In this document: piece by piece, positions 1-64,000 of the stretch
Position numbering within the stretch: the first letter of the stretch is position 1
How the letters are laid out: each line of letters opens with the position of its first letter
Sequence record: NC_047822.1
Length of the DNA: 64,000 nt
Strand: one strand, 5' to 3'
Origin: Escherichia phage phiLLS
Translations under genes and position numbers: made by a program
The notes under the pieces: model-generated
What the model saw: only the letters and a program-made list of their open reading frames with translations
Databases searched by the model: none
Told to the model about the DNA's origin: nothing

Positions 1-1
1 A

Positions 2-1588
2 GCGGGAATCGGGTATCATCTTGAAAGCAGATCAATTGCTGATCCGGTGCGAAATGGGGCATTCCCGCATTCCGGAAAACTGCCATATTATCGACACATT
101 GACCGCTCAGTAAAGGCCAATACTCAGCAAACTCGTGGTGGTTCTGCTACAGTGTCTTATCCATACTTCGACCCTGAAATCATTCAATTGATGCAGGTTA
201 AGCAACAACGTGCTACAGATGAGAATAAAATCGATAAGATGGATTATTCTCTGAGCTTCAACAATCTTTTACTAAAACGTTATCTTAAAAACGAAGATAT
301 TACGCTAATGTCATACTTCTATGCTCCAGAAGTTCATGAAGCGTTTTATAGTGATGACGAGGCTAAATTTGAAGAAATCTACGTGGCAGCGGAGAAACGT
401 GTGGCATCTCTTACAAAGATCGACCACGAAGGAAAAACAGTTCCTGCAGCTCCTAAAGTCTCTGCAAAAGAAATCCTAGATACTTGGCTACGTATCCGAA
501 TGGAAACAGGACGTATGTATGCTCATCACATCGGGGAATCTAATCGTCACGGTAACTTCCTTGATCCAATCCGTATGACAAACCTTTGTGTTGAAATTAC
601 TCAGCCTACGCGCCCGTTCCATCATATCACAGAACTGTATAAGACAAAAGAGCAGCTTGATCAAATGAAGCCGGAGGATATTGGTGAAGTATCTCTGTGT
701 AACTTAGGTGGTGTTGTACTGGGGCGCATGGAATCTCTGGCTGAGTGGGAAAAAACTTGCTACATCCTCCTGAAATTCGTTGATACAATTATTGAAATTC
801 AGGATTATCCGTTCCCAACTATGGAATATACGGCTAAGAAACGTCGTAATGTTGGTATTGGCCTAATGAACGCAGCAGGTGCAATGGCAGCAGAAGGTCT
901 GGCTTATGAAGGTATTGAAGCCCGTAACTGGATTCACCGTGAGGCTGAAAAACTGTCCTACTTCCTGCATAAAGCCTCTGTACGCCTAGCTAAAGAACAG
1001 GGTGCATGTGAGTGGTTTGATCGTACTAAACCATCTAAAGGAATTCTGGTAATCGACACGTACAAGAAAACTGTTGATGAACTGGTATCCGTAGGTCTAG
1101 AAATGGATTGGGAGTCTCTGCGTGCAGATATTCTGAAATACGGTATGCGTAACTCTGTTCTGACTGCTCAGATGCCAGGAGAAAGTTCTTCTGTTCTGTT
1201 AGGTGTTACTAATTCTATTGAACCGCCTCGTAAGATTGTATCTATCAAGGGTAGTGCAGTGAATAAAGTAATTGCAATTGCTCCGGGTGCAACCGATTGG
1301 GAAACGTTAATGAGCTATAAACTGGCTTATGATGTAGATCGTATCGAGTGGATCAAATGGGTAGCAACTATGCAGAAATTCTTCAGTCAGTCTATCAGTA
1401 CGAATATGTACTATGACTACACCAAGTTTGAGAATGAAATCATTCCTGGCCCAGTAGTAGTTCGTGATTTCATGACTGCTGTTAAGTATGGGTGGAAGAC
1501 TTTCTACTACGCAAACTTCAACACCGCAAATGGTGGGGGTGCTGGAGAAGAAGCAGCCGGTTGTGCATCCGGTGGTTGTACTATTTAA
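2..1588 (+). CDS. nrdA: Ribonucleotide reductase class Ia large subunit, C-terminal part (gene starts upstream of window)
   Basis: Frame open from window start; active-site NLCxE motif (TNLCVEI); C-terminal CASGGC redox tail. Confidence 0.8.
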   Translation, partial: AGIGYHLESRSIADPVRNGAFPHSGKLPYYRHIDRSVKANTQQTRGGSATVSYPYFDPEIIQLMQVKQQRATDENKIDKMDYSLSFNNLLLKRYLKNEDITLMSYFYAPEVHEAFYSDDEAKFEEIYVAAEKRVASLTKIDHEGKTVPAAPKVSAKEILDTWLRIRMETGRMYAHHIGESNRHGNFLDPIRMTNLCVEITQPTRPFHHITELYKTKEQLDQMKPEDIGEVSLCNLGGVVLGRMESLAEWEKTCYILLKFVDTIIEIQDYPFPTMEYTAKKRRNVGIGLMNAAGAMAAEGLAYEGIEARNWIHREAEKLSYFLHKASVRLAKEQGACEWFDRTKPSKGILVIDTYKKTVDELVSVGLEMDWESLRADILKYGMRNSVLTAQMPGESSSVLLGVTNSIEPPRKIVSIKGSAVNKVIAIAPGATDWETLMSYKLAYDVDRIEWIKWVATMQKFFSQSISTNMYYDYTKFENEIIPGPVVVRDFMTAVKYGWKTFYYANFNTANGGGAGEEAAGCASGGCTI

Positions 1589-1596
1589 TAAAAACA

Positions 1597-1621
1597 AGGA
1601 GATCTTCGGGTCTCCTTTTTC
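1597..1621 (+). terminator. Rho-independent terminator after nrdA
   Basis: GC hairpin ggagatcttcgggtctcc followed by TTTTT. Confidence 0.6.
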
Positions 1622-1634
1622 TTTGAAATTTTAC

Positions 1635-1663
1635 TTGCTAATCGCTATCAGATTTGCTATAAT
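1635..1663 (+). promoter_or_regulatory. T5-type early promoter
   Basis: -35 TTGCTA, 17-bp spacer, -10 TATAAT. Confidence 0.55.
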
Positions 1664-1689
1664 ATCTTCATTAATTAGGGAGATATAAT

Positions 1690-2190
1690 TTGATTACGCA
1701 AGAAGAATTAAAACTTTTATTGGATTATGGCCCAATAAAAGGAATCTTTATATGGAAAGAACGAAATCCAGATAAAGGTGGATTTAACAAACAATTCGCA
1801 GGAAAAGTAGCAGGAACATATGATGATCTTGGCTACCTACGAATTAAGATTAACGGTGTGCAATATTTAGCGCATAGATTGGCCTTCCTTTTCGTAAAAG
1901 GATATATGCCAGAATTAGTAGACCATAAAGACCGTAATCCTAGTAATCTAGCTTGGGACAACCTTAGAGAAGCTACCAATTCTCAAAATATAATGAACTC
2001 AGCTGCTAGATCAGATAATAAACTAGGACTAAAGAACATAAGAATCAAGGGAAACTCATATCAGGTACGAATAGGCAAGAATGGCAAATCGTACACCAAG
2101 ACTATGAAATCTCTTGAAGAAGCCATAGAATGGCGGGATACTAAACTAGCTGAACTACACCAAGAATTTGCTAACAATGGAGAAGATTAA
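1690..2190 (+). CDS. HNH homing endonuclease (TTG start)
   Basis: HNH motif VDHKDRNPSNLAWDNLREAT; sits between nrdA and nrdB; AT-rich codon usage. Confidence 0.7.
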   Translation: MITQEELKLLLDYGPIKGIFIWKERNPDKGGFNKQFAGKVAGTYDDLGYLRIKINGVQYLAHRLAFLFVKGYMPELVDHKDRNPSNLAWDNLREATNSQNIMNSAARSDNKLGLKNIRIKGNSYQVRIGKNGKSYTKTMKSLEEAIEWRDTKLAELHQEFANNGED

Positions 2191-3335
2191 TGACGACTTT
2201 ACTTAACCTAGCGTGGGATCATACTAATCCTGAACTTTTCTTAGGTGACTCCCTGGGTATTGCTGACTATGTACGAGTAGCCCACCCTGAGTTAGAACGT
2301 CTAGCACTGCTACAGCGTTCCCAATTCTGGACTGAGACAGAAATTAGTCTAGAGAGCGACAAAAAACAATGGCCTAATCTCCAACGAGAAATTCAGGAAA
2401 TTACACTCCTGAACTTAGCATGGCAGACTCAAACTGATTCCTTTATCAGTCGTGCCCCTGAAGCAGCTATTATGCCGCTTGTAAGTCGTCCAGAATTGGA
2501 AGGTATGCTCAAACAGTGGAGCTATTTTGAAGACCTGCATAGTCGTGCTTATAGCAATATTATTCGTAATGTTCTGACTGATCCAGCAGAATTTATTGAT
2601 TCTGTAACCAAAAACCAAGAAGCATTCGCACGAATCGCTGATTCTGTTGAACTATTCGATGAACTGTACCAGTTAGGTCAGTATTTCATCGCAGTACGCG
2701 ATCATCGTGGCGACAATACATATCCAGAAACTGAGTTCCCTGAAGTTAAACGTGAAACTCAGGCTAAACTATTAGACGCTTACTTTGCTATCTATGGTCT
2801 GGAAGCAATGCAGTTTTACGCATCCTTTGCATGTACCTTTGCACTAGCAGAGAACGATATTCTGCAAGGTATTGCTAAAAATCTGCAATTAATCGCTAAA
2901 GATGAGGCTCTGCATACTCAGATGTCCAAAGCAATCATCCAGATTATGTTCCAGCAGTTTGACAAAGACCTGGTGGATGAAGCCGTGGCTAAAGCACCAG
3001 CACAGCTCCTGAAAACTCTGAAAACTGAAATTGAATGGGGTCATTTCATTTTCAAAGGTCGTAGTCTGATTGGCTTGAATGCAGAACTTCTAGAAGAATA
3101 TTTGTACTTTGTGGGGCGTAATGCATTTATGCACATCGGTGTAGAATGGCCTAGTCATTTACCAGTAATCACCAAAAATCCTATTCCGTGGATCATGAAC
3201 TGGTTGGATACTACTTCTCTACAGCCTGCTCCACAAGAAATCCAGATTGGTGCAGCCTACCGTGTAGGTCAGGTAACTGAGACCTCTACTGATACTCTGA
3301 AAGATCTGGGCAATGAATTTGGAGATTTCTTATGA
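2190..3335 (+). CDS. nrdB: Ribonucleotide reductase small subunit
   Basis: 381 aa directly downstream of nrdA; translation consistent with the di-iron RNR beta family. Confidence 0.7.
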   Translation: MTTLLNLAWDHTNPELFLGDSLGIADYVRVAHPELERLALLQRSQFWTETEISLESDKKQWPNLQREIQEITLLNLAWQTQTDSFISRAPEAAIMPLVSRPELEGMLKQWSYFEDLHSRAYSNIIRNVLTDPAEFIDSVTKNQEAFARIADSVELFDELYQLGQYFIAVRDHRGDNTYPETEFPEVKRETQAKLLDAYFAIYGLEAMQFYASFACTFALAENDILQGIAKNLQLIAKDEALHTQMSKAIIQIMFQQFDKDLVDEAVAKAPAQLLKTLKTEIEWGHFIFKGRSLIGLNAELLEEYLYFVGRNAFMHIGVEWPSHLPVITKNPIPWIMNWLDTTSLQPAPQEIQIGAAYRVGQVTETSTDTLKDLGNEFGDFL

Positions 3336-3865
3336 TTACAGCAATGTATGCAGTTGGGCCGAATGGGGAGTTCGGCCTCCGCGGTAAACTTCCATGGGGT
3401 TCCTTCAAAGAAGAACTAGATGCTTTCTATTCTCAACTGGACGTGTTGAATCCAGATAACATCATCATTGGTGCGGGTACTTATTTAGCTCTTCCATACG
3501 CCGTTAGAGAACGTATGATTGGAGCTTCTGACCTATTTATTCGTGCTGATCGTCCACTGCCAGATGATATTACACATGATATTTACACCCCAATTTCTAA
3601 GATTGGGGATGCTTTACCTACTTTTCTGAAAGATCAGCAGACAGTAGTTCTAGGTGGGGCTAACCTTCTTCTAGAAATGTATATTCATGGACATATTGAA
3701 AGTGCTTTTGTATCCACAATCTTTAGTGATCAAAAACTAGAGGCAGATGTACATCTGGATAATACGATTCTAGATTACAACTATGAATCTACTCGTTTAG
3801 TTTACGCAACTGGCGCAAACAGTGATAACAGCCTGCGATTTGTACAGGAATTGGTTACTTATTAA
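3332..3865 (+). CDS. frd: Dihydrofolate reductase
   Basis: N-terminal DHFR signature (GxxxxLPW: GLRGKLPWG); 177 aa; overlaps nrdB stop. Confidence 0.7.
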   Translation: MITAMYAVGPNGEFGLRGKLPWGSFKEELDAFYSQLDVLNPDNIIIGAGTYLALPYAVRERMIGASDLFIRADRPLPDDITHDIYTPISKIGDALPTFLKDQQTVVLGGANLLLEMYIHGHIESAFVSTIFSDQKLEADVHLDNTILDYNYESTRLVYATGANSDNSLRFVQELVTY

Positions 3866-4704
3866 TGCAACAATACTTAAAAATTTTGACAGATGTAATT
3901 TTACTAGGTGAACCACGTAACGATCGTACAGGGACAGGCACAGTTTCAATTTTTGATTCCTATGCTAAGTTCGATCTACGTGAAGGGTTCCCGGCTGTAA
4001 CTACTAAACGCCTGGCCTGGAAATCAGTAGTAGGAGAACTCTTATGGTTCTTGTCTGGTTCCACAAATCTCCATGATCTACGTGTATTCACCTTTGGTCG
4101 TGACGAAGGACAGTGGACCATCTGGACTCCAAATTATGAAGACCAAGCTATAAGTATGGGGTATGATAAGGGTAATCTAGGACCAGTATATGGTAAACAA
4201 TGGCGCAACTTTGGTGGACGAGATCAGATCCTAGAACTCATTGAGGGTCTCAAGAATAATCCACATGGTCGTAGACACCTAGTATCTGCATGGAACGTAG
4301 CTGAACTTGATAAAATGGCATTACCACCCTGTCACTACGGCTTCCAGTGCTATGTAAGTAACGATGGATACCTAGATCTTAAATGGACACAACGTTCTGT
4401 AGATTGTTTCCTCGGTTTACCTTTCAATATTGCTAGTTATGCTTTATTAACGCATATATTAGCAAAACTGACAGGATTAAAACCTCGTTATCTTATCTTT
4501 AGTGGCGGTGATACTCATATCTATAATGACCACATGGAACAGGTAGAAGAACAGGTAAAACGTAAACCTCGTGCTTTACCTACTCTAGTAATGCCAGAGT
4601 TTGTAGATCTTTACGATTTATTAGAAAATAATACGGCAGCTTGGTCCTTCCAGCTTGAAGGATATGATCCGCATCCGGCTCTTAAAGCTAAAATGTCCTC
4701 TTAA
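3865..4704 (+). CDS. thyA: Thymidylate synthase
   Basis: Conserved ThyA motifs (RLAWKSVVGELLWFLSG, active-site PPCHYGFQCYV); 279 aa. Confidence 0.85.
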   Translation: MQQYLKILTDVILLGEPRNDRTGTGTVSIFDSYAKFDLREGFPAVTTKRLAWKSVVGELLWFLSGSTNLHDLRVFTFGRDEGQWTIWTPNYEDQAISMGYDKGNLGPVYGKQWRNFGGRDQILELIEGLKNNPHGRRHLVSAWNVAELDKMALPPCHYGFQCYVSNDGYLDLKWTQRSVDCFLGLPFNIASYALLTHILAKLTGLKPRYLIFSGGDTHIYNDHMEQVEEQVKRKPRALPTLVMPEFVDLYDLLENNTAAWSFQLEGYDPHPALKAKMSS

Positions 4705-4710
4705 CTTAAA

Positions 4711-4734
4711 TAGCCCTTCGGGGCTATTATATTT
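4711..4734 (+). terminator. Rho-independent terminator after thyA
   Basis: Hairpin tagcccttcggggcta followed by T-rich run. Confidence 0.6.
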
Positions 4735-4744
4735 GAAATTGTAT

Positions 4745-4774
4745 TTGCTTATTAAGTACAATTTCAAATATAAT
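4745..4774 (+). promoter_or_regulatory. T5-type early promoter
   Basis: -35 TTGCTT, 18-bp spacer, -10 TATAAT. Confidence 0.5.
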
Positions 4775-4804
4775 ATACTCAATAAGTACAAAAAGGATAA
4801 TAAA

Positions 4805-5188
4805 ATGAGTAAAGAAATTGAATTAGAACAAGCCCTTCTGAGTTACTCCAATTACTTGCAGAGTGATAAAGAAACTATTACTAAGGAACAGGTATTATTA
4901 ATACTAGACTCTATCACTTCTAAATTCAGGACTTTAGAAGACTACTACTCTGTAGGCAATGGAGATGAGAAGGTAGAGTTACGTCTAAATCTTCTAGAAG
5001 ATATGGGTTGGGACGAGGAAGATCAATTAGGATATTTAGGTATATCTACAGAAATTCTAGAAAATACAGAGCATGAAAATATACTTGAAGTAAAGAGCAA
5101 AAGTGCTATTCGATATAATACTTATGGTACAGGTATTACAGGAATAAAAGCATTACTTAGTATAGACATAGGATGGTTAGATGAGTAA
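4805..5188 (+). CDS. Hypothetical protein
   Basis: ATG with upstream AGGA-type RBS downstream of terminator and promoter; the ORF-track start at 4655 overlaps thyA. Confidence 0.5.
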   Translation: MSKEIELEQALLSYSNYLQSDKETITKEQVLLILDSITSKFRTLEDYYSVGNGDEKVELRLNLLEDMGWDEEDQLGYLGISTEILENTEHENILEVKSKSAIRYNTYGTGITGIKALLSIDIGWLDE

Positions 5189-5729
5189 AAAGTTACCTAG
5201 CCAAGAAAGATTAAAAGAAATACTAATCTATGACCCAGATACTGGTATATTTACTAATAAGGTAAGTCGTGGTAGGGGAGGAAAAGCAGGTTCGCTAGCT
5301 GGATACCTAAGAAAAGACGGCTATATAACTATTAAGATAGATAAAATAGATTATTTAGCGCATAGGTTAGCCTTTCTATACATGACAGGATCAATACCTG
5401 ATTTAATAGACCACAAAAATAGAATTAGGTCAGATAATAGGTGGATAAATCTAAGAGAAGCTACAAGCCAGTCTAATAACAGAAATTGTACCGCATCGAG
5501 TAAATCTGGATATCTAGGTGTACACTGGAACAAACAACTACAGAAATGGCAAGTACAGGTGATTGATAATAATGGTAAAAATATTTACGGGGGTGTTTTT
5601 GACTACTTAGACCTAGAAAGTGCGGTCATAAAGGCTAATGAACTAAGAAAAACACTTCATGGTAACGAAGCAGTTATAGAAGATTTCTATACCAACTATT
5701 ACCCACCAATAGAGGAACTTAATAAGTGA
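5181..5729 (+). CDS. HNH homing endonuclease
   Basis: HNH motif IDHKNRIRSDNRWINLREAT; paralogous to the 1690-2190 protein. Confidence 0.7.
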   Translation: MSKKLPSQERLKEILIYDPDTGIFTNKVSRGRGGKAGSLAGYLRKDGYITIKIDKIDYLAHRLAFLYMTGSIPDLIDHKNRIRSDNRWINLREATSQSNNRNCTASSKSGYLGVHWNKQLQKWQVQVIDNNGKNIYGGVFDYLDLESAVIKANELRKTLHGNEAVIEDFYTNYYPPIEELNK

Positions 5730-6202
5730 GCGTTTTCCACATTTACACAGATGGTGCTTGTAAGTCTAACCCAGGTCCAGGTGCTTGGGGTTTTATTGTC
5801 TATGATGATAACGACGATCGTTTAGGTTCTAAATCTGGATATAGTCCTAAAACTACAAATAATGAGATGGAACTCACGGCTATTGTAGAGGCTCTACGTT
5901 GGTCAGTTAAAAAAGATAATAGACCAATTGTTATCTATACTGACTCTGCTTATTGCAAAAATGGCATGGAAAGTTGGATGTTTTCTTGGCAAAGGAAAGG
6001 CTGGAAGAAAGCAGATGGTGAAGTTCCTCTTAATCTAGAACTTTGGCAGGAAGCATTTAAATTAACACAGCAGTATATCAACTTTCATAATACTAACCCT
6101 ACCTTTATTAAGGTTAAAGGACATTCTGGTATTAGTGGTAATGAAGCTGTAGACGCCTTATGTAACACAGTTATTACTGAAGCTGAAATGGCTGAGATGT
6201 AA
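5726..6202 (+). CDS. rnhA: Ribonuclease H
   Basis: RNase HI signature YTDGACKSNPGPGAWG; 158 aa. Confidence 0.8.
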   Translation: MSVFHIYTDGACKSNPGPGAWGFIVYDDNDDRLGSKSGYSPKTTNNEMELTAIVEALRWSVKKDNRPIVIYTDSAYCKNGMESWMFSWQRKGWKKADGEVPLNLELWQEAFKLTQQYINFHNTNPTFIKVKGHSGISGNEAVDALCNTVITEAEMAEM

Positions 6203-6222
6203 TAAATAAATTAAAAATTCTC

Positions 6223-6251
6223 TTGCTTAAATCTCTCTAATTTAGTATAAT
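6223..6251 (+). promoter_or_regulatory. T5-type early promoter
   Basis: -35 TTGCTT, 17-bp spacer, -10 TATAAT. Confidence 0.55.
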
Positions 6252-6278
6252 ATTTGTATTGAAAGTGAGGAGGGCTTT

Positions 6279-6557
6279 ATGCGGATTTATAACTCAAATT
6301 CATTAGGATTTAAACCATTGAGAAAACGTGCACAATCACCTCGTCAAATAAGAAAGGCTAATATTGGTGAGCCAGAAACACGTCTTCCACCTCCTCCAGA
6401 ACAACGTTTAGTTTATCTGGATGAAGAGTTAGCTGAACGCGAAAGAAAAGCTCAAGAAGAGATTGAGCGTAAGAAAATGTGTACTGCTCCAGCGTATAAT
6501 AAAGGAGCGTATCAATATGTTTCCGATGCAGAACAAGCCAAGATGGTTGGTAGATAA
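6279..6557 (+). CDS. Hypothetical protein
   Basis: ORF with GAGGAGG RBS immediately after promoter. Confidence 0.55.
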   Translation: MRIYNSNSLGFKPLRKRAQSPRQIRKANIGEPETRLPPPPEQRLVYLDEELAERERKAQEEIERKKMCTAPAYNKGAYQYVSDAEQAKMVGR

Positions 6558-6573
6558 TTTTTAAAAAATTCAT

Positions 6574-6602
6574 TTGCTAAACGCTTCAAATTCTCGTATA
6601 AT
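6574..6602 (+). promoter_or_regulatory. T5-type early promoter
   Basis: -35 TTGCTA, 17-bp spacer, -10 TATAAT. Confidence 0.55.
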
Positions 6603-6640
6603 ATACTTCATAAATTGATAAACAAAAAGGAAAATAAATA

Positions 6641-7156
6641 ATGGCTAAGCAGAAAAACGCAAAAACTCAAGCAGCTACTACAGTTAAAACTTTCCCTCAG
6701 ACTGAGGCTAACCGCAAAGCTCGTCTGGAACGCCACCTGCGCAAGCACCCTACTGATGCTCAAGCTGCACAGGCACTGAATCGTCCGGCTCCGATTCGTC
6801 AAAAGCCGAAGGCTAAGAACGCAACTCGTTCTGTAGCCCGCCTTGTGACCTATGTACAGGGTTACGGTCACAAATCTGTTCCAGTAGCACTGAGTTTCAA
6901 TGCTGGAGCAGAATTGTTCCCTCGTAATGGCATGGCCATGAAAGATTACGAGAAAGCAGTTAACCAGAAACGCAAACCAACGGCAGATGTATTGCGTGAT
7001 ACTCGTGGACAGTTTGGTTCTGTTAAGCCAAATATCTTTGGCGTAGAGTATAGTAAAGATAATGTTCGTGCTCTGTGTTACGGTGTAGGCATTAAGTTCA
7101 CGGGTGATTCTGCTCGTAAATCTGCTAAACCAGCTCGTAAACGTAAAGCGAAGTAA
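6641..7156 (+). CDS. Hypothetical basic protein
   Basis: 171-aa Lys/Arg-rich ORF with RBS after promoter; high-expression-like codon usage. Confidence 0.55.
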   Translation: MAKQKNAKTQAATTVKTFPQTEANRKARLERHLRKHPTDAQAAQALNRPAPIRQKPKAKNATRSVARLVTYVQGYGHKSVPVALSFNAGAELFPRNGMAMKDYEKAVNQKRKPTADVLRDTRGQFGSVKPNIFGVEYSKDNVRALCYGVGIKFTGDSARKSAKPARKRKAK

Positions 7157-7219
7157 TAGATAAATAGGGGCTTCTGCCCCTAGAATCTACTAATTCTCTA
7201 ACTAATCAAGGATATTTTT

Positions 7220-7435
7220 ATGTTCTCTAAGAAACCACGTTCTGTTACTGAAATCGTTGCTTCCTTTACCATCATCACTGATGAGCTTCAAGCTCGTATT
7301 GAGGCTGATCAAAAAATTGCTGCGGATATTCAGAAACAGCAGGAAGAACTCGCTTTAAAGTTGGCTGAAACCAACAAGAGTGAAAAATCTGCCCAAACTA
7401 TTATGGAAAATATCCTTAAACTGCTGGGCAAGTGA
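7220..7435 (+). CDS. Hypothetical protein
   Basis: 71-aa ORF with RBS; predicted helical. Confidence 0.4.
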   Translation: MFSKKPRSVTEIVASFTIITDELQARIEADQKIAADIQKQQEELALKLAETNKSEKSAQTIMENILKLLGK

Positions 7436-7741
7436 TTTAAATCAGGGGGCGAAAGCCACTCTTATTTGGAGAAACTATGCGTAATTTTGTAGCAAAGAAT
7501 GATTTTAACCGTGCTAGCACCCATAAGTCAGCTAGGGATTATACATGACTTTCTAGTCATGAGGTAATGGATGCCTGTTATGAAGAGCTGGAAGGTAGCT
7601 GGAATGAATGGCCCGACTTCTCTATGGAAGAGAACTGGGATGTCAGTGAGGATATGCTTCCTGGTTTTAAAGACCCCAAGAAGTGGGAGTCTATTAAAGA
7701 GACAGCTCTTTAATAGTTTTCTACACAATAAAGGATAAGTT

Positions 7742-8443
7742 ATGAAAGTAAAACCATTTGGTATGCTAGATATTGAATCTCTAGGAACTCCAGGAGATTG
7801 TGGTACTACTCATATCGCAATGCCTTCTTTCGCTTTTGTGGCTATGCATGGGATTGACAAAGACCCTGACTTAGTATTTGTTACTTTGGATGTGCAGGAT
7901 CAGCTTAATTCTGGTGCCAAAGTTACAGCATCTACTCTAGCATTCTGGATGGATCAAGCTAAAAATAGCCCCTCTGCTATTCACATAATGGAAGCTATGA
8001 AGGAACGTAATCCAAAACTGATTGCCTTCCAAAATGGTAAACATCACTGTACTAATAAGCTCGGCTCTAACTATGCTGCCTTCTCTATGGCTCAAAATAT
8101 TATGGAGTTGGCTCTAGGCGAAAATGCTTTGTATTATGGCAATGGCCCAGAGTTTGATATGACTATCTACTCTGCAAACACGTTCCATGCTGGAACCAAT
8201 GAAGAGGTAGTTCCGTGGAAATTCTGGAATTTGGGTAATGTTCGATCTCTTCGTAATCTCTGGATGCAAGCTGGATACAGTTATAAGGCTCTAGAGACCG
8301 AAGCTATTAGCTGGGCAATAGCTAAAATGGAGAAGATGGACACCATTCGTTATGGGATCTATCCGGTTAAGCACGACCCAGCATTCGATGCACTAGTTGA
8401 GGGCTATTGTGTTGCAGCTATGATCGAAAAAATGAAAATTTGA
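7742..8443 (+). CDS. DEDDh-type 3'-5' exonuclease (DnaQ-like)
   Basis: Exo I motif LDIESLG and Exo III-like H-x4-D (HDPAFDA). Confidence 0.6.
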   Translation: MKVKPFGMLDIESLGTPGDCGTTHIAMPSFAFVAMHGIDKDPDLVFVTLDVQDQLNSGAKVTASTLAFWMDQAKNSPSAIHIMEAMKERNPKLIAFQNGKHHCTNKLGSNYAAFSMAQNIMELALGENALYYGNGPEFDMTIYSANTFHAGTNEEVVPWKFWNLGNVRSLRNLWMQAGYSYKALETEAISWAIAKMEKMDTIRYGIYPVKHDPAFDALVEGYCVAAMIEKMKI

Positions 8444-8444
8444 T

Positions 8445-8473
8445 TTGCTTCCGGCTTCAAAATTCTGTATAAT
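8445..8473 (+). promoter_or_regulatory. T5-type early promoter
   Basis: -35 TTGCTT, 17-bp spacer, -10 TATAAT. Confidence 0.55.
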
Positions 8474-8513
8474 ATATTCATAAATTTGAGAAAACAATAA
8501 AAGGAAAACAAAT

Positions 8514-8696
8514 ATGCCAGTATCTAAAAATGTTCGTAAAAATGGTAAGAAAGCTACTCGTAATCTGGGTATCCGTCGTATGGCTGAACGTCAATCAGGT
8601 GTCCAGAAAATCTTTGATCTGCTAAATCGTGCTAATCCTAAAATTGATAACAGTAACGATACTGTTCTACGCACTCTGCTGGCAATTGGTCTGTAA
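8514..8696 (+). CDS. Hypothetical small basic protein
   Basis: 60-aa ORF with RBS after promoter. Confidence 0.45.
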   Translation: MPVSKNVRKNGKKATRNLGIRRMAERQSGVQKIFDLLNRANPKIDNSNDTVLRTLLAIGL

Positions 8697-8749
8697 TAGA
8701 CCAACTTTAAACAAATTCAAATCTCAAACTTCATATAAGGAAGCAAATA

Positions 8750-9388
8750 ATGACTACTCGTATTTCTAAAACTCGCGCTCTAGCAACTATCAAATCTCTG
8801 GAAGCTAAAATCCGTAAAGCTACTGAACAGCAGCTTCTGATCGCTGTTGGTGAAGGTAAGGATAAAAACCAGGTTGTAGTTGGCGCTGCAATCGAAGTAG
8901 CTGATCTGTCTACTCGTATTAAGACTGATTTCCAGTCTCTGCTGGATATGATGTCCCAGCGTGATTGTATCAAAGCTGCTCTGATTAAAAGCAATGCGGA
9001 AACAATCGTTGAGATTGGCTCTCGTAAGATGACTGTTGCGGAAGCAATTGAAGCTAAGCGTTCTATGGAACTTAAAGCCCAATTGCTGGCTAACATGCGT
9101 AAGCAGTTCCATGCCGCTACGGTTAAGTTTAATACGCAGAAAGCACAGTTTGATGCTAAATATGAGCGTTTGCAGGATAGCATGGCTACCCGCGATAAGA
9201 AAACTTCCGAAGATGAAGTTAAAATGCAGCTCAACCTGCTGGAACTCAAGAATACTCCATTCTTGATTGATCCGCTGGAACTGGAAAAGCTGATTAAGCA
9301 GCATGACGAGGAATACCAGGACTTTGCAACAAATGTTGACTTTGTTCTGTCCGAGTCTAACGCCTCTACCTTCATTGAAGTAGAGTAA
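8750..9388 (+). CDS. Hypothetical protein
   Basis: 212-aa ORF with RBS; helical; the overlapping minus-strand ORFs are judged spurious. Confidence 0.55.
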   Translation: MTTRISKTRALATIKSLEAKIRKATEQQLLIAVGEGKDKNQVVVGAAIEVADLSTRIKTDFQSLLDMMSQRDCIKAALIKSNAETIVEIGSRKMTVAEAIEAKRSMELKAQLLANMRKQFHAATVKFNTQKAQFDAKYERLQDSMATRDKKTSEDEVKMQLNLLELKNTPFLIDPLELEKLIKQHDEEYQDFATNVDFVLSESNASTFIEVE

Positions 9389-9771
9389 TAATTTAAAAGC
9401 TAGTAAATCGGTAGACGAAAGCCCAAGCATCTTACCTCGCAGCAGCGGTTGAAATACGAGGTTAAATAAGACCGCTGACCATACTATAAAATATAATCTA
9501 TTGGAGATTATGTTTATTACACCAGCCTTTTAAGCTGACACGTAAGAACAAAGCGTCGTTGATATTACCGACACAACTTCAAAGATCAACATTTAAGTAT
9601 GAAAGCTGAAAAGTTTAAAGAACTCAAACTTCTAAACTTCTAAAGCTAAAAGATGCAAAGTATTCGTTGATGATTCAAACCCTAGATCAAAGGTACATGG
9701 CTCATAAGATATGGCCTGTGGCGCCTCTAGGCTGTTTATCGGTTTACTAGTTTCACAATTTAAAAATGTAT

Positions 9772-9800
9772 TTGCTAATTTACTAAGTTATCTGTATAAT
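9772..9800 (+). promoter_or_regulatory. T5-type early promoter
   Basis: -35 TTGCTA, 17-bp spacer, -10 TATAAT. Confidence 0.55.
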
Positions 9801-9830
9801 ATATTTTTAAATTGATGAAACGAGGCTATT

Positions 9831-10148
9831 ATGACTTTTCATATTTTGATTGATGATGTGCGTAATCTTCACGGAATGGACATTATCATTCGAACCCCAG
9901 AAGCCGCTGTCGAGTTTCTGAATAAAACTGATACCACAGGCCACTTCGTTTATATGGATAATGACTTGGCTGTAGATGGTATGGAAGGTTATCAAATTCT
10001 TCGTTTACTCTTAGAATTTGGGCAGAGACCAAAGAAAGTGGTACTAGTAACCTCGAACCCAGTAGCTAAGCAACATATGCGTAATGATTTGCTTGACTTA
10101 GGGTACAAAGAAAGCCCCAATCGTGTTGAATATGATTGGCAGGAGTAA
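9831..10148 (+). CDS. Hypothetical protein
   Basis: 105-aa ORF with RBS after promoter. Confidence 0.5.
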   Translation: MTFHILIDDVRNLHGMDIIIRTPEAAVEFLNKTDTTGHFVYMDNDLAVDGMEGYQILRLLLEFGQRPKKVVLVTSNPVAKQHMRNDLLDLGYKESPNRVEYDWQE

Positions 10149-10153
10149 AAAGA

Positions 10154-10603
10154 ATGAAGGCAGCTTTGCTTTTAGTAGCTGCCCTTACCTTCAGCTTTAG
10201 TAGTCAGGCATCGCACGATGCAAAAGAAATAGATTGCATTGCTAAAAATATCTATTTCGAAAGTCGTGGTGAGGGCATAAAGGGAATGACGGCGATTGCA
10301 CACGTTACTAAAAACCGTGTAAACTCCGGTAAATTCCCAGATTCCTACTGTAAAGTAGTATATCAGTCTAACCAGTTCTCTTGGGTATCTAAGAGACCAA
10401 AAGTTGATAAAACTGATGAGGCTTGGCAAACCGCTAAGAATTTAGCTAGAGTGATATACTACGTTGATTTACCACAAGATCCTACACATGGAGCACTATA
10501 CTTCCATAGTGGTAAAGATAAACCTTACTGGACAAAGAAGTTTAAGAAAACAACTAAGATTAAGGGACATACGTTTTATAAACCTGTTGTCACTAAAACT
10601 TAA
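10154..10603 (+). CDS. Secreted SleB-like cell wall hydrolase (Hydrolase_2 family)
   Basis: Signal peptide then KNIYFESRGE...TAIAHVTKNR...QSNQFSW, typical of SleB-type hydrolases. Confidence 0.7.
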   Translation: MKAALLLVAALTFSFSSQASHDAKEIDCIAKNIYFESRGEGIKGMTAIAHVTKNRVNSGKFPDSYCKVVYQSNQFSWVSKRPKVDKTDEAWQTAKNLARVIYYVDLPQDPTHGALYFHSGKDKPYWTKKFKKTTKIKGHTFYKPVVTKT

Positions 10604-10611
10604 AAATTTAC

Positions 10612-10640
10612 TTGCTTAAATACTTAAATTTCCGTATAAT
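10612..10640 (+). promoter_or_regulatory. T5-type early promoter
   Basis: -35 TTGCTT, 17-bp spacer, -10 TATAAT. Confidence 0.55.
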
Positions 10641-10671
10641 ACTTCCATAAATTAATGAGAGGAAGCGAAAT

Positions 10672-10842
10672 ATGAAATCAGTTGTAATTATTGGTGTTAA
10701 CACTCGCGGTATTCGTACTACGAAAATTGTTAAAACTTCTAACGTTGCTGAGATCACTACGAACCCTAAAAAGTTTGATTTCGCCAAAGTCTCAGCAGTT
10801 ATGACAGAACAATCTTTTAACCAAGCGTTAGGAATGAAATAA
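10672..10842 (+). CDS. Hypothetical small protein (56 aa)
   Basis: ATG with GAGGAAG RBS after promoter; stop overlaps next start (TAATG); below ORF-track length cutoff. Confidence 0.45.
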   Translation: MKSVVIIGVNTRGIRTTKIVKTSNVAEITTNPKKFDFAKVSAVMTEQSFNQALGMK

Positions 10843-11285
10843 TGGAAGAGAATATTTTAGATGTTTTGCGTAGAGCTTTGCAGGATTCTAAGTTTAATGG
10901 TTCTGATAAAGAAGTCGCTAAAAGCTATCAGACCATAATCGGGGATCTTCAGCGTATTGATAAAGATTTCATCACTTCTGAACAATTTGTGTCTTATCTC
11001 AAAGCTCAACTAAAAAGCATTAACCAGATGAAAGCTAAACTTCATGGTCAAGATCTTGATAGTTATAGCTTGCAGTCCGCTCAGTATGAATACATTCTAA
11101 ATAAGTGGTTGCAGGAGTATCTGCCTCCTCAGTTATCTGATACTGAGATTCGTAAATACTTTGCAGAATTAGTTAAGCTAAACCCTGGAATTACAAAAGG
11201 TATGCTGATGAAAGCGATTAAGGAAGAATTTCCTGGGCGTTACGATGGTGGTACTGCTGCTCAGATTGCTGGCGAATTTAATTAA
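10842..11285 (+). CDS. Hypothetical protein (possible GatB/YqeY-like domain)
   Basis: 147-aa ORF; weak resemblance to YqeY-like proteins. Confidence 0.45.
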   Translation: MEENILDVLRRALQDSKFNGSDKEVAKSYQTIIGDLQRIDKDFITSEQFVSYLKAQLKSINQMKAKLHGQDLDSYSLQSAQYEYILNKWLQEYLPPQLSDTEIRKYFAELVKLNPGITKGMLMKAIKEEFPGRYDGGTAAQIAGEFN

Positions 11286-11293
11286 AAATTTAT

Positions 11294-11322
11294 TTGCTAA
11301 ATGCTTATAAATTCTGTATAAT
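11294..11322 (+). promoter_or_regulatory. T5-type early promoter driving an 0.9-kb non-coding transcript region
   Basis: -35 TTGCTA, 17-bp spacer, -10 TATAAT. Confidence 0.55.
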
Positions 11323-11560
11323 ATATTCATAAATTAGAGAACAGCGAGCCGATTACGCTGAACTTGTCTTAATGTAAGATGCGTCGAGCACTAAGATTCG
11401 TTGAATAGAGTCGGTGGGTTAGTTGTAAAACTAGTACACAGGGGGCGGCAATCCCGGTTAGTGGCTAGAACGTGTAAAATGAGGCGTCTGAAACCTCTCC
11501 CCTAAACTCTTCTCTAATTTATAAATAGTGGGGTGTGGAAATCACTTATGTAGTAACACT

Positions 11561-11632
11561 GCCGTCCTAGTATAATTGGTATTATCAAGCCGTAACCGGT
11601 GGAAGATGTAGGTTCGAATCCTACGGTCGGTA
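11561..11632 (+). tRNA. tRNA-like element (canonical T-arm and acceptor pairing; anticodon arm not resolvable by hand)
   Basis: T-arm gtagg-TTCGAAT-cctac; 6/7 acceptor pairing; no clean anticodon stem. Confidence 0.3.
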
Positions 11633-12135
11633 AGAACTGGATAACTGATGCTTTTAACGTAAAAGCTTCCGAGGTTAGTTGCGCACTGCCTAAACCACGC
11701 GGTAGTTGGTTCCAGACTAACCAACCAGTCTGCTGAATAGTTTTATTACGATTTAACTATGTCCAGGCTAAAGAAGAACTTTAGAAGGTATTCTAGGATA
11801 GTGAAGTTCTTTCTCCATATCGGAGTAGTTTTTCAAGCTATCCACAAAGTGGGAAATGCTGACATGAGAGATGTCACTAATGGTGCACAATAGCACAGGT
11901 AATTCGCGATAACTCCTGTTGAGTAGCAGCAAAAGGCGGGAAGTCATGACCCCAAGCCTAACCGAGTCCTCAATATACCGCAGGACATAACCACTAAGTC
12001 ACCCTGACTTAAACTGGAAAATAATAGACGTTACTGTATTTTGTCTTGAAATACTTAATGAGTGAGACTTATGACTCTCCCGGTATCGTCTGTATTTTTA
12101 AGAGTTTTTTACGAGAGTTCTTAAAAATACTTAAA

Positions 12136-12210
12136 CGGGGTGTAGTCTAAGGGAGAGGCAGGAGTCTTCTAAATTCCTTTATGCAGGTTCGAATCCTGTC
12201 ACCTCGGCCA
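12136..12210 (+). tRNA. tRNA-Arg (anticodon TCT), CCA encoded
   Basis: Acceptor cggggtg/cacctcg, anticodon stem ggagt/attcc with loop CTTCTAA, T-arm gcagg-TTCGAAT-cctgt. Confidence 0.6.
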
Positions 12211-12244
12211 ATTTTATTAACTGTAACTAAAACAAAGGAAATAT

Positions 12245-13192
12245 ATGTTTGCTACTAAAAATATGAAAGAACTGACTTCTGAGCAGAAAGTAATTCGTAC
12301 TATTAAACGTTGGGGTATTGGTGCTGTAGTTGGTTTAGCAGGTTTAGTCCTAGCTTTTAATTCATATACTATTGTTTCTGATGGTACGGTTAAAACCCAA
12401 ACATTCCTGGGTAAAGTAGACCCTAATCCTGTATTACCTGGTTTTCATCTTGTAAACCCATTTGCATCTTTCGATACTTTTAGTACAAAAGACATTGCTG
12501 TAAAATTAGATAAACTTCAGGTTCCTAGTCAGGATAAGTTTAAATCCACTGTTGACCTGACTGTTATGTTGCAGTTTGATGGTTCTAAGGCACCAATTAA
12601 CCGTATTAACGCAGGTACTCAGGACCAGGCGCTAGACAAGTATGTAACTGAAAAATTACTGTCTACTATTCGTGAGTTTGGTAAATCTGTACCTAAAGCA
12701 CAAGATTTATTTGATGCTAAAATTCAGGCTCAATTGCAAACTGCAATTCAACAGGAAGTTGAAGAGTATGCACGCCCATATGGTTACACAGTTAAGCAGG
12801 TGTTTCTTCAGGATATTACTTTGCCACCAGTAATTATGGAGCAAGTACAAAATACAAAAGTTCGTGAAGAACAAGTTAATGCGGCTAAAGCTGAATTGGC
12901 TCGTGTTGAACAAGAAGCACAGCAGAAAGTCAAACAAGCTGAAGCAGATCGTGAAGCACGTAACAACCAAGCTATCGCTAATGAACGTGACGCCGATGCT
13001 AAGCTGTATGCAGCTAAGAAAGAAGCTGAAGCTAACGCCGCATTGCAACGTACCATTACTCCTGAGATGATTCGTTGGAAGCAATTGGAAGTCGAAATGA
13101 TTCGTGCTCAGAAATATCAAGGTGGTGTACCTCAGACTGTGGTAGGTACTGGCTACGATGGTCAAATGATCATGGATATGCGTAATAAATAA
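12245..13192 (+). CDS. SPFH/band-7 (stomatin/prohibitin/HflC-like) membrane protein
   Basis: N-terminal TM segment, SPFH-like core, C-terminal coiled coil. Confidence 0.5.
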   Translation: MFATKNMKELTSEQKVIRTIKRWGIGAVVGLAGLVLAFNSYTIVSDGTVKTQTFLGKVDPNPVLPGFHLVNPFASFDTFSTKDIAVKLDKLQVPSQDKFKSTVDLTVMLQFDGSKAPINRINAGTQDQALDKYVTEKLLSTIREFGKSVPKAQDLFDAKIQAQLQTAIQQEVEEYARPYGYTVKQVFLQDITLPPVIMEQVQNTKVREEQVNAAKAELARVEQEAQQKVKQAEADREARNNQAIANERDADAKLYAAKKEAEANAALQRTITPEMIRWKQLEVEMIRAQKYQGGVPQTVVGTGYDGQMIMDMRNK

Positions 13193-13216
13193 TATCCGCA
13201 CGTAACATCTGAAGTA

Positions 13217-13250
13217 AGCCCTGCGTTCCCTGGAGAGCGCAGGGCTTTTC
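13217..13250 (+). terminator. Rho-independent terminator
   Basis: Hairpin agccctgcg...cgcagggct followed by TTTTCT. Confidence 0.65.
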
Positions 13251-13269
13251 TGTACTTAAGATAAAAGAA

Positions 13270-13298
13270 AAGCCCCTAAGTCTTTCTACTAGGGGCTT
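13270..13298. terminator. Bidirectional terminator hairpin
   Basis: Perfect stem aagcccct...aggggctt with T-rich flanks on both strands; lies between convergent genes. Confidence 0.5.
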
Positions 13299-13516
13299 TA
13301 TTGTTTGGTTTCTTAGAACCATATACTCTTGTTACAGCAACCACCCATACGGGAGGCCAATCTTGACTGAAAATCTACTCTAGGGGGCAGGATAAGAGTA
13401 GGCTTAAAGGCAAAGGGATTGAACGCCGGTATTTGTGTAAACATTGCTGGAGAGCAACAACGTGCTACAGGCATTGGGCAGCACGAAACAGATTTTCTGC
13501 AACACATAATTTCTCC

Positions 13517-13933
13517 TTAGGAGTTATTACCACCATTTTGAGCTTTTGCAACTTGGCTTTGGCAGAAGCTATTAAACTTACCCATAAGTGATACAAGCTG
13601 TTTCCCATCCTCTGTCTTTGCGAAGTCTTCGAAAAGGGCTAGTACTGCCTGTCCTTCCGCAGAAACCTGCGGTTGTTGGGTTTGTTGCTGAACTTGCTGC
13701 TGAGCCACCTGTTGCTGCATTTGTTGAGGCATTTGCGACTGCCCGCTCATTTGCTGCATCATTTGCATAGGACTCACACTTCCAGGGTTTTGCTGGAGTT
13801 GTTGCTGCATCTGTTGCGCTTCTGCTAAACGCTGTTGCAATTGTTGTAAGTAGGGGTTATCCAGACCCGGAATGGGCTGCTGGGAGCCCCTACTTTGATT
13901 AAGTCCGTTATTTACAAAACCATATTTACTCAT
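13517..13933 (-). CDS. Hypothetical Gln-rich low-complexity protein
   Basis: 138-aa minus-strand ORF, poly-Q/QM repeats; AGGAGG RBS. Confidence 0.5.
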   Translation of the reverse strand: MSKYGFVNNGLNQSRGSQQPIPGLDNPYLQQLQQRLAEAQQMQQQLQQNPGSVSPMQMMQQMSGQSQMPQQMQQQVAQQQVQQQTQQPQVSAEGQAVLALFEDFAKTEDGKQLVSLMGKFNSFCQSQVAKAQNGGNNS

Positions 13934-13954
13934 AATGGGCTCCTCCCCCTAATA

Positions 13955-14947
13955 TTAAGCCGGCAGTTTAGCCTGCAGACCAGCCAGAGTCTGAGTGATA
14001 GCACCAAGACTTACAGCGATTTGATTAATTACCTGACCGTTAGCACCGTTACCCGCAGCGATTGCTTCACGTAGGCGACATGCATCTAACTCATCCTGAA
14101 TACGAGCAGTAGTTACACCAGCGATAGCAGTCTGAAGTTCACAGCAACATTCAGCGATCTGACGTTCCAGAGAGTTCTGGTTAGCACACATCTGAGCCTG
14201 AACAGCGGCAAACTGGTTATTAGTTTGTAAAGTCTGCTGGAAAGCGATCTGTGCAGAATCAAACTTATCTTGTGCACGAGCTATCTGATTAGCTGCGAAA
14301 GATTGATCAATCTGGCGAGAAAGATCGAACTGACCCTGAATAACGTTGCGAGTTTCCTGACAGATCTGATTAGACAGATTAGCACCTGTACCATAGATCG
14401 TAGTTAGTACAGACTGAGTATCACGGCTCTGGTTTTGGGATGTCTGGCTAAACCCATTGTTAACTGCGCTTAAAACAGCTCCAGTACCCTGGTTAGCTTC
14501 TGTACGAGTAGTGTTAATAGCTGCTAGAATACTAGCGGTATCTTGGTTCTGAAGTACTGCATCAACTGCGGTACCATCACCAACTACACCACGTCCACCG
14601 AATCCACCGAAACCACCGAATCCGCCTGTTAATAGAGCACCGATTAGGATAGCTCCGAATAGTCCCATACCTTCACCACCGAAAGCACCTGCGTTTGCTG
14701 GGTAACCACCCAGTAGGCCAGGGAAGCCACTAGTAAATACGTTTACTGGTTCTTGCATTTTATGTTTTCCATATTTATGACAATGTTCATCGTCATCTTC
14801 TTCATCATCGTGTTCACGATGTTTTTCTTCGTAGGCTCTGACCTTCTCCCACTTTTTCTTATCTGATTCCTCGTGACGGTGCAGTTCTGCTGCAACGCTA
14901 GCGACGGTCTCAGGACTCTTAGCTACTTCTTCTGTCATTTTTGACAC
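13955..14947 (-). CDS. Hypothetical Gly-rich and Gln/Asn-rich protein
   Basis: 330 aa; acidic His-rich N-terminus, glycine-zipper hydrophobic segment (GGFGGFGGFGG), C-terminal Cys cluster; strong AGGAGGTG RBS. Confidence 0.55.
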   Translation of the reverse strand: MSKMTEEVAKSPETVASVAAELHRHEESDKKKWEKVRAYEEKHREHDDEEDDDEHCHKYGKHKMQEPVNVFTSGFPGLLGGYPANAGAFGGEGMGLFGAILIGALLTGGFGGFGGFGGRGVVGDGTAVDAVLQNQDTASILAAINTTRTEANQGTGAVLSAVNNGFSQTSQNQSRDTQSVLTTIYGTGANLSNQICQETRNVIQGQFDLSRQIDQSFAANQIARAQDKFDSAQIAFQQTLQTNNQFAAVQAQMCANQNSLERQIAECCCELQTAIAGVTTARIQDELDACRLREAIAAGNGANGQVINQIAVSLGAITQTLAGLQAKLPA

Positions 14948-15145
14948 CTCCTAGTATATAGAAAATGTGTGTCTCTTTGATCACTCATCCATAACATATA
15001 CTTTACACTACCCCAGCGAAAATGTCAAGGGGTCTTTAAAAATTGCCCCTGAATTTTTAGTGGGGTCACAAATTTTGGTCCTCACCACTTATCTGCTATC
15101 CTTAAGTGCCCTATGATTTTCCTCTAAAAAGTTAAAAAAATTTGA

Positions 15146-15174
15146 TTGCTTGAATGCTAAATTCTCTGTATAAT
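15146..15174 (+). promoter_or_regulatory. T5-type early promoter
   Basis: -35 TTGCTT, 17-bp spacer, -10 TATAAT. Confidence 0.55.
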
Positions 15175-15204
15175 ATATCTATAAATTTGAAAGAGGAACC
15201 AAAT

Positions 15205-15723
15205 ATGAATGTTGATGAGCTAACACAGCACCTCTTATCTAGAGGATTTGATACAGATAAATATCATTGCTGGTTAAGTCCGGAAGGATGGCTAACAGTC
15301 CCGTTGTATGACTTCTCTGGGATGTTGAGGGGCTATCAAACTTATAATCCTTCTGCTCCAAAAGGTCATGGTAAGTGCCCCTTTGAAGCTAAATACTTTA
15401 CTTATTCTACTACCCAGTGTGTATGGGGACTAGAAACTCTCAATGGAGATGAAAAAGTAGTATTGATTGCTGAATCTGTATTTAAGGCAGTTGCGTTACA
15501 TAATGCTGGTTATCCAGCCCTAGCAATGTTGGGTTCTTCTCCAGGAAAAGCGTTATTAAAGCAACTGAAATTACTACCTTTTAAATTGGTAGCTGTCGGA
15601 GATAATGATCCTGCGGGTGAAAAATTTGCTAGAAAATTAAACGGCTTTGTTTCTCCCGTAGATGTGGATGAGATGTCTACCGAAAACTTGAAAAATTTTC
15701 TTGCTATGAAGCTAAATTTCTAA
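15205..15723 (+). CDS. Hypothetical protein, possible Toprim-domain protein
   Basis: ATG with AGAGGAAC RBS; IAES...GDNDPAGE resembles Toprim acidic motifs. Confidence 0.4.
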   Translation: MNVDELTQHLLSRGFDTDKYHCWLSPEGWLTVPLYDFSGMLRGYQTYNPSAPKGHGKCPFEAKYFTYSTTQCVWGLETLNGDEKVVLIAESVFKAVALHNAGYPALAMLGSSPGKALLKQLKLLPFKLVAVGDNDPAGEKFARKLNGFVSPVDVDEMSTENLKNFLAMKLNF

Positions 15724-15729
15724 TATAAT
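15701..15729 (+). promoter_or_regulatory. T5-type promoter upstream of tRNA genes
   Basis: -35 TTGCTA, 17-bp spacer, -10 TATAAT overlapping the 3' end of the preceding CDS. Confidence 0.5.
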
Positions 15730-15744
15730 ATATCTTATAAATTC

Positions 15745-15833
15745 GGAAGAATAGCATAACGGTATTGCAGCAGATTGCTAATCTGTCGGTTTGAAATATA
15801 GCCTTGTGGGTTCGATTCCCGCTTCTTCCGCCA
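15745..15833 (+). tRNA. tRNA-Ser (anticodon GCT), class II, CCA encoded
   Basis: Acceptor ggaagaa/ttcttcc, anticodon loop TTGCTAA, long variable arm, T-arm gtggg-TTCGATT-cccgc. Confidence 0.65.
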
Positions 15834-15839
15834 AATTCT

Positions 15840-15917
15840 GGTTCTCAAGCTCATATGGTATGAGCACCCGGCTCATAACCGGAAGGTACGTAGGTTCGAA
15901 TCCTCGGGGAGCCACCA
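15840..15917 (+). tRNA. tRNA with anticodon CAT (Met or Ile2)
   Basis: D-stem gctc/gagc, anticodon loop CTCATAA, T-loop TTCGAAT, acceptor with two G-U pairs, CCA encoded. Confidence 0.55.
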
Positions 15918-15936
15918 AATTAAATAGAGGTCACAA

Positions 15937-16125
15937 ATGGATCTATATATAGTTTATGTTGTGTTTATCCAAGATAGAGAATACCCGGATGAATATAAAA
16001 AAGGGTATAGGTTGGCCAGAGCTACCTCTGAAGCCCAAGCTATGGATAAAGTGGCAGATTATATGATTACGGTAGAAAACATACACTATATCGACTACCT
16101 TGAAGCCTCAAAAGTAATTGACTAA
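15937..16125 (+). CDS. Hypothetical small protein
   Basis: 62-aa ORF with GAGG RBS between tRNA genes. Confidence 0.45.
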   Translation: MDLYIVYVVFIQDREYPDEYKKGYRLARATSEAQAMDKVADYMITVENIHYIDYLEASKVID

Positions 16126-16132
16126 ACTACAC

Positions 16133-16209
16133 GGGGGTGTAATCGAATTGGCATAGGTACTGGACTTAAAATTCAGGTTTTGTGGGTTCGAATCCCACCA
16201 CCCCTACCA
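16133..16209 (+). tRNA. tRNA with anticodon TAA (Leu-type anticodon) but short variable loop
   Basis: Acceptor gggggtg/cacccct, anticodon stem ctgga/ttcag with loop CTTAAAA, T-arm gtggg-TTCGAAT-cccac, CCA encoded. Confidence 0.5.
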
Positions 16210-16224
16210 AACTAAGGAAATAAG

Positions 16225-16392
16225 ATGTATAGACATCCACCTCCGCCAACACGTCGTTCTAGAGAAGTTATCCTCATGGAATTGACTAAAAACTTCAAGG
16301 CAACTCTTGAAGATAGAGATCTAGGTACAGATGAAGACGTTGATTTCATTTGTAAACTATTAAAAATGAAGCTGGAGAAACATCATGGCTAA
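16225..16392 (+). CDS. Hypothetical small protein (55 aa)
   Basis: ATG with AGGAAA RBS; below ORF-track length cutoff. Confidence 0.35.
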   Translation: MYRHPPPPTRRSREVILMELTKNFKATLEDRDLGTDEDVDFICKLLKMKLEKHHG

Positions 16393-16591
16393 CCGTGAAA
16401 TTACTATGCAACGAATCATGACTAAAGGCATGATAGCCGAGGCAGGTATTGAACAAGAAGTAAAAGGCTATTACGAACAGATTAAGACTATTATAGACTC
16501 TGCTAAAAACACCGGAGAAAAAGAGCATGGTGCGGCAATTATGGCTATAACTCTTATTAGTCTAGACTTGGCCGAAGAATCTGGAGTTTAG
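16385..16591 (+). CDS. Hypothetical small protein
   Basis: 68-aa ORF; start overlaps the preceding small ORF. Confidence 0.4.
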   Translation: MANREITMQRIMTKGMIAEAGIEQEVKGYYEQIKTIIDSAKNTGEKEHGAAIMAITLISLDLAEESGV

Positions 16592-16621
16592 CTCCTCCAA
16601 ACAGAATTTTTAAAAATGTAC

Positions 16622-16651
16622 TTGCCTTTTGCTTTAAATTTCTGATATAAT
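16622..16651 (+). promoter_or_regulatory. T5-type early promoter
   Basis: -35 TTGCCT, 18-bp spacer, -10 TATAAT. Confidence 0.5.
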
Positions 16652-16681
16652 AGTTATATAAATTGATGGAGGAGTTAACGA

Positions 16682-16957
16682 ATGCAAAATCGTGTTGTAG
16701 CAACTGGTATTGAAAGTGCAATCTGTAAATCCTGGGAAGGCTGGGAAGGTGAGATTGAATGGCTTTATTTCTATGATGTAGAACTTCTACCGGAAGTTAA
16801 AGCTAAATGTATTGAAGCTGGCATGGCTCCAGATGCAAAAGCTGATATTGATATTTTAATGTCTGAACTTAAAGGTCGTGTAGTTACCGTTAGTAATGAG
16901 GGCGAAGAAGTTTTCGAACTTCCGTTCTCCTTAACTGTCACTCCTAAGTTCGACTAA
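16682..16957 (+). CDS. Hypothetical protein
   Basis: 91-aa ORF with GGAGG RBS after promoter. Confidence 0.5.
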   Translation: MQNRVVATGIESAICKSWEGWEGEIEWLYFYDVELLPEVKAKCIEAGMAPDAKADIDILMSELKGRVVTVSNEGEEVFELPFSLTVTPKFD

Positions 16958-16993
16958 CTAATACAGCACTGAGCAAGTTCTTTAAAATTTGAC

Positions 16994-17022
16994 TTGCTCA
17001 GTGCTATAAAACTTGATATAAT
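16994..17022 (+). promoter_or_regulatory. Promoter embedded in a terminator hairpin, upstream of tRNA genes
   Basis: -35 TTGCTC, 17-bp spacer, -10 TATAAT; the -35 lies in the 3' arm of hairpin agcactgagcaagt...acttgctcagtgct. Confidence 0.5.
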
Positions 17023-17156
17023 AGTTATCTAATTTGGAAAGTTCTTTTTAAGGTAGTTCCTACTTTAGTAGAGTAAATTTTTGGCAGATGGCCCCCACCA
17101 TTTTACCGATAACTCCTAGTCAGTGCGGCAACACTGGCTACCTTAAAGAGAATTTT

Positions 17157-17244
17157 GGGCGTTTATTCCGTAAGTGGTAGCGGAGGGGATTGTAAATCCC
17201 TGGTCATTGCGACTCGAGTGGTTCGACTCCATTAACGCCCACCA
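17157..17244 (+). tRNA. tRNA-Tyr (anticodon GTA), class II, CCA encoded
   Basis: Perfect acceptor gggcgtt/aacgccc, anticodon loop TTGTAAA, long variable arm, T-arm agtgg-TTCGACT-ccatt. Confidence 0.6.
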
Positions 17245-17251
17245 ATTTAAT

Positions 17252-17326
17252 GCACCTATCGTCTAGCGGTTAGGACACCACTCTTTCACAGTGGGAACAC
17301 GAGTTCGACCCTCGTTGGGTGTGCCA
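17252..17326 (+). tRNA. tRNA-Glu (anticodon TTC), CCA encoded
   Basis: D-arm GTCTAGCGGTTAGGAC as in bacterial tRNA-Glu, anticodon stem ccact/agtgg with loop CTTTCAC, T-arm acgag-TTCGACC-ctcgt. Confidence 0.7.
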
Positions 17327-17335
17327 ATTAATAAT

Positions 17336-17406
17336 TGGGGTACGCATAGGTTGCAAATGGGCCTCCAAAACCCATGAAAAGGTTTCGAATACCTTTACCC
17401 CTGCCA
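17336..17406 (+). tRNA. tRNA-Trp (anticodon CCA), compact, CCA encoded
   Basis: Anticodon loop CTCCAAA, T-arm aaggt-TTCGAAT-acctt, acceptor tggggta/tacccct with 1:72 mismatch. Confidence 0.5.
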
Positions 17407-17412
17407 AAATTT

Positions 17413-17487
17413 GCACCTTTAGCTGAGATGGATTAGCGCTTGCCTGAAGAGCTTGAGAGGTTCGTTCGATTCGAACAGGGTGCACCA
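17413..17487 (+). tRNA. tRNA, probable Phe (anticodon GAA), CCA encoded
   Basis: Acceptor gcacctt/agggtgc, D-arm gctg-agatggat-tagc, loop CTGAAGA, T-arm gttcg-TTCGATT-cgaac; anticodon stem weak. Confidence 0.5.
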
Positions 17488-17504
17488 ATTTGAAGGAGCT
17501 GCTG

Positions 17505-17777
17505 ATGCATACTGAAAACTTCTTTATTTACTGCGCGGATAAGTCGCTGAAACGTAGAATTAACAAAGTCTATCATTATCGTGTTAGTCAACAGCCTTAT
17601 GTATATGCTTTTGACGGTGATCACATTCCACTAGAACAATTATCTTGTGATTACATGATATTGAAGAACTTTGACGAGACAAAGATCTCAAGCGTTCATA
17701 ATCGACAGAATCCATTAACGTGGAAATATAAGAAGAAAAAGAAAGGCATCAAATTCTTAAAAAATGTAGTTGCTTAG
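17505..17777 (+). CDS. Hypothetical protein
   Basis: ATG with GAAGGAG RBS right after the tRNA; the ORF-track TTG start at 17490 is less likely. Confidence 0.45.
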   Translation: MHTENFFIYCADKSLKRRINKVYHYRVSQQPYVYAFDGDHIPLEQLSCDYMILKNFDETKISSVHNRQNPLTWKYKKKKKGIKFLKNVVA

Positions 17778-17797
17778 TTTCCAAAAGTTCTGTATAA
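17769..17797 (+). promoter_or_regulatory. T5-type early promoter
   Basis: -35 TTGCTT, 17-bp spacer, -10 TATAAT. Confidence 0.55.
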
Positions 17798-17845
17798 TAA
17801 TTACATAAATTGAACTGGAGAAGCAACATGACAGAATAAGATAAA

Positions 17846-17921
17846 CCGACCGTTGGCTGAATGGCTTAGGCGAAGGATTGCAAATCCTTTTTATGTGAGT
17901 TCAAATCTCATGCGGTCGTCC
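17846..17921 (+). tRNA. tRNA-Cys (anticodon GCA), CCA encoded
   Basis: Acceptor cgaccgt/gcggtcg, anticodon stem aagga/tcctt with loop TTGCAAA, T-arm gtgag-TTCAAAT-ctcat. Confidence 0.7.
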
Positions 17922-17943
17922 AAATTACTAAAGGAAAGAAGTA

Positions 17944-18462
17944 GTGCATACAAAAGTTTTTGATAGTTTGGTAAAGAAAGGCATTGTTACTAATAAGCCT
18001 TTCTGTATAACCGCAGAACTAATCCAAAGATTTATGGAAGAATATATAAATCTTTCAGGAACTAATGGTAATACCAAAAAGAATACAAATACTATGTATT
18101 CGAGAAAACTTGCCGCACTTTCCTTTATAAAGTTTAAGCAGGAAAATAAACTTCCTATTTCTGAAGGTTTTGTATACTGTATTAGTAATCCTGCATGGAA
18201 AAATCAGTATAAAATAGGTATGAGTCAAAATCCAAAAGAGAGATTAGCTCAATATCAGACCTATTCCCCCTATAGGGATTATAAATTAGAGCATTGGTCG
18301 TTTTGGTTTGACAAACGAAAAGGTGAAAAACTAATTCACCAGTATTTCAAAGATTTAAAAGAACATGAGTGGTTTAGTATAAATTCTAGGGATCTTAGTA
18401 AATATCTAGAACGTATTAACTCTAGTTCTGACTTATATGGTTCCTTAGCTCTAATTGGTTAG
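17944..18462 (+). CDS. T5orf172 / GIY-YIG-like domain protein (GTG start)
   Basis: GFVYCISNPAWKNQYKIGMSQNPKERL resembles the GIY-YIG-like T5orf172 domain; AT-rich; 3' end overlaps the next tRNA. Confidence 0.55.
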   Translation: MHTKVFDSLVKKGIVTNKPFCITAELIQRFMEEYINLSGTNGNTKKNTNTMYSRKLAALSFIKFKQENKLPISEGFVYCISNPAWKNQYKIGMSQNPKERLAQYQTYSPYRDYKLEHWSFWFDKRKGEKLIHQYFKDLKEHEWFSINSRDLSKYLERINSSSDLYGSLALIG

Positions 18463-18516
18463 AGCGGCATCTTGTTAAGTTGAGGGTTGCTGGTTCGAAT
18501 CCAGCAGGAACCGCCA
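18439..18516 (+). tRNA. tRNA, probable Asn (anticodon GTT), CCA encoded
   Basis: Perfect acceptor ggttcct/aggaacc, D-stem gctc/gagc, loop TTGTTAA, T-arm gctgg-TTCGAAT-ccagc; anticodon stem weak. Confidence 0.5.
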
Positions 18517-18618
18517 AATTCTGTGTAGAGTTAAGTAAACCGGTAGCCAACCAGCTATCATTGCTGACATCGAATTCAGCCACAGATACCATTTTCATTA
18601 ATAACTGAGGAAATAAGC

Positions 18619-18804
18619 ATGTCCAAGAATGTAATTGCGCAGCTAGAAGTTCATCGTGATAGCACTATCAACAATATTGAAGTTGAAAAGAAATACATCG
18701 AAGAACTTAAACACGATATACTAATAAGTCTCAATCGTCTTAATGTACGAAAAGAGTTTCTTAAAGAACTTAATGCAGCTATTGAAAAACTCAAAGCTGA
18801 GTAA
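18619..18804 (+). CDS. Hypothetical small coiled-coil protein
   Basis: 61-aa ORF with GAGGAAA RBS. Confidence 0.45.
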   Translation: MSKNVIAQLEVHRDSTINNIEVEKKYIEELKHDILISLNRLNVRKEFLKELNAAIEKLKAE

Positions 18805-18813
18805 ATGAATTAT

Positions 18814-18890
18814 GCGACCGGGGCTGGCTTGGTAATGGTACTCCCCTGTCACGGGAGGGAATGTGGGTTCAAATCCCATCGGTCGCGCCA
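18814..18890 (+). tRNA. tRNA-Asp (anticodon GTC), CCA encoded
   Basis: Perfect acceptor gcgaccg/cggtcgc, anticodon stem ctccc/gggag with loop CTGTCAC, T-arm gtggg-TTCAAAT-cccat. Confidence 0.7.
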
Positions 18891-18915
18891 AATTAATTTA
18901 GTATGAGAATATACT

Positions 18916-19263
18916 ATGCGTAATGCCAAAGAAGAGCTGTTACTTGCCTTAAAAAATACTAATTCTGAAGTTAAATGTATTAAAATAGAATTCGGGTATT
19001 ATGGGGATAAAAAAGTTTGGGTATTGCCTTTAGGTTACACAGAAGAAGATATTGAGGATTTTCTTAATAACCTAGACTTTAAATATGACTCTGGGTACGG
19101 TGGACAATTACTTTATGGTAATGTATGGTTTGCCGATGGAACTTGGCTAGAACGTGGAGAATATGATGGTGCTGAGTGGTGGGAATACAAAGCCACACCA
19201 GCAATTCCAGAGGAATGCCGAACAATTAATGGTGAAGTAGATAATACTTTACGGTTAAACTAA
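18916..19263 (+). CDS. Hypothetical protein
   Basis: 115-aa ORF between tRNA genes. Confidence 0.45.
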   Translation: MRNAKEELLLALKNTNSEVKCIKIEFGYYGDKKVWVLPLGYTEEDIEDFLNNLDFKYDSGYGGQLLYGNVWFADGTWLERGEYDGAEWWEYKATPAIPEECRTINGEVDNTLRLN

Positions 19264-19385
19264 TAAAATTTCAGTGCAGAACACGGAGCTAGCAATTCGG
19301 AAGTGCTGACTCATGATAAGCTGCCTATGTACTTGCGAAGCGGTCGTGTCCAAGACTCGGACTCTTGCACTGAAAACAATCAAAC

Positions 19386-19506
19386 ATTCTAGCGTGGTTG
19401 ATGGGGAAACCAGCTTGGCTAGGGCAGAAGCTCGTTCGATTCGAGTGAAAGAATGGTTCTCGTAAGTCCGCACAAGTGATAACAGGTTCGAGTCCTGTCT
19501 AGAATG
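19386..19506 (+). ncRNA. Atypical tRNA-like element with two T-arm-like hairpins enclosed by a perfect 7-bp acceptor-like stem
   Basis: attctag...ctagaat closing stem; D-like arm tggtt-gatgggga-aacca; T-arms gctcg-TTCGATT-cgagt and acagg-TTCGAGT-cctgt; 121 nt. Confidence 0.3.
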
Positions 19507-19692
19507 ACATATTCTGGAGATTCTATGGATTATGAAGAGTTAGATAAATTAGCTGATACATTATCAGAACTATCTGATAATGTAGTAATAAAAGATTCTA
19601 GGATAGACAGTTTTATTGCTGATTATCGTAATGGTATTATCTCTAGGCAAGAACTAGTAGATAAAACTTATCAATATTTAAAGGGAAAGTAA
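19504..19692 (+). CDS. Hypothetical small acidic protein
   Basis: 62-aa ORF. Confidence 0.4.
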   Translation: MTYSGDSMDYEELDKLADTLSELSDNVVIKDSRIDSFIADYRNGIISRQELVDKTYQYLKGK

Positions 19693-19710
19693 ACGAAAGT
19701 TTACTTATTA
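19689..19710 (+). terminator. Terminator-like hairpin
   Basis: gtaaacgaaagtttac followed by TTATTA. Confidence 0.4.
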
Positions 19711-19837
19711 TGTAGGTTCCGATAGATCGGCGGGTCTATTCTGGCATTTAAGAGAAGTCTCGCAAACTTCTTTGTCAGCCGTGGGGTTGGTAGCCTCCAG
19801 GTGGCCTACACAATAAGTAAATTTATTAAAAATTCAT

Positions 19838-19866
19838 TTGCTATTCTGCTTTATTATCTGTATAAT
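19838..19866 (+). promoter_or_regulatory. T5-type early promoter
   Basis: -35 TTGCTA, 17-bp spacer, -10 TATAAT. Confidence 0.55.
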
Positions 19867-19898
19867 ATATTTTATAAAGTGAAGAGAAGGAAAGCAAA

Positions 19899-20057
19899 AT
19901 GAAACACAAGATAGCTCAAGTTTTTATGGCATTATGGTGTATGCCAATAGCTATAACAGCATTTAATCTAGATACTTTTACTATAGAAGAAAAATGTATC
20001 GGATTAGTTAGCGGTTTTAGTATGCTGGGCTTATCTTTGCTGTGGTTAAAGAAATAA
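19899..20057 (+). CDS. Hypothetical small membrane protein (52 aa)
   Basis: ATG with AGAAGGAAAG RBS after promoter; hydrophobic; below ORF-track cutoff. Confidence 0.4.
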   Translation: MKHKIAQVFMALWCMPIAITAFNLDTFTIEEKCIGLVSGFSMLGLSLLWLKK

Positions 20058-20061
20058 TATT

Positions 20062-20139
20062 CTCCGTGTAGCTCAGTTTGGCCAGAGCGTTTCGTTTGGG
20101 GCGATAGGGTCGGGGGTTCAAATCCTCCCACGGAGACCA
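20062..20139 (+). tRNA. tRNA-Pro (anticodon TGG), CCA encoded
   Basis: Perfect acceptor ctccgtg/cacggag, D-stem gctc/gagc, loop TTTGGGG, T-arm ggggg-TTCAAAT-cctcc. Confidence 0.65.
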
Positions 20140-20145
20140 AACAAT

Positions 20146-20223
20146 TGCGGGTTAGATCTCTGGTAGAGATCGCTAGTCTCATAAGCTAGAAAGAGGTAGG
20201 TTCGATTCCTGCACCCGCTTCCA
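20146..20223 (+). tRNA. tRNA with anticodon CAT (Met or Ile2), CCA encoded
   Basis: D-stem gatc/gatc, anticodon stem ctagt/gctag with loop CTCATAA, T-arm gtagg-TTCGATT-cctgc, 1:72 mismatch. Confidence 0.55.
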
Positions 20224-20243
20224 TTTTAATAGAGGATTTCGAA

Positions 20244-20411
20244 ATGAAAGTATTTCGATTAGTAGTAAGTGACAAACGTTTAGGTAATAATACCTCAAGA
20301 TCCTTACTTGCACATTATGGAAAAGATGAAAAAGAAGTAATGGCGGAGTTTGGGATTAATCATTCTTACTTAAAAGTCCATTCTATTAAAGAAGTATACA
20401 ATGGTTACTAA
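20244..20411 (+). CDS. Hypothetical small protein (55 aa)
   Basis: ATG with AGAGGA RBS; below ORF-track cutoff. Confidence 0.35.
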   Translation: MKVFRLVVSDKRLGNNTSRSLLAHYGKDEKEVMAEFGINHSYLKVHSIKEVYNGY

Positions 20412-20412
20412 T

Positions 20413-20491
20413 AGATCGCTAGCTCAATAGGTTTAGTAGCATCCGACTTTTAATCGGAAGGTTCTGGGTTCGAGTCCCAGGCGATCTACCA
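20413..20491 (+). tRNA. tRNA-Lys (anticodon TTT), CCA encoded
   Basis: Perfect acceptor agatcgc/gcgatct, anticodon stem tccga/tcgga with loop CTTTTAA, T-arm ctggg-TTCGAGT-cccag. Confidence 0.7.
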
Positions 20492-20509
20492 ATTTCAAGA
20501 AAAACGCAG

Positions 20510-20538
20510 TTGCTTGATGCTTAATTTCTTGTTATAAT
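20510..20538 (+). promoter_or_regulatory. T5-type promoter driving a 1.3-kb ORF-free RNA-gene region
   Basis: -35 TTGCTT, 17-bp spacer, -10 TATAAT. Confidence 0.55.
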
Positions 20539-20871
20539 ATTTATATAAATTGATGCGAAAATAGCTGCCTAGATACCAGGTGTATGACGTCTACACTAGC
20601 AGAGCTACCGAAAAAGAGATCCTCAGGATAAACGTCGTAGCAAAATTAGTCTGGTATCCATCAATTTAGTTCACTAAGGTATTAGCTCGACCTAGGACTG
20701 GCTGCCAAAAAGCACGATCCCTACGATTCGGGAGAAGTTCTAGATTAGTCCACTAGATTCAGCGGCAACTGAATAGTGTATTGGGTTTGCGAGATGACGC
20801 AGTTCCTTCCGCTCGAAGCGAAGGTGCTGTAGTTACGCCGAGCTAATAGCCTTAGTAAACTAAAGAATTTG

Positions 20872-20947
20872 GGGGAATGGGTCTGCATGGAGTGGACACC
20901 TCGCTTGCACCGAGGACATCAGAACGGTTCGATTCCGTTATTCTCCA
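20872..20947 (+). tRNA. tRNA-Ala (anticodon TGC)
   Basis: Acceptor ggggaat/attctcc, D-stem gtct/ggac, perfect anticodon stem cctcg/cgagg with loop CTTGCAC, T-arm aacgg-TTCGATT-ccgtt. Confidence 0.6.
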
Positions 20948-20955
20948 CAAAATAC

Positions 20956-21033
20956 GCGTGATTGATGGAATTGGCATACATACCGTCCTTAGAAGTCGGG
21001 TTTTGAGGGTTCGAATCCCTTGTCACGCACCAA
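20956..21033 (+). tRNA. tRNA with anticodon TAG (Leu-type anticodon) but short variable loop, CCA encoded
   Basis: Acceptor gcgtgat/gtcacgc, loop CTTAGAA, 5-nt variable loop, T-arm gaggg-TTCGAAT-ccctt. Confidence 0.5.
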
Positions 21034-21144
21034 ATTTGATGGTCAGAGTAAATTAAACCTACTATCTCGGTTGAGCTGTTTTAATGGGTTCGAATCCCAG
21101 CGGGGCGTAACTGCCTGGTGTGATAGAGGCATCATCTTATTATT

Positions 21145-21235
21145 GGAAGAGCAAATCGAATTGGCGACGAAAACCGCTTGGAAAGTGGCTGACTGGTAAA
21201 ACGGCTTGAGAGTTCAAATCTCTCCTCTTCCGCCA
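21145..21235 (+). tRNA. tRNA-Ser (anticodon GGA), class II, CCA encoded
   Basis: Perfect acceptor ggaagag/ctcttcc, loop TTGGAAA, long variable arm, T-arm gagag-TTCAAAT-ctctc. Confidence 0.55.
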
Positions 21236-21247
21236 AACAATTTATAT

Positions 21248-21342
21248 GGTAGGTCAATCCAACGGCTGGCGCTGGACTCCGACTTGAAATCGGTTGATCG
21301 TAGTGATACGGTGTAAGGGTTCGATCCCCTTACCTACCTCCA
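21248..21342 (+). tRNA. tRNA-Ser (anticodon TGA), class II, CCA encoded
   Basis: Perfect acceptor ggtaggt/acctacc, anticodon stem ccga/tcgg with loop CTTGAAA, long variable arm, T-arm aaggg-TTCGATC-ccctt. Confidence 0.55.
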
Positions 21343-21707
21343 AATCTTGGAATATGCCGGAATTGGTAGACGGGACTGCCGAATAGGTTTACTAGGAACA
21401 TCCACTCCTAGAAATATACCTTAAAAGCGGTTGAGTTAAATGGTCTAACTCATGAAGGTTCAAATCCTTCTATTCCTTGATACATCAATGGCTCAAAGTG
21501 TAACGGTGCTATTTGATGCACTTGGAAAGACTTTCCCGACATGCGTTCGGGGGTAAGCTTCTGAGGCTAGAATAGAAGAGTTTCTGGGAGCCGCCACAAT
21601 CGAAAATTCGTACTCGTCTTGAGCTGCGTGCAATAGGAGATAACTTGATTAGTATTCTAGAACATGCTAATTGAGGATGGTTTCGCTAACCCTGCGAGTT
21701 TTCAATT

Positions 21708-21784
21708 GTGGCTATATCATAATTGGTTAATGATCCTGATTGTGAATCAGGCCTATGTGGATTCGAATTCCACTAGCCACCCCA
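21708..21784 (+). tRNA. tRNA-His (anticodon GTG), CCA encoded
   Basis: Perfect acceptor gtggcta/tagccac with C73 discriminator, anticodon stem cctga/tcagg with loop TTGTGAA, T-arm gtgga-TTCGAAT-tccac. Confidence 0.7.
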
Positions 21785-21809
21785 AATTAATTTAAATAGG
21801 AAATAAAAT

Positions 21810-22004
21810 ATGGCTGATTTCTGCAAACAATGCTCCATTGATATGTGGGGCAGAGATACTGGTGACTTAGCTGGTCTGATTACAGAAGCCGAAGTCAAAG
21901 AAGGTTATGGTGCAGTTGTGGTTTGCGAAGGATGCGGAGTCATTCGAGTAGACCATAAAGGTAAGCGCCTTGAAGAACCTGAGCCAGTTACTCTATTTCC
22001 ATAG
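21810..22004 (+). CDS. Hypothetical small Cys-rich (zinc-ribbon-like) protein
   Basis: 64-aa ORF with CxxC...CxxC pairs. Confidence 0.45.
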   Translation: MADFCKQCSIDMWGRDTGDLAGLITEAEVKEGYGAVVVCEGCGVIRVDHKGKRLEEPEPVTLFP

Positions 22005-22017
22005 AGTAAAGAATTAT

Positions 22018-22093
22018 TGGGATGTAGATCAATTGGCAGATCGTCGGCCTCTGACTCCGAAGGTTCCACGTTCGATCCGTGGCATCCCAGCCA
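22018..22093 (+). tRNA. tRNA-Gln (anticodon CTG), CCA encoded
   Basis: Perfect acceptor tgggatg/catccca, D-stem gatc/gatc, loop CTCTGAC, T-arm ccacg-TTCGATC-cgtgg. Confidence 0.6.
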
Positions 22094-22099
22094 AATTAT

Positions 22100-22175
22100 T
22101 GGAGAGTAGTGTAACGGTTAGCACAACGGCCTTTGACTCCGTTAATGGTAGGTTCGATTCCTCCTTCTCCAGCCA
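22100..22175 (+). tRNA. tRNA-Gln (anticodon TTG), CCA encoded
   Basis: Acceptor tggagag/ttctcca, anticodon stem acgg/ccgt with loop CTTTGAC, T-arm gtagg-TTCGATT-cctcc. Confidence 0.6.
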
Positions 22176-22192
22176 ACTTAAAAGGTAAAAAT

Positions 22193-22753
22193 GTGAAGGT
22201 AATACCGGAATTTCCATTATATAGTATATCTGAGGATGGTAAAGTTTGGTCAACTTATTCTAATAAGTTTTTATCCTCTTATATTAACAATGATGGGTAT
22301 CCCTGTTATAAATTACATAAGAAGGGGGTTCAGTATACTCAACTAATACATAGATTATTAGCTAGAGTATACAAAGATCTGCCTTCTCTGGATTCTGACC
22401 TAGAGGTAGATCACAAAGATACTAATATTCTTAACTATGCACTAGAGAATATACAAGTTCTCAGTAAAGAGGATCACAGAAAGAAAACCTTACTAGATAA
22501 TGGGTATACTGCGTATAACAAGGTATGTCCAACTTGCTCAGGATACAAAGATCCCGGAGCTATTCAGTGTAAGGGATGTTCTTCGCTATCCCAAGTAAAG
22601 AATAAAGATGTTACTGCTGAGCAAATAGAATACTGGGTGTCCAAGTATTCATGGGTTAGAGCAGCCAAAGAATTTGGATACTCAGATAATGGACTTCGTA
22701 AAAGGTATAAATCCCTTACTGGTAAAGATCCAAAAACAATAAAACGCGGTTAG
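22193..22753 (+). CDS. HNH homing endonuclease (probable GTG start)
   Basis: HNH motif EVDHKDTNILNYALENIQVL plus Cys-rich C-terminus; ORF-track start overlaps tRNA-Gln; stop overlaps tRNA-Gly. Confidence 0.6.
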   Translation: MKVIPEFPLYSISEDGKVWSTYSNKFLSSYINNDGYPCYKLHKKGVQYTQLIHRLLARVYKDLPSLDSDLEVDHKDTNILNYALENIQVLSKEDHRKKTLLDNGYTAYNKVCPTCSGYKDPGAIQCKGCSSLSQVKNKDVTAEQIEYWVSKYSWVRAAKEFGYSDNGLRKRYKSLTGKDPKTIKRG

Positions 22754-22817
22754 CCTCATGGTGGGGACTCAGCCTTCCAAGCTGATGGAGAGGGTTCGAT
22801 TCCCTCTAGCCGCTCCA
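22746..22817 (+). tRNA. tRNA-Gly (anticodon TCC), compact, CCA encoded
   Basis: Acceptor gcggtta/tagccgc, perfect anticodon stem tcagc/gctga with loop CTTCCAA, T-arm gaggg-TTCGATT-ccctc. Confidence 0.55.
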
Positions 22818-22833
22818 ACTTTAAGGAAACACT

Positions 22834-23085
22834 ATGCACGTTTTTGAGTTTCGTAATAAAAGTACTGATAAGCGAGTTATCATTATTGGAGAAACATATC
22901 GAGCATATGAACAAACTGACGGCTCTGTTATCTTGAATGATGAGAAAGGAGGTTTTAGCTTTTATCCAGAAGAACCTTATGAAGAGTTTCGAAAACAATT
23001 TAACCTAGACTGGAGAAAGCATTTAAACACTGTTGCTCCATCTGTAGTATTGCCAACTACCAGTACTGTACCCTCTAATGGCTGA
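22834..23085 (+). CDS. Hypothetical protein
   Basis: 83-aa ORF with AGGAAAC RBS. Confidence 0.45.
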   Translation: MHVFEFRNKSTDKRVIIIGETYRAYEQTDGSVILNDEKGGFSFYPEEPYEEFRKQFNLDWRKHLNTVAPSVVLPTTSTVPSNG

Positions 23086-23242
23086 CAACCTAAAAGTAAA
23101 GATTGATAAACAAAAGAAACGTGTAGAAGTAGAGATTGGCGAAGAACGTGTTGCCTTTACTTTCGAGTTTCTTCAGCAGTTGGCAATGACAGTAATGTCA
23201 GATAAATCCCCTGTATTTGAAAAAGAAATCCCGTTGAAATAA
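23078..23242 (+). CDS. Hypothetical small protein (54 aa)
   Basis: ATG overlapping the stop of the preceding gene (ATGGCTGA); below ORF-track cutoff. Confidence 0.35.
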   Translation: MADNLKVKIDKQKKRVEVEIGEERVAFTFEFLQQLAMTVMSDKSPVFEKEIPLK

Positions 23243-23252
23243 CGGGATTATC

Positions 23253-23327
23253 GCTCCTAAAGCATTGCTGGCGATGCAGTTGCCTTGTAAGCATCTGAAC
23301 CGGGTTCGATTCCTGGTGGGAGCACCA
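23253..23327 (+). tRNA. tRNA-Thr (anticodon TGT), CCA encoded
   Basis: Acceptor gctccta/tgggagc, D-stem gcat/atgc, loop CTTGTAA, T-arm ccggg-TTCGATT-cctgg. Confidence 0.6.
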
Positions 23328-23342
23328 AATTTAAAAATTCAT

Positions 23343-23371
23343 TTGCTTTCTCCCTTATTTATTGCTATAAT
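23343..23371 (+). promoter_or_regulatory. T5-type early promoter
   Basis: -35 TTGCTT, 17-bp spacer, -10 TATAAT. Confidence 0.55.
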
Positions 23372-23401
23372 ATTTATATAAATTAATGAGAGGGAAACCA
23401 A

Positions 23402-23692
23402 ATGAAACGTTATCTTTCTGTAATATTCCAAACTGGTGGCCAAAGATACACCTATGAATTTCCATCCTCTTGGAAAATCAAAGAGGGTGATCAAGTAGTA
23501 GTGCTAACACCGCGTGAAGGATATAAAGTAGTAACGGTTAAACAAGTATTTCCAAAAGATCATGAACCAGCTAAAGGCATCCGCTATAAGATGATTCATG
23601 GTGTGGTTCGTCAAGTACCACGAACTGAGGTAGAAGTAGATAAGACTGGAGAAACTAAATTCCATTATACTTCTTACTTAGACAGTGTGTGA
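23402..23692 (+). CDS. Hypothetical protein
   Basis: 96-aa ORF with GAGAGGGAAAC RBS after promoter. Confidence 0.5.
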   Translation: MKRYLSVIFQTGGQRYTYEFPSSWKIKEGDQVVVLTPREGYKVVTVKQVFPKDHEPAKGIRYKMIHGVVRQVPRTEVEVDKTGETKFHYTSYLDSV

Positions 23693-23707
23693 TGTAAATA
23701 TTTTAAT

Positions 23708-23784
23708 GCTTCGGTAGCTTAGCGATCTAAAGCACTCGGCCGATAACCGAGAGATCGGGGGTTTAAATCCCTCCCGGAGTACCA
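23708..23784 (+). tRNA. tRNA-Ile (anticodon GAT), atypical loops, CCA encoded
   Basis: Acceptor gcttcgg/ccggagt, perfect anticodon stem ctcgg/ccgag with loop CCGATAA, T-arm ggggg-TTTAAAT-ccctc. Confidence 0.5.
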
Positions 23785-23880
23785 AATTTAGGAATTAAGA
23801 CTATGCGTCCAGGAAAGTTTAAAAAAGCTAATTGGTCTAAAGAGTATAAAGAATACTTACTTAGTCTAGTAAAACATAAC

Positions 23881-23956
23881 AGTTAGTTGGCAGAGTGGTT
23901 ATGCACCTCCTTCATACGGAGCGACTACAGTGGTTCAAATCCACTACTAACTACCA
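23881..23956 (+). tRNA. tRNA with anticodon CAT (Met or Ile2), CCA encoded
   Basis: Perfect acceptor agttagt/actaact, D-stem gca/tgc, loop TTCATAC, perfect T-arm agtgg-TTCAAAT-ccact. Confidence 0.6.
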
Positions 23957-23993
23957 TTAAAATAGCTAGAGATAGCTAAATTTAGGAGCAGCT

Positions 23994-24188
23994 ATGTTAA
24001 CAATTAAAATAATGTCAGCCAAGAATGGGGAGCAGATTCATACAGGCAAAAGTGTAAGCTTTAATCCTAGAAATAAAAGATTAGCTATAGTTGGAGTAGA
24101 CCAAGCCATCTTTTTAAAAGAAGATGAAGTAGCATATGTTATGAACCAAACTGGTAAGACAGTTTCCGTATACTATGGAAAAGTATAA
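23994..24188 (+). CDS. Hypothetical small protein
   Basis: 64-aa ORF with AGGAG RBS. Confidence 0.45.
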   Translation: MLTIKIMSAKNGEQIHTGKSVSFNPRNKRLAIVGVDQAIFLKEDEVAYVMNQTGKTVSVYYGKV

Positions 24189-24230
24189 AGAATAAAGAGC
24201 TGAGCCAAATTCTAACATCGGGGAGATCTA

Positions 24231-24599
24231 ATGAAAGCATATCAAAACCTTAAATCTGGCGTAATTAATATTGTTCATAATAATCAGATCATTCAGCTAT
24301 ACTCCGACAATGGTGAACTTAAACAGAAAGTTCTAGTTGAAGATCTAGAAGGTATTACACCACAATTCGATCCTGAATCCTTCCGTGAAGTTAAGGTGGA
24401 AGTCGCCCCTCAAATCGAAGGTGGTCAGCACCTAAATGTCAATGTATTAAGCCGTGATCAGCTTTTGGATGCACAGAAACATCCTGAAAAGTACCCTCAA
24501 TTAACTATCCGTGTTTCAGGGTACGCTGTACGTTTTAATGCACTGACTCGTGAACAGCAGAACGACGTTATTAGTCGTACATTTACTCAGGCGATGTAA
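24231..24599 (+). CDS. Hypothetical protein
   Basis: 122-aa ORF with GGGGAG RBS. Confidence 0.5.
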
Positions 24600-24680
24600 T
24601 GGGGTTTGGATACGATTTCTCCGAATTACGTGAGGTAGTCGAGCAAATTCCATTTATCTCCCAAGTTTTAGGAGAAATGT

Positions 24681-24995
24681 GTGGATCGAGCATTAAGACG
24701 CCATCACCGGCAACGTGTGAAGAACAACCGCAAGAAGTATTGGACAGTATTTCCACATGAAGAAAGCCCTAAGCGGTTAGGTATTATCACTACTACTCCT
24801 TGCATCTGTTCTTGTTGGATGTGCGGGAACCCTCGCAAATATTATAAGAATAGTAAAGCAGGCATGAAAATTTCGGAGATTAGGAAAATGGAAGCAATGA
24901 TTATGGGCATCTCAAATGATGAATTTGATGGCTTTGTAGGATTCGGAGAAGGAATTAGCTCAGGCTGTTTCGAAGATGAACGCCCCGATCTGTAA
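24681..24995 (+). CDS. Hypothetical Cys-rich protein
   Basis: 104-aa ORF (CICSCWMC motif); terminator follows. Confidence 0.45.
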   Translation: MDRALRRHHRQRVKNNRKKYWTVFPHEESPKRLGIITTTPCICSCWMCGNPRKYYKNSKAGMKISEIRKMEAMIMGISNDEFDGFVGFGEGISSGCFEDERPDL

Positions 24996-25006
24996 TTAAT
25001 AACAAA

Positions 25007-25040
25007 CCCCAGCTATTGAATAAGTAGTCTGGGGTTTTTC
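25007..25040 (+). terminator. Rho-independent terminator
   Basis: Hairpin ccccag...ctgggg followed by TTTTTCT. Confidence 0.65.
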
Positions 25041-25116
25041 TGTATAAAGGTACATAATATATGTATAACAAAATTCATCCACATTAGGTTAATTTAAAAG
25101 ACTTAATGGAGGTAAT

Positions 25117-25464
25117 ATGAGCCGTACTTATCGTAAACAATCTGGTGATCAGTGGTGGAAGTCTAAAGAACAATTCTCTCAAGAATATTCTTTCATCAAA
25201 GAAAATGGCTACTGGATTCGTGTTATTTATGCTAAATCCTGGGATGATGTAGAACAGGAAATGAAGGAAGCAACCATTCGTAATGAGAAAAAGGATGGTT
25301 ATAACTGGAATTCTATTAGTAAGAATGTTAAGTGGCATTCTAATAAAATGGTTCGTCAAGGGAATCGTCAAGAACTCCACCGCGTGATGAAAGATCCAGA
25401 AAATTATGATTATAATCGCGATCATGACATGCGTAAGCGTGGATTATGGTGGTGCTATGACTAA
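25117..25464 (+). CDS. Hypothetical protein
   Basis: 115-aa ORF with GGAGG RBS. Confidence 0.5.
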   Translation: MSRTYRKQSGDQWWKSKEQFSQEYSFIKENGYWIRVIYAKSWDDVEQEMKEATIRNEKKDGYNWNSISKNVKWHSNKMVRQGNRQELHRVMKDPENYDYNRDHDMRKRGLWWCYD

Positions 25465-25481
25465 ATTCTGAAATAATTCAT

Positions 25482-25510
25482 TTGCTAAACCTCTCTTTTC
25501 TTGCTATAAT
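25482..25510 (+). promoter_or_regulatory. T5-type early promoter
   Basis: -35 TTGCTA, 17-bp spacer, -10 TATAAT. Confidence 0.55.
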
Positions 25511-25540
25511 ATATTTATAAATTGATGAGAGAGGTTTGAA

Positions 25541-25822
25541 ATGAAAACTCGTCTAGACTGTGCTGTTCATGTTCTTGAACATGATGTTGTGGGAACCTGT
25601 ATGTCTTATCACGAAGCAGGTCGTTTAATTAAAGAACGTGTGGCAGATGTGTGCGGATTGAAGATTACTGCTGAGGAAGCTGATGATCTTTTAGGTCAAG
25701 CACTAGAGAAAACCGAAATGTTTCTCTGCGATTCTTGTTCTTGGTGGTGTGAAGCTCACGAACGTTCTTTCAACGATTATGATGTATGTCGTGATTGTAG
25801 TGGGGAGGATGAAGATGAATAA
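25541..25822 (+). CDS. Hypothetical Cys-rich protein with acidic C-terminal tail
   Basis: 93-aa ORF after promoter; ends CRDCSGEDEDE. Confidence 0.5.
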   Translation: MKTRLDCAVHVLEHDVVGTCMSYHEAGRLIKERVADVCGLKITAEEADDLLGQALEKTEMFLCDSCSWWCEAHERSFNDYDVCRDCSGEDEDE

Positions 25823-26114
25823 GTTTATTATTGCACTGATGATCTCCACAGTTAGTTTCGGTTCTCTGGCATCTACCAAAGTTTCTATGAAAAATGGTAA
25901 TGTTAAAGTCCAACAGAACGGCATTATTACCGAGTATGGTAAAGTTCGTGATGTTAAGGAACGTAATGGTAAAGTAGAAATATATACTAATAAAAACTTC
26001 TCTACTCCAGCCGTTACTATTAGCAAACGCGGTGAAATAACCACTCAACGTACTAATAGCTCCAGTTCTTTTACTTGTCGTTATGATTGCGGCTTTGAAG
26101 GTGAAGATGAATAA
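25809..26114 (+). CDS. Hypothetical secreted protein with acidic C-terminal tail
   Basis: Signal peptide MKMNKFIIALMISTVSFGSLAS; ends CRYDCGFEGEDE, paralogous tail to the preceding gene. Confidence 0.45.
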   Translation: MKMNKFIIALMISTVSFGSLASTKVSMKNGNVKVQQNGIITEYGKVRDVKERNGKVEIYTNKNFSTPAVTISKRGEITTQRTNSSSSFTCRYDCGFEGEDE

Positions 26115-26502
26115 TTTAGACCCTAGAATTAAATTTGCAATTACAGAAATCCAAGATCAAATTGATGAGGATTTCACTGTTTGGTCAAGATCTGGTAATG
26201 GAGAATATTGCCAGCTTTATAGCATGAAAATGGGTATCTCAATTGATCTTAATATCAACTCTGAAGGTAGAGTGGAAGCCCAACCCATGTTCAGTGTTCC
26301 AGGCTTCTCTGGATTTGTTGCAGGTATAAAATTGTGTCTACCAAATAACCATCTTCATCGAGTTATTTGTCAGCTAGAGACTATTAAGCATTTCTTGCCA
26401 GAAGGTAACATTAATGACTACTATCATGAAGTTGTAGCAGCTCATATGATGAAAGAATGCAAACGTCGGAGAGAAGAGCGTGAAAAAGCTAAACATCAAT
26501 AG
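26107..26502 (+). CDS. Hypothetical protein
   Basis: ORF translationally coupled to the preceding gene. Confidence 0.45.
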   Translation: MNNLDPRIKFAITEIQDQIDEDFTVWSRSGNGEYCQLYSMKMGISIDLNINSEGRVEAQPMFSVPGFSGFVAGIKLCLPNNHLHRVICQLETIKHFLPEGNINDYYHEVVAAHMMKECKRRREEREKAKHQ

Positions 26503-26776
26503 CACAGTGCAGATTCCAGCAACTAAGGATATTTTAACATTCCTACGTAGTGAGAATACCCAGTTTTGGCATGACTATATTCAGGAAAATAAAAATAATC
26601 CAGACATAGTTGCTTTTGCCAAAAAACGTATTGGGGAATATAAAGATCCAGAGATTAAAGATGGCATGATTACTATGCAATTGTGGGTAGCCATGAATAC
26701 GTTTGGACCTACTATGAGTCTAGGAGTTACTCCACTGTTTACTAATATTCTAATTAATGAAAAGGATCTAAAATGA
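26480..26776 (+). CDS. Hypothetical protein
   Basis: 98-aa ORF. Confidence 0.45.
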   Translation: MKKLNINSTVQIPATKDILTFLRSENTQFWHDYIQENKNNPDIVAFAKKRIGEYKDPEIKDGMITMQLWVAMNTFGPTMSLGVTPLFTNILINEKDLK

Positions 26777-27057
26777 TTATCTCTCCCTTTGCTCTTTGGT
26801 TCGTCATTGGATCTATAGTAGCTATTTACAGCTTGGTTGATGATCTGTATATTTCTAAGAATAAAGATGTAATATTATACGTTATACATAAAACTCGACC
26901 GTTAGATATACCTCCTCTTGATGATAAAACATTACTGAGATGTGCTAGATCTATGATATTTATTGTGGATATTCTTCTAGGCCCAACATCTGTGTTTTTC
27001 TTTTATAGAAAGACTCGTAATATGAAAAAATTTAAAGCTGAAATGCAGAATACCTAA
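26773..27057 (+). CDS. Hypothetical membrane protein
   Basis: 94-aa ORF with N-terminal TM helix. Confidence 0.45.
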   Translation: MIISPFALWFVIGSIVAIYSLVDDLYISKNKDVILYVIHKTRPLDIPPLDDKTLLRCARSMIFIVDILLGPTSVFFFYRKTRNMKKFKAEMQNT

Positions 27058-27131
27058 AGAACTCGCGTAGGACCGAGTTGCGTCACCTGCAACTGTTACG
27101 GATAAGGGAGTCGTGCCCCTTAGTGCGGTAA

Positions 27132-27512
27132 GTGGTGAGGTGGCTGCTAGCCCTAACTGGAGATAATATGACTATATTACTAATTCTTGTTACAACTTGG
27201 TTTTTAATCGGTGCTGGATACGCGATAGCTATTATTAGACATTTGGATGAACATTCTGCTGAATGGTTTGTTAAGTATCTACGTATTGATGGTCAAGAAC
27301 AGAAGTTTAAAGACGAAAAGCAGAAAAAAGCAGTAAATAATATGACAGCCAAAGAATGCTTGTTCTACATGCGTATTGTAGGGTTCTTTGGACTATTAGT
27401 TGCTGGCCCAATTGGTTCTACCATTGCTCCGTATAAGGAAACAGTTGCTGACATCAAATTGTGGAGAAATGCAGGGGTACTGCACAAAGCTAGAAAAACT
27501 AATATTACATAA
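27132..27512 (+). CDS. Hypothetical membrane protein
   Basis: 126-aa ORF with two hydrophobic segments. Confidence 0.45.
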   Translation: MVRWLLALTGDNMTILLILVTTWFLIGAGYAIAIIRHLDEHSAEWFVKYLRIDGQEQKFKDEKQKKAVNNMTAKECLFYMRIVGFFGLLVAGPIGSTIAPYKETVADIKLWRNAGVLHKARKTNIT

Positions 27513-27556
27513 GATTGACACTAAGTCAGCTTACTAGCAAAAGCAAATAATGACAA

Positions 27557-27591
27557 AGCCCAGCCTGCACTTTTGCGACTGGGCTATTTTT
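27557..27591 (+). terminator. Rho-independent terminator
   Basis: Hairpin agcccag...ctgggct followed by ATTTTT. Confidence 0.6.
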
Positions 27592-27606
27592 ATAATAAAA
27601 TTTTAG

Positions 27607-27635
27607 TTGCTTAGATGCCCAAACTTTTGTATAAT
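27607..27635 (+). promoter_or_regulatory. T5-type early promoter
   Basis: -35 TTGCTT, 17-bp spacer, -10 TATAAT. Confidence 0.55.
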
Positions 27636-27666
27636 ATGTTTATAGATTGAGGCAAGAGGATTAAAT

Positions 27667-28365
27667 ATGAGGATTATTTCTAAGTTCGCCGATGTGTATG
27701 ATTTGCAGAACAGTTTGTTTGACCCAGATCGTGTGTGGGAACGTAAAACTGAGGAGTTACTGGTTAAAGTAACCGATGATGCAGAAAAGAACATTGTGCA
27801 TACTCGCCAGGTATTTCGTGATGGTTCGCTATCTTTCCATGGTGATTTCGAATATTTTGTAAACCCACTATTTGTTGCAGGTGAAGTTTACTGGTTACAC
27901 GAGCTGTACTGCTGGCATCCAGCATTTAGCTTCAAAACGTTCAACCTCGACACTATGTTCGATAAAATGGAAGAGATGGGATTGCATGCTCGCTCTTACT
28001 TAATGGATAAAAGTCGTGGGGATGTTCGTGAAACAATGCGTGATCTGCTAGTTGAAGCAAAACCTAAAGCAGAACGTATCTTATCCGAACTGCGTGTACC
28101 GATTGCATATGTGAAAGGTATTAAAAAGAATGATAACGATGATGTTCGTAACTTCGTAATTCAGACTAACATTCGTTTCCATCAGTCAGGTATTCCGTGG
28201 CAGGAAATTGAAAGTAACTTATACCGTTTACACCAAGTTCTCGAACAGTATATCTTTGGTGTACTAGGAACTGGTGAGCCTGATATGATTAAAGTATCAG
28301 ATAAAGACAGGTTAGCAGCGCATGGATTTGATACAAAAACTTCTTTCAGGAATATGGCAAGGTAA
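27667..28365 (+). CDS. Hypothetical protein
   Basis: 232-aa ORF with AGAGGA RBS after promoter. Confidence 0.55.
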   Translation: MRIISKFADVYDLQNSLFDPDRVWERKTEELLVKVTDDAEKNIVHTRQVFRDGSLSFHGDFEYFVNPLFVAGEVYWLHELYCWHPAFSFKTFNLDTMFDKMEEMGLHARSYLMDKSRGDVRETMRDLLVEAKPKAERILSELRVPIAYVKGIKKNDNDDVRNFVIQTNIRFHQSGIPWQEIESNLYRLHQVLEQYIFGVLGTGEPDMIKVSDKDRLAAHGFDTKTSFRNMAR

Positions 28366-28771
28366 GTGGTATATCCTGGGAGCAGGTCTAGCGATAGGCA
28401 TCGGGTTCGGTGCTTATCACTTAGTAAATAAAGTGGAGACTTTGGCGGGAGATCTTGCGGTAGCTACTAAAAAGATTTCTTCTCTAGAGACTTCCCTTAA
28501 CAAGGTGAAAGCTGAAAGCGAACTTCGTGAGACTAGAATGAATCAGTATTTCACAATGAATAATATTTCGCAAGCAGATCTAGACAAAAAGATTAAGCAG
28601 CTAGATAAAGCTCTTAGTCGTCAAGATGTTATCGCTGCAAAGCCTGGATTGGTAACATTAATTGCTAAAAAGCAGAATAAAGAATTCGAGGAAAGATTAG
28701 CGTGTTTAACTGGAAACTTGGAGTACTGCTCGCAGCCACAATCACAATCGCAGGCTGTGCAGAAGAAATAA
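28322..28771 (+). CDS. Putative i-spanin (Rz-like)
   Basis: N-terminal TM helix then coiled coil; 3' end overlaps, in another frame, a lipoprotein gene. Confidence 0.45.
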   Translation: MDLIQKLLSGIWQGKWYILGAGLAIGIGFGAYHLVNKVETLAGDLAVATKKISSLETSLNKVKAESELRETRMNQYFTMNNISQADLDKKIKQLDKALSRQDVIAAKPGLVTLIAKKQNKEFEERLACLTGNLEYCSQPQSQSQAVQKK

Positions 28772-29055
28772 AACCAGAGCCATCTCATGAGTTAAAGCAA
28801 GCTCATGTAGACTGGCCTAAAGGACTTCAACCTTGTAGCTTTGACTTTAAGTTTGAAAAGAAATTAGCTACAAATGGAGAAGATGGCGTAGTAGTTGTTG
28901 TACCGTATAAAGATTGGAATGCAAAAGCAAAATGTGAGGAAGCAGTTTACTCTTACATTTCACGACTGACTGGTATGGTTTGCTTCTATCGCCAAGATTT
29001 ACAAGAAAAACGTTGCTTAGTTTACTATCCACCAATTAACAATAGGAAAGATTAA
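28702..29055 (+). CDS. Putative o-spanin (Rz1-like) lipoprotein
   Basis: Signal peptide with lipobox (TIAGC); several Cys; start embedded in the preceding gene. Confidence 0.45.
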   Translation: MFNWKLGVLLAATITIAGCAEEIKPEPSHELKQAHVDWPKGLQPCSFDFKFEKKLATNGEDGVVVVVPYKDWNAKAKCEEAVYSYISRLTGMVCFYRQDLQEKRCLVYYPPINNRKD

Positions 29056-29807
29056 TGTCAGTATTAGTCGGTTTACATGGTGAAGCTGGTTCGGGAAAAG
29101 ATACCGTTGCAAAATTAATTATCGATTGGTGTAATGACACGTATCCAACGTGTTTATCCCGTCGTTATAGTTTTGCTAAGCCCGTTTATGAACTTGCATC
29201 CGTAATCCTCGGTGTAACTCCAGAGTTTTTAGGAGAGCGCAGGGGAAAAGAGATTGACCAATGGTTTACGGTCACACAATCTCAACTGGAGCGAGCCAGA
29301 GATGTGTGGTTTAAGTACGGTATCGATAAGTTTGAAGACTTCTCGTACGTTTGGCCTATTTTTGAGGAAAAATATCTTAATCCTCAACAACTTATCTCAG
29401 AGAATAAAGAAGACGGACTTTATAGTTTATTTATTTCTCCGAGAAAAATGTTACAGCTCGTAGGGACAGAGCTAGGAAGGCAGCTGGTGCATGAACGCAT
29501 TTGGCTCATAATTCTGGAGCAATCCATCGCTAAAGACGACCCAGATGTCGCCGTAATAACAGATGTTAGATTCCCCAATGAAGGAGAGTTACTCAGAGAA
29601 ACAAACCATTTAGATATGGATTCTTTGATAGTAAATGTAGTACCCGCTGAGCAGAAGTTCACTATTAAATCAGATCATCCATCTGAAAGTGGTATTCCTG
29701 CAAAATATATTACTCACGAATTAGTTAATAAATTCGATGGTATCAATAACCTTAAACTAGAAGTTTATAACTTCTGTGACTTAGAGCTAGAACCACTAGT
29801 TGGATAA
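29055..29807 (+). CDS. Deoxynucleoside monophosphate kinase (P-loop)
   Basis: Walker A GEAGSGKDT; 250 aa, matching T5-type dNMP kinase size. Confidence 0.55.
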   Translation: MSVLVGLHGEAGSGKDTVAKLIIDWCNDTYPTCLSRRYSFAKPVYELASVILGVTPEFLGERRGKEIDQWFTVTQSQLERARDVWFKYGIDKFEDFSYVWPIFEEKYLNPQQLISENKEDGLYSLFISPRKMLQLVGTELGRQLVHERIWLIILEQSIAKDDPDVAVITDVRFPNEGELLRETNHLDMDSLIVNVVPAEQKFTIKSDHPSESGIPAKYITHELVNKFDGINNLKLEVYNFCDLELEPLVG

Positions 29808-29819
29808 TCAAGGATCGCT

Positions 29820-30416
29820 ATGGCTAATAAAAAAGAAAAGACTAATCTGTTTCACTCCATTCGCCAATCTAACGAGTATACCTTCTTCTTTGATGAAGAA
29901 TTAGGCCCGCCGGATGAATACCGTGATTTATCAATGGTACTTATGCAGGCAAATGAGGACGACGAAATTAATCTGATGATTAATGGTCCGGGTGGTTATG
30001 TTGATACTGCTGCACAGTTATCTAACTTAATTGCTAATTGCCGTGGAACAGTTATAGGACACCTGATTGGTCCTAGTGCTTCTGCTTACTGCACAATTTT
30101 CCTATCCTGTCATGGATGGGTAGTACATCCACATGCTACGCTAATGGGACACACGTTCTCTGGCGGATTCTGTGAGAAGGGTCAAGAAATTAAGAAAGCC
30201 TATGAATCTTACAACAAGTTCGTAGAAGATATGATGCTAGATGTCTACTATCCGTTCTTCTCAATAGACGAAATCGACGAGATGGTAAAAGACAACAAAA
30301 ATATCTATCTAGATAGCAAAGAAATCCATAAGCGTATTGAAATCTTGGCAAAATATCGATCTGAGCAATATAATAAAGCCCAGTTACCTCAATTTGAGGA
30401 GCACAGTGGAGAGTAA
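29820..30416 (+). CDS. ClpP-like serine peptidase family protein
   Basis: NGPGGYV and GPSASA resemble ClpP/S14 motifs. Confidence 0.45.
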   Translation: MANKKEKTNLFHSIRQSNEYTFFFDEELGPPDEYRDLSMVLMQANEDDEINLMINGPGGYVDTAAQLSNLIANCRGTVIGHLIGPSASAYCTIFLSCHGWVVHPHATLMGHTFSGGFCEKGQEIKKAYESYNKFVEDMMLDVYYPFFSIDEIDEMVKDNKNIYLDSKEIHKRIEILAKYRSEQYNKAQLPQFEEHSGE

Positions 30417-30425
30417 GTAGTTTTA

Positions 30426-30457
30426 AGCCAGGGTTTAACGACCCTGGCTTTTCTTTT
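30426..30457 (+). terminator. Rho-independent terminator
   Basis: Hairpin agccagggt...accctggct followed by TTTTCTTTT. Confidence 0.65.
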
Positions 30458-30519
30458 ATCTAAAATTCTTCTTGACAACGACAAAATTTTATGCTCCAGA
30501 AGTGATCTTTAAAAACACA

Positions 30520-30549
30520 TTGTAATTTTCCTCCAAAATTAGTATAATG
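30520..30549 (+). promoter_or_regulatory. Sigma70-like promoter upstream of the lysis genes
   Basis: -35 TTGTAA, 18-bp spacer, -10 TATAAT; not the stereotyped early-promoter context. Confidence 0.4.
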
Positions 30550-30572
30550 GTACTGGTTAGAGGAGGTTACAA

Positions 30573-31229
30573 TTGGAAAAGTTCTTACAATTATTAACGG
30601 TACTGCTCCAAGAAGCGAAAGATCCAGCATCGCTTCTTAAACGTCTGCTAACTATCTTAGTTGCTGTCATTATTTTCTTATTTGTTAGTAATACTAGCGA
30701 GGTGATGTCATTCTTAAAGACTTTCTCCACGTCTGCGGTCCTACAGGATGTTCAAACTCAAAGGATAGATAACTTTCCTAATGTAGCTAGAGAAAAGAGC
30801 ATGGTACTCTTTTCTCAAACGGGTGCGGATGCTGTTTTTGTCGTCAAGTATAAACCCGATGCCATTAATGATTATTCTAACATTATTGCATGGGAAAGCA
30901 ATGCGCAATTAGATAGGGCTGACTTGGCCGATAAAGCGGTAAATAAAACGTCTGAGCTATATAGACGTCACTTGGAAGGCTTTAACTACGCATCGGATTT
31001 AAGTGTAAAAGTAAATAAATACATGGGGTTAAATATACCTGCGTTTAAGAACGTTACTTTTAATTACATATACACTTGTCCATATTTCAATCTAAACAAT
31101 ATCTATGCTGGATATATTGGTATTGCTTGGAAAGATAATCCTGTAGATGCAGCCGATTCTGAGAAATTTAACGAGTATTTAACAAAGCTCTGTTCCCCAC
31201 AACAGAGATCTTTAGGTAGATCAATATGA
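30573..31229 (+). CDS. Holin (T4 gpT-like class, TTG start)
   Basis: 218 aa, single N-terminal TM helix plus large periplasmic domain; immediately upstream of and overlapping the endolysin. Confidence 0.55.
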   Translation: MEKFLQLLTVLLQEAKDPASLLKRLLTILVAVIIFLFVSNTSEVMSFLKTFSTSAVLQDVQTQRIDNFPNVAREKSMVLFSQTGADAVFVVKYKPDAINDYSNIIAWESNAQLDRADLADKAVNKTSELYRRHLEGFNYASDLSVKVNKYMGLNIPAFKNVTFNYIYTCPYFNLNNIYAGYIGIAWKDNPVDAADSEKFNEYLTKLCSPQQRSLGRSI

Positions 31230-31639
31230 GTTTTAAATTTGGTAAAAATAGCGAAAAACAATTAGCTACCGTTAAGCCAGAGCTACAAAAAGTAGCTCGT
31301 AGAGCTTTAGAATTATCTCCATATGATTTCACGATCGTACAGGGTATTCGTACAGTAGCACAAAGTGCCCAGAATATTGCTAATGGTACTTCATTTTTAA
31401 AAGATCCTAGTAAAAGCAAGCATATTACTGGTGATGCTCTTGATTTTGCTCCATACATTAATGGCAAAATTGATTGGAATGACTTAGAAGCATTTTGGGC
31501 AGTTAAAAAGGCTTTTGAACAAGCGGGTAAAGAACTAGGCATTAAACTTCGTTTTGGTGCTGATTGGAATGCTTCGGGAGACTATCACGATGAAATAAAA
31601 CGTGGTACCTATGATGGCGGTCATGTCGAACTAGTTTAA
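31226..31639 (+). CDS. Endolysin, L-alanyl-D-glutamate peptidase (M15 family)
   Basis: 137 aa; zinc-ligand motifs HITGDALDF and DGGHVE. Confidence 0.75.
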   Translation: MSFKFGKNSEKQLATVKPELQKVARRALELSPYDFTIVQGIRTVAQSAQNIANGTSFLKDPSKSKHITGDALDFAPYINGKIDWNDLEAFWAVKKAFEQAGKELGIKLRFGADWNASGDYHDEIKRGTYDGGHVELV

Positions 31640-31650
31640 TTAATAACTGA

Positions 31651-31674
31651 GGCGGGAATATTCCCGCCTTTTTA
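31651..31674 (+). terminator. Rho-independent terminator after the lysis genes
   Basis: Perfect hairpin ggcgggaatattcccgcc followed by TTTTT. Confidence 0.7.
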
Positions 31675-31716
31675 GGCAAAGGGGGCTTTAATAATTTTTA
31701 AAGATAGGAGAAAGCC

Positions 31717-32133
31717 ATGTTTGCAGAACTATTCACTATGATGCTGCTAGGTATCTGGAAAATAAGTCTAGTAGTATTCGTTTTAATGATAGTCTTTACT
31801 ATCATTGCATTAACTACCCGAAATAGCTTATTAATAAAGGTTATTCACGGACTAGAGTATATAATTATGGGTTCATTCGGCGTTTGTAAATGCAATTGCC
31901 ATAGAGATACGAAATATTGTTGGTTATGGATGGAACTAGAGAATCCTATATCCATAGCTTTGGCTGTTTCATTCGGCATGATTCTTATGGCCCTTACTCT
32001 AGCATTAATACCTTTGATGTTAGCTGGGGGAGTTACAGCGTATTTCACCCTTTTCTCCCCGATACTTATGTACTCAATTTACCCAATAACTATGTATCTA
32101 GTTAGGAAAAGATTTATACATGCAGTAGATTAA
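31717..32133 (+). CDS. Hypothetical multi-pass membrane protein
   Basis: 138-aa ORF, four hydrophobic segments. Confidence 0.5.
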   Translation: MFAELFTMMLLGIWKISLVVFVLMIVFTIIALTTRNSLLIKVIHGLEYIIMGSFGVCKCNCHRDTKYCWLWMELENPISIALAVSFGMILMALTLALIPLMLAGGVTAYFTLFSPILMYSIYPITMYLVRKRFIHAVD

Positions 32134-32146
32134 GATAAAAAAGTAG

Positions 32147-32175
32147 TTGACTTTTAGCCCTAGTTATTATATAAT
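32147..32175 (+). promoter_or_regulatory. Early promoter
   Basis: -35 TTGACT, 17-bp spacer, -10 TATAAT. Confidence 0.55.
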
Positions 32176-32208
32176 ATATACATAAATTAGTTAAGAGAGG
32201 TATATAAT

Positions 32209-32640
32209 ATGTCTGATCGTTTCTACACTCAAATGGCGGAACATTTTCGTATACCACATTACGAGCTAAACATTGCACTCCGCGATCATGACTCTCCTGA
32301 GTACAAAAAGCTCGAAAAGAAAGCGGAAAAATCTATTGATACAAAGGTAGGTGCATCTATGTCTAAGGGCAAAAAGTTAACTCGTCTTGATCTTAATAAA
32401 ATTTTAACTGAACTTTTGGGTACTGATATTGAGGGTGCTAAATTACCGCTTCTTGTACTAGAGACTATGATTAAAAAGGTCAAAAATAAAGAATATAAGA
32501 AGGTAGAAGTCCCAGAAGGCAGATTAAAGGCTCCTTATCAGGAAGCATTAACCGAGTGTTTGGGTGTAAATCTTGATCTGAGCACCGCAACCGTAAAAAC
32601 TATGAAAAACTTCTTAGAGGCCATTAATAACTATGAGTAA
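32209..32640 (+). CDS. Hypothetical protein
   Basis: 143-aa ORF with AGAGAGG RBS after promoter. Confidence 0.5.
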   Translation: MSDRFYTQMAEHFRIPHYELNIALRDHDSPEYKKLEKKAEKSIDTKVGASMSKGKKLTRLDLNKILTELLGTDIEGAKLPLLVLETMIKKVKNKEYKKVEVPEGRLKAPYQEALTECLGVNLDLSTATVKTMKNFLEAINNYE

Positions 32641-32923
32641 ATTAGTATATCTATTGAAAGGTTCTACTTGCAATCCTTGCAAAATGTTTGAGCCAGTATT
32701 TGATAAAGTAGTCAATGACTATAATTTGGAAGTCCATAAAGAGACTGATAATACAGAATTAATGCAGAAATTTGGTGTACGCCAAGTTCCTGTAGTAGTT
32801 CTAGCGGATCGCTTACCTAATGGTCGAGTAGAAGCTAATCATATTTTGATTGGACGCCAGCTTCGTAAAGAAACTATGCACGAAGCTATTAAAAATTTCC
32901 TGGATGATAATCCAGAGGATTAA
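32633..32923 (+). CDS. Thioredoxin/glutaredoxin-like protein
   Basis: 96 aa with CxxC (CNPC) near the N-terminus. Confidence 0.4.
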   Translation: MSKLVYLLKGSTCNPCKMFEPVFDKVVNDYNLEVHKETDNTELMQKFGVRQVPVVVLADRLPNGRVEANHILIGRQLRKETMHEAIKNFLDDNPED

Positions 32924-32930
32924 TAAACCA

Positions 32931-32962
32931 AGCCTGATCTTAGCGGATCAGGCTTTTATTTT
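32931..32962 (+). terminator. Rho-independent terminator
   Basis: Hairpin agcctgatc...gatcaggct followed by TTTTATTTT. Confidence 0.65.
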
Positions 32963-32964
32963 AC

Positions 32965-32993
32965 TTGCTTTTTGCTAAAAATTTTGGTATAAT
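32965..32993 (+). promoter_or_regulatory. T5-type early promoter
   Basis: -35 TTGCTT, 17-bp spacer, -10 TATAAT. Confidence 0.55.
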
Positions 32994-33050
32994 AATTATA
33001 TAAATTGATAAGAAGGCTATCTACACACTACAAGAAATAGGGGTATTCCA

Positions 33051-33428
33051 ATGAACTATGCATATCTAATTATTAATAATAACGTAGTTTGTGGTACTCG
33101 CGCTGTTGAGATGGGTATTACAGAAGAAAAGTATAAGTCACTTCCAGAAAAGGAACAACAATATTATGTTGAAGAAGCTGCTTGGGAGTATGCTGAGGTT
33201 TATCCCGAAGAACGTGAAGATTGTCTTACTCTTGTTGTGTCTCTGGGTTTGGTTGGCTGTGATACCGAAGTTGATACAGACCTAGAGACTTTAGAGGAGT
33301 GGGAAGAGTTAGATATTTCAGCTAAAAACTCCTTAATCCGTGAAGCCTTTTGGGAAGCTGTAGATTGCCATGTAGTATTTGAGCCTAATGATGAAGAGGC
33401 TGAAAAACATACTAACCATTGGAGATAA
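33051..33428 (+). CDS. Hypothetical acidic protein
   Basis: 125-aa Glu-rich ORF. Confidence 0.5.
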   Translation: MNYAYLIINNNVVCGTRAVEMGITEEKYKSLPEKEQQYYVEEAAWEYAEVYPEEREDCLTLVVSLGLVGCDTEVDTDLETLEEWEELDISAKNSLIREAFWEAVDCHVVFEPNDEEAEKHTNHWR

Positions 33429-33432
33429 TCAA

Positions 33433-33678
33433 ATGTTAGCAGAACAAGCAAAACGTTTAGCTAGAATAAATAGAGCTGCACTCCTTAAGAGCCGAAAGAA
33501 AACGTATAGATGGGTTAAGCGGAGGATAGTATCTTCTGTAGAGATTGGAGGTTCCTTTGTACAGCTTAATCGTGACGAAATTAGTTATGAAGCTATAAAA
33601 GCCCTCAATAAAGAGGGTTATACTCTCCAATTATCTAATGAGTATGGCACAACTATTTTAACTGTTATTTGGGAATAA
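33433..33678 (+). CDS. Hypothetical protein
   Basis: ATG at 33433 with GGAGATAA RBS; the ORF-track start overlaps the preceding gene. Confidence 0.45.
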   Translation: MLAEQAKRLARINRAALLKSRKKTYRWVKRRIVSSVEIGGSFVQLNRDEISYEAIKALNKEGYTLQLSNEYGTTILTVIWE

Positions 33679-34544
33679 TTATGAAAAAAGAATTTAATGT
33701 GCATAAAACACTAGTAGTACCTGATGATGTTAACTTATTCTTTGTTGGTGATATTCATGGATGCAACGATTTACTAGAAGATGCACTACAATTAGCTGGC
33801 TATAACGGCAAGAAAGACTGCGTTGTATGCGTGGGGGATTTAATTGATCGAGGCACGCAGAACCTACAAGTTTTAGCCAAATTCCTGTATAATCCACGCT
33901 TTATCAGTGTCCGTGGTAATCATGACCAATTTATGATTGTGGGAGATTGGGCTAACTGGATGTATAACGGTGGTATGTGGGCCATGAATGAACTAGATGC
34001 AGATACCATTAAAAATATTGCTGAAGACATGGCTGAAAAAATGCCAGTATTTCTGACTGTATTGCATCGTGGTAAAAAGTATGGTGTTGTTCATGGTGGT
34101 GTACCTTTTACGTACAAAGAATGCGGTAACGAAGTAGAAACCCCAGTATGGGATAGTCTTATTGCACAAGTAGAAGCAGCTAAGGAAGACCCCCATGACC
34201 ATCCTGGATACCATGTTGAGCCATACTTATGGGATCGAGATGTAATCCAAGAAATAGGTTTTCACTTAGCTAAAAATGGTGAAGAACACTCATATTTCCA
34301 GCGTTATGCAGGGTTTAAAGAGAAATACATGGTAGAAGTACCTCCGGTTAATGGAGTAGACTTTGTATTTCATGGGCATACCGGAGTACCTTACCCGATT
34401 TTATACCAGAACCGTGTTTACCTAGATACTGGCGGTGTTTTCAACGGGCAGTTGACGGTTGCGCAAGTTAACGATGAAACTGGCAAAATCACCACATTTA
34501 CCACAGACAAAAATGATAGCTGCGGTGTACAGAGGATCCTTTAA
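33669..34544 (+). CDS. Serine/threonine protein phosphatase (metallophosphatase)
   Basis: GDIHG, GDLIDRG, GNHD motifs. Confidence 0.7.
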   Translation: MGIIMKKEFNVHKTLVVPDDVNLFFVGDIHGCNDLLEDALQLAGYNGKKDCVVCVGDLIDRGTQNLQVLAKFLYNPRFISVRGNHDQFMIVGDWANWMYNGGMWAMNELDADTIKNIAEDMAEKMPVFLTVLHRGKKYGVVHGGVPFTYKECGNEVETPVWDSLIAQVEAAKEDPHDHPGYHVEPYLWDRDVIQEIGFHLAKNGEEHSYFQRYAGFKEKYMVEVPPVNGVDFVFHGHTGVPYPILYQNRVYLDTGGVFNGQLTVAQVNDETGKITTFTTDKNDSCGVQRIL

Positions 34545-34843
34545 TGAATGATAGAATGAAAGAAGTACAAGAAGAATTACGAGCAATGCGTATTGATGCC
34601 CTTCGTTGGAGGGCATTAGTTAATGCTTTCGTCAAAGGAGACACCGGAGTAATATATTCTGGAATAGCAGTCAATTTTTGTTTTAATTCTCCTGCTGAAA
34701 TAGAGATAGAAACAAGGCTTACTACCTACCTTAATGAGGTAGATCTTAAGGAAGGAGAGACTCCTGAGGAGTTTAAAACCAAAGTGTTAACCTCTTGGGT
34801 TGATAGTTTAATACAGAATAAGGAAAAGAGTAATGAAAGTTAA
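34544..34843 (+). CDS. Hypothetical protein
   Basis: 99-aa ORF translationally coupled to the phosphatase. Confidence 0.45.
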   Translation: MNDRMKEVQEELRAMRIDALRWRALVNAFVKGDTGVIYSGIAVNFCFNSPAEIEIETRLTTYLNEVDLKEGETPEEFKTKVLTSWVDSLIQNKEKSNES

Positions 34844-35423
34844 ATTCTGGTCAGACTTGCATCTAGACCACCCTGGAGCGTTACGTTTCCGTCCGTGGTT
34901 TAAGAACATGAAAGAGCACGATGAGTATATTCTAGATACTTTGTCTAAGCATATTGGTAAACGAACAAAACTTATTTTGCTAGGAGATATTGCAGTAGGT
35001 CGTGAAGGTCTAACCAAATTAAAGTCGGTTATCCACAATGTCCCTAATCAACTTATTATGGGTAATCATGATGCGGAACGTCAAGGACTGAGCATCAGGG
35101 ATTTAGCGGAAGTTTATGACGATATCCAGGCTCTAGGTAAACAGACTGGAGGCGGCAAAAAGTTTTGGCTATCTCACTGCCCTTTGCACCCTAATGAACT
35201 TCGTGGCAAACTAAATATTCACGGACATGTACATACTACTTCTCTACGTGATCCACGTTATATTAATGTCTCATTTGAAATGAGTAAAACTCCAATCCCA
35301 CTGGAGGATATTGTATCTGGTAAGTTTACTAGCTATGATAGAGTAGTTAATTGTACTACCGGCGAAGTATTACAAATAGGGGAAGATGTAGCTGCCGTAT
35401 TGCGTGGAGATATAAATGTCTAA
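34833..35423 (+). CDS. Calcineurin-like metallophosphoesterase
   Basis: SDLHLD, GD and GNHD motifs. Confidence 0.6.
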   Translation: MKVKFWSDLHLDHPGALRFRPWFKNMKEHDEYILDTLSKHIGKRTKLILLGDIAVGREGLTKLKSVIHNVPNQLIMGNHDAERQGLSIRDLAEVYDDIQALGKQTGGGKKFWLSHCPLHPNELRGKLNIHGHVHTTSLRDPRYINVSFEMSKTPIPLEDIVSGKFTSYDRVVNCTTGEVLQIGEDVAAVLRGDINV

Positions 35424-35531
35424 GTATATAGCTGAGGCTATTATTAAACGAATCATACAAACAGTAGCAATACTTATAATCATTTGTATTGCTATTGGCA
35501 CAGGATTAGGCATTTTAACTAAAAGTTTTAT

Positions 35532-35560
35532 TTGCTAAAATGCTTAAGTTTCTGTATAAT
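35532..35560 (+). promoter_or_regulatory. T5-type early promoter
   Basis: -35 TTGCTA, 17-bp spacer, -10 TATAAT. Confidence 0.55.
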
Positions 35561-35590
35561 TACTTTATAAATTGATGAGAAGGAATCAAA

Positions 35591-36022
35591 ATGAACAAAG
35601 TTGATAAAGCTCTAGTTTTCGCAGCAGCAGATAAGTTTGAACAAGTTAAGGCAACTTTCCGAACCTTGTTCCAGTCTTACGTTCAGGATAAGTCCAATCC
35701 TATCTCTGAACGTTTGATGGTCTGGGAATGTTATGCTTGCAATGCCCTGCTAATTGCTGATTACCGTAGTGACATAGATAAAGATCTTTGTGAAATCCTT
35801 ATCCCTGAGGAAGCAGAACGTTATCAGCTAATCTCTTTCCAAGATTTGGCAGAGCACATCATCCCTGATGATCTTTGGGACAAGTATTATGGTGATCCTG
35901 AAGATGAAGGAATGACTCCAGAAGCCTGTATTGAGCTGATCTGCAAAGATCATCCTGAAATTGCAGAGAAATTTGAAAAAGTTTTTGCTTCTGAGTTCTC
36001 CGGCGTTGTTAACGATTGGTAA
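35591..36022 (+). CDS. Hypothetical protein
   Basis: 143-aa ORF with AGAAGGAA RBS after promoter. Confidence 0.5.
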   Translation: MNKVDKALVFAAADKFEQVKATFRTLFQSYVQDKSNPISERLMVWECYACNALLIADYRSDIDKDLCEILIPEEAERYQLISFQDLAEHIIPDDLWDKYYGDPEDEGMTPEACIELICKDHPEIAEKFEKVFASEFSGVVNDW

Positions 36023-36039
36023 GTAATTAAAAAATTCAG

Positions 36040-36068
36040 TTGCTTTAGGCCTTAAAATTCTGTATAAT
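36040..36068 (+). promoter_or_regulatory. T5-type early promoter
   Basis: -35 TTGCTT, 17-bp spacer, -10 TATAAT. Confidence 0.55.
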
Positions 36069-36100
36069 AAGTTCATAAATTAATGAGAGAGGAAATTCTA

Positions 36101-36352
36101 ATGGAAAACATGACTAAAAACGAAATGGCTAACGTTCTGGCAATTCTCCTCGACATGCAGGGTTTTGAGGGTCAGCTAATGAAGATGTCTATTCCGGCGA
36201 TGAAAAAGATGTATGATTCTCTGAATAAGAATGCTATGGCGTTCAACCTTGCAAAACAGGAAGCTCGTTTTGCTAAAGAGCATCAAGCGACTGCCGAACG
36301 TCGTGCAGCATCTTTTGAGCGTGAAGTTAAGCAACTGAAAGGTAAGAAATAA
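36101..36352 (+). CDS. Hypothetical protein
   Basis: ATG at 36101 with GAGAGAGG RBS; 36083 is an alternative start. Confidence 0.5.
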   Translation: MENMTKNEMANVLAILLDMQGFEGQLMKMSIPAMKKMYDSLNKNAMAFNLAKQEARFAKEHQATAERRAASFEREVKQLKGKK

Positions 36353-36513
36353 TGGAGAGTAAACTAGCATTAGTAGCAATAATGGTAGTTTTCCAAGCGA
36401 TATTTTTGGGACTTATTCACAATAAAGTTTCTAAACTAGAAAACTCAGCAAAAGAACTGAAAGTAGAAATGTGTAAACTAGTTCCAAACAATGAAAAATG
36501 TAAGGACATTTAA
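36352..36513 (+). CDS. Hypothetical small membrane protein (53 aa)
   Basis: ATG overlaps the upstream stop (TAATG); hydrophobic N-terminus; below ORF-track cutoff. Confidence 0.35.
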   Translation: MESKLALVAIMVVFQAIFLGLIHNKVSKLENSAKELKVEMCKLVPNNEKCKDI

Positions 36514-36794
36514 TGTTGATTGAAATTCTCATTGGATTGCTAGTGCTTATGACACTAGTAGCTATAGGTGGGATTATTGGTATTGTAAGCATGCGAAAAA
36601 ATATAGAGAGTATGCTTACTACTAATAGTGGACTTCACTGCCGCTTAATAGAACAAGAACAAGATATTGAACTAGCGCAAAGACGCTCAGATATTCTAAA
36701 AGAAAAACTAAATAATATTGAAGCAATAGCTGGGAATACAAAATTACCTAATAAAGTAATGCGTGCACAGATAATTACGGAGATTAAAAAATGA
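36513..36794 (+). CDS. Hypothetical membrane protein
   Basis: 93-aa ORF with N-terminal TM helix and coiled coil. Confidence 0.45.
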   Translation: MLIEILIGLLVLMTLVAIGGIIGIVSMRKNIESMLTTNSGLHCRLIEQEQDIELAQRRSDILKEKLNNIEAIAGNTKLPNKVMRAQIITEIKK

Positions 36795-37036
36795 TGATGT
36801 TTATTCTAGCGTTTTATTTGATTGTGGTTGGTGTACTGGTTACCAAGTACCACACATGGACGCCAAAGAATGTTGTTAAGGTAGCTTTATTTGTTATTCC
36901 AGTTCCACTTATTATCTTTTCTATGTTACTGGTGATGTTAGTTGGTAAAGTAACAAAAACCGATATTAAACGTATTGCTGATGAATTACAACAGTCTTGT
37001 GATATGGTAGAGGACATTCTTAAAGATGAAGCTTAA
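36791..37036 (+). CDS. Hypothetical membrane protein
   Basis: 81-aa ORF, two TM helices. Confidence 0.45.
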   Translation: MMMFILAFYLIVVGVLVTKYHTWTPKNVVKVALFVIPVPLIIFSMLLVMLVGKVTKTDIKRIADELQQSCDMVEDILKDEA

Positions 37037-37352
37037 TTTTAACGAATTAAATACCTTACATGAGATATTACAGTTTGTGAATAATAATATTAGTATTCCA
37101 GATGATACACTAGAAGTTCTCATGTTAATCGAGAAAAAGGTAGGAATTGAGATTGAGGACTCCTGGAAACCACTTTCTGTATTAACACCTCTTAATATGA
37201 AAGTGATAGTTAAAAATATCGATACTGGTGAAGAATGTAAGATGATTCGTAAAGAGCTAGCTGATAGCTATTCACCAAAGTCTGTAGTAATGTATCGTGA
37301 TGACACACCTAAGGTTCTACAGACAGCTAATTACGTATGGCGTCTCCCATGA
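37026..37352 (+). CDS. Hypothetical protein
   Basis: 108-aa ORF. Confidence 0.45.
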   Translation: MKLNFNELNTLHEILQFVNNNISIPDDTLEVLMLIEKKVGIEIEDSWKPLSVLTPLNMKVIVKNIDTGEECKMIRKELADSYSPKSVVMYRDDTPKVLQTANYVWRLP

Positions 37353-37451
37353 TTGATTTAGTACCAATTACTGCGGGGCTAATAGCACTATTAGTGCTCG
37401 CAGTTTTCATTATTGTGGAGCAGGCCAAAGTAATAAGGAGACTTAAAAACA

Positions 37452-37652
37452 ATGATAAAACGTCTTGTTTATCGGGCACCAAAGATTGTAACTGAGTATT
37501 TTGTATTACTGCCCCAGATTGTATTTCTAACAGCATTATTTAATATACTTTTTCGACATCTAGGAATAACGGAAAATATCTTCTACACTTCTGAACTACT
37601 TCCTTTTATGTATGAAGGCATCATCGTGGCAATTAACGGAGTTCGTAAATGA
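37452..37652 (+). CDS. Hypothetical small membrane protein
   Basis: 66-aa ORF with AAGGAGA RBS. Confidence 0.45.
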   Translation: MIKRLVYRAPKIVTEYFVLLPQIVFLTALFNILFRHLGITENIFYTSELLPFMYEGIIVAINGVRK

Positions 37653-38110
37653 CAGCACTACAACAACTACAGAATTACTGGTTTGATAACCAATTTAACG
37701 ATCTCTTCATCCAGTTATTTGTCGAAACGAACGGACGCTTCAACTACCGATTCTTTAATAAGTTTCACGAAACAAAATTCTCGCATACAGAAATTAATGC
37801 AGCGATCCAAGACCTAACTGGTTCTAAAGTAGTTCAATATCGTGAAGTAGACTTTACACCAGATTGTTTTGGATTTAAATTGTTTAAGAAAGCATATAAA
37901 TTTGGTAAGTTTGAAGATGCTCGTCAATGGGTTCACGATTTTTGGTATAACACCGATATTGTTCCTAGTCGTGTACTGATTTTTAACTGGATTGCTAAAC
38001 AACATCCGCCTAAAGCTCAATCATCCTTCTTACCAACTGACACAGGAAACCTCTACCATGACAGAAAAGAAAAATCCATTATTGGAGCAGATGAAGGAGT
38101 GGGAGAGTAA
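37649..38110 (+). CDS. Hypothetical protein
   Basis: 153-aa ORF. Confidence 0.5.
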   Translation: MTALQQLQNYWFDNQFNDLFIQLFVETNGRFNYRFFNKFHETKFSHTEINAAIQDLTGSKVVQYREVDFTPDCFGFKLFKKAYKFGKFEDARQWVHDFWYNTDIVPSRVLIFNWIAKQHPPKAQSSFLPTDTGNLYHDRKEKSIIGADEGVGE

Positions 38111-38429
38111 TATTGAATCTGGTCTAGTAGACGGAGAAGATATTGTTAACTCCATGCTAGAAGTAACAGTAGATAATATTAATCCTATTTTGGCCAAAGA
38201 AACCTCCGATCTTATAGGACTCTCTAGCACATTTGATTCTTTGGCTAAATTAGCTTTAGACGATGAAGAGATAACCAAAGAAGATCTCGCTACAGCTATG
38301 AATATGGCTATTAACGCTTACATTGGTAAACGTACCGATGAACTTGGTAAACAGATCAATAAGCGTGATACTACGCTAGGTCTTATGGAAACGGCCACTA
38401 TGTTACGAAGTGGTAAACAACTTCACTAA
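38058..38429 (+). CDS. Hypothetical acidic protein (start uncertain)
   Basis: Internal ATG of the 37992 ORF-track entry; overlaps the upstream gene. Confidence 0.35.
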   Translation: MTEKKNPLLEQMKEWESNIESGLVDGEDIVNSMLEVTVDNINPILAKETSDLIGLSSTFDSLAKLALDDEEITKEDLATAMNMAINAYIGKRTDELGKQINKRDTTLGLMETATMLRSGKQLH

Positions 38430-38436
38430 TTCTAGA

Positions 38437-38468
38437 GGCCAGGACTTAATTGTTCTGGCCTTTTATGT
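38437..38468 (+). terminator. Rho-independent terminator
   Basis: Hairpin ggccaggac...gttctggcc followed by TTTTATGTTTT. Confidence 0.55.
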
Positions 38469-38484
38469 TTTCAAGGAACTTCAA

Positions 38485-38688
38485 ATGCAAGTATATGTCC
38501 TTACCAGAGATATAAATGAGTATAATCAGGATGGTGAGTATTTTGTAAAAGTATTCGCTGAAAAGCCAAGTAAACAACAATTATTAGATGCTGGAGTACC
38601 GGAAGACCAAGCTAAGTGTTTACTACAAGATAAAGAGTTTACTGGAGATGCTTACGAATGTTTCTACCTTAACTGTGAGACTATTTAA
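38485..38688 (+). CDS. Hypothetical small protein
   Basis: ATG at 38485 with AAGGAA RBS downstream of terminator. Confidence 0.4.
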   Translation: MQVYVLTRDINEYNQDGEYFVKVFAEKPSKQQLLDAGVPEDQAKCLLQDKEFTGDAYECFYLNCETI

Positions 38689-38689
38689 T

Positions 38690-39136
38690 ATGAGAGAGAA
38701 AGTAAATGAATTATTAATCGAGGAAGCTAACAACTTTCCAATAAATAGGTTCATTAAATCGGATGGTTCTATTAATAGAACTAGGATTAAGCAGCTACAT
38801 CCCGACTTCCAGCAAGAAGCACTAAACCTTATATTTATCAAGAAAGCCGTTGCAGCTCACGGGGCTTTCTTCGGATATGAGCGTGTAAATTATAAAACAA
38901 TGCAGCAGCAAGTCGAGATTTATTGTCCAGATCATGATGGTTATTACTGGCAGACTGCTAGATCTCATTTAGAAGGGCATGGTTGTCGACTGTGTGCACA
39001 CAAAGTTGTGCAGCGTGTCACGGATTATGGAACTTATACCGTACCAGCATGTTACCATAAATTTGTAATTGACGATAATCATATAGTTTGGTATAATAAG
39101 TTTTCAAAGCTAAGAATGGAGATAAGTAGTGAGTAG
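38690..39136 (+). CDS. Hypothetical Cys/His-rich protein
   Basis: ATG at 38690 after the upstream stop; CPDHDG...HGCRLCAHK suggests metal binding. Confidence 0.45.
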   Translation: MREKVNELLIEEANNFPINRFIKSDGSINRTRIKQLHPDFQQEALNLIFIKKAVAAHGAFFGYERVNYKTMQQQVEIYCPDHDGYYWQTARSHLEGHGCRLCAHKVVQRVTDYGTYTVPACYHKFVIDDNHIVWYNKFSKLRMEISSE

Positions 39137-39419
39137 CTATATTGTATGGTCAAATCCACTAGCAGCACTTAGTAACAAACTATTTAAAACAACATGGGGG
39201 TATAATGAGATAGACTTAGGTAGTCGTCCAATACCAAACAAACACCCTTTAGTTCCAGAGCTGTATAGGGTAGTGATAAATGGCACAGAATATTTGGTTG
39301 ATAAATTTGACAGAAAACGTTTACTAGAGGGTATCTACGATAATTCTACATCGATAAATGAATTAGTAGAACATGCCCAAATATATGATAAAAGCTGGAT
39401 GTTAATATGGAGATCATAG
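39129..39419 (+). CDS. Hypothetical protein (GTG start)
   Basis: 96-aa ORF. Confidence 0.4.
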   Translation: MSSYIVWSNPLAALSNKLFKTTWGYNEIDLGSRPIPNKHPLVPELYRVVINGTEYLVDKFDRKRLLEGIYDNSTSINELVEHAQIYDKSWMLIWRS

Positions 39420-39640
39420 TAATTATTTTAGCAGTTATGTTATTTATTGTAACATTTGTATCATTTGCTATTATGCGTAGAGCTAGAGAACTAGCAGAAG
39501 ATCTAATAAAATTACGTGGTGAGTTAGCTGCTCTTAAATTACAACGTGAGGCTTTAAAGTTGTTTGTGGTTCAGGGTAGCGTAGAACATACAACAGAAGA
39601 CTTCATCACGTACCTCAAACGTTACATGGGAATTAAATAA
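39407..39640 (+). CDS. Hypothetical membrane protein
   Basis: 77-aa ORF, N-terminal TM helix plus coiled coil. Confidence 0.45.
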   Translation: MEIIVIILAVMLFIVTFVSFAIMRRARELAEDLIKLRGELAALKLQREALKLFVVQGSVEHTTEDFITYLKRYMGIK

Positions 39641-39825
39641 TGGAAACTCTTTTTCTTTTAATGCTCGTAGGTTCCCTGCTAGTTATACTAGCACTTCTAC
39701 TAATCTGTAATATTCTTAATAATAAGAATTTAGAGTTAAAGTGTGAGAACCAAATCCTTAATCGTGAACTTAAACAATATAACATAGCAGCGCACAAGCT
39801 ACTAGACAAACTGGAGAATAAGTAA
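39640..39825 (+). CDS. Hypothetical small membrane protein
   Basis: 61-aa ORF, N-terminal TM helix. Confidence 0.4.
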   Translation: METLFLLMLVGSLLVILALLLICNILNNKNLELKCENQILNRELKQYNIAAHKLLDKLENK

Positions 39826-40385
39826 TGACCTTATATGCACAACAATCTATTCAAGTAGTACCGGATCATGAACTGAACACATGGGATTATAGCTTTAAAG
39901 ATTTAACTGCTACTGTACAATTCAAATCTATGAAGCTAACATTTGCACACACTGACCTTAGAGCCTGTAAAGATCTTGAAGGTAAGCTCGAAGATGCTCG
40001 TAAGATTTTTGGCACGGCTCGCATCCCAGCTGATAACCTGATTAATGCACTGATCGATGCTGGGTACAAACTCGTGAAGACCGAGGTGAACCGCCCTAGT
40101 ACTCCAGTGACTATTAGAGATCCGTGGCAGTCAGGGACAATCTCAATGCTGAATAACTCCGATAAAAGATTAATGTCGGATATGCACAATGTTCCATGTG
40201 GTGGTGTGGTAAGTAGTACGCAGTCATATAAGTTTGGGGAAGATTATGGGCCTTCTATACAGTTGAAACATACTCAAGAAGCTCTTGAGTCTGACATGAA
40301 AAGCGTAGCACCTGCGGATGCTGGAGTTTTTAATAAGTCTGTTTATACTATTCCTATGAACAATCCTGTAAGAGTGGAAGTCTAG
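39825..40385 (+). CDS. Hypothetical protein
   Basis: 186-aa ORF. Confidence 0.5.
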   Translation: MTLYAQQSIQVVPDHELNTWDYSFKDLTATVQFKSMKLTFAHTDLRACKDLEGKLEDARKIFGTARIPADNLINALIDAGYKLVKTEVNRPSTPVTIRDPWQSGTISMLNNSDKRLMSDMHNVPCGGVVSSTQSYKFGEDYGPSIQLKHTQEALESDMKSVAPADAGVFNKSVYTIPMNNPVRVEV

Positions 40386-40521
40386 AAGATGCAATTATGG
40401 AAGCACTAGGAGCTGTTATTAATGAGAATAAAAAGGATTAATAATTCCTAATACATGAGCCTCTACGGAGGCTCTAAAATAAAAAGAAGGTCATCCAGAC
40501 CTTAAAAATGAGAGATAAATA

Positions 40522-41406
40522 ATGTATAACTTTAAAGATAAACTAAGACAAAATGCTGGTAAAACAAAACCTAAAGAGAACAATAATGTTCCTAATGCCA
40601 AAGTATTATCATTTCCAGAACTGTCTCAAGAAGAAAAAGATAAGTTAGCATTTATGTTTGATGCCCTTCTAGAGCTAAATGGACGTTTATATTCCTCACT
40701 CAATATTAATGAGAAACGTTTAGTAGAGATGTTTTGTAAGCGTTATCAAGTTACTTCAAAGGGCAATTCTTATAAAGAAGGTGAGAAAGCATTCACAGTC
40801 TTAAAGATTAGCGCATATGCACATCGTTTCTTAGTTTATGGGTTACAGATGGAATACTTCACCATCCCATCATTTAGCTCTTTCCATATCTTTGAAGATG
40901 AACGAATGAATATTGATGATCTCTATGGGGATACATACAAATACTCAGGAAGTCCATTCCATGATGCATTAAGGAGTTACCCAACTAACTATTTACCAGT
41001 TAGGGCATCACAAGGTAAAGCTAGCATCTTCGCTGTTTACTCAGGATCTAAAGCATCGGATCTAGAAACTTATATATTTAAAGAGCGTAAATCTGTGCTT
41101 CCAGATGAAGCATTGTATAACAATCCATTGCTTCCAGAAAAAGAACCAGAAAAAGTTGATGTAACCCCACCAATCCCATCTGATTCTCAGTATTTAATTT
41201 ATGAGAAACAAGTTAAGTTATCCCTAGAAATTGGGTTAGTTACACCGCTTGCTGCAGCGTTCATAAATAGATACCTAGAAATCCCAGAAGAGTTCCACCA
41301 ACGTTATAGTACGAATGTTCAGATAACGGATGAACTAATTGCGTTAGCAAAAGATACACCTACAGATACTGAGGCGTATCAAAAAGCATACCAAGAGTTA
41401 CTGTAA
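40522..41406 (+). CDS. Hypothetical protein
   Basis: 294-aa ORF with RBS; last + strand CDS before the repeat region. Confidence 0.55.
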   Translation: MYNFKDKLRQNAGKTKPKENNNVPNAKVLSFPELSQEEKDKLAFMFDALLELNGRLYSSLNINEKRLVEMFCKRYQVTSKGNSYKEGEKAFTVLKISAYAHRFLVYGLQMEYFTIPSFSSFHIFEDERMNIDDLYGDTYKYSGSPFHDALRSYPTNYLPVRASQGKASIFAVYSGSKASDLETYIFKERKSVLPDEALYNNPLLPEKEPEKVDVTPPIPSDSQYLIYEKQVKLSLEIGLVTPLAAAFINRYLEIPEEFHQRYSTNVQITDELIALAKDTPTDTEAYQKAYQELL

Positions 41407-41918
41407 GATCCTGCATGTCTCGGTGCACAATACCTGTACCGAGACAGAAATACAAACTCTCGTTGACAGATAGCTAAATGTATGTTATCATAACTCTATG
41501 AGTTAATAGAATTAACCATTTAGAGTTGCCACACAGAAGGTGTGGTGGTTCAGTAATTTAAAATTACTAACTTGTAGCGGAGGATACGGAGCGACAGGAC
41601 AAGTTAATAAGTAATTTAATATAAATTGCTAGAAACATCACGAGACCTTCTGGCGGGGGCAAAGCTCTATATGAGAACCCTGGGGGATCTTATATTTAAA
41701 ATAAAAGTAAAACTTTTGACCACATAATTTACATTCAAGATGATACACCTGTTGCCGCTCTTCTGTTAGGATGGCACAACACTTTCCTAGAAACTCCAGA
41801 GTTCTCACGAGATACCACTCTTTCTAGGAACATATACTAGGCGGTTAATACAGGGCGGTTATAGGGAGGGCGGTTATTTCTAGAAGACATTTTTTGAAAA
41901 CACATTTCCAGAAATTAC

Positions 41919-42519
41919 TGTCGGATTTGCACACTGATATTCTAGAAATTTATGGTAGGATTTGCACAAATGCCTAAGTTTTTAGGAACTCTTACTCTCC
42001 TGAAAATAGCAGCATTATTTCGGGCCGAAGGCCCATGATTGCCTGAGTTTTTAGAGCCACAGAAATTTTCACTTGTCAAGCTATTTTGCCCCATTTTGCT
42101 AATAAAATTTCGCTTTTTCTGCACCTATCTCAAATTAACCCAAGTTATCTCACATCTCCTCCAAAATCCCCGCGGATCAGGTGCTCCGCACCAAACATGC
42201 GCTACATCCTTCTAGCCCCCAAATTTCTCTCACTCTCTCATCTTCTCCTCAAACCCACACAATCACACACCCTCCAATCGAAGTCACAAAAATCTTGTCG
42301 GATTCGCACATCTTAATCCTAGAAAAACCGTGTCGGATTTGCACATACTCCACAGGATTGATGCGCAGCATCGGATTGCTGGAGTTTTTGGAAAAATTCA
42401 TTGTCGGATTTGCACACTATAAAAATTTTTCGGGTCGGATTTGCACACTACCAAAAATTGTCGGATTTGCACATACGTGCCCGCACGTAACACCCGTGGA
42501 GCAATGTCGGATTTGCACA
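41919..42519. repeat. Array of at least 6 direct repeats TGTCGGATTTGCACA with degenerate copies
   Basis: Copies at 41919, 42332, 42402, 42435, 42459, 42505; variants at 41957 and 42296; irregular spacing. Confidence 0.8.
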
Positions 42520-42520
42520 A

Positions 42521-42546
42521 AAGCGCAGGGCAATTGCCCTGCGCTA
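42521..42546. repeat. Perfect palindrome agcgcagggcaattgccctgcgct
   Basis: 11-bp arms around a central AATT. Confidence 0.8.
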
Positions 42547-42770
42547 AATACGAATGATAATAAGAATCATTCTCATTTAAAAAGCGGAATGAGAATGATA
42601 ATAATTCGCATTTAGAAAGTGAAATGAGAATCAATCTCATTTAAGAAAGGGAATGAGAACTATTCAAAAAGTGAAATGATTCTCATTTAGGAAAGGAAAT
42701 GATTATCGGTTAGATAGTGGAATGCGAATGATAATGATTTGCATTTAAGAATGGAAGTGAGAAACACTGT
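42547..42770. repeat. Array of about 8 imperfect AT-rich palindromic units (Fur-box-like)
   Basis: Units contain AATGATAAT / GATAATGAT / ATTCTCATT; spacing 21-40 bp, each ending CATTTAAGAAAG-like. Confidence 0.7.
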
Positions 42771-42845
42771 TATTTAAGTTATCCACAGACTTATCAACAG
42801 CACGATTTGACTTGACAGAATCCTAGCCATTTTGAAGCGTTATTA

Positions 42846-42886
42846 ACAGACTTATCCACAGCTTATCCTACTGTATAAATATACAG
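42846..42886. repeat. Inverted repeat, left arm (41 bp, contains a DnaA-box-like TTATCCACA)
   Basis: 40/41 match to the reverse complement of 45894-45934. Confidence 0.85.
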
Positions 42887-43001
42887 TATTCCTACGTAGT
42901 GAATAATTCTAATATACCGCTAAAACGTCCTGAATCGCATTCTAACGCGTTTAATTTTGGTGGGGATACTAAAACAAGGGGGTATTTAACTGGAGGCATG
43001 G

Positions 43002-43023
43002 AAAAACGGGGAGCTAATCCCCG
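43002..43023 (-). terminator. Rho-independent terminator for the minus-strand cassette
   Basis: Minus-strand hairpin cggggattagctccccg followed by TTTTT. Confidence 0.55.
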
Positions 43024-43139
43024 TCGTTCTCAGAGTAGCGGGCAACCGTTACGCTTTGCCCACTCCCGCCACTCATCTTGATGTCTAGATTTGCGACGGC
43101 GTACTAAAAACCGCTTATACCAGTGATTAAACCATCGTT

Positions 43140-43343
43140 TCATAAACCATCCTCCGGTAATTGATGCGTGATCTTTTCCTCTTCCCCATAGGAATCGACC
43201 AAATGCTGATAATAACCATCGTGATCATAAATCACTTTATCATACTCGCCACGCTCGACCGCTTGCCGGTTTTCTGGCGTATCGGGCACGTAAAAAACGT
43301 CAACCATTGTACTGATTTTGGTTACAACAATTTTATTGCTCAT
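43140..43343 (-). CDS. Hypothetical acidic protein
   Basis: 67-aa minus-strand ORF inside the inverted-repeat-bounded segment. Confidence 0.45.
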   Translation of the reverse strand: MSNKIVVTKISTMVDVFYVPDTPENRQAVERGEYDKVIYDHDGYYQHLVDSYGEEEKITHQLPEDGL

Positions 43344-43361
43344 AATAACCCCCGTTATTAA

Positions 43362-43520
43362 TTATTTGCGTAAATATACGCTTGCCAATAGTCCAGCTAG
43401 AAAGCCCGCCGATACACCAAATGAAGCCACACCGGGAACACTAGCACCATGAGCATATAAAGCCCAGCAAATTACATAAGGCAACAACGGAAACATGCCA
43501 GCTATTAAAAACTTTTTCAT
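43362..43520 (-). CDS. Hypothetical small membrane protein (52 aa)
   Basis: Hydrophobic ORF whose ATG overlaps the upstream stop; below ORF-track cutoff. Confidence 0.35.
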   Translation of the reverse strand: MKKFLIAGMFPLLPYVICWALYAHGASVPGVASFGVSAGFLAGLLASVYLRK

Positions 43521-43861
43521 TGCGCCACCTTTCGAAACGCTGTTTCAATACTATCCGCAGTGGATTGAATATACGCGCCTTTCATTACTAGGCGCTCGGT
43601 GCATATCTTGCGGAAAATATTAATAAAATCATCTTCATTTTCTGCAATTAACGCTTCACCCATAACCTGAACGTCACAAGATGCAAAGGTCAAAAATTGA
43701 AACGCTAGTTCACGGGCAACGACCGCATTAATCTTATAATGCGCTTTGCCCTCATAAATATTAATAACGCCCTTATAAGCTGGTGAAAGCTGGTTTAAAT
43801 AGTTTGCTAACAATGCCGGGCGGCAATTAGCAACAAAGCGGTTGCCTTCATAAATAACCAT
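43517..43861 (-). CDS. Hypothetical protein
   Basis: ORF-track 43517-43900; internal ATG at 43861 avoids overlap with the upstream gene. Confidence 0.45.
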   Translation of the reverse strand: MVIYEGNRFVANCRPALLANYLNQLSPAYKGVINIYEGKAHYKINAVVARELAFQFLTFASCDVQVMGEALIAENEDDFINIFRKICTERLVMKGAYIQSTADSIETAFRKVAQ

Positions 43862-43862
43862 T

Positions 43863-44075
43863 TTATAACACCCCACGAAACGCAGCGTAAAAGGTGGCAA
43901 AGTGTTTAACCGTTTCAGCGATCACGTTGCCGCGCTTGTCAAATTTCTTTTCTGTAACACGAAAGGCATTCTTATTACGTGCTACATATTCGATTTTACA
44001 ATCTTCACGCTCGAACGTGTTAACATCCACCAGCTTAAAGCCTTTCGAACGAGCAAGAGAAACGTTGCGGATCAT
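43863..44075 (-). CDS. Hypothetical small basic protein
   Basis: 70-aa minus-strand ORF. Confidence 0.45.
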   Translation of the reverse strand: MIRNVSLARSKGFKLVDVNTFEREDCKIEYVARNKNAFRVTEKKFDKRGNVIAETVKHFATFYAAFRGVL

Positions 44076-44273
44076 TTTTATTCTCCTTTACTAGTCATGC
44101 AGCCCAGCAGATAAGAAAAAACGGCGATACCCGCGCCGACAATAACGGCGTGAACGTCGAAAGCTATAGCAAAAAGTGATAAAATAGCACCCAAGATACC
44201 TGCTAGAATTGACCGAAAAATAACCATTTTCATTCCCCTAGTTAATGGGGCGAAAGTAACGCCCCGTTATTAA

Positions 44274-44504
44274 TTACATTAAAACAATTTTTGCAGCTTG
44301 TTTTTTAGTACAGTGTTCCGCTTTCAGGGTATCCAGCAAAAAGCCCGCTGTTTGCTGATCAATCTTATCAGCGTTGTATAGTTCTTGGATGGTGTTATAG
44401 GTTTTAGCAATGCCGAACTCCTGCACCATTTCATGAATAACAACACGATTAGATACCCAACCTTGCGCGGTGAACAGATGACTAGCAGAAGAATAAGCAA
44501 CCAT
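44274..44504 (-). CDS. Hypothetical protein
   Basis: Internal ATG of ORF-track 44274-44561 preceded by a strong GGAGG RBS. Confidence 0.5.
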   Translation of the reverse strand: MVAYSSASHLFTAQGWVSNRVVIHEMVQEFGIAKTYNTIQELYNADKIDQQTAGFLLDTLKAEHCTKKQAAKIVLM

Positions 44505-44621
44505 TTTAAACCTCCAAATTTTTGGGAAAATTTTCAATCCACCGTTTTGGTGTAAAAGCATTATAACAAAAAAGGCCGCCTATTATGGCGACCTTTACAA
44601 AACTTTACACTAAATTAATTA

Positions 44622-45626
44622 TTACTCGCTTTCGGTGCTAGTGGTAAAAGTAGAAATATCAATACCTTTCACCATTTCATCGATCATTTCAGCGATGTTA
44701 AAACTTTGCACCATTTCTAACATTGCCGCTTCCATAGCGGCCCCTGCTACCGCTTTCGCTTTCTGGTTGCTTGGGGCATACTGGTCAACCGCTACGCTCA
44801 GCAGGTTGGCAATTACTACTCGACCGATAGGCGTATCAATATAACCTTTAATCATGAACGGTGCTTTTTTAGCCGCTACTTTCGTAATTTGAGTAAGTGC
44901 AATTTTACCCGCTTCCAGTTTTGCAGCGTTTACAACAGCGGATTTATTAGCGGCAACAATGTTAGCAATCTTGGTCATAGTATTTTTTCCTTTGTTTTCA
45001 GTGATTTGAGTATTAACGCTTTGAGTGTTAGAATTTACAACATGGTTTTCTGTATTGTCAACTGGTTTTAGCGTAAATCCAGCATTTGCAACATTTGATT
45101 CATTCCCATATTCTAAATAATCGCTAGGGATCAACATGTTGCCACTAGCGCGTTCAAAACATAACACGCCAGTTGTAGAAATTACATCACTATCAGCACT
45201 TTTGTAATTAGCTGATAGTTCACGCCAAATGCTAGTTAATAACGATCCGACACTATCAGTCCTGATATTACTTACTTTTGTTGCTGTTACTTGCTCTTTT
45301 TCTTGCACGTTATATAATCGCGCAATGTAGCCACTATTAGATTCACTATAACCAACAATGATAAAATCAATATCACTCCCACGTTGATTGCGGAAAATGT
45401 GATAATCACGGTTGAAAATTACTAGCGCCCTTTTCTGGTCTAGTAATTGTGTGAAATCTTCAACTGAATAATGAGTATCATTACTGTCTAAAATTTCATC
45501 ATGAATCTTTTCAACCATGCTAGCGGTATGTTGTACACTTGCCGCGCTACTACCATCTAGCAGGTTGCGCAAACTACCCTTTACAATAGTTGCGTTTGCT
45601 GGTACTGCAATTCTAGTAAAAGACAT
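44622..45626 (-). CDS. Hypothetical protein (334 aa)
   Basis: Long minus-strand ORF with GAGGGAG RBS; first gene of the cassette; no motif recognised. Confidence 0.6.
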   Translation of the reverse strand: MSFTRIAVPANATIVKGSLRNLLDGSSAASVQHTASMVEKIHDEILDSNDTHYSVEDFTQLLDQKRALVIFNRDYHIFRNQRGSDIDFIIVGYSESNSGYIARLYNVQEKEQVTATKVSNIRTDSVGSLLTSIWRELSANYKSADSDVISTTGVLCFERASGNMLIPSDYLEYGNESNVANAGFTLKPVDNTENHVVNSNTQSVNTQITENKGKNTMTKIANIVAANKSAVVNAAKLEAGKIALTQITKVAAKKAPFMIKGYIDTPIGRVVIANLLSVAVDQYAPSNQKAKAVAGAAMEAAMLEMVQSFNIAEMIDEMVKGIDISTFTTSTESE

Positions 45627-45893
45627 TTTCTTGTCTCCCTCGTTAATCGGTGAGTAAATGATAAAGGTATTTTCTTTCTAGGGGCAAATATTATTTTACC
45701 TTTTTATTTTCCTTGCCTAGCGCCTAGTTTTATGCTAACCGCGCAGCGGTACAGTAAAGAGCAAAACACGGTGAAGCCGCTAGGGCGGCGCATTGAGGCT
45801 TTACTTTAATATTACCCCCACTGCATTTAGCTCGTTAGAAAGCGATTTAGGCCGCTTAAAATTGATTGCAGTTGTTAACACTACCTTTCTACC

Positions 45894-45934
45894 CTGTATA
45901 TTTATACAGTAGGATAATCTGTGGATAAGTCTGT
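45894..45934. repeat. Inverted repeat, right arm (41 bp)
   Basis: Reverse complement of 42846-42886 with one mismatch; contains CTGTGGATAAG. Confidence 0.85.
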
Positions 45935-46440
45935 GTAAAAGTCCTTATATCGCCGCCTATCGTGTCAAATCATTTTGTGCTGTGGATAACGTTGGGGATA
46001 ACTTAAATGATAGTGGTTCTCACTCAGGCCGATAGTTTCTTATAGTTATTATTTCTATCGGTTACGATTTCTTATAGTTATTATTTCTCATTAATTTATA
46101 AGTATATTATATATTATGGAATAGTTAGTTGGCTAATGAGATTTTCCGTGATTAATAGTCTGCTAATAGTTTAAGCCGTTACAATCCACCAGCATGATTA
46201 TCGTTCTAGCAATTATTAGTCTGCTATCTTTCCGATGCATACTAACAAATAAAAGTCAATTAATTTATTTCATAAAATAAGTAGTTATCCACTGGAAAAT
46301 AAAAGTCAAGTGGATAACTAGGAAAATTTCATTTTTGCTTCTGGGGATAAGTTATCAACAAGGCTAGAATGCGCCTAAAACGCCCTACAACGCAGTAAAG
46401 TTTTTAGCCATCCCATCATAAGGGGATAAGCCGTTTATCG
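45920..46440. promoter_or_regulatory. Cluster of DnaA-box-like 9-mers (TTATCCACA family)
   Basis: GTGGATAAG 45922, TGTGGATAA 45981, GGGGATAAC 45995, TTATCCACT 46285, GTGGATAAC 46310, GGGGATAAG 46343 and 46432, TTATCAACA 46352. Confidence 0.5.
46036..46088. repeat. Tandem direct repeat, 2 x 21 bp (TTTCTTATAGTTATTATTTCT)
   Basis: Identical copies at 46036-46056 and 46068-46088. Confidence 0.8.
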
Positions 46441-46764
46441 CTGCCACGAGCTTTTTAGATTTTGTCAAGTAGGGCAAGGCAAATATAAATGAAAAAATTA
46501 CTTGCTTATCTGCTGGGTTTTATGGTATTCGCGCGCCCGTTTCTTTTAATTTTAGGCCGTCGCCGGACGCGGTGCGAGTATTTGCCTTCTTTACATTTCT
46601 TTACAAAAATAAGGTTGCGCCTTTTTCGTTGTTTGTTATTATTTATCTCGTAGGGCGGCAATGACGAACTACACGGCGGGAAGTTTACCGCCGCGCTCTT
46701 TAAAAATTGGGTATATCTTAAAGTCTATCGGCGGTAAACTTATCAATTATAAGGAATCGACGAT

Positions 46765-46968
46765 ATGAAACAAACTTTACTAATCACTGGTAAACCTAGC
46801 AAGGCACTGGACAGCAAAACAAAAAATTTGTTGACAGTAGCGCAAAGATCGGTAAAATATCGATTTAAGCAGTACAAGAAAGGCCGCCAGCAAGGTCTGG
46901 AAATGATCTGGCGAAATATTATGATTGACCTGAAAGAAAATCATAAAAAACTGCAAAAAATAGTTTGA
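46765..46968 (+). CDS. Hypothetical small basic protein
   Basis: 67-aa ORF with AAGGAA RBS; first + strand gene after the repeat region. Confidence 0.45.
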   Translation: MKQTLLITGKPSKALDSKTKNLLTVAQRSVKYRFKQYKKGRQQGLEMIWRNIMIDLKENHKKLQKIV

Positions 46969-47196
46969 CTTCCTAGCCGATAGGCTTTAAGATGTACCCA
47001 GTTCGATGAGAGTGATAACTTGATACAATTTGACGGCCGGTACTTGCCATAATGTGCCCCGCCCCCTAACTGGGATATAGCGGCCTGAGTGGAGTTCTTT
47101 AATTTGATTATAATGGCGAGTGGATTTTTTCTTATTATCTGCTACTTTCTAGCAGATAATGCGGAACAATCCACTGAATAAACTGGAGTTTATACC

Positions 47197-47448
47197 ATGA
47201 AAAACGTTATTACCGCGCCGAAAGTTGGTCAATCCGTTTTTATTCCTTTCGTTACTAAAACGGACGAATTAACCGGAAAAGCCGAACGTATTAAAGGTGC
47301 GGCGCTTATGCCGTTCGATACAATCGACGCGGTATACGCTGAAAATGAACGCAGCAACAACGGAAAGCCCGTTTTTAGCGTTCGCGTTAAATCCGGCGAC
47401 GTTGTAAAGGTTGTTCAACGCAACGAAAAATGGGAAGCTGTGTTGTAA
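47197..47448 (+). CDS. Hypothetical protein
   Basis: 83-aa ORF; 10-bp perfect hairpin downstream. Confidence 0.5.
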   Translation: MKNVITAPKVGQSVFIPFVTKTDELTGKAERIKGAALMPFDTIDAVYAENERSNNGKPVFSVRVKSGDVVKVVQRNEKWEAVL

Positions 47449-47546
47449 TTTAGTGTTAACTTTATATTCCCCTGAAATATGGGGAATATAACGATTAACA
47501 TTATGTTAATCTTATCCCTTAAATTAAATCAACAGGAGTTACAATC

Positions 47547-47954
47547 ATGACTAACGTTAAAACCGCAAAATTCGCATGGAATGAAGAAAACACTCAGAAA
47601 GCTGTTTCCATGTACCAGCAGTTAATCAATGAAAACGGTTTAGATTTCGCAAATAGCGACGGCCTGAAAGAGATTGCAAAAGCAGTAGGCGCGGCTTCTC
47701 CCGTATCCGTTCGCTCAAAATTGACCAGCGCGAAAGCGTATCAGAAAAGCGATAAGCCGCGCAAAGTTGGCGGCGGCAGTTCAATCCGCAAAGCTCACTA
47801 TGTACGCGTTATTGCAAAACATGCCATTGATTCCGGCATTATCAAAGACGCTGACGATCTGGCATCACTGGAAAGCGCAAAACTGGAAACGCTGGACGCA
47901 GTAGCACAACTGTTAGGCGTTGCCGATGAAGTAAAACAAGCCGCAGGCGAATAA
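47547..47954 (+). CDS. Pre-early A2-like protein (putative)
   Basis: 135 aa with AGGAG RBS, immediately upstream of the A1-like gene; assignment from synteny and size only. Confidence 0.4.
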   Translation: MTNVKTAKFAWNEENTQKAVSMYQQLINENGLDFANSDGLKEIAKAVGAASPVSVRSKLTSAKAYQKSDKPRKVGGGSSIRKAHYVRVIAKHAIDSGIIKDADDLASLESAKLETLDAVAQLLGVADEVKQAAGE

Positions 47955-48012
47955 ATTTAATTAGTGGGGAATACTCCCCACTATAATTTCCCTTAAATCA
48001 GGAGTTATTAAA

Positions 48013-48210
48013 ATGATCTTTTACCCTACTGAATCGTTAATTCTAGGCTTGTTTATTATGGCGGCCTCATTACTATTCGCTTATTTTCAAAATGATCTGG
48101 ATTCGTATTATTTTAAGCGCAAAGCTAATCTAGCAAAGCGTTTGGGCTTATTTTGCTTTATTGCCGCCGTTGTTTGTGGTGTTAGTTCTAGCCTGATGCC
48201 GATTAGTTAA
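48013..48210 (+). CDS. Hypothetical small membrane protein
   Basis: 65-aa ORF, two hydrophobic segments, AGGAG RBS. Confidence 0.45.
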   Translation: MIFYPTESLILGLFIMAASLLFAYFQNDLDSYYFKRKANLAKRLGLFCFIAAVVCGVSSSLMPIS

Positions 48211-48306
48211 ATGTTGCAAATTATAACGCCTATTATTCAAGGCGTTATATCTGGCAATATTGCCAATAACAAACGTTTTTAATCCCTTTAATGGAGTTTT
48301 ATTATC

Positions 48307-49977
48307 ATGGTTATTTCCGCAGAAAAACAAACCCAGATCCTCAATCTTGCCGCTGATTTCAATTTCTATGGTAAACGTCTGCGCGCTACTAAACTGGAAG
48401 TTTGTGACGATATATCAAAAGCGGTTTACGATACTGCAAAACATTCCACCGCGATTTGTGACTGGTTGGAAGCAAATAAACCAGCGAAACCAAAAGCGGC
48501 GAAAGTAGCAAAAGCCATTAAAAACGATGACCGCCCTGAAGCCGCCGGAGTTATTTCTAGCACGGTGGAGCAATGGGAAGTAAAGCAGGGCAACCGCTTC
48601 ATTATCACATCAATCCAGAACAACACGTTCCCGCATAAAAACTTTTTAGCCTCGCTCGAGCAATATGCCCAGTTTATTGGCGCTGATTTGCTTGTTAGCA
48701 AGTTTATTTATAACAAAAACGGTTTTCAAAATGGGGAAGGCGCGGACGGAATAAAATACGATTCCGCGTTTGACAAATATATCTGCAATAAGAACGTATT
48801 TTTAAACAATCGCCGTTTTGCTTTCATGGCTGAGATTAATGTTTTGCCCACCGCAGATTATCCGCTATCTGGATTCGCTGAAACTGCAACGGCTTTAAAT
48901 ATTGAGGGTCTGGCAATTGGGGCGGCTAAAATCACCGCCGAAAGCGTGCCAGCTTTAAAAGGTGAAGTAGTGCGCCGCATGTATTCAACGGGAACGGCAA
49001 CGCTAAAAAACTATATTCAGCAAAAAGCAGGGCAAAAAGCGGAGGCGCTACATAACTTTGGGGCGCTGATTGTTGAGTTCGACGAAGACGGTGAATTTTT
49101 TGTTCGCCAGCTTGAAACGATGGATGAAAGCGGCGTTTTTTACGATTTGAATATTTGCGCTACTCCCGCCGGATGCTATGAAACATCGGGGCATGTTTTA
49201 GGCTTGCAATATGGTGACGTCCACGCTGAAAAACTAGATGAAGAGTGCGCCGCAGCGTCATGGGGACACGGTGACACCTACGGGCTTGTGGATATTCTCA
49301 AGCCAAAATATCAATTCGTCCATGACGTGCATGATTTTACATCACGCAACCATCACAACCGCGCCTCTGGTGTATTCCTAGCAAAACAATACGCCGCCGG
49401 ACGTGATAAGGTTCTGGATGATCTTATCGATACGGGGCGCGTACTGGAAGCAATGGAGCGCGATTTCTCGCAAACAATCATTGTTGAATCTAACCATGAT
49501 CTGGCGTTATCTCGTTGGCTTGATGATCGTAATGCTAACATTAAAGACGACCCAGCAAACGCGGAACTATATCACCGCCTTAATGCTGCAATTTACGGAG
49601 CTATTGCAGAAAAAGACGACACTTTCAACGTGCTAGATTATGCGCTGCGCAAGGTTGCAGGCTGCGAGTTTAACGCTATTTTCCTAACGACTGACCAATC
49701 ATTTAAAATTGCAGGCATCGAGTGCGGCGTACACGGTCACAATGGCATAAACGGCAGTCGTGGCAATCCGAAACAGTTCAAGAAATTGGGCAAATTAAAC
49801 ACGGGGCACACTCATACCGCCAGCATTTACGGCGGCGTATATACCGCTGGCGTGTCTGGTAGTCTGGACATGGGCTATAATGTTGGCGCGTCAAGCTGGA
49901 CGCAAACGCATGTTATTACCTATGCAAACGGTCAGCGCACTTTGATTGACTTTAAAAACGGTAAATTTTTCGCGTAA
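48307..49977 (+). CDS. Pre-early A1-like protein, metallophosphatase-fold nuclease
   Basis: 556 aa; metallophosphatase motifs GDVH, HDVHD, ESNHD. Confidence 0.6.
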   Translation: MVISAEKQTQILNLAADFNFYGKRLRATKLEVCDDISKAVYDTAKHSTAICDWLEANKPAKPKAAKVAKAIKNDDRPEAAGVISSTVEQWEVKQGNRFIITSIQNNTFPHKNFLASLEQYAQFIGADLLVSKFIYNKNGFQNGEGADGIKYDSAFDKYICNKNVFLNNRRFAFMAEINVLPTADYPLSGFAETATALNIEGLAIGAAKITAESVPALKGEVVRRMYSTGTATLKNYIQQKAGQKAEALHNFGALIVEFDEDGEFFVRQLETMDESGVFYDLNICATPAGCYETSGHVLGLQYGDVHAEKLDEECAAASWGHGDTYGLVDILKPKYQFVHDVHDFTSRNHHNRASGVFLAKQYAAGRDKVLDDLIDTGRVLEAMERDFSQTIIVESNHDLALSRWLDDRNANIKDDPANAELYHRLNAAIYGAIAEKDDTFNVLDYALRKVAGCEFNAIFLTTDQSFKIAGIECGVHGHNGINGSRGNPKQFKKLGKLNTGHTHTASIYGGVYTAGVSGSLDMGYNVGASSWTQTHVITYANGQRTLIDFKNGKFFA

Positions 49978-50050
49978 ATAAATCAGGTTGGCGGCTTGAA
50001 ATATGGCCGCCATTATAAAAGTTTATTAAATTAATTGGAGTTTTATAAAT

Positions 50051-50443
50051 ATGAAAAAGCAAAATATCCCATTCGATCGCGCTCAGTCTTCTATTGTTCT
50101 AGTTTATTCTAGTGGTGAGCGCTATCACGTCGAGGCGGGGCACGTTGTTGATGATTTAATCGAGTTTAACGAGGCGCTACAGATCACTACTTTCGCCTAT
50201 ACCACGGGCAAACTATCAAGCCGCATCAAGGCGAAAGGCGTTTATATTGACACGATGAAGCAGGAAACGATTATCATTGACGCGGTGAAGTCCGGTCTAG
50301 CCTTTGCAGTTGTCGCGCCTTGTCCCGCTTGTCTTGATGATCAGTTAATGAGCGCGAAGGTATTCACATGCGCGGGCATTCGTTCCAGCGTATCAGGTGA
50401 GGATATTAGTTTTATCGCTGATGCGCTTGCGTTTGGCCTTTAA
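50051..50443 (+). CDS. Hypothetical protein
   Basis: 130-aa ORF with GGAG RBS. Confidence 0.5.
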   Translation: MKKQNIPFDRAQSSIVLVYSSGERYHVEAGHVVDDLIEFNEALQITTFAYTTGKLSSRIKAKGVYIDTMKQETIIIDAVKSGLAFAVVAPCPACLDDQLMSAKVFTCAGIRSSVSGEDISFIADALAFGL

Positions 50444-50517
50444 TAGCTGGACTAGTCCAGCCCATCCAGCGGGCTGGATTAATTTAATTTAATCCCTTAA
50501 ACGGAGAACGTAACAAA

Positions 50518-51237
50518 ATGAAGATTACCCGTAATTTCCCGCATGTTTCCCGCGTCATGATTTGGGATCTGGATGGCACTATCGTTAACTCATTCCATCG
50601 CGTAGCGCCTTGCTTTGATAGTGAGGGCAATCTAGATCTAAATAAGTATAAAAATGAAGCGTGTAAACATGCTTTGATAATGCAAGATACACTGTTACCG
50701 CTTGTTACCTATATGCGCCAGTGCATGAATGACGCCAACACGTTAAACATTATTTGTACCGCTCGACTAATGAGCAAATCAGATTACTATTACCTACGGA
50801 AGCAAGGGCTGCGAGGGCGTGGGGGTAGCAATATCCGCGTATTTTCCCGCGATACACTGCACAAATATTTTGAAGCTGATAAGGTTAGCGAAATATACCA
50901 CAGCAAAGACGCTATATATAAAAGCCACTATTTTGAGTTATTTAAGCAATTATATCCGAACGCTGATTTCACGATGATTGATGATCATAAAGGCGTGCTA
51001 TCAGCGGCGGCATCATACGGATTTAAAACGCTGGACGCGCAAGCCGTTAACGATATTCTATCGATTGGGGTTACATTGATAGGTGAAACCTTTATCGATG
51101 AATCTCTTGAGGATGATAATGATTATCAGTTCCTGGCCGACCGCCTGCAATTATGTTGGGAAGGTATGACCGAAGAAGAACGCGCAGAATATAGTTGCAG
51201 CCCGCAACAATATATTGAGAAATTAAAAGTTGCGTAA
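50518..51237 (+). CDS. HAD-superfamily 5'-deoxyribonucleotidase-like protein (dmp-like)
   Basis: HAD motif I (IWDLDGTIV) near the N-terminus; 239 aa. Confidence 0.5.
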   Translation: MKITRNFPHVSRVMIWDLDGTIVNSFHRVAPCFDSEGNLDLNKYKNEACKHALIMQDTLLPLVTYMRQCMNDANTLNIICTARLMSKSDYYYLRKQGLRGRGGSNIRVFSRDTLHKYFEADKVSEIYHSKDAIYKSHYFELFKQLYPNADFTMIDDHKGVLSAAASYGFKTLDAQAVNDILSIGVTLIGETFIDESLEDDNDYQFLADRLQLCWEGMTEEERAEYSCSPQQYIEKLKVA

Positions 51238-51401
51238 TAATTAAAGTTGAAATTGTTTCACCTTGCAATTAAAATGGTTGCAGGGTGAAACAGTTAGCAT
51301 GGTAATAGTAACGGGGGTGGCGGTTAGCAGACTAAGTATTTTCGCCGGAGGCAGTGAGCACATCCTCATGTGTAATCTTATGAAATTTCGAGATTTCCAA
51401 A

Positions 51402-51647
51402 TTAGCGCATAGAAGGGTCACCAAACCGATGTTCAGGTCTGAACTCACGGAATCTCTTCCGCGACGCCCGAGAACCATCCGACCATTCTCGTTCAAACTC
51501 CGCACGTTTCTCGTCAAACTTCCGCTCCCTTTCCGCAATCTCCCGCGTCACTCCCGCAATATATTTACGATGCTTGTTGATTGCCGCAGTTGTCCCGAAA
51601 ACCCCCGCGAGTATCCCGATAATAAAAGCAATTACAATACTAAACAT
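51402..51647 (-). CDS. Hypothetical membrane protein
   Basis: 81-aa minus-strand ORF with N-terminal TM helix. Confidence 0.4.
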   Translation of the reverse strand: MFSIVIAFIIGILAGVFGTTAAINKHRKYIAGVTREIAERERKFDEKRAEFEREWSDGSRASRKRFREFRPEHRFGDPSMR

Positions 51648-51831
51648 CTAATTCCCTCTCAATTTGCAGAATACGGGTACTATCACAACGTTGCAGTAGT
51701 GCTAGCTTTTCTAGAGTAACTTGTTGTTTTACCTGAGCTTCTAGAGTTTTTAGGCGGAGATACACGATACGAGAGACAATGAGGATTACCCAGACTAATA
51801 TTACCATTAGTGTAATTGCCACTTCCATCAT
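51640..51831 (-). CDS. Hypothetical membrane protein
   Basis: 63-aa minus-strand ORF with N-terminal TM helix. Confidence 0.4.
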   Translation of the reverse strand: MMEVAITLMVILVWVILIVSRIVYLRLKTLEAQVKQQVTLEKLALLQRCDSTRILQIERELDV

Positions 51832-52239
51832 TTACGTTTCTCCGATAGTAAGGTTTCGATTCTAGCTAAGTGATTATCTAAGATACATTGCCCAATAATC
51901 ACAACCCCCAGTAGTGCAATAATTACCCATTCCATTAAATCCACCCCGCCATAGCTGCTAACCAAAAACCTACGAAGATTAGGAATAATACAAAACCAAA
52001 TCCGTAAATATTAATCCACGCTTCGTACACTTCTCCGCGTCTGTTCTTTCTTTTATTTGACATATCTTTCGTACTCCCGTAAATGTGATTTTTGAAATAT
52101 TCTATAATTTGTGCACAACCAACCGTGCCTGTGGACCCCTAGAAGGGCTTCTACTTTTCTTATATAGTGTTTTCTGCCAGTATACCGTCCAAGAAATAAA
52201 AAATTTAGTTTACTTGGATGTCTTTTTGCTTTATACTAA

Positions 52240-52506
52240 TTACAAGTAATTAGATTGCTCTAGTTTAAATTTACAATCACCGTATTTAAGGTCAAACTGA
52301 CTGAGATCCCACCACCCAAACTTAGTACGGAGCTGTACTACTGGAAAGCGATCTCCCTTAATACGAACTTTTTGAACCTTGAGGCCGTAATGTTCCTCTC
52401 CCGCACCACCAAAAGATTTTACAAATCCCGTACAAAATGGTTTGGGGGCAGGTGCACAACCAGATAACATAACTGCGGCAACTAGTGCAATCACAAACTT
52501 TTTCAT
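52240..52506 (-). CDS. Lipoprotein, putative receptor-blocking lytic-conversion protein (Llp-like)
   Basis: Signal peptide with lipobox (LSGC); divergent from the adjacent receptor-binding protein gene. Confidence 0.55.
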   Translation of the reverse strand: MKKFVIALVAAVMLSGCAPAPKPFCTGFVKSFGGAGEEHYGLKVQKVRIKGDRFPVVQLRTKFGWWDLSQFDLKYGDCKFKLEQSNYL

Positions 52507-52591
52507 ATTTATCTCTCCATTTCTAATTTATGAATCTATTATAGCAAAATAGAGAGATGAAAGCAAATACATTTTTATAATAGGAGATTAT

Positions 52592-54349
52592 ATGGGTTTT
52601 TTCGCTGGAAAATATAGCGATGGTAAGACCGTACTATCTTTAAATACTGAATCTGGTGGTGACATTAATCGTCACTATAGTCCAAATAATAATAGTATTT
52701 TTCATAGTGATATGCCATTTGTCCTAGTTGATGGTACTTATGAGGCAGGATTAGGAGATGCCGGGAATGGGTTTTTTGTCTGTCAGATGCCCTCTGACAT
52801 AATAAATATTAAATCCAACGACCCGGGTAGAGTTATACTAACTGCTATTGAGATTAATGGTACTCATAGGGCTTTTCTTAATGGTACTCAAAGTAAGGTT
52901 GGCCAAACTATAGTTGCTACTCAAGCAGATCCCTTTAGATCTTTTGCTAGTGTTTCTCAAACCAGTGGATTTGCATTTGGTAATAGTCTAGCATCTGGCA
53001 CTTATAATTATAATCCCTCTCTAGGGCATGAAGAATCTATCTCTAGAAATGGTACTGGAGGTACTACGTTACATAGTACCTATCACGGTATAGTTAGGCC
53101 CGGTGCGGGAGCTCCTGTAGGTATTACTGTTGCACAAGCTTTTGAGCAATTGGGTTTCCCTACTAATAGTAGCACAGTACCTGTAGATGGGAATAACCCG
53201 TACTATTGGGATCCCGGATGGATGTCGCCTCTAGGAGCAGCGCATAGAGGGCATGATTGGTTTTATGTCTGCAATTCTAATATACGTGGATATGGTGGAG
53301 TTAGACAAGGGCTCCCAGGTAATGTAAATACTATGTACCACGACGGTGGGAACAGGTTTGTTTGTAGGGGATCTACTACTAATCTAGCTAACCAGTCGGG
53401 TGACTCTACAATACTACAGGATTGGTATAATATAACTCCTACTAAGGTTATTTGGTATGTTCTTAATTTAAGGTACTCGAATGGTGGAATGAGTATTTCA
53501 GGTAATCCCTTTACTGGTTCTGATATTCTTATATCTCCTTCTAATTTCATAATTAAAGGGGTAAGTCTCCCTAATACCGGGTATAAATTTATTAATCAGA
53601 ATGCTTTTGGTAACTTAGGTTATCGTCCTGATATGGAGTATATAGGGAATAACGCAGCGTATACTGGAGCCTTCGGAGATACCACTGCAAGGTGTGAACT
53701 TGTAGGATCTAGTAATGGAGGGTTGTGGTCTCCTGTAGATTATGGAGGGGCTAAATCCCAAATTAGCATTTACAAATTTGGAGCAGGTAAACAGTGGTAT
53801 GTAAACTCTAACGATAATACTATTGGTAATGAGCATGGGGTTGTTTGGGGACCCTCAGCAGTTCCACTGCGACTTTTTGGTGGAAATGTAGGTAGTTCCT
53901 ATATGGGAGATGATATTACTCCCCACTATCCAGGAACGGGTGATAGATACGTTGGTTTATCAACTATTGGGCTAGGTATACCAGGCGGAAATGCTACAGT
54001 AATTCTTACTACTGAAGTTATATCAGGTAATCTTAATTGTGCGGGTGTTCCAGCTAATACATGGAATAATGGTGTGTTTCAAGTGCAAGGAAGAAGAGCG
54101 TATAGCTATAGCGGCGGGGATGCAATATTCCACCAGATTTTAACGCTACCTGTGGGCTATCTAGTACCTTTTCATACTACATCTGCTTTTAGATACACGC
54201 CTAACAATGCTCTTAGTAGAAACAGTTTTATATATACCGTTAAAAATCTAGGAAATGGAAATGTAGAGTTAGGAGTAGTTATGCATGTGAGTTTGGGTAG
54301 CGCAGTTTTCCTACCTAGATTAAGAGTAACAGTTCAACGCCTTACCTAA
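52592..54349 (+). CDS. Putative receptor-binding tail protein (pb5/Oad-like position)
   Basis: 585 aa, Gly/Asn/Ser/Thr-rich; strong AGGAGA RBS; divergent from the lipoprotein gene. Confidence 0.5.
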
Positions 54350-54359
54350 AGGAGGAAAT

Positions 54360-54842
54360 ATGGCAAATGATGTATTAGTACCAGATCTTATGTCCCCTGA
54401 AGGGATGGATGTAATTGAAGCTTATTTACAGTGCGGCAGCGATGTGCCTTCTGCCGCACGTAGTCTTGGAATGTCCGAAATTGCTTTCCGAGATATTATG
54501 AATCGTAGTGAAGTTAAGAACTACTTAAATGATATTTTTATGGAGAGTGGTTTCCGTAATAGGGATCGTTTATTTGGTGTTCTGGATGAAGTTATTAAGC
54601 GTAAGCTGGAGGAACTAGAAGAAACGGGCATGGGTTCTGACCAGGATATTATGGATATTCTCTGGAAAGCACACAAAATGAAGATGGAAGAAATGAAAAT
54701 GATGGTGGAGTTAGAAAAAGCTAAAGCTGCCGTTCGAGCTCCTGCTAATCAGACTAATATCCAGAATAACATTATTGCTGGAGCTGGGGATCAAAACTAC
54801 ATGGATTTAATTACTTCCCTAGCTACTGGAGGTAAGAAGTAA
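54360..54842 (+). CDS. Terminase small subunit (putative)
   Basis: 160 aa immediately upstream of and coupled to the large terminase; HTH-like N-terminus. Confidence 0.5.
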
Positions 54843-56158
54843 TGGAAGTATCAAGACCCTATGTTAATACAGTAGATGTTATTGATTTCGGAATAGATAA
54901 GCGTTTCTTTCGTCTACCTGTTTCAGGAATACTAGCGCAAGAAGGTATTACACCTAATGGTCCTCAAATAGCAATTATCAATGCCCTAGAAGACCCTAGA
55001 CATCGTTTTGTAACGGCGTGTGTATCACGCCGTGTAGGTAAATCTTTTATAGCATATACACTTGGGTTCCTAAAATTGCTGGAACCTAATGTGAAGGTGC
55101 TAGTAGTTGCCCCTAACTACTCACTGGCCAATATCGGATGGTCTCAGATTCGTGGTCTTATTAAGAAGTACGGTCTACAAACCGAACGTGAAAACGCTAA
55201 AGATAAAGAGATTGAGTTAGCTAATGGTTCTCTATTTAAACTAGCTTCCGCGGCTCAGGCTGACTCCGCAGTTGGACGTTCATATGATTTTATCATCTTT
55301 GACGAGGCGGCAATTTCCGATGTGGGTGGTGATGCCTTTAGGGTTCAGCTGCGCCCTACTCTAGATAAACCTAATTCTAAGGCTCTATTTATTTCCACCC
55401 CTCGTGGAGGTAACTGGTTTAAAGAGTTTTATGCCTACGGATTTGATGATACGTTGCCTAACTGGGTATCTATTCATGGTACATACCGTGATAACCCTCG
55501 TGCTGACCTGAATGACATTGAGGAAGCACGTCGTACGGTTAGTAAAAACTACTTCCGCCAAGAATACGAGGCTGACTTCTCTGTATTCGAAGGACAGATA
55601 TTTGATACTTTCAATGCTATCGATCATGTTAAAGACCTCAAAGGTATGCGCCACTTCTTTAAAGATGATGAAGCATTCGAAACGTTGCTGGGTATTGACG
55701 TTGGTTATCGTGATCCTACAGCAGTTCTCACTATTAAATATCATTACGATACGGATACTTACTATGTATTAGAAGAGTACCAGCAGGCGGAGAAAACTAC
55801 AGCTCAGCATGCTGCTTATATTCAGCATTGTATAGATCGTTATAATGTTGATCGTATTTTTGTTGACTCTGCAGCAGCTCAGTTCCGCCAGGACTTAGCT
55901 TATGAGCATGAAATTGCCTCAGCTCCAGCCAAAAAATCTGTCCTAGATGGCCTAGCATGTCTGCAAGCACTGTTCCAACAGGGCAAGATTATTGTAGATG
56001 CCTCATGTTCCTCCTTAATTCATGCATTGCAGAATTATAAGTGGGACTTCCAAGAAGGTGAAGAGAAATTATCACGTGAAAAACCACGTCATGATGCTAA
56101 CTCTCACCTTTGTGATGCGCTGCGCTATGGAATTTACTCTATTTCCCGTGGTAAATAA
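54842..56158 (+). CDS. Terminase large subunit
   Basis: Walker A SRRVGKSF and Walker B DFIIFDEAA, then nuclease-like C-terminus. Confidence 0.8.
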   Translation: MEVSRPYVNTVDVIDFGIDKRFFRLPVSGILAQEGITPNGPQIAIINALEDPRHRFVTACVSRRVGKSFIAYTLGFLKLLEPNVKVLVVAPNYSLANIGWSQIRGLIKKYGLQTERENAKDKEIELANGSLFKLASAAQADSAVGRSYDFIIFDEAAISDVGGDAFRVQLRPTLDKPNSKALFISTPRGGNWFKEFYAYGFDDTLPNWVSIHGTYRDNPRADLNDIEEARRTVSKNYFRQEYEADFSVFEGQIFDTFNAIDHVKDLKGMRHFFKDDEAFETLLGIDVGYRDPTAVLTIKYHYDTDTYYVLEEYQQAEKTTAQHAAYIQHCIDRYNVDRIFVDSAAAQFRQDLAYEHEIASAPAKKSVLDGLACLQALFQQGKIIVDASCSSLIHALQNYKWDFQEGEEKLSREKPRHDANSHLCDALRYGIYSISRGK

Positions 56159-56272
56159 ATAAATATAGGATGGGATACTACTCAGTTGGTATCCCATTCC
56201 TGTATTTTAAAATCCCCTTTACAAATTCGATACGATTATGTATACTATATTCATACAGTTGAGGAGAACACT

Positions 56273-56710
56273 ATGGCAAGCAATATAAAATATAAACGCG
56301 ATGCTATATCCCTTATGAGAGACGGAATAAAAAGTCAATATAAAAAAGACTCTCAATGTGCTATCTGCGGTTGTGCTGAAGAATTAGAGCTTCATCATTA
56401 CCATACGGTGTCTCTACTAGTTAAAAAATTTGCTAAAGAACTCCAATTGGATTTCACTGACGAAGAAACAGTCCTTTCAAATAGGACGGCATTCTATGAT
56501 CGATATAGGCATGAGCTAGTAGAAGACACTGTTACCCTCTGTGTACACCATCACCAATTATTACATAAGGTTTACACAAAAGAACCTCCTTTATTTTCTG
56601 CTAATAAGCAAAAAGTGTGGGTTCAAAAGCAGAAAGACAAATTACAGAATCCTCAAGAAAAGACACAAGTCAAGACTGAAACAAAATCAGGATTCGCAAG
56701 GTTCTTATAA
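56273..56710 (+). CDS. HNH endonuclease (packaging-associated)
   Basis: Cys/His zinc motifs CAICGC...HHYH...CVHHHQLLH; ATG at 56273 with GAGGAG RBS. Confidence 0.55.
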   Translation: MASNIKYKRDAISLMRDGIKSQYKKDSQCAICGCAEELELHHYHTVSLLVKKFAKELQLDFTDEETVLSNRTAFYDRYRHELVEDTVTLCVHHHQLLHKVYTKEPPLFSANKQKVWVQKQKDKLQNPQEKTQVKTETKSGFARFL

Positions 56711-57927
56711 TGGGTTTTAAAAGCTGGATTACTGAAAAGCTAAATCCGGGTCAACGTATTATAAGAGACATGGAACCAGTTAGTCATCGCACTAACCGTA
56801 AGCCTTTTACCACTGGACAAGCCTACAGTAAAATTGAGATTCTCAATAGAACTGCTAATATGGTTATAGATAGTGCGGCGGAGTGTTCTTATACTGTCGG
56901 AGATAAATATAATATTGTTACGTACGCTAATGGCGTCAAAACAAAGACTCTAGACACTCTCTTAAATGTACGACCTAATCCATTCATGGATATAAGCACA
57001 TTCCGTAGACTTGTAGTCACTGACCTACTTTTTGAAGGTTGTGCATACATCTATTGGGATGGCACATCGCTTTACCACGTCCCGGCTGCTCTTATGCAGG
57101 TCGAGGCAGATGCCAATAAGTTTATCAAAAAATTTATATTTAATAATCAGATAGACTATCGCGTAGATGAGATTATCTTTATAAAGGATAACAGTTACGT
57201 GTGTGGCACAAATTCTCAAATTTCTGGACAATCTCGTGTTGCTACTGTTATTGATTCTCTTGAGAAGCGTTCTAAGATGCTTAACTTTAAAGAGAAATTC
57301 CTCGATAACGGAACCGTGATTGGTCTTATTCTTGAAACGGATGAAATCCTGAACAAGAAATTGCGTGAGCGTAAACAAGAAGAATTACAACTCGATTATA
57401 ATCCTAGTACTGGTCAGTCTTCTGTCCTGATTCTAGATGGTGGTATGAAAGCTAAACCGTACTCCCAAATATCCTCTTTTAAAGATCTAGACTTTAAGGA
57501 AGACATCGAAGGATTTAATAAATCTATTTGTCTAGCCTTTGGAGTTCCGCAAGTACTGCTTGATGGTGGTAATAATGCGAATATTCGACCAAACATCGAA
57601 TTGTTTTATTATATGACTATCATTCCTATGCTGAACAAACTGACTAGTTCTCTTACTTTCTTTTTTGGTTATAAGATTACTCCTAATACTAAGGAGGTAG
57701 CTGCATTAACACCAGATAAAGAAGCTGAGGCTAAACATTTAACCTCATTGGTTAATAATGGTATTATGACTGGTAACGAAGCTCGTTTAGAGCTGAACCT
57801 TGAACCTTTAGATGATGAGCAGATGGATAGGATTCGTATTCCTGCTAACGTTGCTGGTTCTGCAACAGGTGTATCTGGTCAAGAAGGTGGTAGACCTCAA
57901 GGTTCCACCGAGGGAGATAAAGAATGA
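56710..57927 (+). CDS. Portal protein
   Basis: 405 aa between terminase and prohead protease. Confidence 0.6.
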   Translation: MGFKSWITEKLNPGQRIIRDMEPVSHRTNRKPFTTGQAYSKIEILNRTANMVIDSAAECSYTVGDKYNIVTYANGVKTKTLDTLLNVRPNPFMDISTFRRLVVTDLLFEGCAYIYWDGTSLYHVPAALMQVEADANKFIKKFIFNNQIDYRVDEIIFIKDNSYVCGTNSQISGQSRVATVIDSLEKRSKMLNFKEKFLDNGTVIGLILETDEILNKKLRERKQEELQLDYNPSTGQSSVLILDGGMKAKPYSQISSFKDLDFKEDIEGFNKSICLAFGVPQVLLDGGNNANIRPNIELFYYMTIIPMLNKLTSSLTFFFGYKITPNTKEVAALTPDKEAEAKHLTSLVNNGIMTGNEARLELNLEPLDDEQMDRIRIPANVAGSATGVSGQEGGRPQGSTEGDKE

Positions 57928-58418
57928 TTGATTATAATGGTCTAAAGACCATTTTTGGTGAAAAACTGCCAGAATCTCATATCTTCTTTGCTACGGTTGC
58001 TGCGCATAAATATGTTCCTAGCTATGCTTTTCTGCGTAGAGAACTAGGGCTTTCATCTGCGCATACTAACCGTAAAGTATGGAAGAAATTTGTAGAGGCT
58101 TATGGTAAAGCAGTTCCTCCTGCTCCACCGGCTCCACCATTAACTCTTTCTAAAGATTTAACTGCTAGCATGTCAGTTGAAGAGGGAGCAGCATTAACAC
58201 TTTCTGTTACTGCAACTGGTGGTACTGGTCCATATACCTATGCATGGACTAAAGATGGTTCTCCTATTCCTGGTGCTTCAGGAGCTACCTATACTAAGCC
58301 TGCAGCAGCTACGGAGGATTCTGGAGCCTATAAAGTAACTGTGACAGATAGTAAGCAAGTAAGCAAGGACTCTACTACATGTGCTGTGACAGTTAATCCT
58401 ACTGTTCCTGGAGGCTAA
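57924..58418 (+). CDS. Capsid decoration protein with Ig-like domain (pb10-like)
   Basis: 164 aa; C-terminal Ig-like segment LTLSVTATGGTGPYTYAWTKDG. Confidence 0.5.
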   Translation: MIDYNGLKTIFGEKLPESHIFFATVAAHKYVPSYAFLRRELGLSSAHTNRKVWKKFVEAYGKAVPPAPPAPPLTLSKDLTASMSVEEGAALTLSVTATGGTGPYTYAWTKDGSPIPGASGATYTKPAAATEDSGAYKVTVTDSKQVSKDSTTCAVTVNPTVPGG

Positions 58419-58421
58419 TAA

Positions 58422-59054
58422 ATGACACAAGCTGCTATTGACTATAACAAGTTAAAATCAGCACCCGTTCATTTAGATGCTTATATTAAATCTATTGATA
58501 GCGAATCCAAAGAAGGTGTTGTAAAAATCCGCGGATTCGCTAATACAATTAGTAAAGATCGCGCTGGCGATGTAATCCCTGCTTCCGCATGGAAAACATC
58601 TAATGCACTTACTAACTATATGAAAAACCCGATTATTCTTTTTGGACACGATCATCGTCGTCCAATCGGTAAGTGTATTGATCTTAACCCTACTGAAATG
58701 GGTCTCGAAATCGAATGCGAGATCTATGAAAGTTCTGACCCGGCTATCTTTTCACTAATTAAAAACGGTGTACTGAAAACTTTTAGTATCGGATTCCGCT
58801 GCCTAGATGCAGAGTGGGATGAAGCTACTGATATATTTATTATTAAAGATTTAGAACTATACGAAGTTTCGGTAGTTTCTGTACCTTGTAATCAGGACTC
58901 AACGTTCAATCTCGCTAAGAGCATGAATGGTCATGATTATACTGAATGGCGTAAATCTTTTACTGCAATAAGTTCTAAAGCTGTCCCAGCTCAAGAACGT
59001 AATCTTTCTGAACTAGAAAAACTTGCGATAGCTTTAGGCTACGTTAAAGAATAA
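58422..59054 (+). CDS. Prohead protease (HK97-family)
   Basis: 210 aa immediately upstream of the major capsid gene. Confidence 0.6.
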   Translation: MTQAAIDYNKLKSAPVHLDAYIKSIDSESKEGVVKIRGFANTISKDRAGDVIPASAWKTSNALTNYMKNPIILFGHDHRRPIGKCIDLNPTEMGLEIECEIYESSDPAIFSLIKNGVLKTFSIGFRCLDAEWDEATDIFIIKDLELYEVSVVSVPCNQDSTFNLAKSMNGHDYTEWRKSFTAISSKAVPAQERNLSELEKLAIALGYVKE

Positions 59055-59071
59055 CGGAGAATTATTTAAAA

Positions 59072-60448
59072 ATGACTATTGATATTAATAAGCTGAAAGA
59101 AGAACTTGGTCTGGGTGATCTGGCTAAATCTCTGGAAGGTCTGACCGCTGCTCAGAAAGCTCAGGAAGCTGAACGTATGCGTAAAGAGCAGGAAGAAAAA
59201 GAACTGGCTCGTATGAATGACCTGGTTTCTAAAGCAGTTGGCGAAGATCGTAAGCGTCTGGAAGAGGCTCTGGATCTGGTTAAGTCTCTGGATGAGAAAT
59301 CTAAGAAGAGCGCAGAACTGTTTGCACAAACTGTAGAAAAACAACAGGAAACTATTGTTGGTCTTCAGGATGAAATTAAATCTCTGCTGACAGCTCGTGA
59401 AGGTCGTTCCTTCGTTGGTGATAGTGTTGCTAAAGCACTGTACGGTACTCAGGAAAACTTTGAAGATGAAGTTGAAAAACTGGTTCTGTTATCTTATGTA
59501 ATGGAAAAGGGCGTATTCGAGACCGAACACGGTCAAAAACACCTGAAAGCAGTGAATCAGTCTTCTTCTGTAGAAGTTTCTAGTGAAAGCTATGAAACTA
59601 TTTTCTCTCAGCGTATTATCCGTGACCTGCAGAAAGAGCTTGTAGTTGGCGCACTGTTCGAAGAACTGCCGATGTCCAGTAAGATTCTTACTATGCTGGT
59701 TGAACCGGATGCTGGTAAAGCTACTTGGGTTGCTGCTTCTACTTATGGTACTGATGCAACTACTGGTGATGAAGTTAAAGGTGCTCTTAAAGAAATCCAC
59801 TTCAGTACTTACAAACTGGCTGCTAAGTCCTTCATTACTGATGAAACTGAAGAAGATGCAATCTTCTCCCTGCTGCCACTGCTTCGTAAGCGTCTGATCG
59901 AAGCACACGCTGTTTCTATTGAAGAAGCCTTCATGACTGGTGATGGTTCCGGTAAACCGAAAGGTCTGCTGACTCTTGCTAGTGAAGATAGTGCTAAAGT
60001 TATTACTGAAGCTAAAGCTGATGGTTCCGTACTGGTAACTGCTAAAACTATCTCTAAATTGCGTCGTAAACTGGGCCGTCATGGTCTGAAACTGAGCAAA
60101 CTGGTACTGATTGTATCTATGGATGCTTACTATGATCTGCTGGAAGATGAAGAATGGCAGGATGTTGCCCAAGTTGGTAATGATGCTGTTAAACTGCAGG
60201 GTCAGGTTGGTCGTATTTATGGTCTGCCGGTTGTAGTTTCTGAGTATTTCCCAGCTAAAGCTACTTCCGCAGAGTTCGCAGTTATTGTTTATAAAGATAA
60301 CTTCGTAATGCCACGCCAGCGTGCTGTTACTGTTGAACGTGAGCGCCAAGCTGGTAAACAGCGTGACGCATACTACGTTACTCAGCGTGTTAACCTGCAA
60401 CGTTACTTTGCAAATGGCGTTGTATCTGGTGCTTACGCTGCATCTTAA
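59072..60448 (+). CDS. Major capsid protein precursor with N-terminal scaffolding domain
   Basis: 458 aa; N-terminal coiled coil then HK97-like fold; high-expression codon usage; strong terminator follows. Confidence 0.75.
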   Translation: MTIDINKLKEELGLGDLAKSLEGLTAAQKAQEAERMRKEQEEKELARMNDLVSKAVGEDRKRLEEALDLVKSLDEKSKKSAELFAQTVEKQQETIVGLQDEIKSLLTAREGRSFVGDSVAKALYGTQENFEDEVEKLVLLSYVMEKGVFETEHGQKHLKAVNQSSSVEVSSESYETIFSQRIIRDLQKELVVGALFEELPMSSKILTMLVEPDAGKATWVAASTYGTDATTGDEVKGALKEIHFSTYKLAAKSFITDETEEDAIFSLLPLLRKRLIEAHAVSIEEAFMTGDGSGKPKGLLTLASEDSAKVITEAKADGSVLVTAKTISKLRRKLGRHGLKLSKLVLIVSMDAYYDLLEDEEWQDVAQVGNDAVKLQGQVGRIYGLPVVVSEYFPAKATSAEFAVIVYKDNFVMPRQRAVTVERERQAGKQRDAYYVTQRVNLQRYFANGVVSGAYAAS

Positions 60449-60467
60449 TACAGGCTTTTCAGCCGAT

Positions 60468-60494
60468 AAGGAGAGCTTCGGCTCTCCTTTTTTA
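60468..60494 (+). terminator. Rho-independent terminator after the major capsid gene
   Basis: Hairpin aaggagagcttcggctctcctt followed by TTTTTT. Confidence 0.75.
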
Positions 60495-60507
60495 TTGGGA
60501 AAAATAA

Positions 60508-61020
60508 ATGCAAATAATCACAGCTGAAGACTATAGATTATATGGTGGGTTAAAACGACCTGAACTAGAATCTGGAGTAGAGATGATGATTACTGCTGCC
60601 AATGCGCTGATTACTAGCCTTTTAGGTATGGATGATGCTGATGCGGTAGACCAGTTAATCAATACAAAACCTACTCGTAAAAAATACTTCTTAAGTTCTC
60701 CCTCGGCTACTTCAGTAACCAAAATGACTATTAACGACAAGGAGATAGATCCAGAACAATATAAGTTGTATTCTGATGGGGTTATACTTCTTAAATTTAA
60801 TCCCCCAGAAGGTTATATGGATGTAGAATACACACAAGGTGGATTTAATCCAATACCTGAGGATCTCAAACTTGCAGCATGTATGCTAGTAGATCATTGG
60901 CATAAACAGGATTACCGTCAAGCTAAAACAATTGGCGGAGAAACAGTTACTTTTAATAATACTAAGTCTGGTATTCCAGAGCATATTCGTACTATTATTG
61001 AAGTTTACAGGAGAGTATAA
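60508..61020 (+). CDS. Putative head completion / head-tail adaptor protein
   Basis: 170-aa ORF directly after the capsid gene; position-based. Confidence 0.4.
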   Translation: MQIITAEDYRLYGGLKRPELESGVEMMITAANALITSLLGMDDADAVDQLINTKPTRKKYFLSSPSATSVTKMTINDKEIDPEQYKLYSDGVILLKFNPPEGYMDVEYTQGGFNPIPEDLKLAACMLVDHWHKQDYRQAKTIGGETVTFNNTKSGIPEHIRTIIEVYRRV

Positions 61021-61787
61021 TGTCTCTTTCTGATTTAGCTACACAAATTATTAAGGAGCAGCTAGATAATGTTGGGCGTTCCGAGAACAATAAGAATACT
61101 GTTGTATATTCTGTTGAAACAGGACTGAAAGATCCTACTAGAGATGGTACTGTTGCTCAGGTATCTTTTAAATTCTCAAAACCTGTATCCCAAGATCTCC
61201 TTAATGTTAGGACCGCTTCTATTCTAAAAGCAGTTTCTTCTAGCTTAGATCTAACAGGAGATTTAGGTGCTCTAGAGAATTTAATACAAGCAACCGCTGG
61301 TAAAAAATCTGCTGTAGGTAAAAAACGTTCTACTGGTAGAGTTCAAGTAAACTTTGGGGATCCTAGAGACGTAGAAGATGGATATTCTGGTGCAGTAACA
61401 GGTGCTTCTGGTCGTTTTGTATCAAATAGTAATATGAAGGTTATTCTGGAGTTGGTTGCTAAAGAATACTTAATAAAGGATATGAAAAAAGCAGGAGCTC
61501 CACTTAAATTTAGAACAGGTCGTTTTGCAAACTCTCTAAAAGTTAAAGATGTTATGCTTAGAGATGCTGGAACTAGCAAAGGTGCTCCGGAATTAAACGT
61601 TACATATAATTATATGGTACGTCCATATTCAGTATTTAATCCTGCAGTATCTACATATCGAAGATTGTCACTACGACCCTACCCAGGTGCTAGAAACCCT
61701 CAAAGACTAATTGGAGAGGCGATAGCTAAAGCTGCAAGAGACTTAATTCACTCCAGATACAAAATTAAGGTTAATCAAGGAACCTAA
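61020..61787 (+). CDS. Hypothetical structural protein
   Basis: 255-aa ORF in the structural module. Confidence 0.45.
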   Translation: MSLSDLATQIIKEQLDNVGRSENNKNTVVYSVETGLKDPTRDGTVAQVSFKFSKPVSQDLLNVRTASILKAVSSSLDLTGDLGALENLIQATAGKKSAVGKKRSTGRVQVNFGDPRDVEDGYSGAVTGASGRFVSNSNMKVILELVAKEYLIKDMKKAGAPLKFRTGRFANSLKVKDVMLRDAGTSKGAPELNVTYNYMVRPYSVFNPAVSTYRRLSLRPYPGARNPQRLIGEAIAKAARDLIHSRYKIKVNQGT

Positions 61788-61790
61788 TAA

Positions 61791-62276
61791 ATGGATCACA
61801 GAACAAGTATAGCACAAGCTCTGGTTGATCGAATAGCCAAACAAATGGATGGCTCTCAACCAGATGAATATTTTAATAACTTGTATGGAAACGTCTCACG
61901 TCAAACTTATAAGTTTGAGGAGATACGAGAGTTTCCTTATGTTGCAGTTCATATCGGAACTGAAACTGGGCAGTATCTTCCCTCAGGTCAACAGTGGATG
62001 TTTTTAGAACTTCCTATCCTGGTGTATGATAAAGAGAAAACAGACATTCAAGAGCAACTTGAAAAACTCGTAGCGGATATAAAAACCGTTATTGACACAG
62101 GTGGAAATTTAGAATATACTGTTAGTAAACCTAATGGATCGACCTTCCCATGTGAGGCGACTGATATGAGCATTACATCAGTTAGTACAGATGAGGGTCT
62201 ACTGGCCCCATATGGTTTAGCAGAAATAAATGTAACAGTGAGGTATCAGCCTCCACGTAGGTCACTTCGCAGATAA
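61791..62276 (+). CDS. Hypothetical structural protein
   Basis: 161-aa ORF in the structural module. Confidence 0.45.
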   Translation: MDHRTSIAQALVDRIAKQMDGSQPDEYFNNLYGNVSRQTYKFEEIREFPYVAVHIGTETGQYLPSGQQWMFLELPILVYDKEKTDIQEQLEKLVADIKTVIDTGGNLEYTVSKPNGSTFPCEATDMSITSVSTDEGLLAPYGLAEINVTVRYQPPRRSLRR

Positions 62277-62302
62277 GTTACAGATTAGGAGAAAATAATT
62301 AA

Positions 62303-63709
62303 ATGTCTTTACAACTATTACGTAATACTCGAATCTTCGTGTCTACGGTTAAGACTGGTCACGATAAGACCAACACGCAAGAGATTCTAGTTCAGGATGA
62401 TATTTCTTGGGGTCAGGACAGTAACTCAACAGATATTACTGTTAACGAAGCTGGTCCGCGTCCTACTCGTGGTTCTAAACGTTTTAACGATTCCTTGAAT
62501 GCAGCTGAGTGGAGCTTCTCCACCTATATCCTGCCATACATGGATAAAACTACTAGCAAACAAATTGTTCCTGACTATATGTTATGGCATGCACTTTCTA
62601 GTGGTAAAGCTATTAACCTTGATGGAGATACTGGAGCACATAATAATGCTACTAACTTCATGGTTAACTTCAAAGATAACGCATATCACGAACTGGCTAT
62701 GCTGCATATTTACATTCTAACTGACAATGCGTGGAGTTACATTGACTCTTGCCAGATCAACCAGGCAGAAGTTAACGTTGATATTGAAGATATTGGTCGT
62801 GTAACTTGGTCTGGTAACGGTAATCAGCTCATTCCGTTAGATAGCCAACCATTTGACCCTGATGCATTAGGTATTGATGATGAAACTTATATGACTATTC
62901 AGAGTTCTTACATTAAGAACAAGTTAACTATCCTAAAAATTAAGGATATGGATTCTGATAAGGCATATGATATTCCTATTACTGGTGGTACTTTTACCAT
63001 TAATAACAACATCACGTACCTAACCCCGAATATTATGTCACGTGTAAATATTCCAATCGGCTCATTTACGGGTGCGTTTGAGTTAACGGGTTCTTTGACA
63101 GCTTACCTTAATGATAAGTCTCTTGGTTCTATGGAACTGTACAAAGATCTGATTAAAACCCTTAAGGTAGTTAACCGTTTTGAAATCGCACTTATTTTGG
63201 GTGGAGAATATGACGAGGAACGTCCGGCAGCTGTGTTAGTTGCTAAACAGGCGCACGTTAATATCCCTACTATTGAGACTGATGATGTACTTGGTACTTC
63301 AGTAGAGTTTAAAGCTATTCCTACTGATTTGGATACTGGTGACGAAGGTTATCTTGGATTTTCTAACAAGTATACAAAAACTACTGTGGCTAATCTGATT
63401 GCTACGGGGGATGGTGCTAAAACTCCTCCAGTTCCCGTTAAATCCATTACAGTTAAGTCGGCAGGTGAGGCTGTTTCTGTAACAAATAGTAATACTTTAC
63501 AGATGTCTGTTGAGGTAACACCTTCAGAAGCTACTAATAAGGCTGTAACTTGGTCTATTTCTAGTGGTAACGCAGCTACAATTGATGCAGAATCTGGGTT
63601 ATTAACAGCTGATGCCTCTAAAACTGGTGCAGTTACTGTGAAGGCTGTAGCTAAAGATGGTTCTGGTGTAGAAGGTACTAAAACTATCACAGTTAGTGCT
63701 GGTGGTTAA
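62303..63709 (+). CDS. Major tail tube protein with C-terminal Ig-like (Big_2) domain
   Basis: 468 aa; C-terminal VKSITVKSAGEAVSV...VTWSISSGNAATIDAESGLLTA is Big_2-like. Confidence 0.6.
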   Translation: MSLQLLRNTRIFVSTVKTGHDKTNTQEILVQDDISWGQDSNSTDITVNEAGPRPTRGSKRFNDSLNAAEWSFSTYILPYMDKTTSKQIVPDYMLWHALSSGKAINLDGDTGAHNNATNFMVNFKDNAYHELAMLHIYILTDNAWSYIDSCQINQAEVNVDIEDIGRVTWSGNGNQLIPLDSQPFDPDALGIDDETYMTIQSSYIKNKLTILKIKDMDSDKAYDIPITGGTFTINNNITYLTPNIMSRVNIPIGSFTGAFELTGSLTAYLNDKSLGSMELYKDLIKTLKVVNRFEIALILGGEYDEERPAAVLVAKQAHVNIPTIETDDVLGTSVEFKAIPTDLDTGDEGYLGFSNKYTKTTVANLIATGDGAKTPPVPVKSITVKSAGEAVSVTNSNTLQMSVEVTPSEATNKAVTWSISSGNAATIDAESGLLTADASKTGAVTVKAVAKDGSGVEGTKTITVSAGG

Positions 63710-63713
63710 ATAA

Positions 63714-64000
63714 ATGTACTACTCTCTAATGCGAGAGTCAAAAGTTATAGTTGAGTATGATGGTAGGGCATTTCATTTTGATGCCCTATCAAACTATGAT
63801 ATACAGACTTCCTACGAGGAATTCAAGACTCTTCGTAGGACTGTTCATCGTAGAACTAACTATGCAGACTCTATTATAAATGCTCAAACCCCCTCTTCTA
63901 TCTCTCTAGCAATAAATTTCAGTAATACTCTTACAGAGGCTAACTTCTTTGAATGGTTAGGTTTTGATAGAAAAGGTAATACTTTCTTACTCCCACTATA
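63714..64000 (+). CDS. Structural protein, N-terminal part (runs off window end)
   Basis: ATG at 63714 after the tail tube stop; frame open to window end. Confidence 0.45.
   Translation, partial: MYYSLMRESKVIVEYDGRAFHFDALSNYDIQTSYEEFKTLRRTVHRRTNYADSIINAQTPSSISLAINFSNTLTEANFFEWLGFDRKGNTFLLPL

What the first reader, a model, noticed from the sequence alone, without database searches (positions are those of the whole stretch)
42846..45934. 41-bp inverted repeats bracket a 3-kb minus-strand gene cassette of different composition
Arms at 42846-42886 and 45894-45934 are reverse complements (40/41), each containing a DnaA-box-like motif and a short internal palindrome, with weaker similarity extending about 70 bp outward. 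The enclosed segment carries six or seven translationally coupled minus-strand genes, all of unknown function, with visibly higher GC than the surrounding phage DNA and its own minus-strand terminator. It could be an invertible or mobile segment, an acquired module, or part of the terminal-repeat architecture.
Basis: seen in the sequence. Interest (0 to 1): 0.7.

Follow-up and report, generated by a model that had tools for sequence, protein, structure and literature searches.

The report
Known T5 terminal-repeat inverted repeats
The inverted repeats are real, but they are the already published repeats that flank one early operon in the terminal repeat of T5-like phages; they are not a mobile or switchable element, although their short palindrome reads as a near-perfect binding site for the host SOS repressor LexA, which no paper I could search mentions.

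Summary
The window is a T5-like phage (Tequintavirus), read in reverse of the canonical T5 orientation. The terminal repeat, assembled as a single copy, spans about 42,060-51,360. The 41-nt arms (40/41) are real. They are the cores of longer two-part arms, 42756-42901 and 45879-46024.

These arms are the published IRD'-spacer-IRC' / IRC-spacer-IRD repeats of the T5 left terminal repeat (Wang 2005; Davison 2015, 2020). They carry eight DnaA boxes in pairs 3 bp apart. One arm lies next to the injection stop signal. The cassette is the rightward pre-early operon, T5 genes 011-017.

No recombinase or transposase is present. GC content is not anomalous. All 40 close relatives examined have the same orientation, and none of 537 phage records carries the inverted junction. 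The two arms do not co-evolve.

Two further points came out of the analysis. First, the internal palindrome scores as a top-tier LexA operator and is conserved across Demerecviridae. Second, the operon is flipped in Sugarlandvirus and Myunavirus, so inversion has happened during evolution.

Verdict: the feature is already known. It is most likely a cis-acting array of host-protein binding sites. Its function has not been tested experimentally.

The parts
42756..42901 (+). Arm A, next to the injection stop signal (T5 IRC'-spacer-IRD', read in reverse of canonical T5). It has an outer conserved block, an arm-specific spacer and an inner conserved core.
   Evidence: (I1). It is 94% identical to T5 9396-9541 and 89-99% identical in 40 relatives. 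It lies inside the T5 'injection stop signal' feature, 9140-10149.
45879..46024 (-). Arm B, on the A2 side (T5 IRC-spacer-IRD). It is the reverse complement of arm A.
   Evidence: (I1). It maps to T5 6098-6228. It is a distinct paralogue with its own spacer.
42779..42799 (+). Outer DnaA-box pair of arm A: TTATCCACA gac TTATCAACA.
   Evidence: The arrangement is as described in Davison 2020.
42840..42860 (+). Inner DnaA-box pair of arm A: TTATTAACA gac TTATCCACA. It is followed by a degenerate third box, TTATCCTAC, that overlaps the palindrome.
42869..42888 (.). LexA-type (SOS box) palindrome of arm A: TACTGTATAAATATACAGTA, 19/20 matches to the consensus.
   Evidence: It scores 26.2 bits on a matrix built from 18 E. 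coli SOS boxes. That is above every genuine box when each is left out in turn (maximum 24.3) and above every shuffle (maximum 19.1).
45892..45911 (.). LexA-type palindrome of arm B: on the + strand CCCTGTATATTTATACAGTA.
   Evidence: It scores 22.2 bits, the second best site in the 64 kb.
45920..45940 (-). Inner DnaA-box pair of arm B: TTTTACACA gac TTATCCACA on the minus strand.
45981..46001 (-). Outer DnaA-box pair of arm B: TTATCCCCA acg TTATCCACA on the minus strand.
42889..42980 (+). Inward extension of arm A, flavour X (TCTAATATACCGCTAAAACG...). It is weakly repeated in inverted form at 45800-45891, which is flavour Y.
45633..45711 (-). Promoter region of the cassette operon, placed by homology to the annotated T5 promoter at 6411-6489.
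   Evidence: Promoter-like hexamers lie at 45719-45690 and 45687-45658.
44622..45626 (-). 334-aa protein, homologue of T5 gene 011 (DUF7566, PHROG 4263). Gene 011 is toxic when expressed alone. Its fold was not recognisable.
44571..44596 (-). Internal intrinsic terminator after the 334-aa gene.
   Evidence: T5 has a terminator at the equivalent place, 7534-7559.
44274..44504 (-). 76-aa protein (T5 012 homologue, PHROG 5145).
44078..44233 (-). 51-aa membrane protein (T5 013 homologue, PHROG 5607).
43863..44075 (-). 70-aa protein, homologue of the T5 protein that nicks abasic sites made by host Ung. This is gene 015 of Mahata 2021 and RefSeq locus tag T5.014.
   Evidence: (PHROG 4227, E = 4e-50)
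43517..43864 (-). 115-aa protein (PHROG 4379).
43362..43520 (-). 52-aa hydrophobic protein (PHROG 35622). It is present in only some relatives.
43140..43343 (-). 67-aa protein (T5.017 homologue, PHROG 6973).
43030..43143 (-). 37-aa ORF, annotated in some relatives.
42999..43032 (-). Operon-end intrinsic terminator: a hairpin (ACGGGGAU-UAGC-UCCCCGU) followed by a run of U.
   Evidence: It corresponds to the T5 terminator at 9275-9296.

Best explanation
Shown. The two arms are the published IRD'-spacer-IRC' and IRC-spacer-IRD non-coding modules of the T5-type terminal repeat, which is the DNA delivered in the first step of injection. They flank the rightward pre-early operon (T5 genes 011-017), which has its own promoter and terminators. 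Each arm is an ordered array of sites that match host DNA-binding proteins. From outside to inside: a pair of DnaA boxes, a spacer specific to that arm, a second pair of DnaA boxes, and a near-consensus LexA operator facing the operon. Each arm is conserved independently of the other, and the module is found across the family Demerecviridae.

Inferred. The arms act in cis as protein-binding sites on the first DNA to enter the cell. The arm beside the injection stop signal is the important copy, because it is the last DNA inside the cell when injection pauses. [quoted passage not shown] The A2-side copy is an accessory duplicate. Because the two modules are inverted copies, they have occasionally served as substrates for homologous recombination. 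That flipped the operon in some genera, with no cost because the operon carries its own promoter and terminators.

The element is not a transposon and not a programmed switch.
For: Identity with the published repeats:
- The best DNA matches are Tequintavirus genomes, and the region maps to T5 LTR positions 5-10,436.
- The arms map to T5 6098-6228 and 9396-9541. The second lies inside the annotated injection stop signal.
- The two-part arms, the eight DnaA boxes in pairs 3 bp apart, and arms better conserved than the operon between them all match Davison 2020.

Selection on each copy:
- Orthologous arms are 89-99% identical across 40 loci, while the 334-aa protein falls to about 60% and the distance between arms ranges from 1.85 to 4.2 kb.
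- Identity between the two 41-nt cores within a genome is 0.920, the same as between cores from different genomes (0.920), so there is no concerted evolution.

Host-factor sites:
- The LexA matrix scores are 26.2 and 22.2 bits, against 17.7 for the next best site in the window and 19.1 for the best shuffle.
- In the 46 of 47 fetched loci that contain CTGT-N8-ACAG, almost every match I could place lies at an arm position.
- The combination of a DnaA-box pair and a LexA-type box is also present in Sugarland, My1, Pantoea AAS21, Proteus phage 1, Vibrio D325 and Thalassa. Their A1 proteins are down to 30-35% identical to the window's.

Arm B is dispensable:
- A T5 mutant deleted from hegG to 017 is viable. 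By position, that deletion removes arm B.
- Type 4 phages lack IRC/IRD.

Evolutionary inversion:
- The same order of protein families (PHROG 4263, 6741, 4379, 6973) runs the other way in My1. Three of them (4263, 6741 and, weakly at E = 1e-5, 4379) run the other way in Sugarland. In both, the operon ends beside the A2-side arm.
- The flanks just inside the arms are swapped between T5-likes and Sugarland.
Against: - No experiment has tested these repeats. The BF23 paper says so explicitly, and a 2026 paper still calls the mechanism poorly understood.
- Binding of DnaA or LexA to these sites is predicted from sequence only.
- Viability of the hegG-017 deletion shows that the pair of arms as such is not essential.
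- T5-like phages ESCO30 and ESCO40 are propagated on DH5a, which I recall to be recA1. LexA cleavage therefore cannot be required for growth.
- The LexA boxes do not overlap the mapped operon promoter. They lie about 200 bp upstream of it.
- Conservation of the palindrome could equally reflect a phage protein such as the A2 dimer.
- AAS21 has swapped inner flanks but the T5-like operon orientation. A single clean arm-to-arm inversion therefore does not explain all lineages.
Confidence: 0.75

Rival explanations
1. Programmed invertible segment. A site-specific recombinase flips the cassette between the arms to switch expression, as in the Mu G, P1 C or Salmonella hin segments.
For: Inverted repeats bracket a gene block. 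The palindrome has a 2-bp asymmetric centre (AA or TT) whose orientation varies between genomes. The operon is flipped in Sugarland and My1.
Against: - No recombinase domain appears in any of the eight cassette proteins, and the neighbours are known T5 pre-early genes.
- The operon carries its own promoter and terminators, so flipping would not switch anything.
- All 40 close relatives have one orientation.
- None of 537 records has the inverted junction.
Confidence: 0.03
2. Mobile element or recently acquired module. The arms would be terminal inverted repeats of a transposon-like cassette inserted into the phage.
For: The segment has terminal inverted repeats, variable gene content between the arms, and slightly higher GC than the early region to its left.
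Against: - No transposase.
- No matching sequence just outside the two arms, by eye only.
- The arms sit at the same locus in every Demerecviridae genus examined.
- The arms are much better conserved than the cargo, and arm A is embedded in the stop-signal repeats.
- GC is within the window's normal range and below that of the adjacent A1 block.
- No match in the plasmid collection.
Confidence: 0.03
3. Transcriptional control elements. LexA, possibly with DnaA, bound at the arms represses or insulates pre-early transcription. For example, it could control a leftward promoter at arm B or block read-through toward the stop-signal region. In this reading the arms have nothing to do with the injection stop.
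For: - The LexA boxes are of operator quality.
- A promoter-like site, TTAACA-16-TATATT at 45875-45902(+), has its -10 element inside the arm B box.
- In Proteus phage 1 a LexA box persists alone in the divergent intergenic region without DnaA boxes.
- Arm A sits just downstream of the operon terminator.
Against: - The experimentally mapped T5 promoters are elsewhere.
- The promoter-like match is a weak consensus hit, and LexA boxes are TA-rich by nature.
- Arm A has no plausible promoter to control.
- Deletion of the whole right half of the first-step DNA gives only small plaques.
Confidence: 0.2
4. Phage-protein sites. The palindrome and its neighbouring boxes would be recognised by the A2 dimer or the A1-A2 complex to restart or process the DNA. 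The resemblance to LexA and DnaA sites would then be incidental.
For: A2 is a dimeric DNA-binding protein required for second-step transfer. Davison proposed cleavage at a palindrome in this region. The palindrome is the best conserved element of the arms.
Against: - The motif stays at the gammaproteobacterial LexA consensus while A2 and A1 diverge strongly. A2 is 66% identical in Sugarland, and A1 is 30-35% identical in Vibrio phages.
- The boxes next to it match the universal DnaA consensus.
- The proposed cleavage site was to the right of the stop signal, not in arm B.
Confidence: 0.15

Closest known systems
IRC-spacer-IRD / IRD'-spacer-IRC' inverted repeats of the bacteriophage T5 left terminal repeat (Heusterspreute 1987; Wang 2005; Davison 2015 and bioRxiv 10.1101/866236)
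   Same: Same locus, same two-part arm structure, and the same eight DnaA or DnaA-like boxes in pairs 3 bp apart. It has the same neighbours: the stop-signal repeats on one side and the hdi/A2/A1 operon on the other. The arms are 94% and 78% identical to those of T5.
   Different: Nothing essential. This genome lacks the hegG insertion and has a 334-aa gene 011 allele only 61% identical to that of T5. The LexA-type reading of the palindrome (Davison's 'palD') and the homology of the flipped operons are not in the texts I could read.
Site-specific invertible segments (Mu G/Gin, P1 C/Cin, Salmonella hin)
   Same: Inverted repeats bracket a gene block of a few kb in a phage genome.
   Different: There is no invertase gene and no alternative gene halves, and expression does not depend on orientation. 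Orientation is fixed among close relatives.
E. coli SOS boxes (LexA operators, consensus TACTG(TA)5CAGTA)
   Same: The arm A palindrome matches the consensus at 19/20 positions and arm B at 17/20. Both score within or above the range of 18 genuine operators.
   Different: They are not placed over a known promoter. They occur as part of a composite module with DnaA boxes on a virulent phage. Binding has not been tested.
DnaA-box clusters of oriC-type origins and DnaA-titrating loci (datA, DARS)
   Same: Closely spaced DnaA boxes in a fixed arrangement in non-coding DNA.
   Different: T5 replication origins map near the genome centre. There is no evidence for unwinding elements or replication from this region.

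Membership tests
T5-type terminal-repeat IRC/IRD inverted repeat pair | Lies inside the long terminal repeat (first-step-transfer DNA) of a T5-like phage. | tested here: met
   The window maps to T5 LTR 5-10,436, and relatives annotate a left terminal repeat over the match.
T5-type terminal-repeat IRC/IRD inverted repeat pair | Two-part arms of about 131 nt, with two conserved blocks separated by a spacer of fixed length, in inverted orientation a few kb apart. | tested here: met
   Arms of 146 nt at 75% complementarity with 2,977 nt between them. Two conserved blocks are separated by arm-specific spacers in 30 genomes.
T5-type terminal-repeat IRC/IRD inverted repeat pair | Eight DnaA or DnaA-like boxes, in pairs separated by 3 bp, with two pairs per arm. 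| tested here: met
   Boxes start at 42779, 42791, 42840 and 42852 (+) and at 45920, 45932, 45981 and 45993 (-).
T5-type terminal-repeat IRC/IRD inverted repeat pair | One arm abuts the injection-stop-signal repeats, and the arms flank the rightward pre-early operon. | tested here: met
   Repeat families lie at 41,912-42,760, just outside arm A. Homologues of T5 011-017 lie between the arms.
T5-type terminal-repeat IRC/IRD inverted repeat pair | Functions in stopping or restarting DNA injection. | not testable with these tools
   This is a hypothesis only, and the literature reports no experiments.
Site-specific invertible DNA segment | A recombinase (invertase) is encoded in or next to the segment. 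| tested here: not met
   Pfam and PHROG scans of all eight cassette proteins give only DUF7566 or families of unknown function, plus the Ung-dependent nickase.
Site-specific invertible DNA segment | Both orientations occur among isolates or within populations. | tested here: not met
   There is one orientation in 40 loci, and 0 of 537 records carry the inverted junction. Mixtures within a population cannot be tested without reads.
Site-specific invertible DNA segment | Inversion changes what is expressed. | tested here: not met
   The promoter and terminators lie inside the segment.
Transposon, IS or MITE with terminal inverted repeats | Transposase, target-site duplication, and variable insertion sites. 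| tested here: not met
   No transposase. No matching sequence just outside the two arms, by eye only. The same locus is occupied in all genera examined.
LexA operator (SOS box) | CTGT-N8-ACAG palindrome with an AT-rich centre, scoring within the range of genuine operators. | tested here: met
   Scores of 26.2 and 22.2 bits against 6.7-24.3 for 18 genuine boxes left out in turn. The maximum over shuffles is 19.1.
LexA operator (SOS box) | Overlaps or adjoins a promoter that it represses. | tested here: inconclusive
   Only a weak promoter-like match overlaps the arm B box. The mapped T5 promoters are about 100-200 bp away.
LexA operator (SOS box) | Bound by LexA. | not testable with these tools
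   This needs a gel-shift assay, a footprint or ChIP.

The most novel reading that the evidence does not exclude
The palindrome at the inner end of each arm is a real high-affinity LexA operator. T5-type phages would then place a composite DnaA-plus-LexA binding module at both ends of a pre-early operon, and in particular on the last stretch of DNA to enter before injection pauses. Host LexA together with DnaA would take part in holding, organising or timing the first-step DNA. The same paired modules would have served at least twice as crossover sites that flipped the operon during Demerecviridae evolution. Neither point appears in the literature I could search. Wang 2005, Davison 2015 and Heusterspreute 1987 could not be read.
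Probability: 0.3. Interest if true: 0.65.

Novelty: already known. Interest (0 to 1): 0.35.

Why it matters
As submitted, the finding rediscovers a documented feature of T5-like genomes, so it adds nothing new as it stands.

It does touch an open question. Why T5 DNA injection stops at about 8% of the genome and how it restarts has been unexplained since the 1960s, and the repeats around the stop point have never been tested experimentally. If the most conserved element of these repeats is a consensus LexA operator sitting next to DnaA boxes, and if it is conserved out to Vibrio phages, then two specific host proteins and a handful of point mutations become available for direct testing. The flipped operons show that these repeats also shape how the pre-early gene set is rearranged.

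Tried and rejected
- Composition as a sign of foreign origin. Rejected: cassette GC is 0.405, within the normal spread of the window.
- Concerted evolution or pairing between the arms. Rejected for the core: within-genome and between-genome identity are both 0.920. Over the whole arm the excess is only 0.4%.
- A junction-coverage survey with the native 3' junction was uninformative, because the genes next to arm A vary between relatives. A synthetic inverted-junction query replaced it.
- Function of the 334-aa protein.
  - There is no sequence match to solved structures.
  - The AlphaFold2 model is moderate: pLDDT 69, with the N-terminal domain confident.
  - The 'DNA N-6-adenine methyltransferase' name carried by some database entries has no support from Pfam.
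- A test of whether the palindrome changes with the host's LexA specificity. Not possible: the A1-bearing Rhizobium phage RHEph10 has no T5-like pre-early region, and all Demerecviridae seen here infect Gammaproteobacteria.
- A model in which RecA-dependent LexA cleavage triggers the second injection step. Disfavoured, because T5-like phages are propagated on DH5a. That DH5a is recA1 is from my own knowledge.
- The 60-nt module has no match in the plasmid collection.
- Davison 2015 could not be retrieved. Wang 2005 and Heusterspreute 1987 were not attempted; both are in subscription journals that the library mostly lacks.
- Literature searches linking LexA to the T5 stop signal returned nothing relevant.


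Full report
**What the window is.** The 4-kb region around the finding matches 457 phage records, nearly all T5-like phages of Salmonella and Escherichia. The best are Salmonella phages PK7 and PK8 at 92.6% identity. In records that start at the left terminal repeat, the match lies at about 5.2-9.9 kb on the minus strand. The window therefore reads in reverse of the canonical T5 orientation. Alignment to T5 (NC_005859) places T5 positions 5-10,436 at window 51,356-41,838. The terminal repeat, 10,219 bp in T5, thus occupies roughly 42,060-51,360 of the window as a single assembled copy. A2 is at 47547-47954(+) and A1 at 48307-49977(+).

**Checking the observation.**
- The 41-nt arms are reverse complements at 40/41. 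A 42-nt pattern allowing three mismatches finds just these two sites in 64 kb and none in 100 shuffles.
- They are the cores of longer arms, 42756-42901 and 45879-46024, which are 146 nt long and 75% complementary.
- Each arm has an outer conserved block, a spacer that differs between the two arms, and the inner 41-nt core.
- Each arm carries four DnaA-type boxes as two pairs 3 bp apart.
- The internal palindrome is CTGTATAAATATACAG in arm A and CTGTATATTTATACAG in arm B.
- Between the arms lie eight minus-strand ORFs with overlapping or abutting stops and starts, an internal terminator and a terminal hairpin terminator.
- The composition claim does not hold. Cassette GC is 0.405 against 0.392 for the window. 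23% of 3-kb windows are at least as GC-rich, and the adjacent A2-A1-dmp block is 0.438.

**What it is.** This is a published structure. Davison's comparison of 25 T5-like phages (bioRxiv 10.1101/866236) describes the following:
- a 131-bp IRC-spacer-IRD in 'Repeat Region 2' and a nearly identical inverted IRD'-spacer-IRC' in 'Repeat Region 3';
- a 52-bp spacer and eight DnaA or DnaA-like boxes in pairs 3 bp apart;
- strong conservation of the arms, in contrast with the variable coding region of about 3 kb between them.

The nomenclature goes back to Wang et al. 2005, and the first sequence to Heusterspreute et al. 1987. The window's arm A is 94% identical to T5 9396-9541, inside the annotated injection stop signal. 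Arm B maps to T5 6098-6228.

The genes between the arms are the homologues of T5 011-017.
- The 70-aa ORF belongs to the family of the T5 protein that nicks abasic sites made by host Ung.
- The 334-aa protein is DUF7566, the T5 gene 011 family.
- A 2026 preprint reports that genes 011, 013 and 015 are toxic when expressed alone, and that genes 011-017 are dispensable.

**Comparative tests of the 'mobile or invertible' idea.**
- In 40 loci fetched around A2 homologues, both arms are always present and the cassette genes are always on the strand opposite to A2.
- The distance between the arms varies from 1.85 to 4.2 kb through gene gain and loss.
- Orthologous arms are 89-99% identical, whereas the two arms of one genome are about 77% identical.
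- In the 41-nt core, identity between the two arms of one genome equals identity between arms from different genomes (0.920 each). The arms therefore do not homogenise each other, and each is held by selection on its own sequence.
- No cassette protein has a recombinase or transposase domain.
- I built a synthetic query that joins the stop-signal side and arm A core to the inner flank of arm B. This is the junction an inversion would create. It is contiguous in none of 537 matching phage records.

Programmed inversion and transposition are therefore not supported.

**The operon has been flipped during evolution.** In Klebsiella phages Sugarland and IME260 and in Pectobacterium phage My1 the arms are present, but the operon runs in the same direction as A2.
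- Davison described this as replacement by other sequences read in the opposite direction.
- The genes are in fact homologous and in the same order. In My1, genes 019 to 016 belong to PHROGs 4263, 6741, 4379 and 6973. This is the order found in T5-likes. The window itself lacks the 6741 gene, which is present in relatives such as oldekolle.
- Sugarland gp014, gp012 and gp011 belong to PHROGs 4263, 6741 and, weakly (E = 1e-5), 4379. Sugarland gp014 is 36% identical to the window's 334-aa protein (E = 4e-40).
- In both phages the operon ends beside the A2-side arm. In Sugarland a terminator lies about 110 nt from the palindrome, as at the stop-signal side in T5-likes.
- The repeat also continues about 90 nt inward, in two flavours. 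T5-likes have flavour X on the stop-signal side and Y on the A2 side. Sugarland has the reverse. This is what a crossover within the conserved cores would produce.
- A neighbour-joining tree of A1 places Sugarland as sister to the T5-likes (75% identity) and My1 further out. Pantoea AAS21, Proteus phage 1 and two Vibrio phages keep the T5-like orientation. The DUF7566 proteins give no sign of transfer between My1 and Sugarland. At least two events are therefore needed.
- AAS21 has swapped flavours but the T5-like operon orientation, which implies a further rearrangement with different breakpoints.
- These inferences rest on one protein tree and on short motifs, and should be treated as moderate.

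**The palindrome reads as a LexA operator.**
- Arm A has TACTGTATAAATATACAGTA, which matches the E. coli consensus TACTGTATATATATACAGTA at 19/20 positions.
- I built a position weight matrix from the 18 SOS boxes listed in PMC3009722. Arm A scores 26.2 bits, above every genuine box when each is left out in turn (maximum 24.3). Arm B scores 22.2 bits. The next best site in the window scores 17.7, and the best site in 50 shuffles scores 19.1.
- CTGT-N8-ACAG is found in 46 of 47 fetched loci, and almost every match I could place lies at an arm position.
- A near-consensus box follows a DnaA-box pair in Sugarland (both arms), My1, AAS21, Proteus phage 1, Vibrio phage D325 and Thalassa.
- In Proteus phage 1 the A2-side region has lost the DnaA boxes but keeps a lone box scoring 24.8 bits.
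- The motif stays at the host consensus while A1 falls to 30-35% identity. That argues for a conserved host protein rather than a co-evolving phage protein.
- No paper in the searchable library connects LexA with the T5 stop signal, and Davison 2020 does not mention it. I could not read the three older key papers.

**How it most likely works.**
- Shown: the arms are conserved arrays of sequences that match DnaA and LexA sites. They flank an operon with its own promoter and terminators inside the first-step-transfer DNA.
- Inferred: they act in cis as protein-binding modules. Arm A is the last DNA to enter before the pause. In T5 the shear point is about 9.6 kb, just beyond it. It is therefore the best candidate for part of the stop or hold mechanism that Davison proposed for DnaA.
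- Arm B is an accessory copy. Type 4 phages lack it. The viable T5 deletion from hegG to 017 should remove it, judging by position.
- LexA cleavage cannot be required for growth, because T5-like phages are propagated on DH5a; that DH5a is recA1 is from my own knowledge.
- A role in transcription is a serious rival. The only support is a weak promoter-like match overlapping the arm B box.

**Verdict.** The feature is already known, and its function remains untested. The LexA-operator reading and the homologous flipped operons are modest new leads that would need experiments.

Noticed in passing
window 42869-42888 and 45892-45911; also L041 4237-4256 and 8170-8189, L047 5373-5392 and 8911-8930, L048 6164, 9262 and 9939, L049 605: The arms' internal palindrome is a near-consensus LexA (SOS) box. 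It sits directly after a DnaA-box pair and is conserved across Demerecviridae genera, including Vibrio phages. The searchable literature does not mention it.
   Followed up: yes
L044 (Sugarland) 2645-5745; L045 (My1) 8019-10487: The pre-early operon between the arms is homologous to that of T5, with the same order of protein families, but is flipped relative to A2 in Sugarlandvirus and Myunavirus. Davison 2020 described it as a replacement.
   Followed up: yes
window 42889-42980 and 45800-45891; L041, L046, L045: The inverted repeat continues about 90 nt inward in two flavours: X (TCTAATATACCGCTAAAACG) and Y (TCAATTTTAAGCGGCCTA). Which arm carries which flavour is swapped between T5-likes and Sugarland/AAS21. 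AAS21 nevertheless keeps the T5-like operon orientation, which one inversion cannot explain.
   Followed up: partly
window 41912-42526: Many copies of a GTCGGATTTGCACA-type direct repeat (probably T5 'DRD') span the inner boundary of the terminal repeat.
   Followed up: no
window 42547-42760: Seven copies of a repeat spaced 23-35 nt apart (AATGAGAATGAT...ATTTAAGAAAG), with nested inverted repeats, lie directly outside arm A. They correspond to the stop-signal repeats of T5.
   Followed up: no
window 46705-46732 and 46976-47003: A 28-nt inverted repeat (89% complementary) brackets the 67-aa homologue of hdi (T5.008, host division inhibitor) at 46765-46968.
   Followed up: no
window 46036-46056 and 46068-46088; 46282-46320: There is a perfect 21-nt direct repeat 32 nt apart, and a 15+15-nt palindrome containing TTATCCACT, in the non-coding stretch between arm B and hdi.
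   Followed up: no
window 44622-45626 (-): Homologues of the 334-aa protein are named 'DNA N-6-adenine methyltransferase' in several UniRef and GenBank entries. Pfam gives only DUF7566, and the predicted structure shows no methyltransferase-like match, so the name looks like a propagated error.
   Followed up: partly
window 14696-14715: The third-best LexA matrix hit in the window is TGCTGGGTAACCACCCAGTA at 17.7 bits, which is below the best shuffle.
   Followed up: no
window 42000-46000: GC skew is negative only over 42-46 kb, which coincides with the only long run of minus-strand genes in this part of the window.
   Followed up: no

What the first reader, a model, noticed from the sequence alone, without database searches (positions are those of the whole stretch)
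45894..46760. DnaA-box-like motif cluster with tandem direct repeats
At least eight 9-mers matching or nearly matching TTATCCACA occur in both orientations within about 550 bp, together with two identical 21-bp tandem repeats and duplicated TTAGTCTGCTA motifs, in AT-rich DNA. It resembles an origin-like or DnaA-titrating locus rather than a promoter, and it does not resemble E. coli oriC (GATC is rare).
Basis: partly seen in the sequence, partly recalled or inferred. Interest (0 to 1): 0.55.

Follow-up and report, generated by a model that had tools for sequence, protein, structure and literature searches.

The report
T5-type terminal-repeat DnaA-box region
This is the conserved non-coding centre of the terminal repeat of a T5-like phage, whose DnaA-box arrays were already described and proposed (never tested) to help pause DNA injection, so it is a real but largely known feature, not a replication origin.

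Summary
Eight DnaA-box-like 9-mers lie in 441 bp (45920-46360); 300 simulated sequences never gave more than four in 450 bp. The 21-bp repeats and the TAGTCTGCTA pair are also there.

The window is a T5-like phage, reversed relative to T5, with one collapsed terminal repeat (about 42.0-51.36 kb). The finding is the homologue of T5 untranslated Repeat Regions 1+2, between the T5.011-type operon (- strand) and T5.009/hdi/A2/A1/dmp (+ strand).

Boxes 45920, 45932, 45981 and 45993 form the published 131-bp IRD-spacer-IRC block. Its inverted copy (42756-42886) sits at the injection-stop region 3.1 kb away. Davison (bioRxiv 2020) described these boxes and proposed that membrane-bound DnaA arrests first-step DNA transfer. 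This remains untested.

In 28 distinct relatives, variation in these boxes falls mainly on position 5, as the consensus TTWTNCACA allows, which favours real DnaA recognition.

Two points add to that preprint:
- A second cluster (46285-46360), whose three-box core is kept in distant relatives but lost in T5 itself.
- An AT-rich repeat of variable copy number between the two clusters.

An origin role is unlikely. Verdict: already known, low to moderate interest.

The parts
45894..46024 (-). 131-bp IRD-spacer-IRC block (T5 'IRCspacerIRD', Repeat Region 2). It is the inverted copy of 42756-42886.
   Evidence: blastn to T5 AY587007 6022-6487 (80.7%) and, inverted, to T5 9263-9462. T5 annotation of IRC 6022-6060 and IRD 6112-6152. 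The pairwise alignment of the two window copies shows arms of about 40 bp nearly identical and a divergent spacer. No length variation in 36 loci.
45894..45909 (.). Palindrome CTGTATATTTATACAG (T5 palD type) at the outer edge of the IRD arm.
   Evidence: Read from the sequence. Invariant in both paralogous copies across relatives. T5 annotates palindrome D at the equivalent place of the partner copy.
45920..45940 (-). DnaA-box pair TTATCCACA / TTTTACACA, 3 bp apart, same orientation.
   Evidence: In relatives the variants are TTATCCACA/TTATTCACA and TTTTACACA/TTATCCACA/TTTTGCACA; apart from TTATATACA in 2 of 28, they fit TTWTNCACA.
45981..46001 (-). DnaA-box pair TTATCCACA / TTATCCCCA, 3 bp apart, 61 bp from the first pair.
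46036..46088 (+). Two identical AT-rich 21-mers (TTTCTTATAGTTATTATTTCT), 32 bp start to start: a variable-number repeat.
   Evidence: Relatives carry 1-4 copies; the segment is replaced by the hegG HNH gene in T5-type relatives. Annotated as repeat_region in phage oldekolle. 46032-46131 is 81% A+T.
46125..46226 (+). Motif family TTAGTNNGCTAA: 46125-46137 TTAGTTGGCTAAT, 46155-46165 ATAGTCTGCTA, 46216-46226 TTAGTCTGCTA. Not related to DnaA boxes.
   Evidence: Conserved in relatives that lack the HNH gene. A further exact copy lies at 51325-51335(-), 26 nt from the T5-equivalent genome terminus.
46282..46320 (.). Imperfect palindrome (15-nt arms, 9-nt centre). Each arm carries TTATCCACT (46285+, 46309-).
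   Evidence: (I5). 46309(-) is kept in distant relatives. 46285(+) occurs only in the allele shared by about 120 phage records. T5-type phages have a different palindrome here.
46342..46360 (.). Convergent box pair TTATCCCCA(-) / TTATCAACA(+), 1 bp apart.
   Evidence: The same positions hold TTATACAAA / TTATTAACA in L037/L039 (annotated by me as Epseptimavirus-like) and the Sugarland-like L040. Degenerate in T5.
45837..45862 (.). Homologue of T5 inverted repeat B'; its partner IRB maps to about 46363-46388.
   Evidence: Coordinates projected from the T5 annotation. Complementarity read by eye is only about 12 of 16, and the repeat finder did not report the pair.
46489..46653 (+). Small ORF (54 aa) of doubtful coding status.
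   Evidence: phrog_17446, E 2e-21. The N-terminal MKKLLAYLLCFVVFARPFLLIL is conserved, but the frame and length downstream vary and T5 lacks a start codon.
46661..46768 (+). 35-codon homologue of T5.009; its stop overlaps the hdi start (ATGA).
   Evidence: Sequence read set against the NC_005859 annotation T5.009 4915-5022. 46654-46765 is about 97% identical across 28 relatives.
46705..46732 (.). IRA' arm; its partner IRA is at 46976-47003.
   Evidence: the repeat finder I1: 28 nt, 89% complementary. T5 IRA' 4950-4974 and IRA 4682-4706.
42756..42886 (+). Partner block IRD'-spacer-IRC' in the injection-stop region, outside the finding. Boxes at 42779 TTATCCACA, 42791 TTATCAACA, 42840 TTATTAACA and 42852 TTATCCACA, all on the + strand.
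44622..45626 (-). Left flanking gene, T5.011-type pre-early gene (334 aa).
   Evidence: phrog_4263, E 6e-160. Position relative to T5 ORF011.
46765..46968 (+). Right flanking gene, homologue of T5.008 (hdi, host division inhibitor); followed by A2 (47547-47954) and A1 (48307-49977).
   Evidence: phrog_4718, phrog_1725 (DNA binding protein) and phrog_1745 (DNA transfer protein). T5.008 sits at 4715-4918 with promoter P-H22 inside it. hdi as described in bioRxiv 10.64898/2026.04.02.716235.

Best explanation
Shown. The finding is the central untranslated region of the roughly 9.3-kb terminal repeat of a T5-like phage (Demerecviridae), the part of the genome that enters the cell first. It lies between two divergent pre-early operons and is the homologue of T5 Repeat Regions 1+2.

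Shown. Its left part is the 131-bp IRD-spacer-IRC block, which carries two pairs of DnaA boxes. An inverted copy of that block, with four more boxes pointing towards it, lies 3.1 kb away in the injection-stop region.

Shown. A second cluster of four DnaA-like boxes lies 280 bp to the right of the block. The two clusters are separated by an AT-rich repeat of variable copy number and by a second, unrelated motif family.

Inferred. The boxes are genuine binding sites for host DnaA. The two inverted blocks act together as cis sites that hold or organise the first-step-transfer DNA at the cell envelope. This is Davison's proposal that membrane-associated DnaA contributes to the pause between first- and second-step DNA transfer. 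On that view this locus, 5.0-5.4 kb from the entering end, is the upstream partner or a secondary hold point. The stop itself is at the copy 8.5 kb from the end.

It is not a replication origin.
For: Identity.
- blastn to T5 is colinear over the whole repeat, and the flanking genes match.
- The T5 annotation supplies IRC, IRD, IRA', IRB and the promoters.
- 506 phage records, almost all T5-like, match the 1.6-kb region.

Non-randomness.
- 8 boxes fall in 441 bp, against at most 4 in any 450 bp of 300 simulations.

Constraint that fits DnaA.
- In 28 distinct relatives the four cluster-A boxes keep positions 1 and 2 invariant. The minor-allele fraction is at most 0.04 at positions 4, 7, 8 and 9, 0.07-0.08 at positions 3 and 6, and 0.30 at position 5. 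This follows TTWTNCACA.
- At 45932 the three alternatives TTTTACACA, TTATCCACA and TTTTGCACA all satisfy the stringent consensus.

Geometry.
- Box offsets 27/39/88/100 within the block are fixed in all 36 loci, although the flanks are full of indels.
- The 61-bp pair spacing and the convergent orientation persist in relatives whose A2 is only 66% identical.
- The two paralogous copies share their arms but not the spacer.

Second cluster.
- Its three-box core keeps the same spacing (+33, +10) in L037/L039 and the Sugarland-like L040.
- Within the allele carried here it is the least variable 100 bp of the intergenic region (pi 0-0.025, against a mean of 0.10).

Literature.
- Davison, bioRxiv 10.1101/866236, describes eight boxes in IRC, IRD, IRC' and IRD'. 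It also cites a second first-step-transfer band of about 5.8 kb seen by Rhoades in 1979, close to IRC.
- PMC10644984 and PMC13250531 repeat the DnaA-box description for BF23 and Bas33.
Against: - No experiment shows DnaA binding or any phenotype. PMC10644984 says explicitly that functional studies are lacking.
- The whole untranslated region is highly conserved, not only the boxes. The conserved arms (about 40 bp) extend well beyond the 9-mers. Another protein, for example the phage DNA-binding protein A2, could be the real ligand.
- Five of the eight sites here deviate from the stringent consensus. TTATCCACT has T at position 9, which as far as I recall even the relaxed consensus does not allow (own knowledge).
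- T5 itself has lost the second cluster and one box of the first, so not all boxes are needed.
- The relatives are closely related, so the substitution counts are not independent events.
- From memory, unverified here: T5 was reported to grow in host dna(ts) mutants. If that includes dnaA, DnaA cannot be essential for infection.
Confidence: 0.45

Rival explanations
1. DnaA-dependent, oriC-like replication origin. DnaA bound to the two box clusters would open the AT-rich repeat between them.
For: Eight boxes flank 46032-46131, which is 81% A+T and the second most AT-rich 100 bp of the 64-kb window. The AT-rich segment is made of direct repeats. No other DnaA-box cluster exists in the window apart from the inverted partner.
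Against: - The AT-rich repeat has 1-4 copies among close relatives. In T5-type phages, which are fully viable, the hegG gene replaces it.
- The second box cluster is missing in T5.
- The same box block is duplicated in inverted orientation next to the injection-stop site with no AT-rich partner.
- Davison, citing electron-microscopy mapping, places T5 origins near the middle of the molecule and notes that replication genes arrive only with the second-step DNA.
- There is no GATC at all and no homology to any E. coli chromosome.
Confidence: 0.05
2. DnaA sink. The boxes (12 per repeat, two repeats per genome, multiplied by replication) sequester host DnaA to block host initiation or to alter DnaA-regulated transcription. 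They would have no role in DNA transfer.
For: There are four perfect and eight near-consensus boxes per repeat. The substitution pattern is DnaA-like. The region enters first and is present before anything else.
Against: - T5-type phages degrade host DNA within minutes through pre-early functions, so blocking host initiation looks redundant.
- Fixed geometry, convergent inverted blocks and the conserved non-box arms are not needed for a simple sink.
- There is no similarity to host datA or DARS loci.
Confidence: 0.12
3. The repeats are operators for a phage-encoded protein, for example the DNA-binding dimer A2 or the A1/A2 complex. The likeness to DnaA boxes would be incidental or only partial.
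For: - The conserved arms are about 40 bp, much longer than a 9-mer, and include a 16-bp palindrome.
- A2 is encoded 1.2 kb away, is a DNA-binding protein and is required for second-step transfer.
- The cluster-B palindrome is replaced in T5-type phages by a different palindrome at the same place. That pattern is what one expects of an operator that changes together with its binding protein.
Against: A2 is 93-100% identical between phages that carry the two different alleles of cluster B, so A2 does not co-vary with that site. The variation within the boxes follows the host DnaA consensus closely. Nothing is known about the sequence specificity of A2.
Confidence: 0.2
4. Transcriptional control region. 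The boxes let DnaA, or another factor, modulate the divergent pre-early promoters or insulate the T5.011-017 operon, which the two inverted blocks bracket.
For: The locus lies between divergent operons. The T5 records annotate promoters in the homologous stretch, P-H22 and P-D/E20 by name. The two blocks bracket the leftward operon, with cluster A upstream of its promoter and the partner block after its terminators. Promoter-like hexamer pairs are about twice as frequent as in shuffles (12 against 5.6).
Against: Cluster A is 200-370 bp upstream of the T5.011-type start codon, and none of the boxes overlaps a strong -35/-10 pair. I could not place a convincing sigma-70 promoter on cluster B on either strand (own reading).
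Confidence: 0.13

Closest known systems
Phage T5 Repeat Regions 1 and 2 of the left terminal repeat, including 'IRCspacerIRD' (annotated in AY587007; analysed by Davison, bioRxiv 10.1101/866236)
   Same: Same position between the A2-side and T5.011-side operons. 80-88% nucleotide identity. Same 131-bp block with boxes at identical offsets. Same inverted partner at the injection-stop region. IRA/IRA' are present.
   Different: - This phage lacks the hegG HNH gene that splits regions 1 and 2 in T5. In its place it has an AT-rich variable repeat and two TAGTCTGCTA motifs.
- It has all four boxes in the block, where T5 has three.
- It carries a second cluster of four DnaA-like boxes that is degenerate in T5 and is not mentioned in the accessible text of the 2020 preprint.
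T5 injection stop signal region (Repeat Region 3, IRD'spacerIRC' plus DRE/DRD repeats)
   Same: The 131-bp block is its inverted paralogue (78% identity in this window), with the same box pairs, 3-bp gaps and 61-bp pair spacing.
   Different: The finding lies 5.0-5.4 kb from the entering end, not at the boundary of first-step transfer at about 8.5-8.8 kb. It also lacks the DRE and DRD repeat arrays found there.
Chromosomal DnaA-box loci of E. coli (oriC, datA, DARS)
   Same: Clustered 9-mers of the TTATCCACA family, some perfect and some weak. An AT-rich stretch lies close to them.
   Different: No sequence homology to any of 5,426 E. coli genomes. No GATC. Boxes are paired with 3-bp gaps, whereas the oriC low-affinity arrays have 2-bp gaps (own knowledge). 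The AT-rich part is not conserved. There is no evidence of initiation or of DnaA-ATP turnover.

Membership tests
T5-type terminal-repeat untranslated Repeat Regions 1+2 (IRC-spacer-IRD) | Lies inside the long terminal repeat, between the hdi/A2/A1/dmp operon and the divergent T5.011-type operon. | tested here: met
   Colinear blastn to T5 1-11000. The alignment continues across the repeat's outer boundary into the T5 right-end unique sequence. PHROG hits for A1, A2 and the T5.011-type and T5.008-type genes. T5 annotations.
T5-type terminal-repeat untranslated Repeat Regions 1+2 (IRC-spacer-IRD) | 131-bp block homologous to T5 6022-6152, with an inverted copy near the inner end of the repeat. 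| tested here: met
   45547-46024 matches T5 6487-6022 at 80.7%. 42756-42886 matches T5 6022-6152 at 77.8%, inverted. Pairwise alignment of the two window copies.
T5-type terminal-repeat untranslated Repeat Regions 1+2 (IRC-spacer-IRD) | Two pairs of DnaA/DnaA* boxes per block, 3 bp within a pair, fixed spacer between the arms. | tested here: met
   45920/45932 and 45981/45993. Offsets 27/39/88/100 are identical in all 36 loci, T5 included. The partner block has 42779/42791 and 42840/42852.
T5-type terminal-repeat untranslated Repeat Regions 1+2 (IRC-spacer-IRD) | Inverted repeats IRA/IRA' and IRB/IRB'. | tested here: inconclusive
   IRA/IRA' is clear (46705-46732 and 46976-47003, 89% complementary). 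IRB/IRB' maps by projection to 46363-46388 and 45837-45862, but complementarity is only about 12 of 16 by eye and the repeat finder did not report it.
Injection stop signal proper (iss) | Located just inside the first-step-transfer boundary (about 7.9% of the genome; T5 coordinate about 9618). | tested here: not met
   The T5-equivalent terminus maps to about 51360 and T5 9618 to about 42576. The finding is 5.0-5.4 kb from the terminus, and the partner block at 42756-42886 is the one next to the boundary.
DnaA-dependent origin (oriC-like) | Cluster of DnaA boxes. | tested here: met
DnaA-dependent origin (oriC-like) | Conserved AT-rich unwinding element next to the boxes. | tested here: not met
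   An AT-rich repeat is present here (81% A+T). Its copy number varies from 1 to 4, and the hegG gene replaces the segment in T5-type relatives.
DnaA-dependent origin (oriC-like) | Replication initiates there. | not testable with these tools
   The only literature available here is Davison, who cites EM mapping of T5 origins near the genome centre. The Bas33 coverage data in PMC13250531 give no origin position.
DnaA-dependent origin (oriC-like) | E. coli-type GATC clustering. | tested here: not met
   0 GATC in 867 bp.
Host DnaA-regulatory loci (datA / DARS) | Sequence homology to the host loci. | tested here: not met
   blastn (word size 11) of 45880-46480 against 5,426 complete E. coli genomes gave no match at E <= 0.01.
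Host DnaA binding site (functional DnaA box) | Specific binding of DnaA protein. | not testable with these tools
   Indirect evidence only: the substitution pattern follows TTWTNCACA. PMC10644984 states that experimental studies are lacking.

The most novel reading that the evidence does not exclude
In most T5-like lineages, though not in T5 itself, the terminal repeat may carry a three-part DnaA-box system of about 12 sites. The parts would be the two inverted 131-bp blocks and a third, previously unremarked cluster (46285-46360), whose core is conserved as far as Sugarland-like Klebsiella phages. In phages without the hegG gene, this third cluster and the IRC block bracket the most AT-rich DNA of the repeat. 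If DnaA really assembles there, the centre of the first-entering DNA could be a DnaA-driven unwinding or anchoring element. That would make it a second, earlier checkpoint of DNA entry, or a site where the entering DNA is opened. T5, the model phage, would be the atypical member, having lost this element through invasion by a homing endonuclease.
Probability: 0.1. Interest if true: 0.6.

Novelty: already known. Interest (0 to 1): 0.28.

Why it matters
How T5 stops DNA injection after about 8% of its genome, and restarts it, has been open since the 1960s. The DnaA-box arrays are the only concrete candidate so far for a contact between host and phage DNA, and nobody has tested them.

This window adds no new kind of element. 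It does show that a typical T5-like phage has more boxes than T5 itself: 12 per repeat, in three clusters. It also shows that the variation within the boxes follows the DnaA consensus. That sharpens the design of the obvious experiments, namely which sites to mutate and which phage to use. For genome annotation, it is a reminder that a cluster of DnaA boxes in a phage need not mark an origin.

Tried and rejected
- Rfam scan of 45500-47300 at E <= 1. Only three sub-threshold chance hits (two miRNA families and DapZ), so no known RNA.
- Homology of 45880-46480 to E. coli chromosomes, to test a host-derived datA, DARS or oriC fragment. No match.
- Terminator scan. None found in 45500-47300. The cluster-B palindrome is AT-rich and is not followed directly by a T-run, so I do not read it as an intrinsic terminator. 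The T5-type allele (GGTCTTGA...TCAAGACC TTTT) looks more terminator-like.
- Placing a sigma-70 promoter on cluster B, on either strand, by hand. No -35/-10 pair with acceptable spacing is conserved between the two alleles.
- Reading the DRD repeats of the stop region (GTCGGATTTGCACA) as extra DnaA boxes. They contain ATTTGCACA, one mismatch from TTWTNCACA. However, the conserved unit is 14 nt and some copies have C at box position 4, so they probably belong to another ligand.
- The small ORF 46489-46653 as a gene. The N-terminus is conserved but the frame is not kept. Left undecided.
- Access to Davison 2015 (Bacteriophage 5:e1086500). It is not held, and the 2020 preprint has no supplementary text held. 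I did not look up Wang 2005 or Heusterspreute 1987. I therefore cannot rule out that the second cluster was mentioned in any of them.
- Literature search for experiments on DnaA and T5 transfer or origins. Nothing beyond the 2020 preprint.
Full report
**1. What is in the sequence**

Reading 45400-47300 and scanning for TTATCCACA with at most one mismatch, or the stringent consensus TTWTNCACA, gives eight sites inside the finding. They fall into two groups.
- Cluster A, all on the - strand: 45920 TTATCCACA, 45932 TTTTACACA, 45981 TTATCCACA, 45993 TTATCCCCA. They form two pairs, each with a 3-bp gap, and the pairs are 61 bp apart.
- Cluster B: 46285(+) and 46309(-), both TTATCCACT, forming the arms of an imperfect palindrome. 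Then 46342(-) TTATCCCCA and 46352(+) TTATCAACA, which converge with 1 bp between them.

The whole window holds 37 one-mismatch sites, against 18.9 +/- 4.3 in shuffles. The maximum in any 450 bp is 8, and 300 first-order Markov simulations never exceeded 4.

The other items in the finding are also present.
- The two 21-mers (46036-46056 and 46068-46088) are identical but 32 bp apart start to start.
- TTAGTCTGCTA occurs once exactly (46216) and once with one mismatch (46155), 61 bp apart.
- GATC is absent from the 867 bp, with 2.9 expected. That is not significant.
- 46032-46131 is 81% A+T, the second most AT-rich 100 bp of the window.

**2. Where we are**

A megablast of 45600-47200 hits 506 phage records. 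Almost all are T5-like phages of Salmonella, Escherichia and Klebsiella, and the best reach 92-95% identity. The 14 kb around the finding match at about 89%.

blastn against T5 AY587007 1-11000 is colinear but reversed:
- window 50023-51356 matches T5 1360-5
- window 46255-50015 matches T5 5418-1665
- window 45547-46024 matches T5 6487-6022
- window 41838-43363 matches T5 10356-8854

The T5 left terminus (TGTCCACTGCC...) maps to about 51360. Beyond it the window continues into the sequence that precedes the right terminal repeat in T5. To the left it continues into the early region that follows the left repeat. The window therefore holds one collapsed copy of the terminal repeat, at about 42.0-51.36 kb.

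The flanking genes agree with this:
- a T5.011-type gene at 44622-45626 (-)
- a T5.008/hdi homologue at 46765-46968
- A2 at 47547-47954 (phrog_1725)
- A1 at 48307-49977 (phrog_1745)

The last 100 bp of the finding are, by my reading of the sequence, not non-coding. 46661-46768 is a 35-codon homologue of T5.009 whose stop overlaps the hdi start. That would explain why 46654-46765 is about 97% identical in all relatives.

**3. Identity of the element**

The T5 record annotates inverted repeats C (6022-6060) and D (6112-6152), B and B', A and A', and several pre-early promoters in the homologous stretch. Davison's preprint (bioRxiv 10.1101/866236) calls these Repeat Region 1 (4682-5310) and Repeat Region 2 (6022-6209). 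It notes that an HNH endonuclease gene splits them only in T5 and a few other phages. This window has the unsplit form.

Cluster A is the 131-bp 'IRCspacerIRD' block. Its inverted copy (IRD'spacerIRC') is at 42756-42886, with boxes at 42779, 42791, 42840 and 42852 on the + strand. That places it in the homologue of T5 Repeat Region 3, where the injection stop signal is thought to lie. The two window copies are about 78% identical. The roughly 40-bp arms are almost the same and the spacer is divergent.

Davison described exactly this arrangement: eight DnaA/DnaA* boxes, two in each of IRC, IRD, IRC' and IRD', in pairs 3 bp apart with a constant spacer. He credits the first sighting to a 1987 paper. 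He proposed that membrane-bound DnaA holds these boxes and thereby stops first-step transfer, with A1/A2 releasing the block. Later papers repeat the description and state that experiments are lacking. The core of the finding is therefore already in the literature.

**4. Tests with related sequences**

I fetched 40 loci around A2 homologues from viral contigs, plus T5 and phage oldekolle. This gave 28 distinct versions of the intergenic region.

(a) The geometry of cluster A is fixed. Box offsets 27, 39, 88 and 100 in the block are identical in all 36 loci that could be anchored, although the flanks differ by hundreds of bp. In relatives whose A2 is only 66% identical, the 61-bp spacing and the convergent orientation of the two blocks persist.

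(b) The substitution pattern inside the cluster-A boxes follows the DnaA consensus. The minor-allele fractions for positions 1-9 are 0, 0, 0.07, 0.03, 0.30, 0.08, 0.02, 0.04 and 0.04. At 45932 the three alternatives found (TTTTACACA, TTATCCACA, TTTTGCACA) all satisfy TTWTNCACA. I take this as the best available computational support for DnaA recognition. Two caveats apply: the phages are closely related, and the whole region is conserved.

(c) Cluster B exists as two alleles. The allele in this window occurs in 12-13 of the 28 sequences and in about 120 phage records at 95% identity or more. T5 and the other hegG-carrying phages have a different sequence of about 100 bp with its own palindrome (GGTCTTGAtTTTTAAAAgTCAAGACC) and no box-like 9-mers.

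The cluster-B core is nevertheless old. L037/L039 (which I labelled Epseptimavirus-like) and the Sugarland-like L040 keep three sites at the same spacing (+33, +10), as TTATCCACT, TTATACAAA and TTATTAACA. About 270 further records match that part at about 81%. Within the allele carried here, 46274-46373 is the least variable part of the intergenic region (pi 0-0.025, against a mean of 0.10).

All hegG-positive sequences carry the box-less allele. I infer that T5 lost this cluster together with the invasion by the homing endonuclease, through a co-conversion tract. This cluster is not mentioned in the accessible text of the 2020 preprint. I could not read the earlier papers.

(d) The 21-bp repeats are a variable-number AT-rich repeat, with 1 to 4 copies among relatives. 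The segment is occupied by hegG and its promoter in T5-type phages.

(e) The TAGTCTGCTA motif belongs to a separate family (TTAGTNNGCTAA; 46125, 46155, 46216). A further exact copy on the opposite strand at 51325-51335 lies 26 nt from the T5-equivalent genome end, and it is also present in T5 itself.

**5. What it most likely does**

*Shown:* the position, the homology, the non-random and conserved box arrays, the inverted partner, and the consensus-like variation.

*Inferred:* host DnaA binds these sites, and the two inverted blocks act in cis on the first-entering DNA.

The geometry fits a role in DNA transfer better than a role in replication. DNA enters from the end at about 51360. Cluster B would then be inside the cell after 5.0 kb, cluster A after 5.4 kb and the partner block after 8.5 kb. 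The T5 shear point (9618) projects to about 42576, only about 200-300 bp beyond the partner block. Davison also cites a second, unexplained transfer band of about 5.8 kb in T5, close to IRC.

I therefore adopt his model as the working explanation, with modest confidence (0.45 for the whole statement). My confidence that DnaA binds is higher, and my confidence in the transfer role is lower.

**6. Rivals**

*Origin (0.05).* The look is origin-like here: boxes, then very AT-rich repeats, then boxes.
- The AT-rich part is neither conserved in number nor present in T5.
- Cluster B is missing in T5.
- The block is duplicated at the stop region.
- There is no GATC and no host homology.
- T5 origins were mapped mid-genome, according to the literature cited.

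*DnaA sink (0.12).* Possible, but it looks redundant given rapid degradation of host DNA, and it does not need the fixed geometry.

*Phage-protein operator (0.20).* The long conserved arms, and the replacement of the cluster-B palindrome by a different palindrome in the other allele, speak for it. Against it, A2 does not co-vary with the alleles, and the box variation follows the host consensus.

*Transcriptional control or insulation of the divergent operons (0.13).* The location fits, but no box overlaps a convincing promoter.

**7. Known or new**

The locus is a member of a described element in a close relative of T5, so I rate it 'already known'. The increments are:
- the extra cluster and its phylogenetic distribution
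- the consensus-shaped variation
- the variable AT-rich repeat
- the terminus-linked motif

These are useful for designing experiments, but they do not change the picture. Interest is 0.28. The biological question behind the element, the mechanism of two-step injection, is old and open, but this finding does not newly open it.

Noticed in passing
window 51325-51335 (- strand), with 46125-46137, 46155-46165 and 46216-46226: The exact 11-mer TTAGTCTGCTA of the finding recurs on the opposite strand 26 nt from the T5-equivalent physical genome end (T5 1-40: TGTCCACTGCCTCCGGCGAAAATACTTAGTCTGCTAACC). By eye, the similarity to the central copy extends over about 39 bp (TAGTCTGCTAA...CCGTTAC.AT..CCA). 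Three exact copies of the 10-mer TAGTCTGCTA in 64 kb are far more than my rough estimate of about 0.1 by chance. This could be a site for an end-binding or packaging protein, or a promoter -35 module.
   Followed up: partly
window 46262-46372, compared with L002 (T5) 5300-5420, L009 and L020: Two deeply divergent alleles of a segment of about 100 bp sit between conserved flanks. Each has its own palindrome at the same place. The box-less allele is carried by every relative that has the hegG HNH gene next to it, and by two that lack the gene (L020, L027). This looks like a co-conversion tract of a homing endonuclease.
   Followed up: partly
window 46036-46088 and the homologous place in L003, L013, L019, L020, L026, L027, L034: The AT-rich 21-mer is a variable-number repeat with 1 to 4 copies among close relatives. 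This is typical slippage variation.
   Followed up: yes
window 46489-46653 (+): A 54-codon ORF hits phrog_17446. Its first 22 or so codons (MKKLLAYLLCFVVFARPFLLIL) are conserved in relatives. Downstream the frame, length and even the start codon vary. It is either a very short hydrophobic peptide or conserved non-coding DNA.
   Followed up: partly
window 46661-46768 (+): A 35-codon homologue of T5.009 was missed by the 40-aa ORF list. Its stop overlaps the hdi start codon (ATGA), which suggests translational coupling. [quoted passage not shown]
   Followed up: partly
window 41922-42520 (+): Seven copies of GTCGGATT(T/C)GCACA (the T5 'DRD' repeats), all in one orientation. Each contains ATTTGCACA, one mismatch from TTWTNCACA. 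The conserved unit is 14 nt and some copies break box position 4, so it is probably the site of a different protein.
   Followed up: partly
window 47119-47175: A long inverted repeat (26-nt arms, 85% complementary, 5-nt loop) lies just upstream of the 83-codon T5.007-type gene, inside the stretch that the T5 record annotates as promoter P-D/E20. Its centre (TTATCTGCTA/TAGCAGATAA) resembles the TAGTCTGCTA motif.
   Followed up: no
window 42540-42760: A dense array of AATGAGAAT/ATGATAAT-type direct and inverted repeats (the T5 DRE / DRC / palindrome E-I region) lies between the partner DnaA-box block and the DRD repeats.
   Followed up: no
window about 42000-51360: The window contains a single terminal repeat joined on both sides to unique sequence (left-repeat context on one side, right-repeat context on the other). 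The source record is therefore a collapsed or circularly permuted assembly of a genome with long direct terminal repeats.
   Followed up: yes
window 46021-46034 and 47078-47091: A 14-nt inverted repeat (CACTCAGGCCGATA / TAGCGGCCTGAGTG, 13 of 14 complementary) links the edge of the IRC arm with a site downstream of hdi, 1043 nt away. It may be chance.
   Followed up: no

What the first reader, a model, noticed from the sequence alone, without database searches (positions are those of the whole stretch)
46765..52240. Pre-early-type module lies between early and late genes, suggesting the window spans a collapsed terminal repeat
An A2-like gene, a 556-aa A1-like metallophosphatase-fold protein and a HAD-family dmp-like nucleotidase are classic pre-early (first-step-transfer) functions in T5-like phages, normally inside the long terminal repeat. 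Here they sit between the early region and the structural genes, so the window probably crosses the physical genome terminus in a circularised assembly.
Basis: partly seen in the sequence, partly recalled or inferred. Interest (0 to 1): 0.45.

Follow-up and report, generated by a model that had tools for sequence, protein, structure and literature searches.

The report
T5-type terminal repeat, collapsed in assembly
The window comes from an ordinary T5-like phage whose ~9.3 kb terminal repeat, which carries the first-injected genes A1, A2 and dmp, appears once between the early and late genes because the sequence is written in circularised form, a well-known situation.

Summary
Window 47547-47954, 48307-49977 and 50518-51237 encode proteins 99%, 97% and 97% identical to phage T5 A2, A1 and Dmp.

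The whole window is collinear, in reverse orientation, with a circularised T5 map:
- Window 1-41838 matches the T5 early region.
- Window 42054-51360 matches the T5 terminal repeat.
- Window 51292-63956 matches the T5 late region.

The T5 left end aligns to window 51360 and the T5 right end to window 42054. Annotated or record ends of BF23 (mapped with PhageTerm), MM-1, Elw and EASG3 fall at the same aligned positions. The predicted repeat is therefore 42054-51360 (9,307 bp), not 41.4-52.2 kb. The flagged span holds only its outer half plus 0.9 kb of unique late-side DNA.

The repeat also carries the T5 injection-stop architecture. Only one copy is in the window.

Of the 25 best GenBank matches, 24 show the same single-copy arrangement, and Davison (2020) attributes it to assemblers mishandling the large repeats.

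Nothing here is new. Read coverage and real ends could not be tested.

The parts
40522..41406 (+). Homologue of T5.018, the first gene of the unique region next to the left repeat in T5
   Evidence: A 294-aa ORF, the same length as T5.018. T5 10539-13000 aligns to window 41803-39335 at 93%.
41919..42526 (.). Seven copies of TGTCGGATTTGCACA-type direct repeats, two of them outside the repeat boundary. I equate them with Davison's DRD repeats of T5 Repeat Region 3.
   Evidence: Family D2. Davison describes nine DRD copies and a Repeat Region 3 that overruns the repeat by 270 bp.
42054..51360 (-). Predicted single copy of the long direct terminal repeat (9,307 bp), equal to the first-step-transfer DNA. 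In T5 orientation the genome left end is the reverse complement of 51360 and the genome right end is the reverse complement of 42054.
   Evidence: blastn against both T5 ends. Boundary alignments with T5, BF23, MM-1, Elw and HASG4. The EASG3 record end falls at query position 1055, which is window 42054 (H23). No second copy in the window.
42522..42545 (+). Perfect 24-nt palindrome AGCGCAGGGCAATTGCCCTGCGCT. The T5 major nick (9748/9749) maps to A|GCGC between 42522 and 42523 on the + strand.
   Evidence: Inverted repeat I6. Alignment to T5 9690-9810. T5 nick annotation and the consensus NPu pGCGCN quoted in notes on other T5 nicks.
42552..42760 (.). Array of 23-35-nt AATGA-rich direct and inverted repeats in the injection-stop region
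   Evidence: Families D1, D3 and D6 and pairs I1-I4. Tandem Repeats Finder arrays.
42756..42901 (.). Arm of the 146-nt inverted repeat that corresponds to T5 IRD'-spacer-IRC' (candidate injection stop signal). It holds two pairs of DnaA or DnaA-like boxes, each pair 3 bp apart.
   Evidence: Description in Davison 2020.
43140..43343 (-). Homologue of T5.017
   Evidence: A 67-aa ORF. T5 8933-10436 aligns to window 43363-41838.
43362..43520 (-). A 52-aa hydrophobic ORF in the place of T5.016, which is absent here
   Evidence: ORF list. T5 8645-8933 has no counterpart in the window.
43517..43900 (-). Homologue of T5.015
   Evidence: phrog_4379 at E 7.5e-64. T5 7066-8645 aligns to window 45061-43516.
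43863..44075 (-). Homologue of T5.014. Both the T5 RefSeq record and PHROGs label this gene as the Ung-dependent nicking endonuclease.
   Evidence: phrog_4227 at E 4e-50. T5 annotation.
44078..44561 (-). Homologues of T5.013 (44078-44233) and T5.012 (44274-44561)
   Evidence: ORFs. Covered by the 87% nucleotide alignment to T5 7066-8645. Not compared at protein level.
44622..45626 (-). Homologue of T5.011
   Evidence: A 334-aa ORF with phrog_4263 at E 6e-160. The central part diverges from T5 at nucleotide level.
45627..46660 (.). Non-coding divergent-promoter and repeat region (T5 Repeat Regions 1 and 2, fused here because the hegG homing endonuclease is absent). It contains the second inverted-repeat arm at 45879-46024 with four DnaA or DnaA-like boxes.
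   Evidence: Davison notes that most T5-like phages lack the HNH insert.
46661..46768 (+). Homologue of T5.009 (35 aa)
   Evidence: The translation differs from T5.009 at one residue.
46765..46968 (+). Homologue of T5.008 (DUF7416)
   Evidence: Pfam PF24188 at E 7e-37. phrog_4718.
47197..47448 (+). Homologue of T5.007 (DUF7177)
   Evidence: Pfam PF23801 at E 1e-41.
47547..47954 (+). A2, the DNA-binding protein required for second-step transfer
   Evidence: 134/135 identical to T5 A2.
48013..48210 (+). Homologue of the T5.005 membrane protein
   Evidence: phrog_4820 at E 2e-32.
48307..49977 (+). A1, a metallophosphoesterase-fold protein. In T5 it is essential for second-step transfer and for host DNA degradation.
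50051..50443 (+). Homologue of T5.002. T5.003 is absent between it and A1.
   Evidence: phrog_4576 at E 6e-81. T5 1360-1665 has no counterpart in the window.
50518..51237 (+). dmp, the deoxynucleoside-5'-monophosphatase
   Evidence: 97% identical to T5 Dmp.
51361..52240 (-). Unique late-side DNA, not part of the repeat. It holds four small ORFs, mostly hydrophobic, in the place of T5.159-T5.162 (51402-51647, 51640-51831, 51828-51965, 51935-52063).
52240..52506 (-). Lipoprotein ORF at the position of llp (receptor-blocking lipoprotein), assigned by position only
   Evidence: Lipoprotein signal motif. A sub-threshold Cor-type hit. Same position and 267-bp size as the BF23 and DT57C llp genes.
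52592..56158 (+). Receptor-binding tail protein (52592-54349), then ORFs matching the T5 small and large terminase genes (54360-54842, 54842-56158): the start of the late block

Best explanation
The window comes from a T5-like phage (Tequintavirus-type, family Demerecviridae) and is written in the opposite orientation to the T5 reference. Window 42054-51360 is its long direct terminal repeat.

In the virion this 9.3 kb would be present at both ends of a linear genome. The deposited or assembled sequence holds it once, joined to both unique flanks. That happens when two identical end copies collapse in assembly and the contig is circularised and opened at an arbitrary point. It is also the arrangement at a replicative concatemer junction.

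By homology with T5, the repeat works as follows:
1. The end corresponding to window 51360 enters the cell first.
2. Transfer pauses at the repeat-rich injection-stop region (about 42520-42900).
3. Host RNA polymerase transcribes the pre-early genes divergently from the non-coding centre (45627-46660).
4. A1 (a metallophosphoesterase-fold protein) drives host DNA breakdown. [quoted passage not shown]
5. Dmp converts the released dNMPs to nucleosides.

Shown here: gene identities, synteny, boundary positions relative to mapped relatives, the repeat architecture, and the A1 fold. Inferred: actual duplication at the ends, the two-step transfer, and the protein activities.
For: - A1, A2 and Dmp are 97%, 99% and 97% identical to the T5 proteins.
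- Synteny with a circularised T5 map: window 1-41838 matches T5 51750-10436, window 42054-51360 matches the repeat, and window 51292-63956 matches T5 111600-98112.
- The T5 left end aligns to window 51360 and the T5 right end to 42054. The repeat boundaries annotated in BF23 and MM-1 fall in the same alignment columns at both ends, and Elw does so at the outer end.
- The EASG3 record, which carries both repeats, ends at window 42054 (H23).
- The BF23 repeat was mapped with PhageTerm.
- Sequence within 60 nt of the boundaries is 95-97% identical to T5, against 86-88% across the main repeat alignments.
- The injection-stop architecture is conserved: a 146-nt inverted repeat pair, eight DnaA or DnaA-like boxes, DRD-type repeats, and a palindrome at the site of the T5 nick.
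- 24 of the 25 best GenBank matches (records of 56.9-111.8 kb, nearly all 102-112 kb) extend past both boundaries in one place.
- Davison 2020 states that many GenBank T5-like records place dmp, A1 and A2 in the late region because assemblers mishandle the large repeats.
Against: - No reads, coverage or virion-end data exist for this sequence, so duplication of 42054-51360 and the exact ends rest on homology.
- The window holds only one copy, as expected, so the window alone cannot show that a repeat exists.
- Neither the A1 protein nor the T5.011 homologue is on record in the contig collection, so the source assembly could not be inspected.
Confidence: 0.93

Rival explanations
1. The sequence was read from real replicative DNA (a concatemer or circular intermediate) rather than produced by assembly collapse, so the single repeat copy between late and early genes is a physical junction.
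For: The arrangement at a concatemer junction would be identical to what is seen. Davison 2020 proposes circle formation and rolling-circle replication for T5.
Against: Phage genomes are normally sequenced from virion DNA. Collapse of identical 9-10 kb repeats by short-read assemblers is the stated cause in the literature. Sequence alone cannot separate the two, and the biology of the repeat is the same either way.
Confidence: 0.04
2. This phage has different ends from T5: a shorter or longer repeat, ends elsewhere, or a permuted genome. The pre-early module would then be truly internal.
For: Repeat lengths vary among relatives: 8,717-10,407 bp. No direct end data exist for this sequence.
Against: Both boundary sequences are 95-97% identical to T5 over 120 nt. 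They coincide with ends annotated in four other relatives. Every characterised relative consulted here carries these genes in the repeat.
Confidence: 0.02
3. The join is a chimeric misassembly of unrelated contigs at the repeat.
For: Repeats are common sites of misjoins.
Against: Both flanks are the expected T5 neighbours, in the expected orientation and at the expected distance. The same continuous arrangement is found in 24 of the 25 best GenBank matches.
Confidence: 0.01

Closest known systems
Terminal repeat and first-step-transfer region of Escherichia phage T5 (NC_005859, 1-10219 and 111532-121750)
   Same: - Same genes in the same order and orientation: dmp, 002, A1, 005, A2, 007, 008, 009, then the divergent 011-015 and 017.
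- Same boundary sequences.
- Same injection-stop repeat architecture and nick-site palindrome.
- The three named proteins are 97-99% identical to their T5 counterparts.
   Different: - About 86-88% nucleotide identity across the main alignments.
- 9,307 bp against 10,219 bp, because T5.003, the hegG homing endonuclease and T5.016 are missing. These are the genes Annor et al. report as rarest in the family.
- A 52-aa ORF replaces T5.016.
- The nick-site palindrome is perfect here and imperfect in T5.
- Present once in the window rather than at two ends.
Collapsed, arbitrarily opened GenBank records of T5-like phages (for example phiAPCEc03 KR422353, vB_Eco_mar004NP2 LR027384, Salmonella phage WP85 PV844355)
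   Same: One repeat copy lying inside the record between early and late genes, in records of 103-109 kb. These are the best overall matches, at 89-92% identity over 91-96% of the queries.
   Different: They are different strains. No record in the collection is identical to the window. Only the receptor-binding gene has a near-identical match (99.7%, Citrobacter phage vB_CfrD-Cit2).
Phage BF23 (OR083247), with ends mapped by PhageTerm
   Same: The 9,743-bp repeat has boundaries at the same aligned positions. It has the same 267-bp gene at the llp position.
   Different: That record carries both copies at its ends. Identity is about 90% around the outer boundary.

Membership tests
T5-type long direct terminal repeat carrying the first-step-transfer module (Demerecviridae) | dmp, A1 and A2 in this order at the outer (left) end of the repeat, all transcribed towards the end | tested here: met
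   Davison's criterion is quoted.
T5-type long direct terminal repeat carrying the first-step-transfer module (Demerecviridae) | Large untranslated injection-stop region at the inner end, with IRD'-spacer-IRC', its inverted partner, and about eight DnaA or DnaA-like boxes in pairs 3 bp apart | tested here: met
   A 146-nt inverted pair at 42756-42901 and 45879-46024. Five consensus boxes plus three variants visible in the alignment.
T5-type long direct terminal repeat carrying the first-step-transfer module (Demerecviridae) | Boundaries coincide with mapped genome ends of relatives | tested here: met
   T5, BF23, MM-1, Elw and EASG3.
T5-type long direct terminal repeat carrying the first-step-transfer module (Demerecviridae) | The sequence is physically present at both ends of the virion DNA | not testable with these tools
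   There is one copy in the window. No reads or end data are available.
T5-type long direct terminal repeat carrying the first-step-transfer module (Demerecviridae) | Two-step DNA transfer dependent on A1 and A2 | not testable with these tools
   This needs an experiment. It is known for T5.
Collapsed terminal repeat in a circularised assembly | One repeat copy joined to both the left-unique and the right-unique flank | tested here: met
Collapsed terminal repeat in a circularised assembly | About twofold read depth over the repeat | not testable with these tools
   No reads are available. The method is used for relatives.
A1 (phrog_1745, 'DNA transfer protein') | Full-length similarity to T5 A1 | tested here: met
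   538/556 identical. phrog_1745 at E 4e-243.
Calcineurin-like metallophosphoesterase fold (for A1) | Conserved metal-binding motifs (GDxH, xDxxD, NH, H, HxH) and the two-sheet sandwich fold | tested here: met
A2 (phrog_1725, DNA-binding protein) | Full-length similarity to T5 A2 | tested here: met
   134/135 identical.
Dmp, the T5 deoxynucleoside-5'-monophosphatase | Full-length similarity to T5 Dmp | tested here: met
   230/237 identical.
HAD superfamily (for Dmp) | Significant match to a HAD profile or fold, with the DxDxT nucleophile motif | tested here: inconclusive
   DLDGT is present at residues 17-21. HAD_2 scores E 0.13 and 12.8 bits against a 23.8 cut-off. A HAD-type phosphatase model scores E 0.094. 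The single-sequence model has pLDDT 39 and is unusable. No PDB sequence hit.

The most novel reading that the evidence does not exclude
The least ordinary reading still open is that this phage does not cut its genome at the T5 positions, so the A1/A2/dmp module would not be terminally duplicated or injected first. That would mean a Demerecviridae member with a different packaging or injection programme.
Probability: 0.02. Interest if true: 0.55.

Novelty: already known. Interest (0 to 1): 0.05.

Why it matters
The value is practical. Anyone annotating or re-using this genome should re-open it at window 51360 (reverse strand) and add a second copy of 42054-51360 at the other end. That restores the real ~9.3 kb-longer linear genome, and the pre-early genes should be labelled as terminal-repeat genes. 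The finding opens no new biological question, because the module, its position and the assembly artefact are all documented for T5-like phages.

Tried and rejected
- **Pfam, NCBIfam and PDB sequence searches** gave no significant family for A1, A2 or Dmp. Identity to the T5 proteins and a structure model for A1 were used instead.
- **A single-sequence AlphaFold model of Dmp** failed at pLDDT 39, so the HAD fold was not tested structurally. I chose not to spend a second large homologue search on this side issue.
- **Exact-protein look-ups** for the T5.011 homologue and for A1, meant to find the source contig and its length, found nothing.
- **A literature search** for 'collapsed' together with 'T5-like' found nothing useful. 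The relevant statement was in Davison 2020.
- **Second copy or chimera.** I looked for a second copy of the repeat in the window and found none beyond the internal 146-200-nt inverted repeat.
- **Rfam** finds only the 21 tRNAs of the early region and nothing in the repeat.
- **The simple promoter and terminator scan** was not informative. It gave 45 promoter-like sites against 32.6 expected, and terminator-like sites at chance level.
Full report
**What is there**

Against the T5 reference (NC_005859):
- The 135-aa protein at 47547-47954 is 134/135 identical to A2.
- The 556-aa protein at 48307-49977 is 538/556 identical to A1.
- The 239-aa protein at 50518-51237 is 230/237 identical to Dmp.

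The neighbours are also T5 pre-early genes:
- Homologues of T5.009 (46661-46768), T5.008 (46765-46968, DUF7416), T5.007 (47197-47448, DUF7177), T5.005 (48013-48210) and T5.002 (50051-50443).
- On the other strand, homologues of T5.011 to T5.015 and T5.017 (43140-45626).

T5.003, the hegG homing endonuclease and T5.016 have no counterpart. Annor et al. 2026 report exactly these, together with 009, as the rarest pre-early genes in the family.

**Which phage**

Megablast of three parts of the window finds several hundred T5-like Escherichia and Salmonella phages. Identity is about 89-92% over the repeat and late side, and up to 95-96% over the early region. No record is identical to the window. 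The window also carries 21 tRNA genes at 11.5-24 kb, as T5 does.

**Arrangement**

blastn of T5 against the window gives a simple picture:

| Window | T5 | Region |
|---|---|---|
| 1-41838 | 51750 down to 10436 | early region, reversed |
| 42054-51360 | terminal repeat | repeat |
| 51292-63956 | 111600 down to 98112 | late region, reversed |

The alignment with the T5 left end runs through window 42054 into the early side. The alignment with the T5 right end runs through window 51360 into the late side. So one repeat copy is joined to both unique flanks, which a linear virion genome cannot show. The window has no second copy.

**Boundaries**

- T5 position 1 aligns to window 51360, and the last T5 base (121750, equivalent to left-repeat position 10219) aligns to window 42054.
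- The repeat features annotated in BF23 and MM-1 end in the same alignment columns at both boundaries. Elw does so at the outer one.
- The EASG3 record, which carries both copies, stops at query position 1055, which is window 42054 (H23).
- The BF23 repeat was determined with PhageTerm.
- The 120 nt around each boundary are 95-97% identical to T5, against 86-88% across the main repeat alignments. That fits conserved cutting sites.

The predicted repeat is therefore 42054-51360, 9,307 bp. The flagged span 46765-52240 contains only the outer half of the repeat plus 51361-52240, which is unique late-side DNA encoding four small ORFs.

**Non-coding anatomy**

The inner end of the repeat reproduces the T5 injection-stop region described by Davison:
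- Seven TGTCGGATTTGCACA-type repeats at 41919-42526, two of them beyond the repeat boundary.
- An array of 23-35-nt repeats at 42552-42760.
- A 146-nt inverted repeat pair at 42756-42901 and 45879-46024.

The two inverted-repeat arms hold five of the window's eleven consensus DnaA boxes, plus three one- or two-mismatch variants, arranged in pairs 3 bp apart.

The T5 major nick at 9748/9749 maps to A|GCGC at 42522/42523, inside a perfect 24-nt palindrome at 42522-42545.

**Protein folds**

- **Dmp.** The HAD assignment rests on a DLDGT motif and sub-threshold profile hits only. A single-sequence model failed.

**How it most likely works**

By homology with T5:
1. The end at window 51360 enters first.
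2. Transfer stalls at the injection-stop region.
3. The host polymerase transcribes the two divergent pre-early gene blocks.
4. A1 and A2 permit the second step, and A1 destroys host DNA.
5. Dmp dephosphorylates the released dNMPs.

None of these activities was or could be tested here.

**Why the module sits between early and late genes**

The two identical end copies have been merged into one and the circle opened elsewhere. Of the 25 best GenBank matches, 24 extend past both boundaries in one place. Davison (2020) states that many GenBank T5-like records place dmp, A1 and A2 in the late region because assembly software has difficulty with the large repeats. A concatemer junction would look the same, and sequence alone cannot separate the two.

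**Verdict**

The feature is already known and of low interest. What remains untested is read depth and the physical ends.

Noticed in passing
window 52592-54349: The receptor-binding tail protein gene is 99.7% identical at nucleotide level to that of Citrobacter phage vB_CfrD-Cit2. The next best records are about 95%, and the surrounding genome matches its best relatives at only about 90%. It has no nucleotide similarity to T5 oad (585 aa against 640 aa in T5). This suggests recent exchange of the host-range module.
   Followed up: partly
window 42522-42545: The palindrome at the site of the T5 7.9% nick is perfect here (AGCGCAGGGCAATTGCCCTGCGCT), so both strands carry the A|GCGC nick consensus. 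In T5 one arm is degenerate (GCGAGCAGGG...).
   Followed up: partly
window 43362-43520: A 52-aa hydrophobic ORF occupies the slot where T5 has T5.016. Its origin was not examined.
   Followed up: no
window 45061-45547: The central part of the T5.011 homologue has no megablast or blastn match to T5, although both ends of the gene do. This is a variable middle segment in a pre-early protein that is toxic in T5.
   Followed up: no
window 11561-23953: There are 21 tRNA genes on the + strand (Rfam). This corresponds to the T5 tRNA region, where homing endonuclease genes are inserted in T5.
   Followed up: no
window 41919-41975: Two of the seven TGTCGGATTTGCACA repeats lie outside the predicted repeat boundary (42054), in unique DNA. 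Davison describes the same overrun for T5 Repeat Region 3. The repeat boundary therefore cuts through a repeat array.
   Followed up: partly
L001 (NC_005859) 8086-8298, compared with window 43863-44075: The T5 RefSeq record and PHROGs attach the 'Ung-dependent nicking endonuclease' label to T5.014 (70 aa). Annor et al. 2026 call the nickase gene 015. This looks like a numbering offset between annotations, and it matters when transferring names to this window.
   Followed up: no
L001 (NC_005859) repeat_region 1-10219: The reference record annotates the T5 repeat as 10,219 bp, while Davison 2020 quotes 10,139 bp for another T5 sequence (AY587007). The boundary mapping here used the NC_005859 record ends, which do not depend on that figure.
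   Followed up: no
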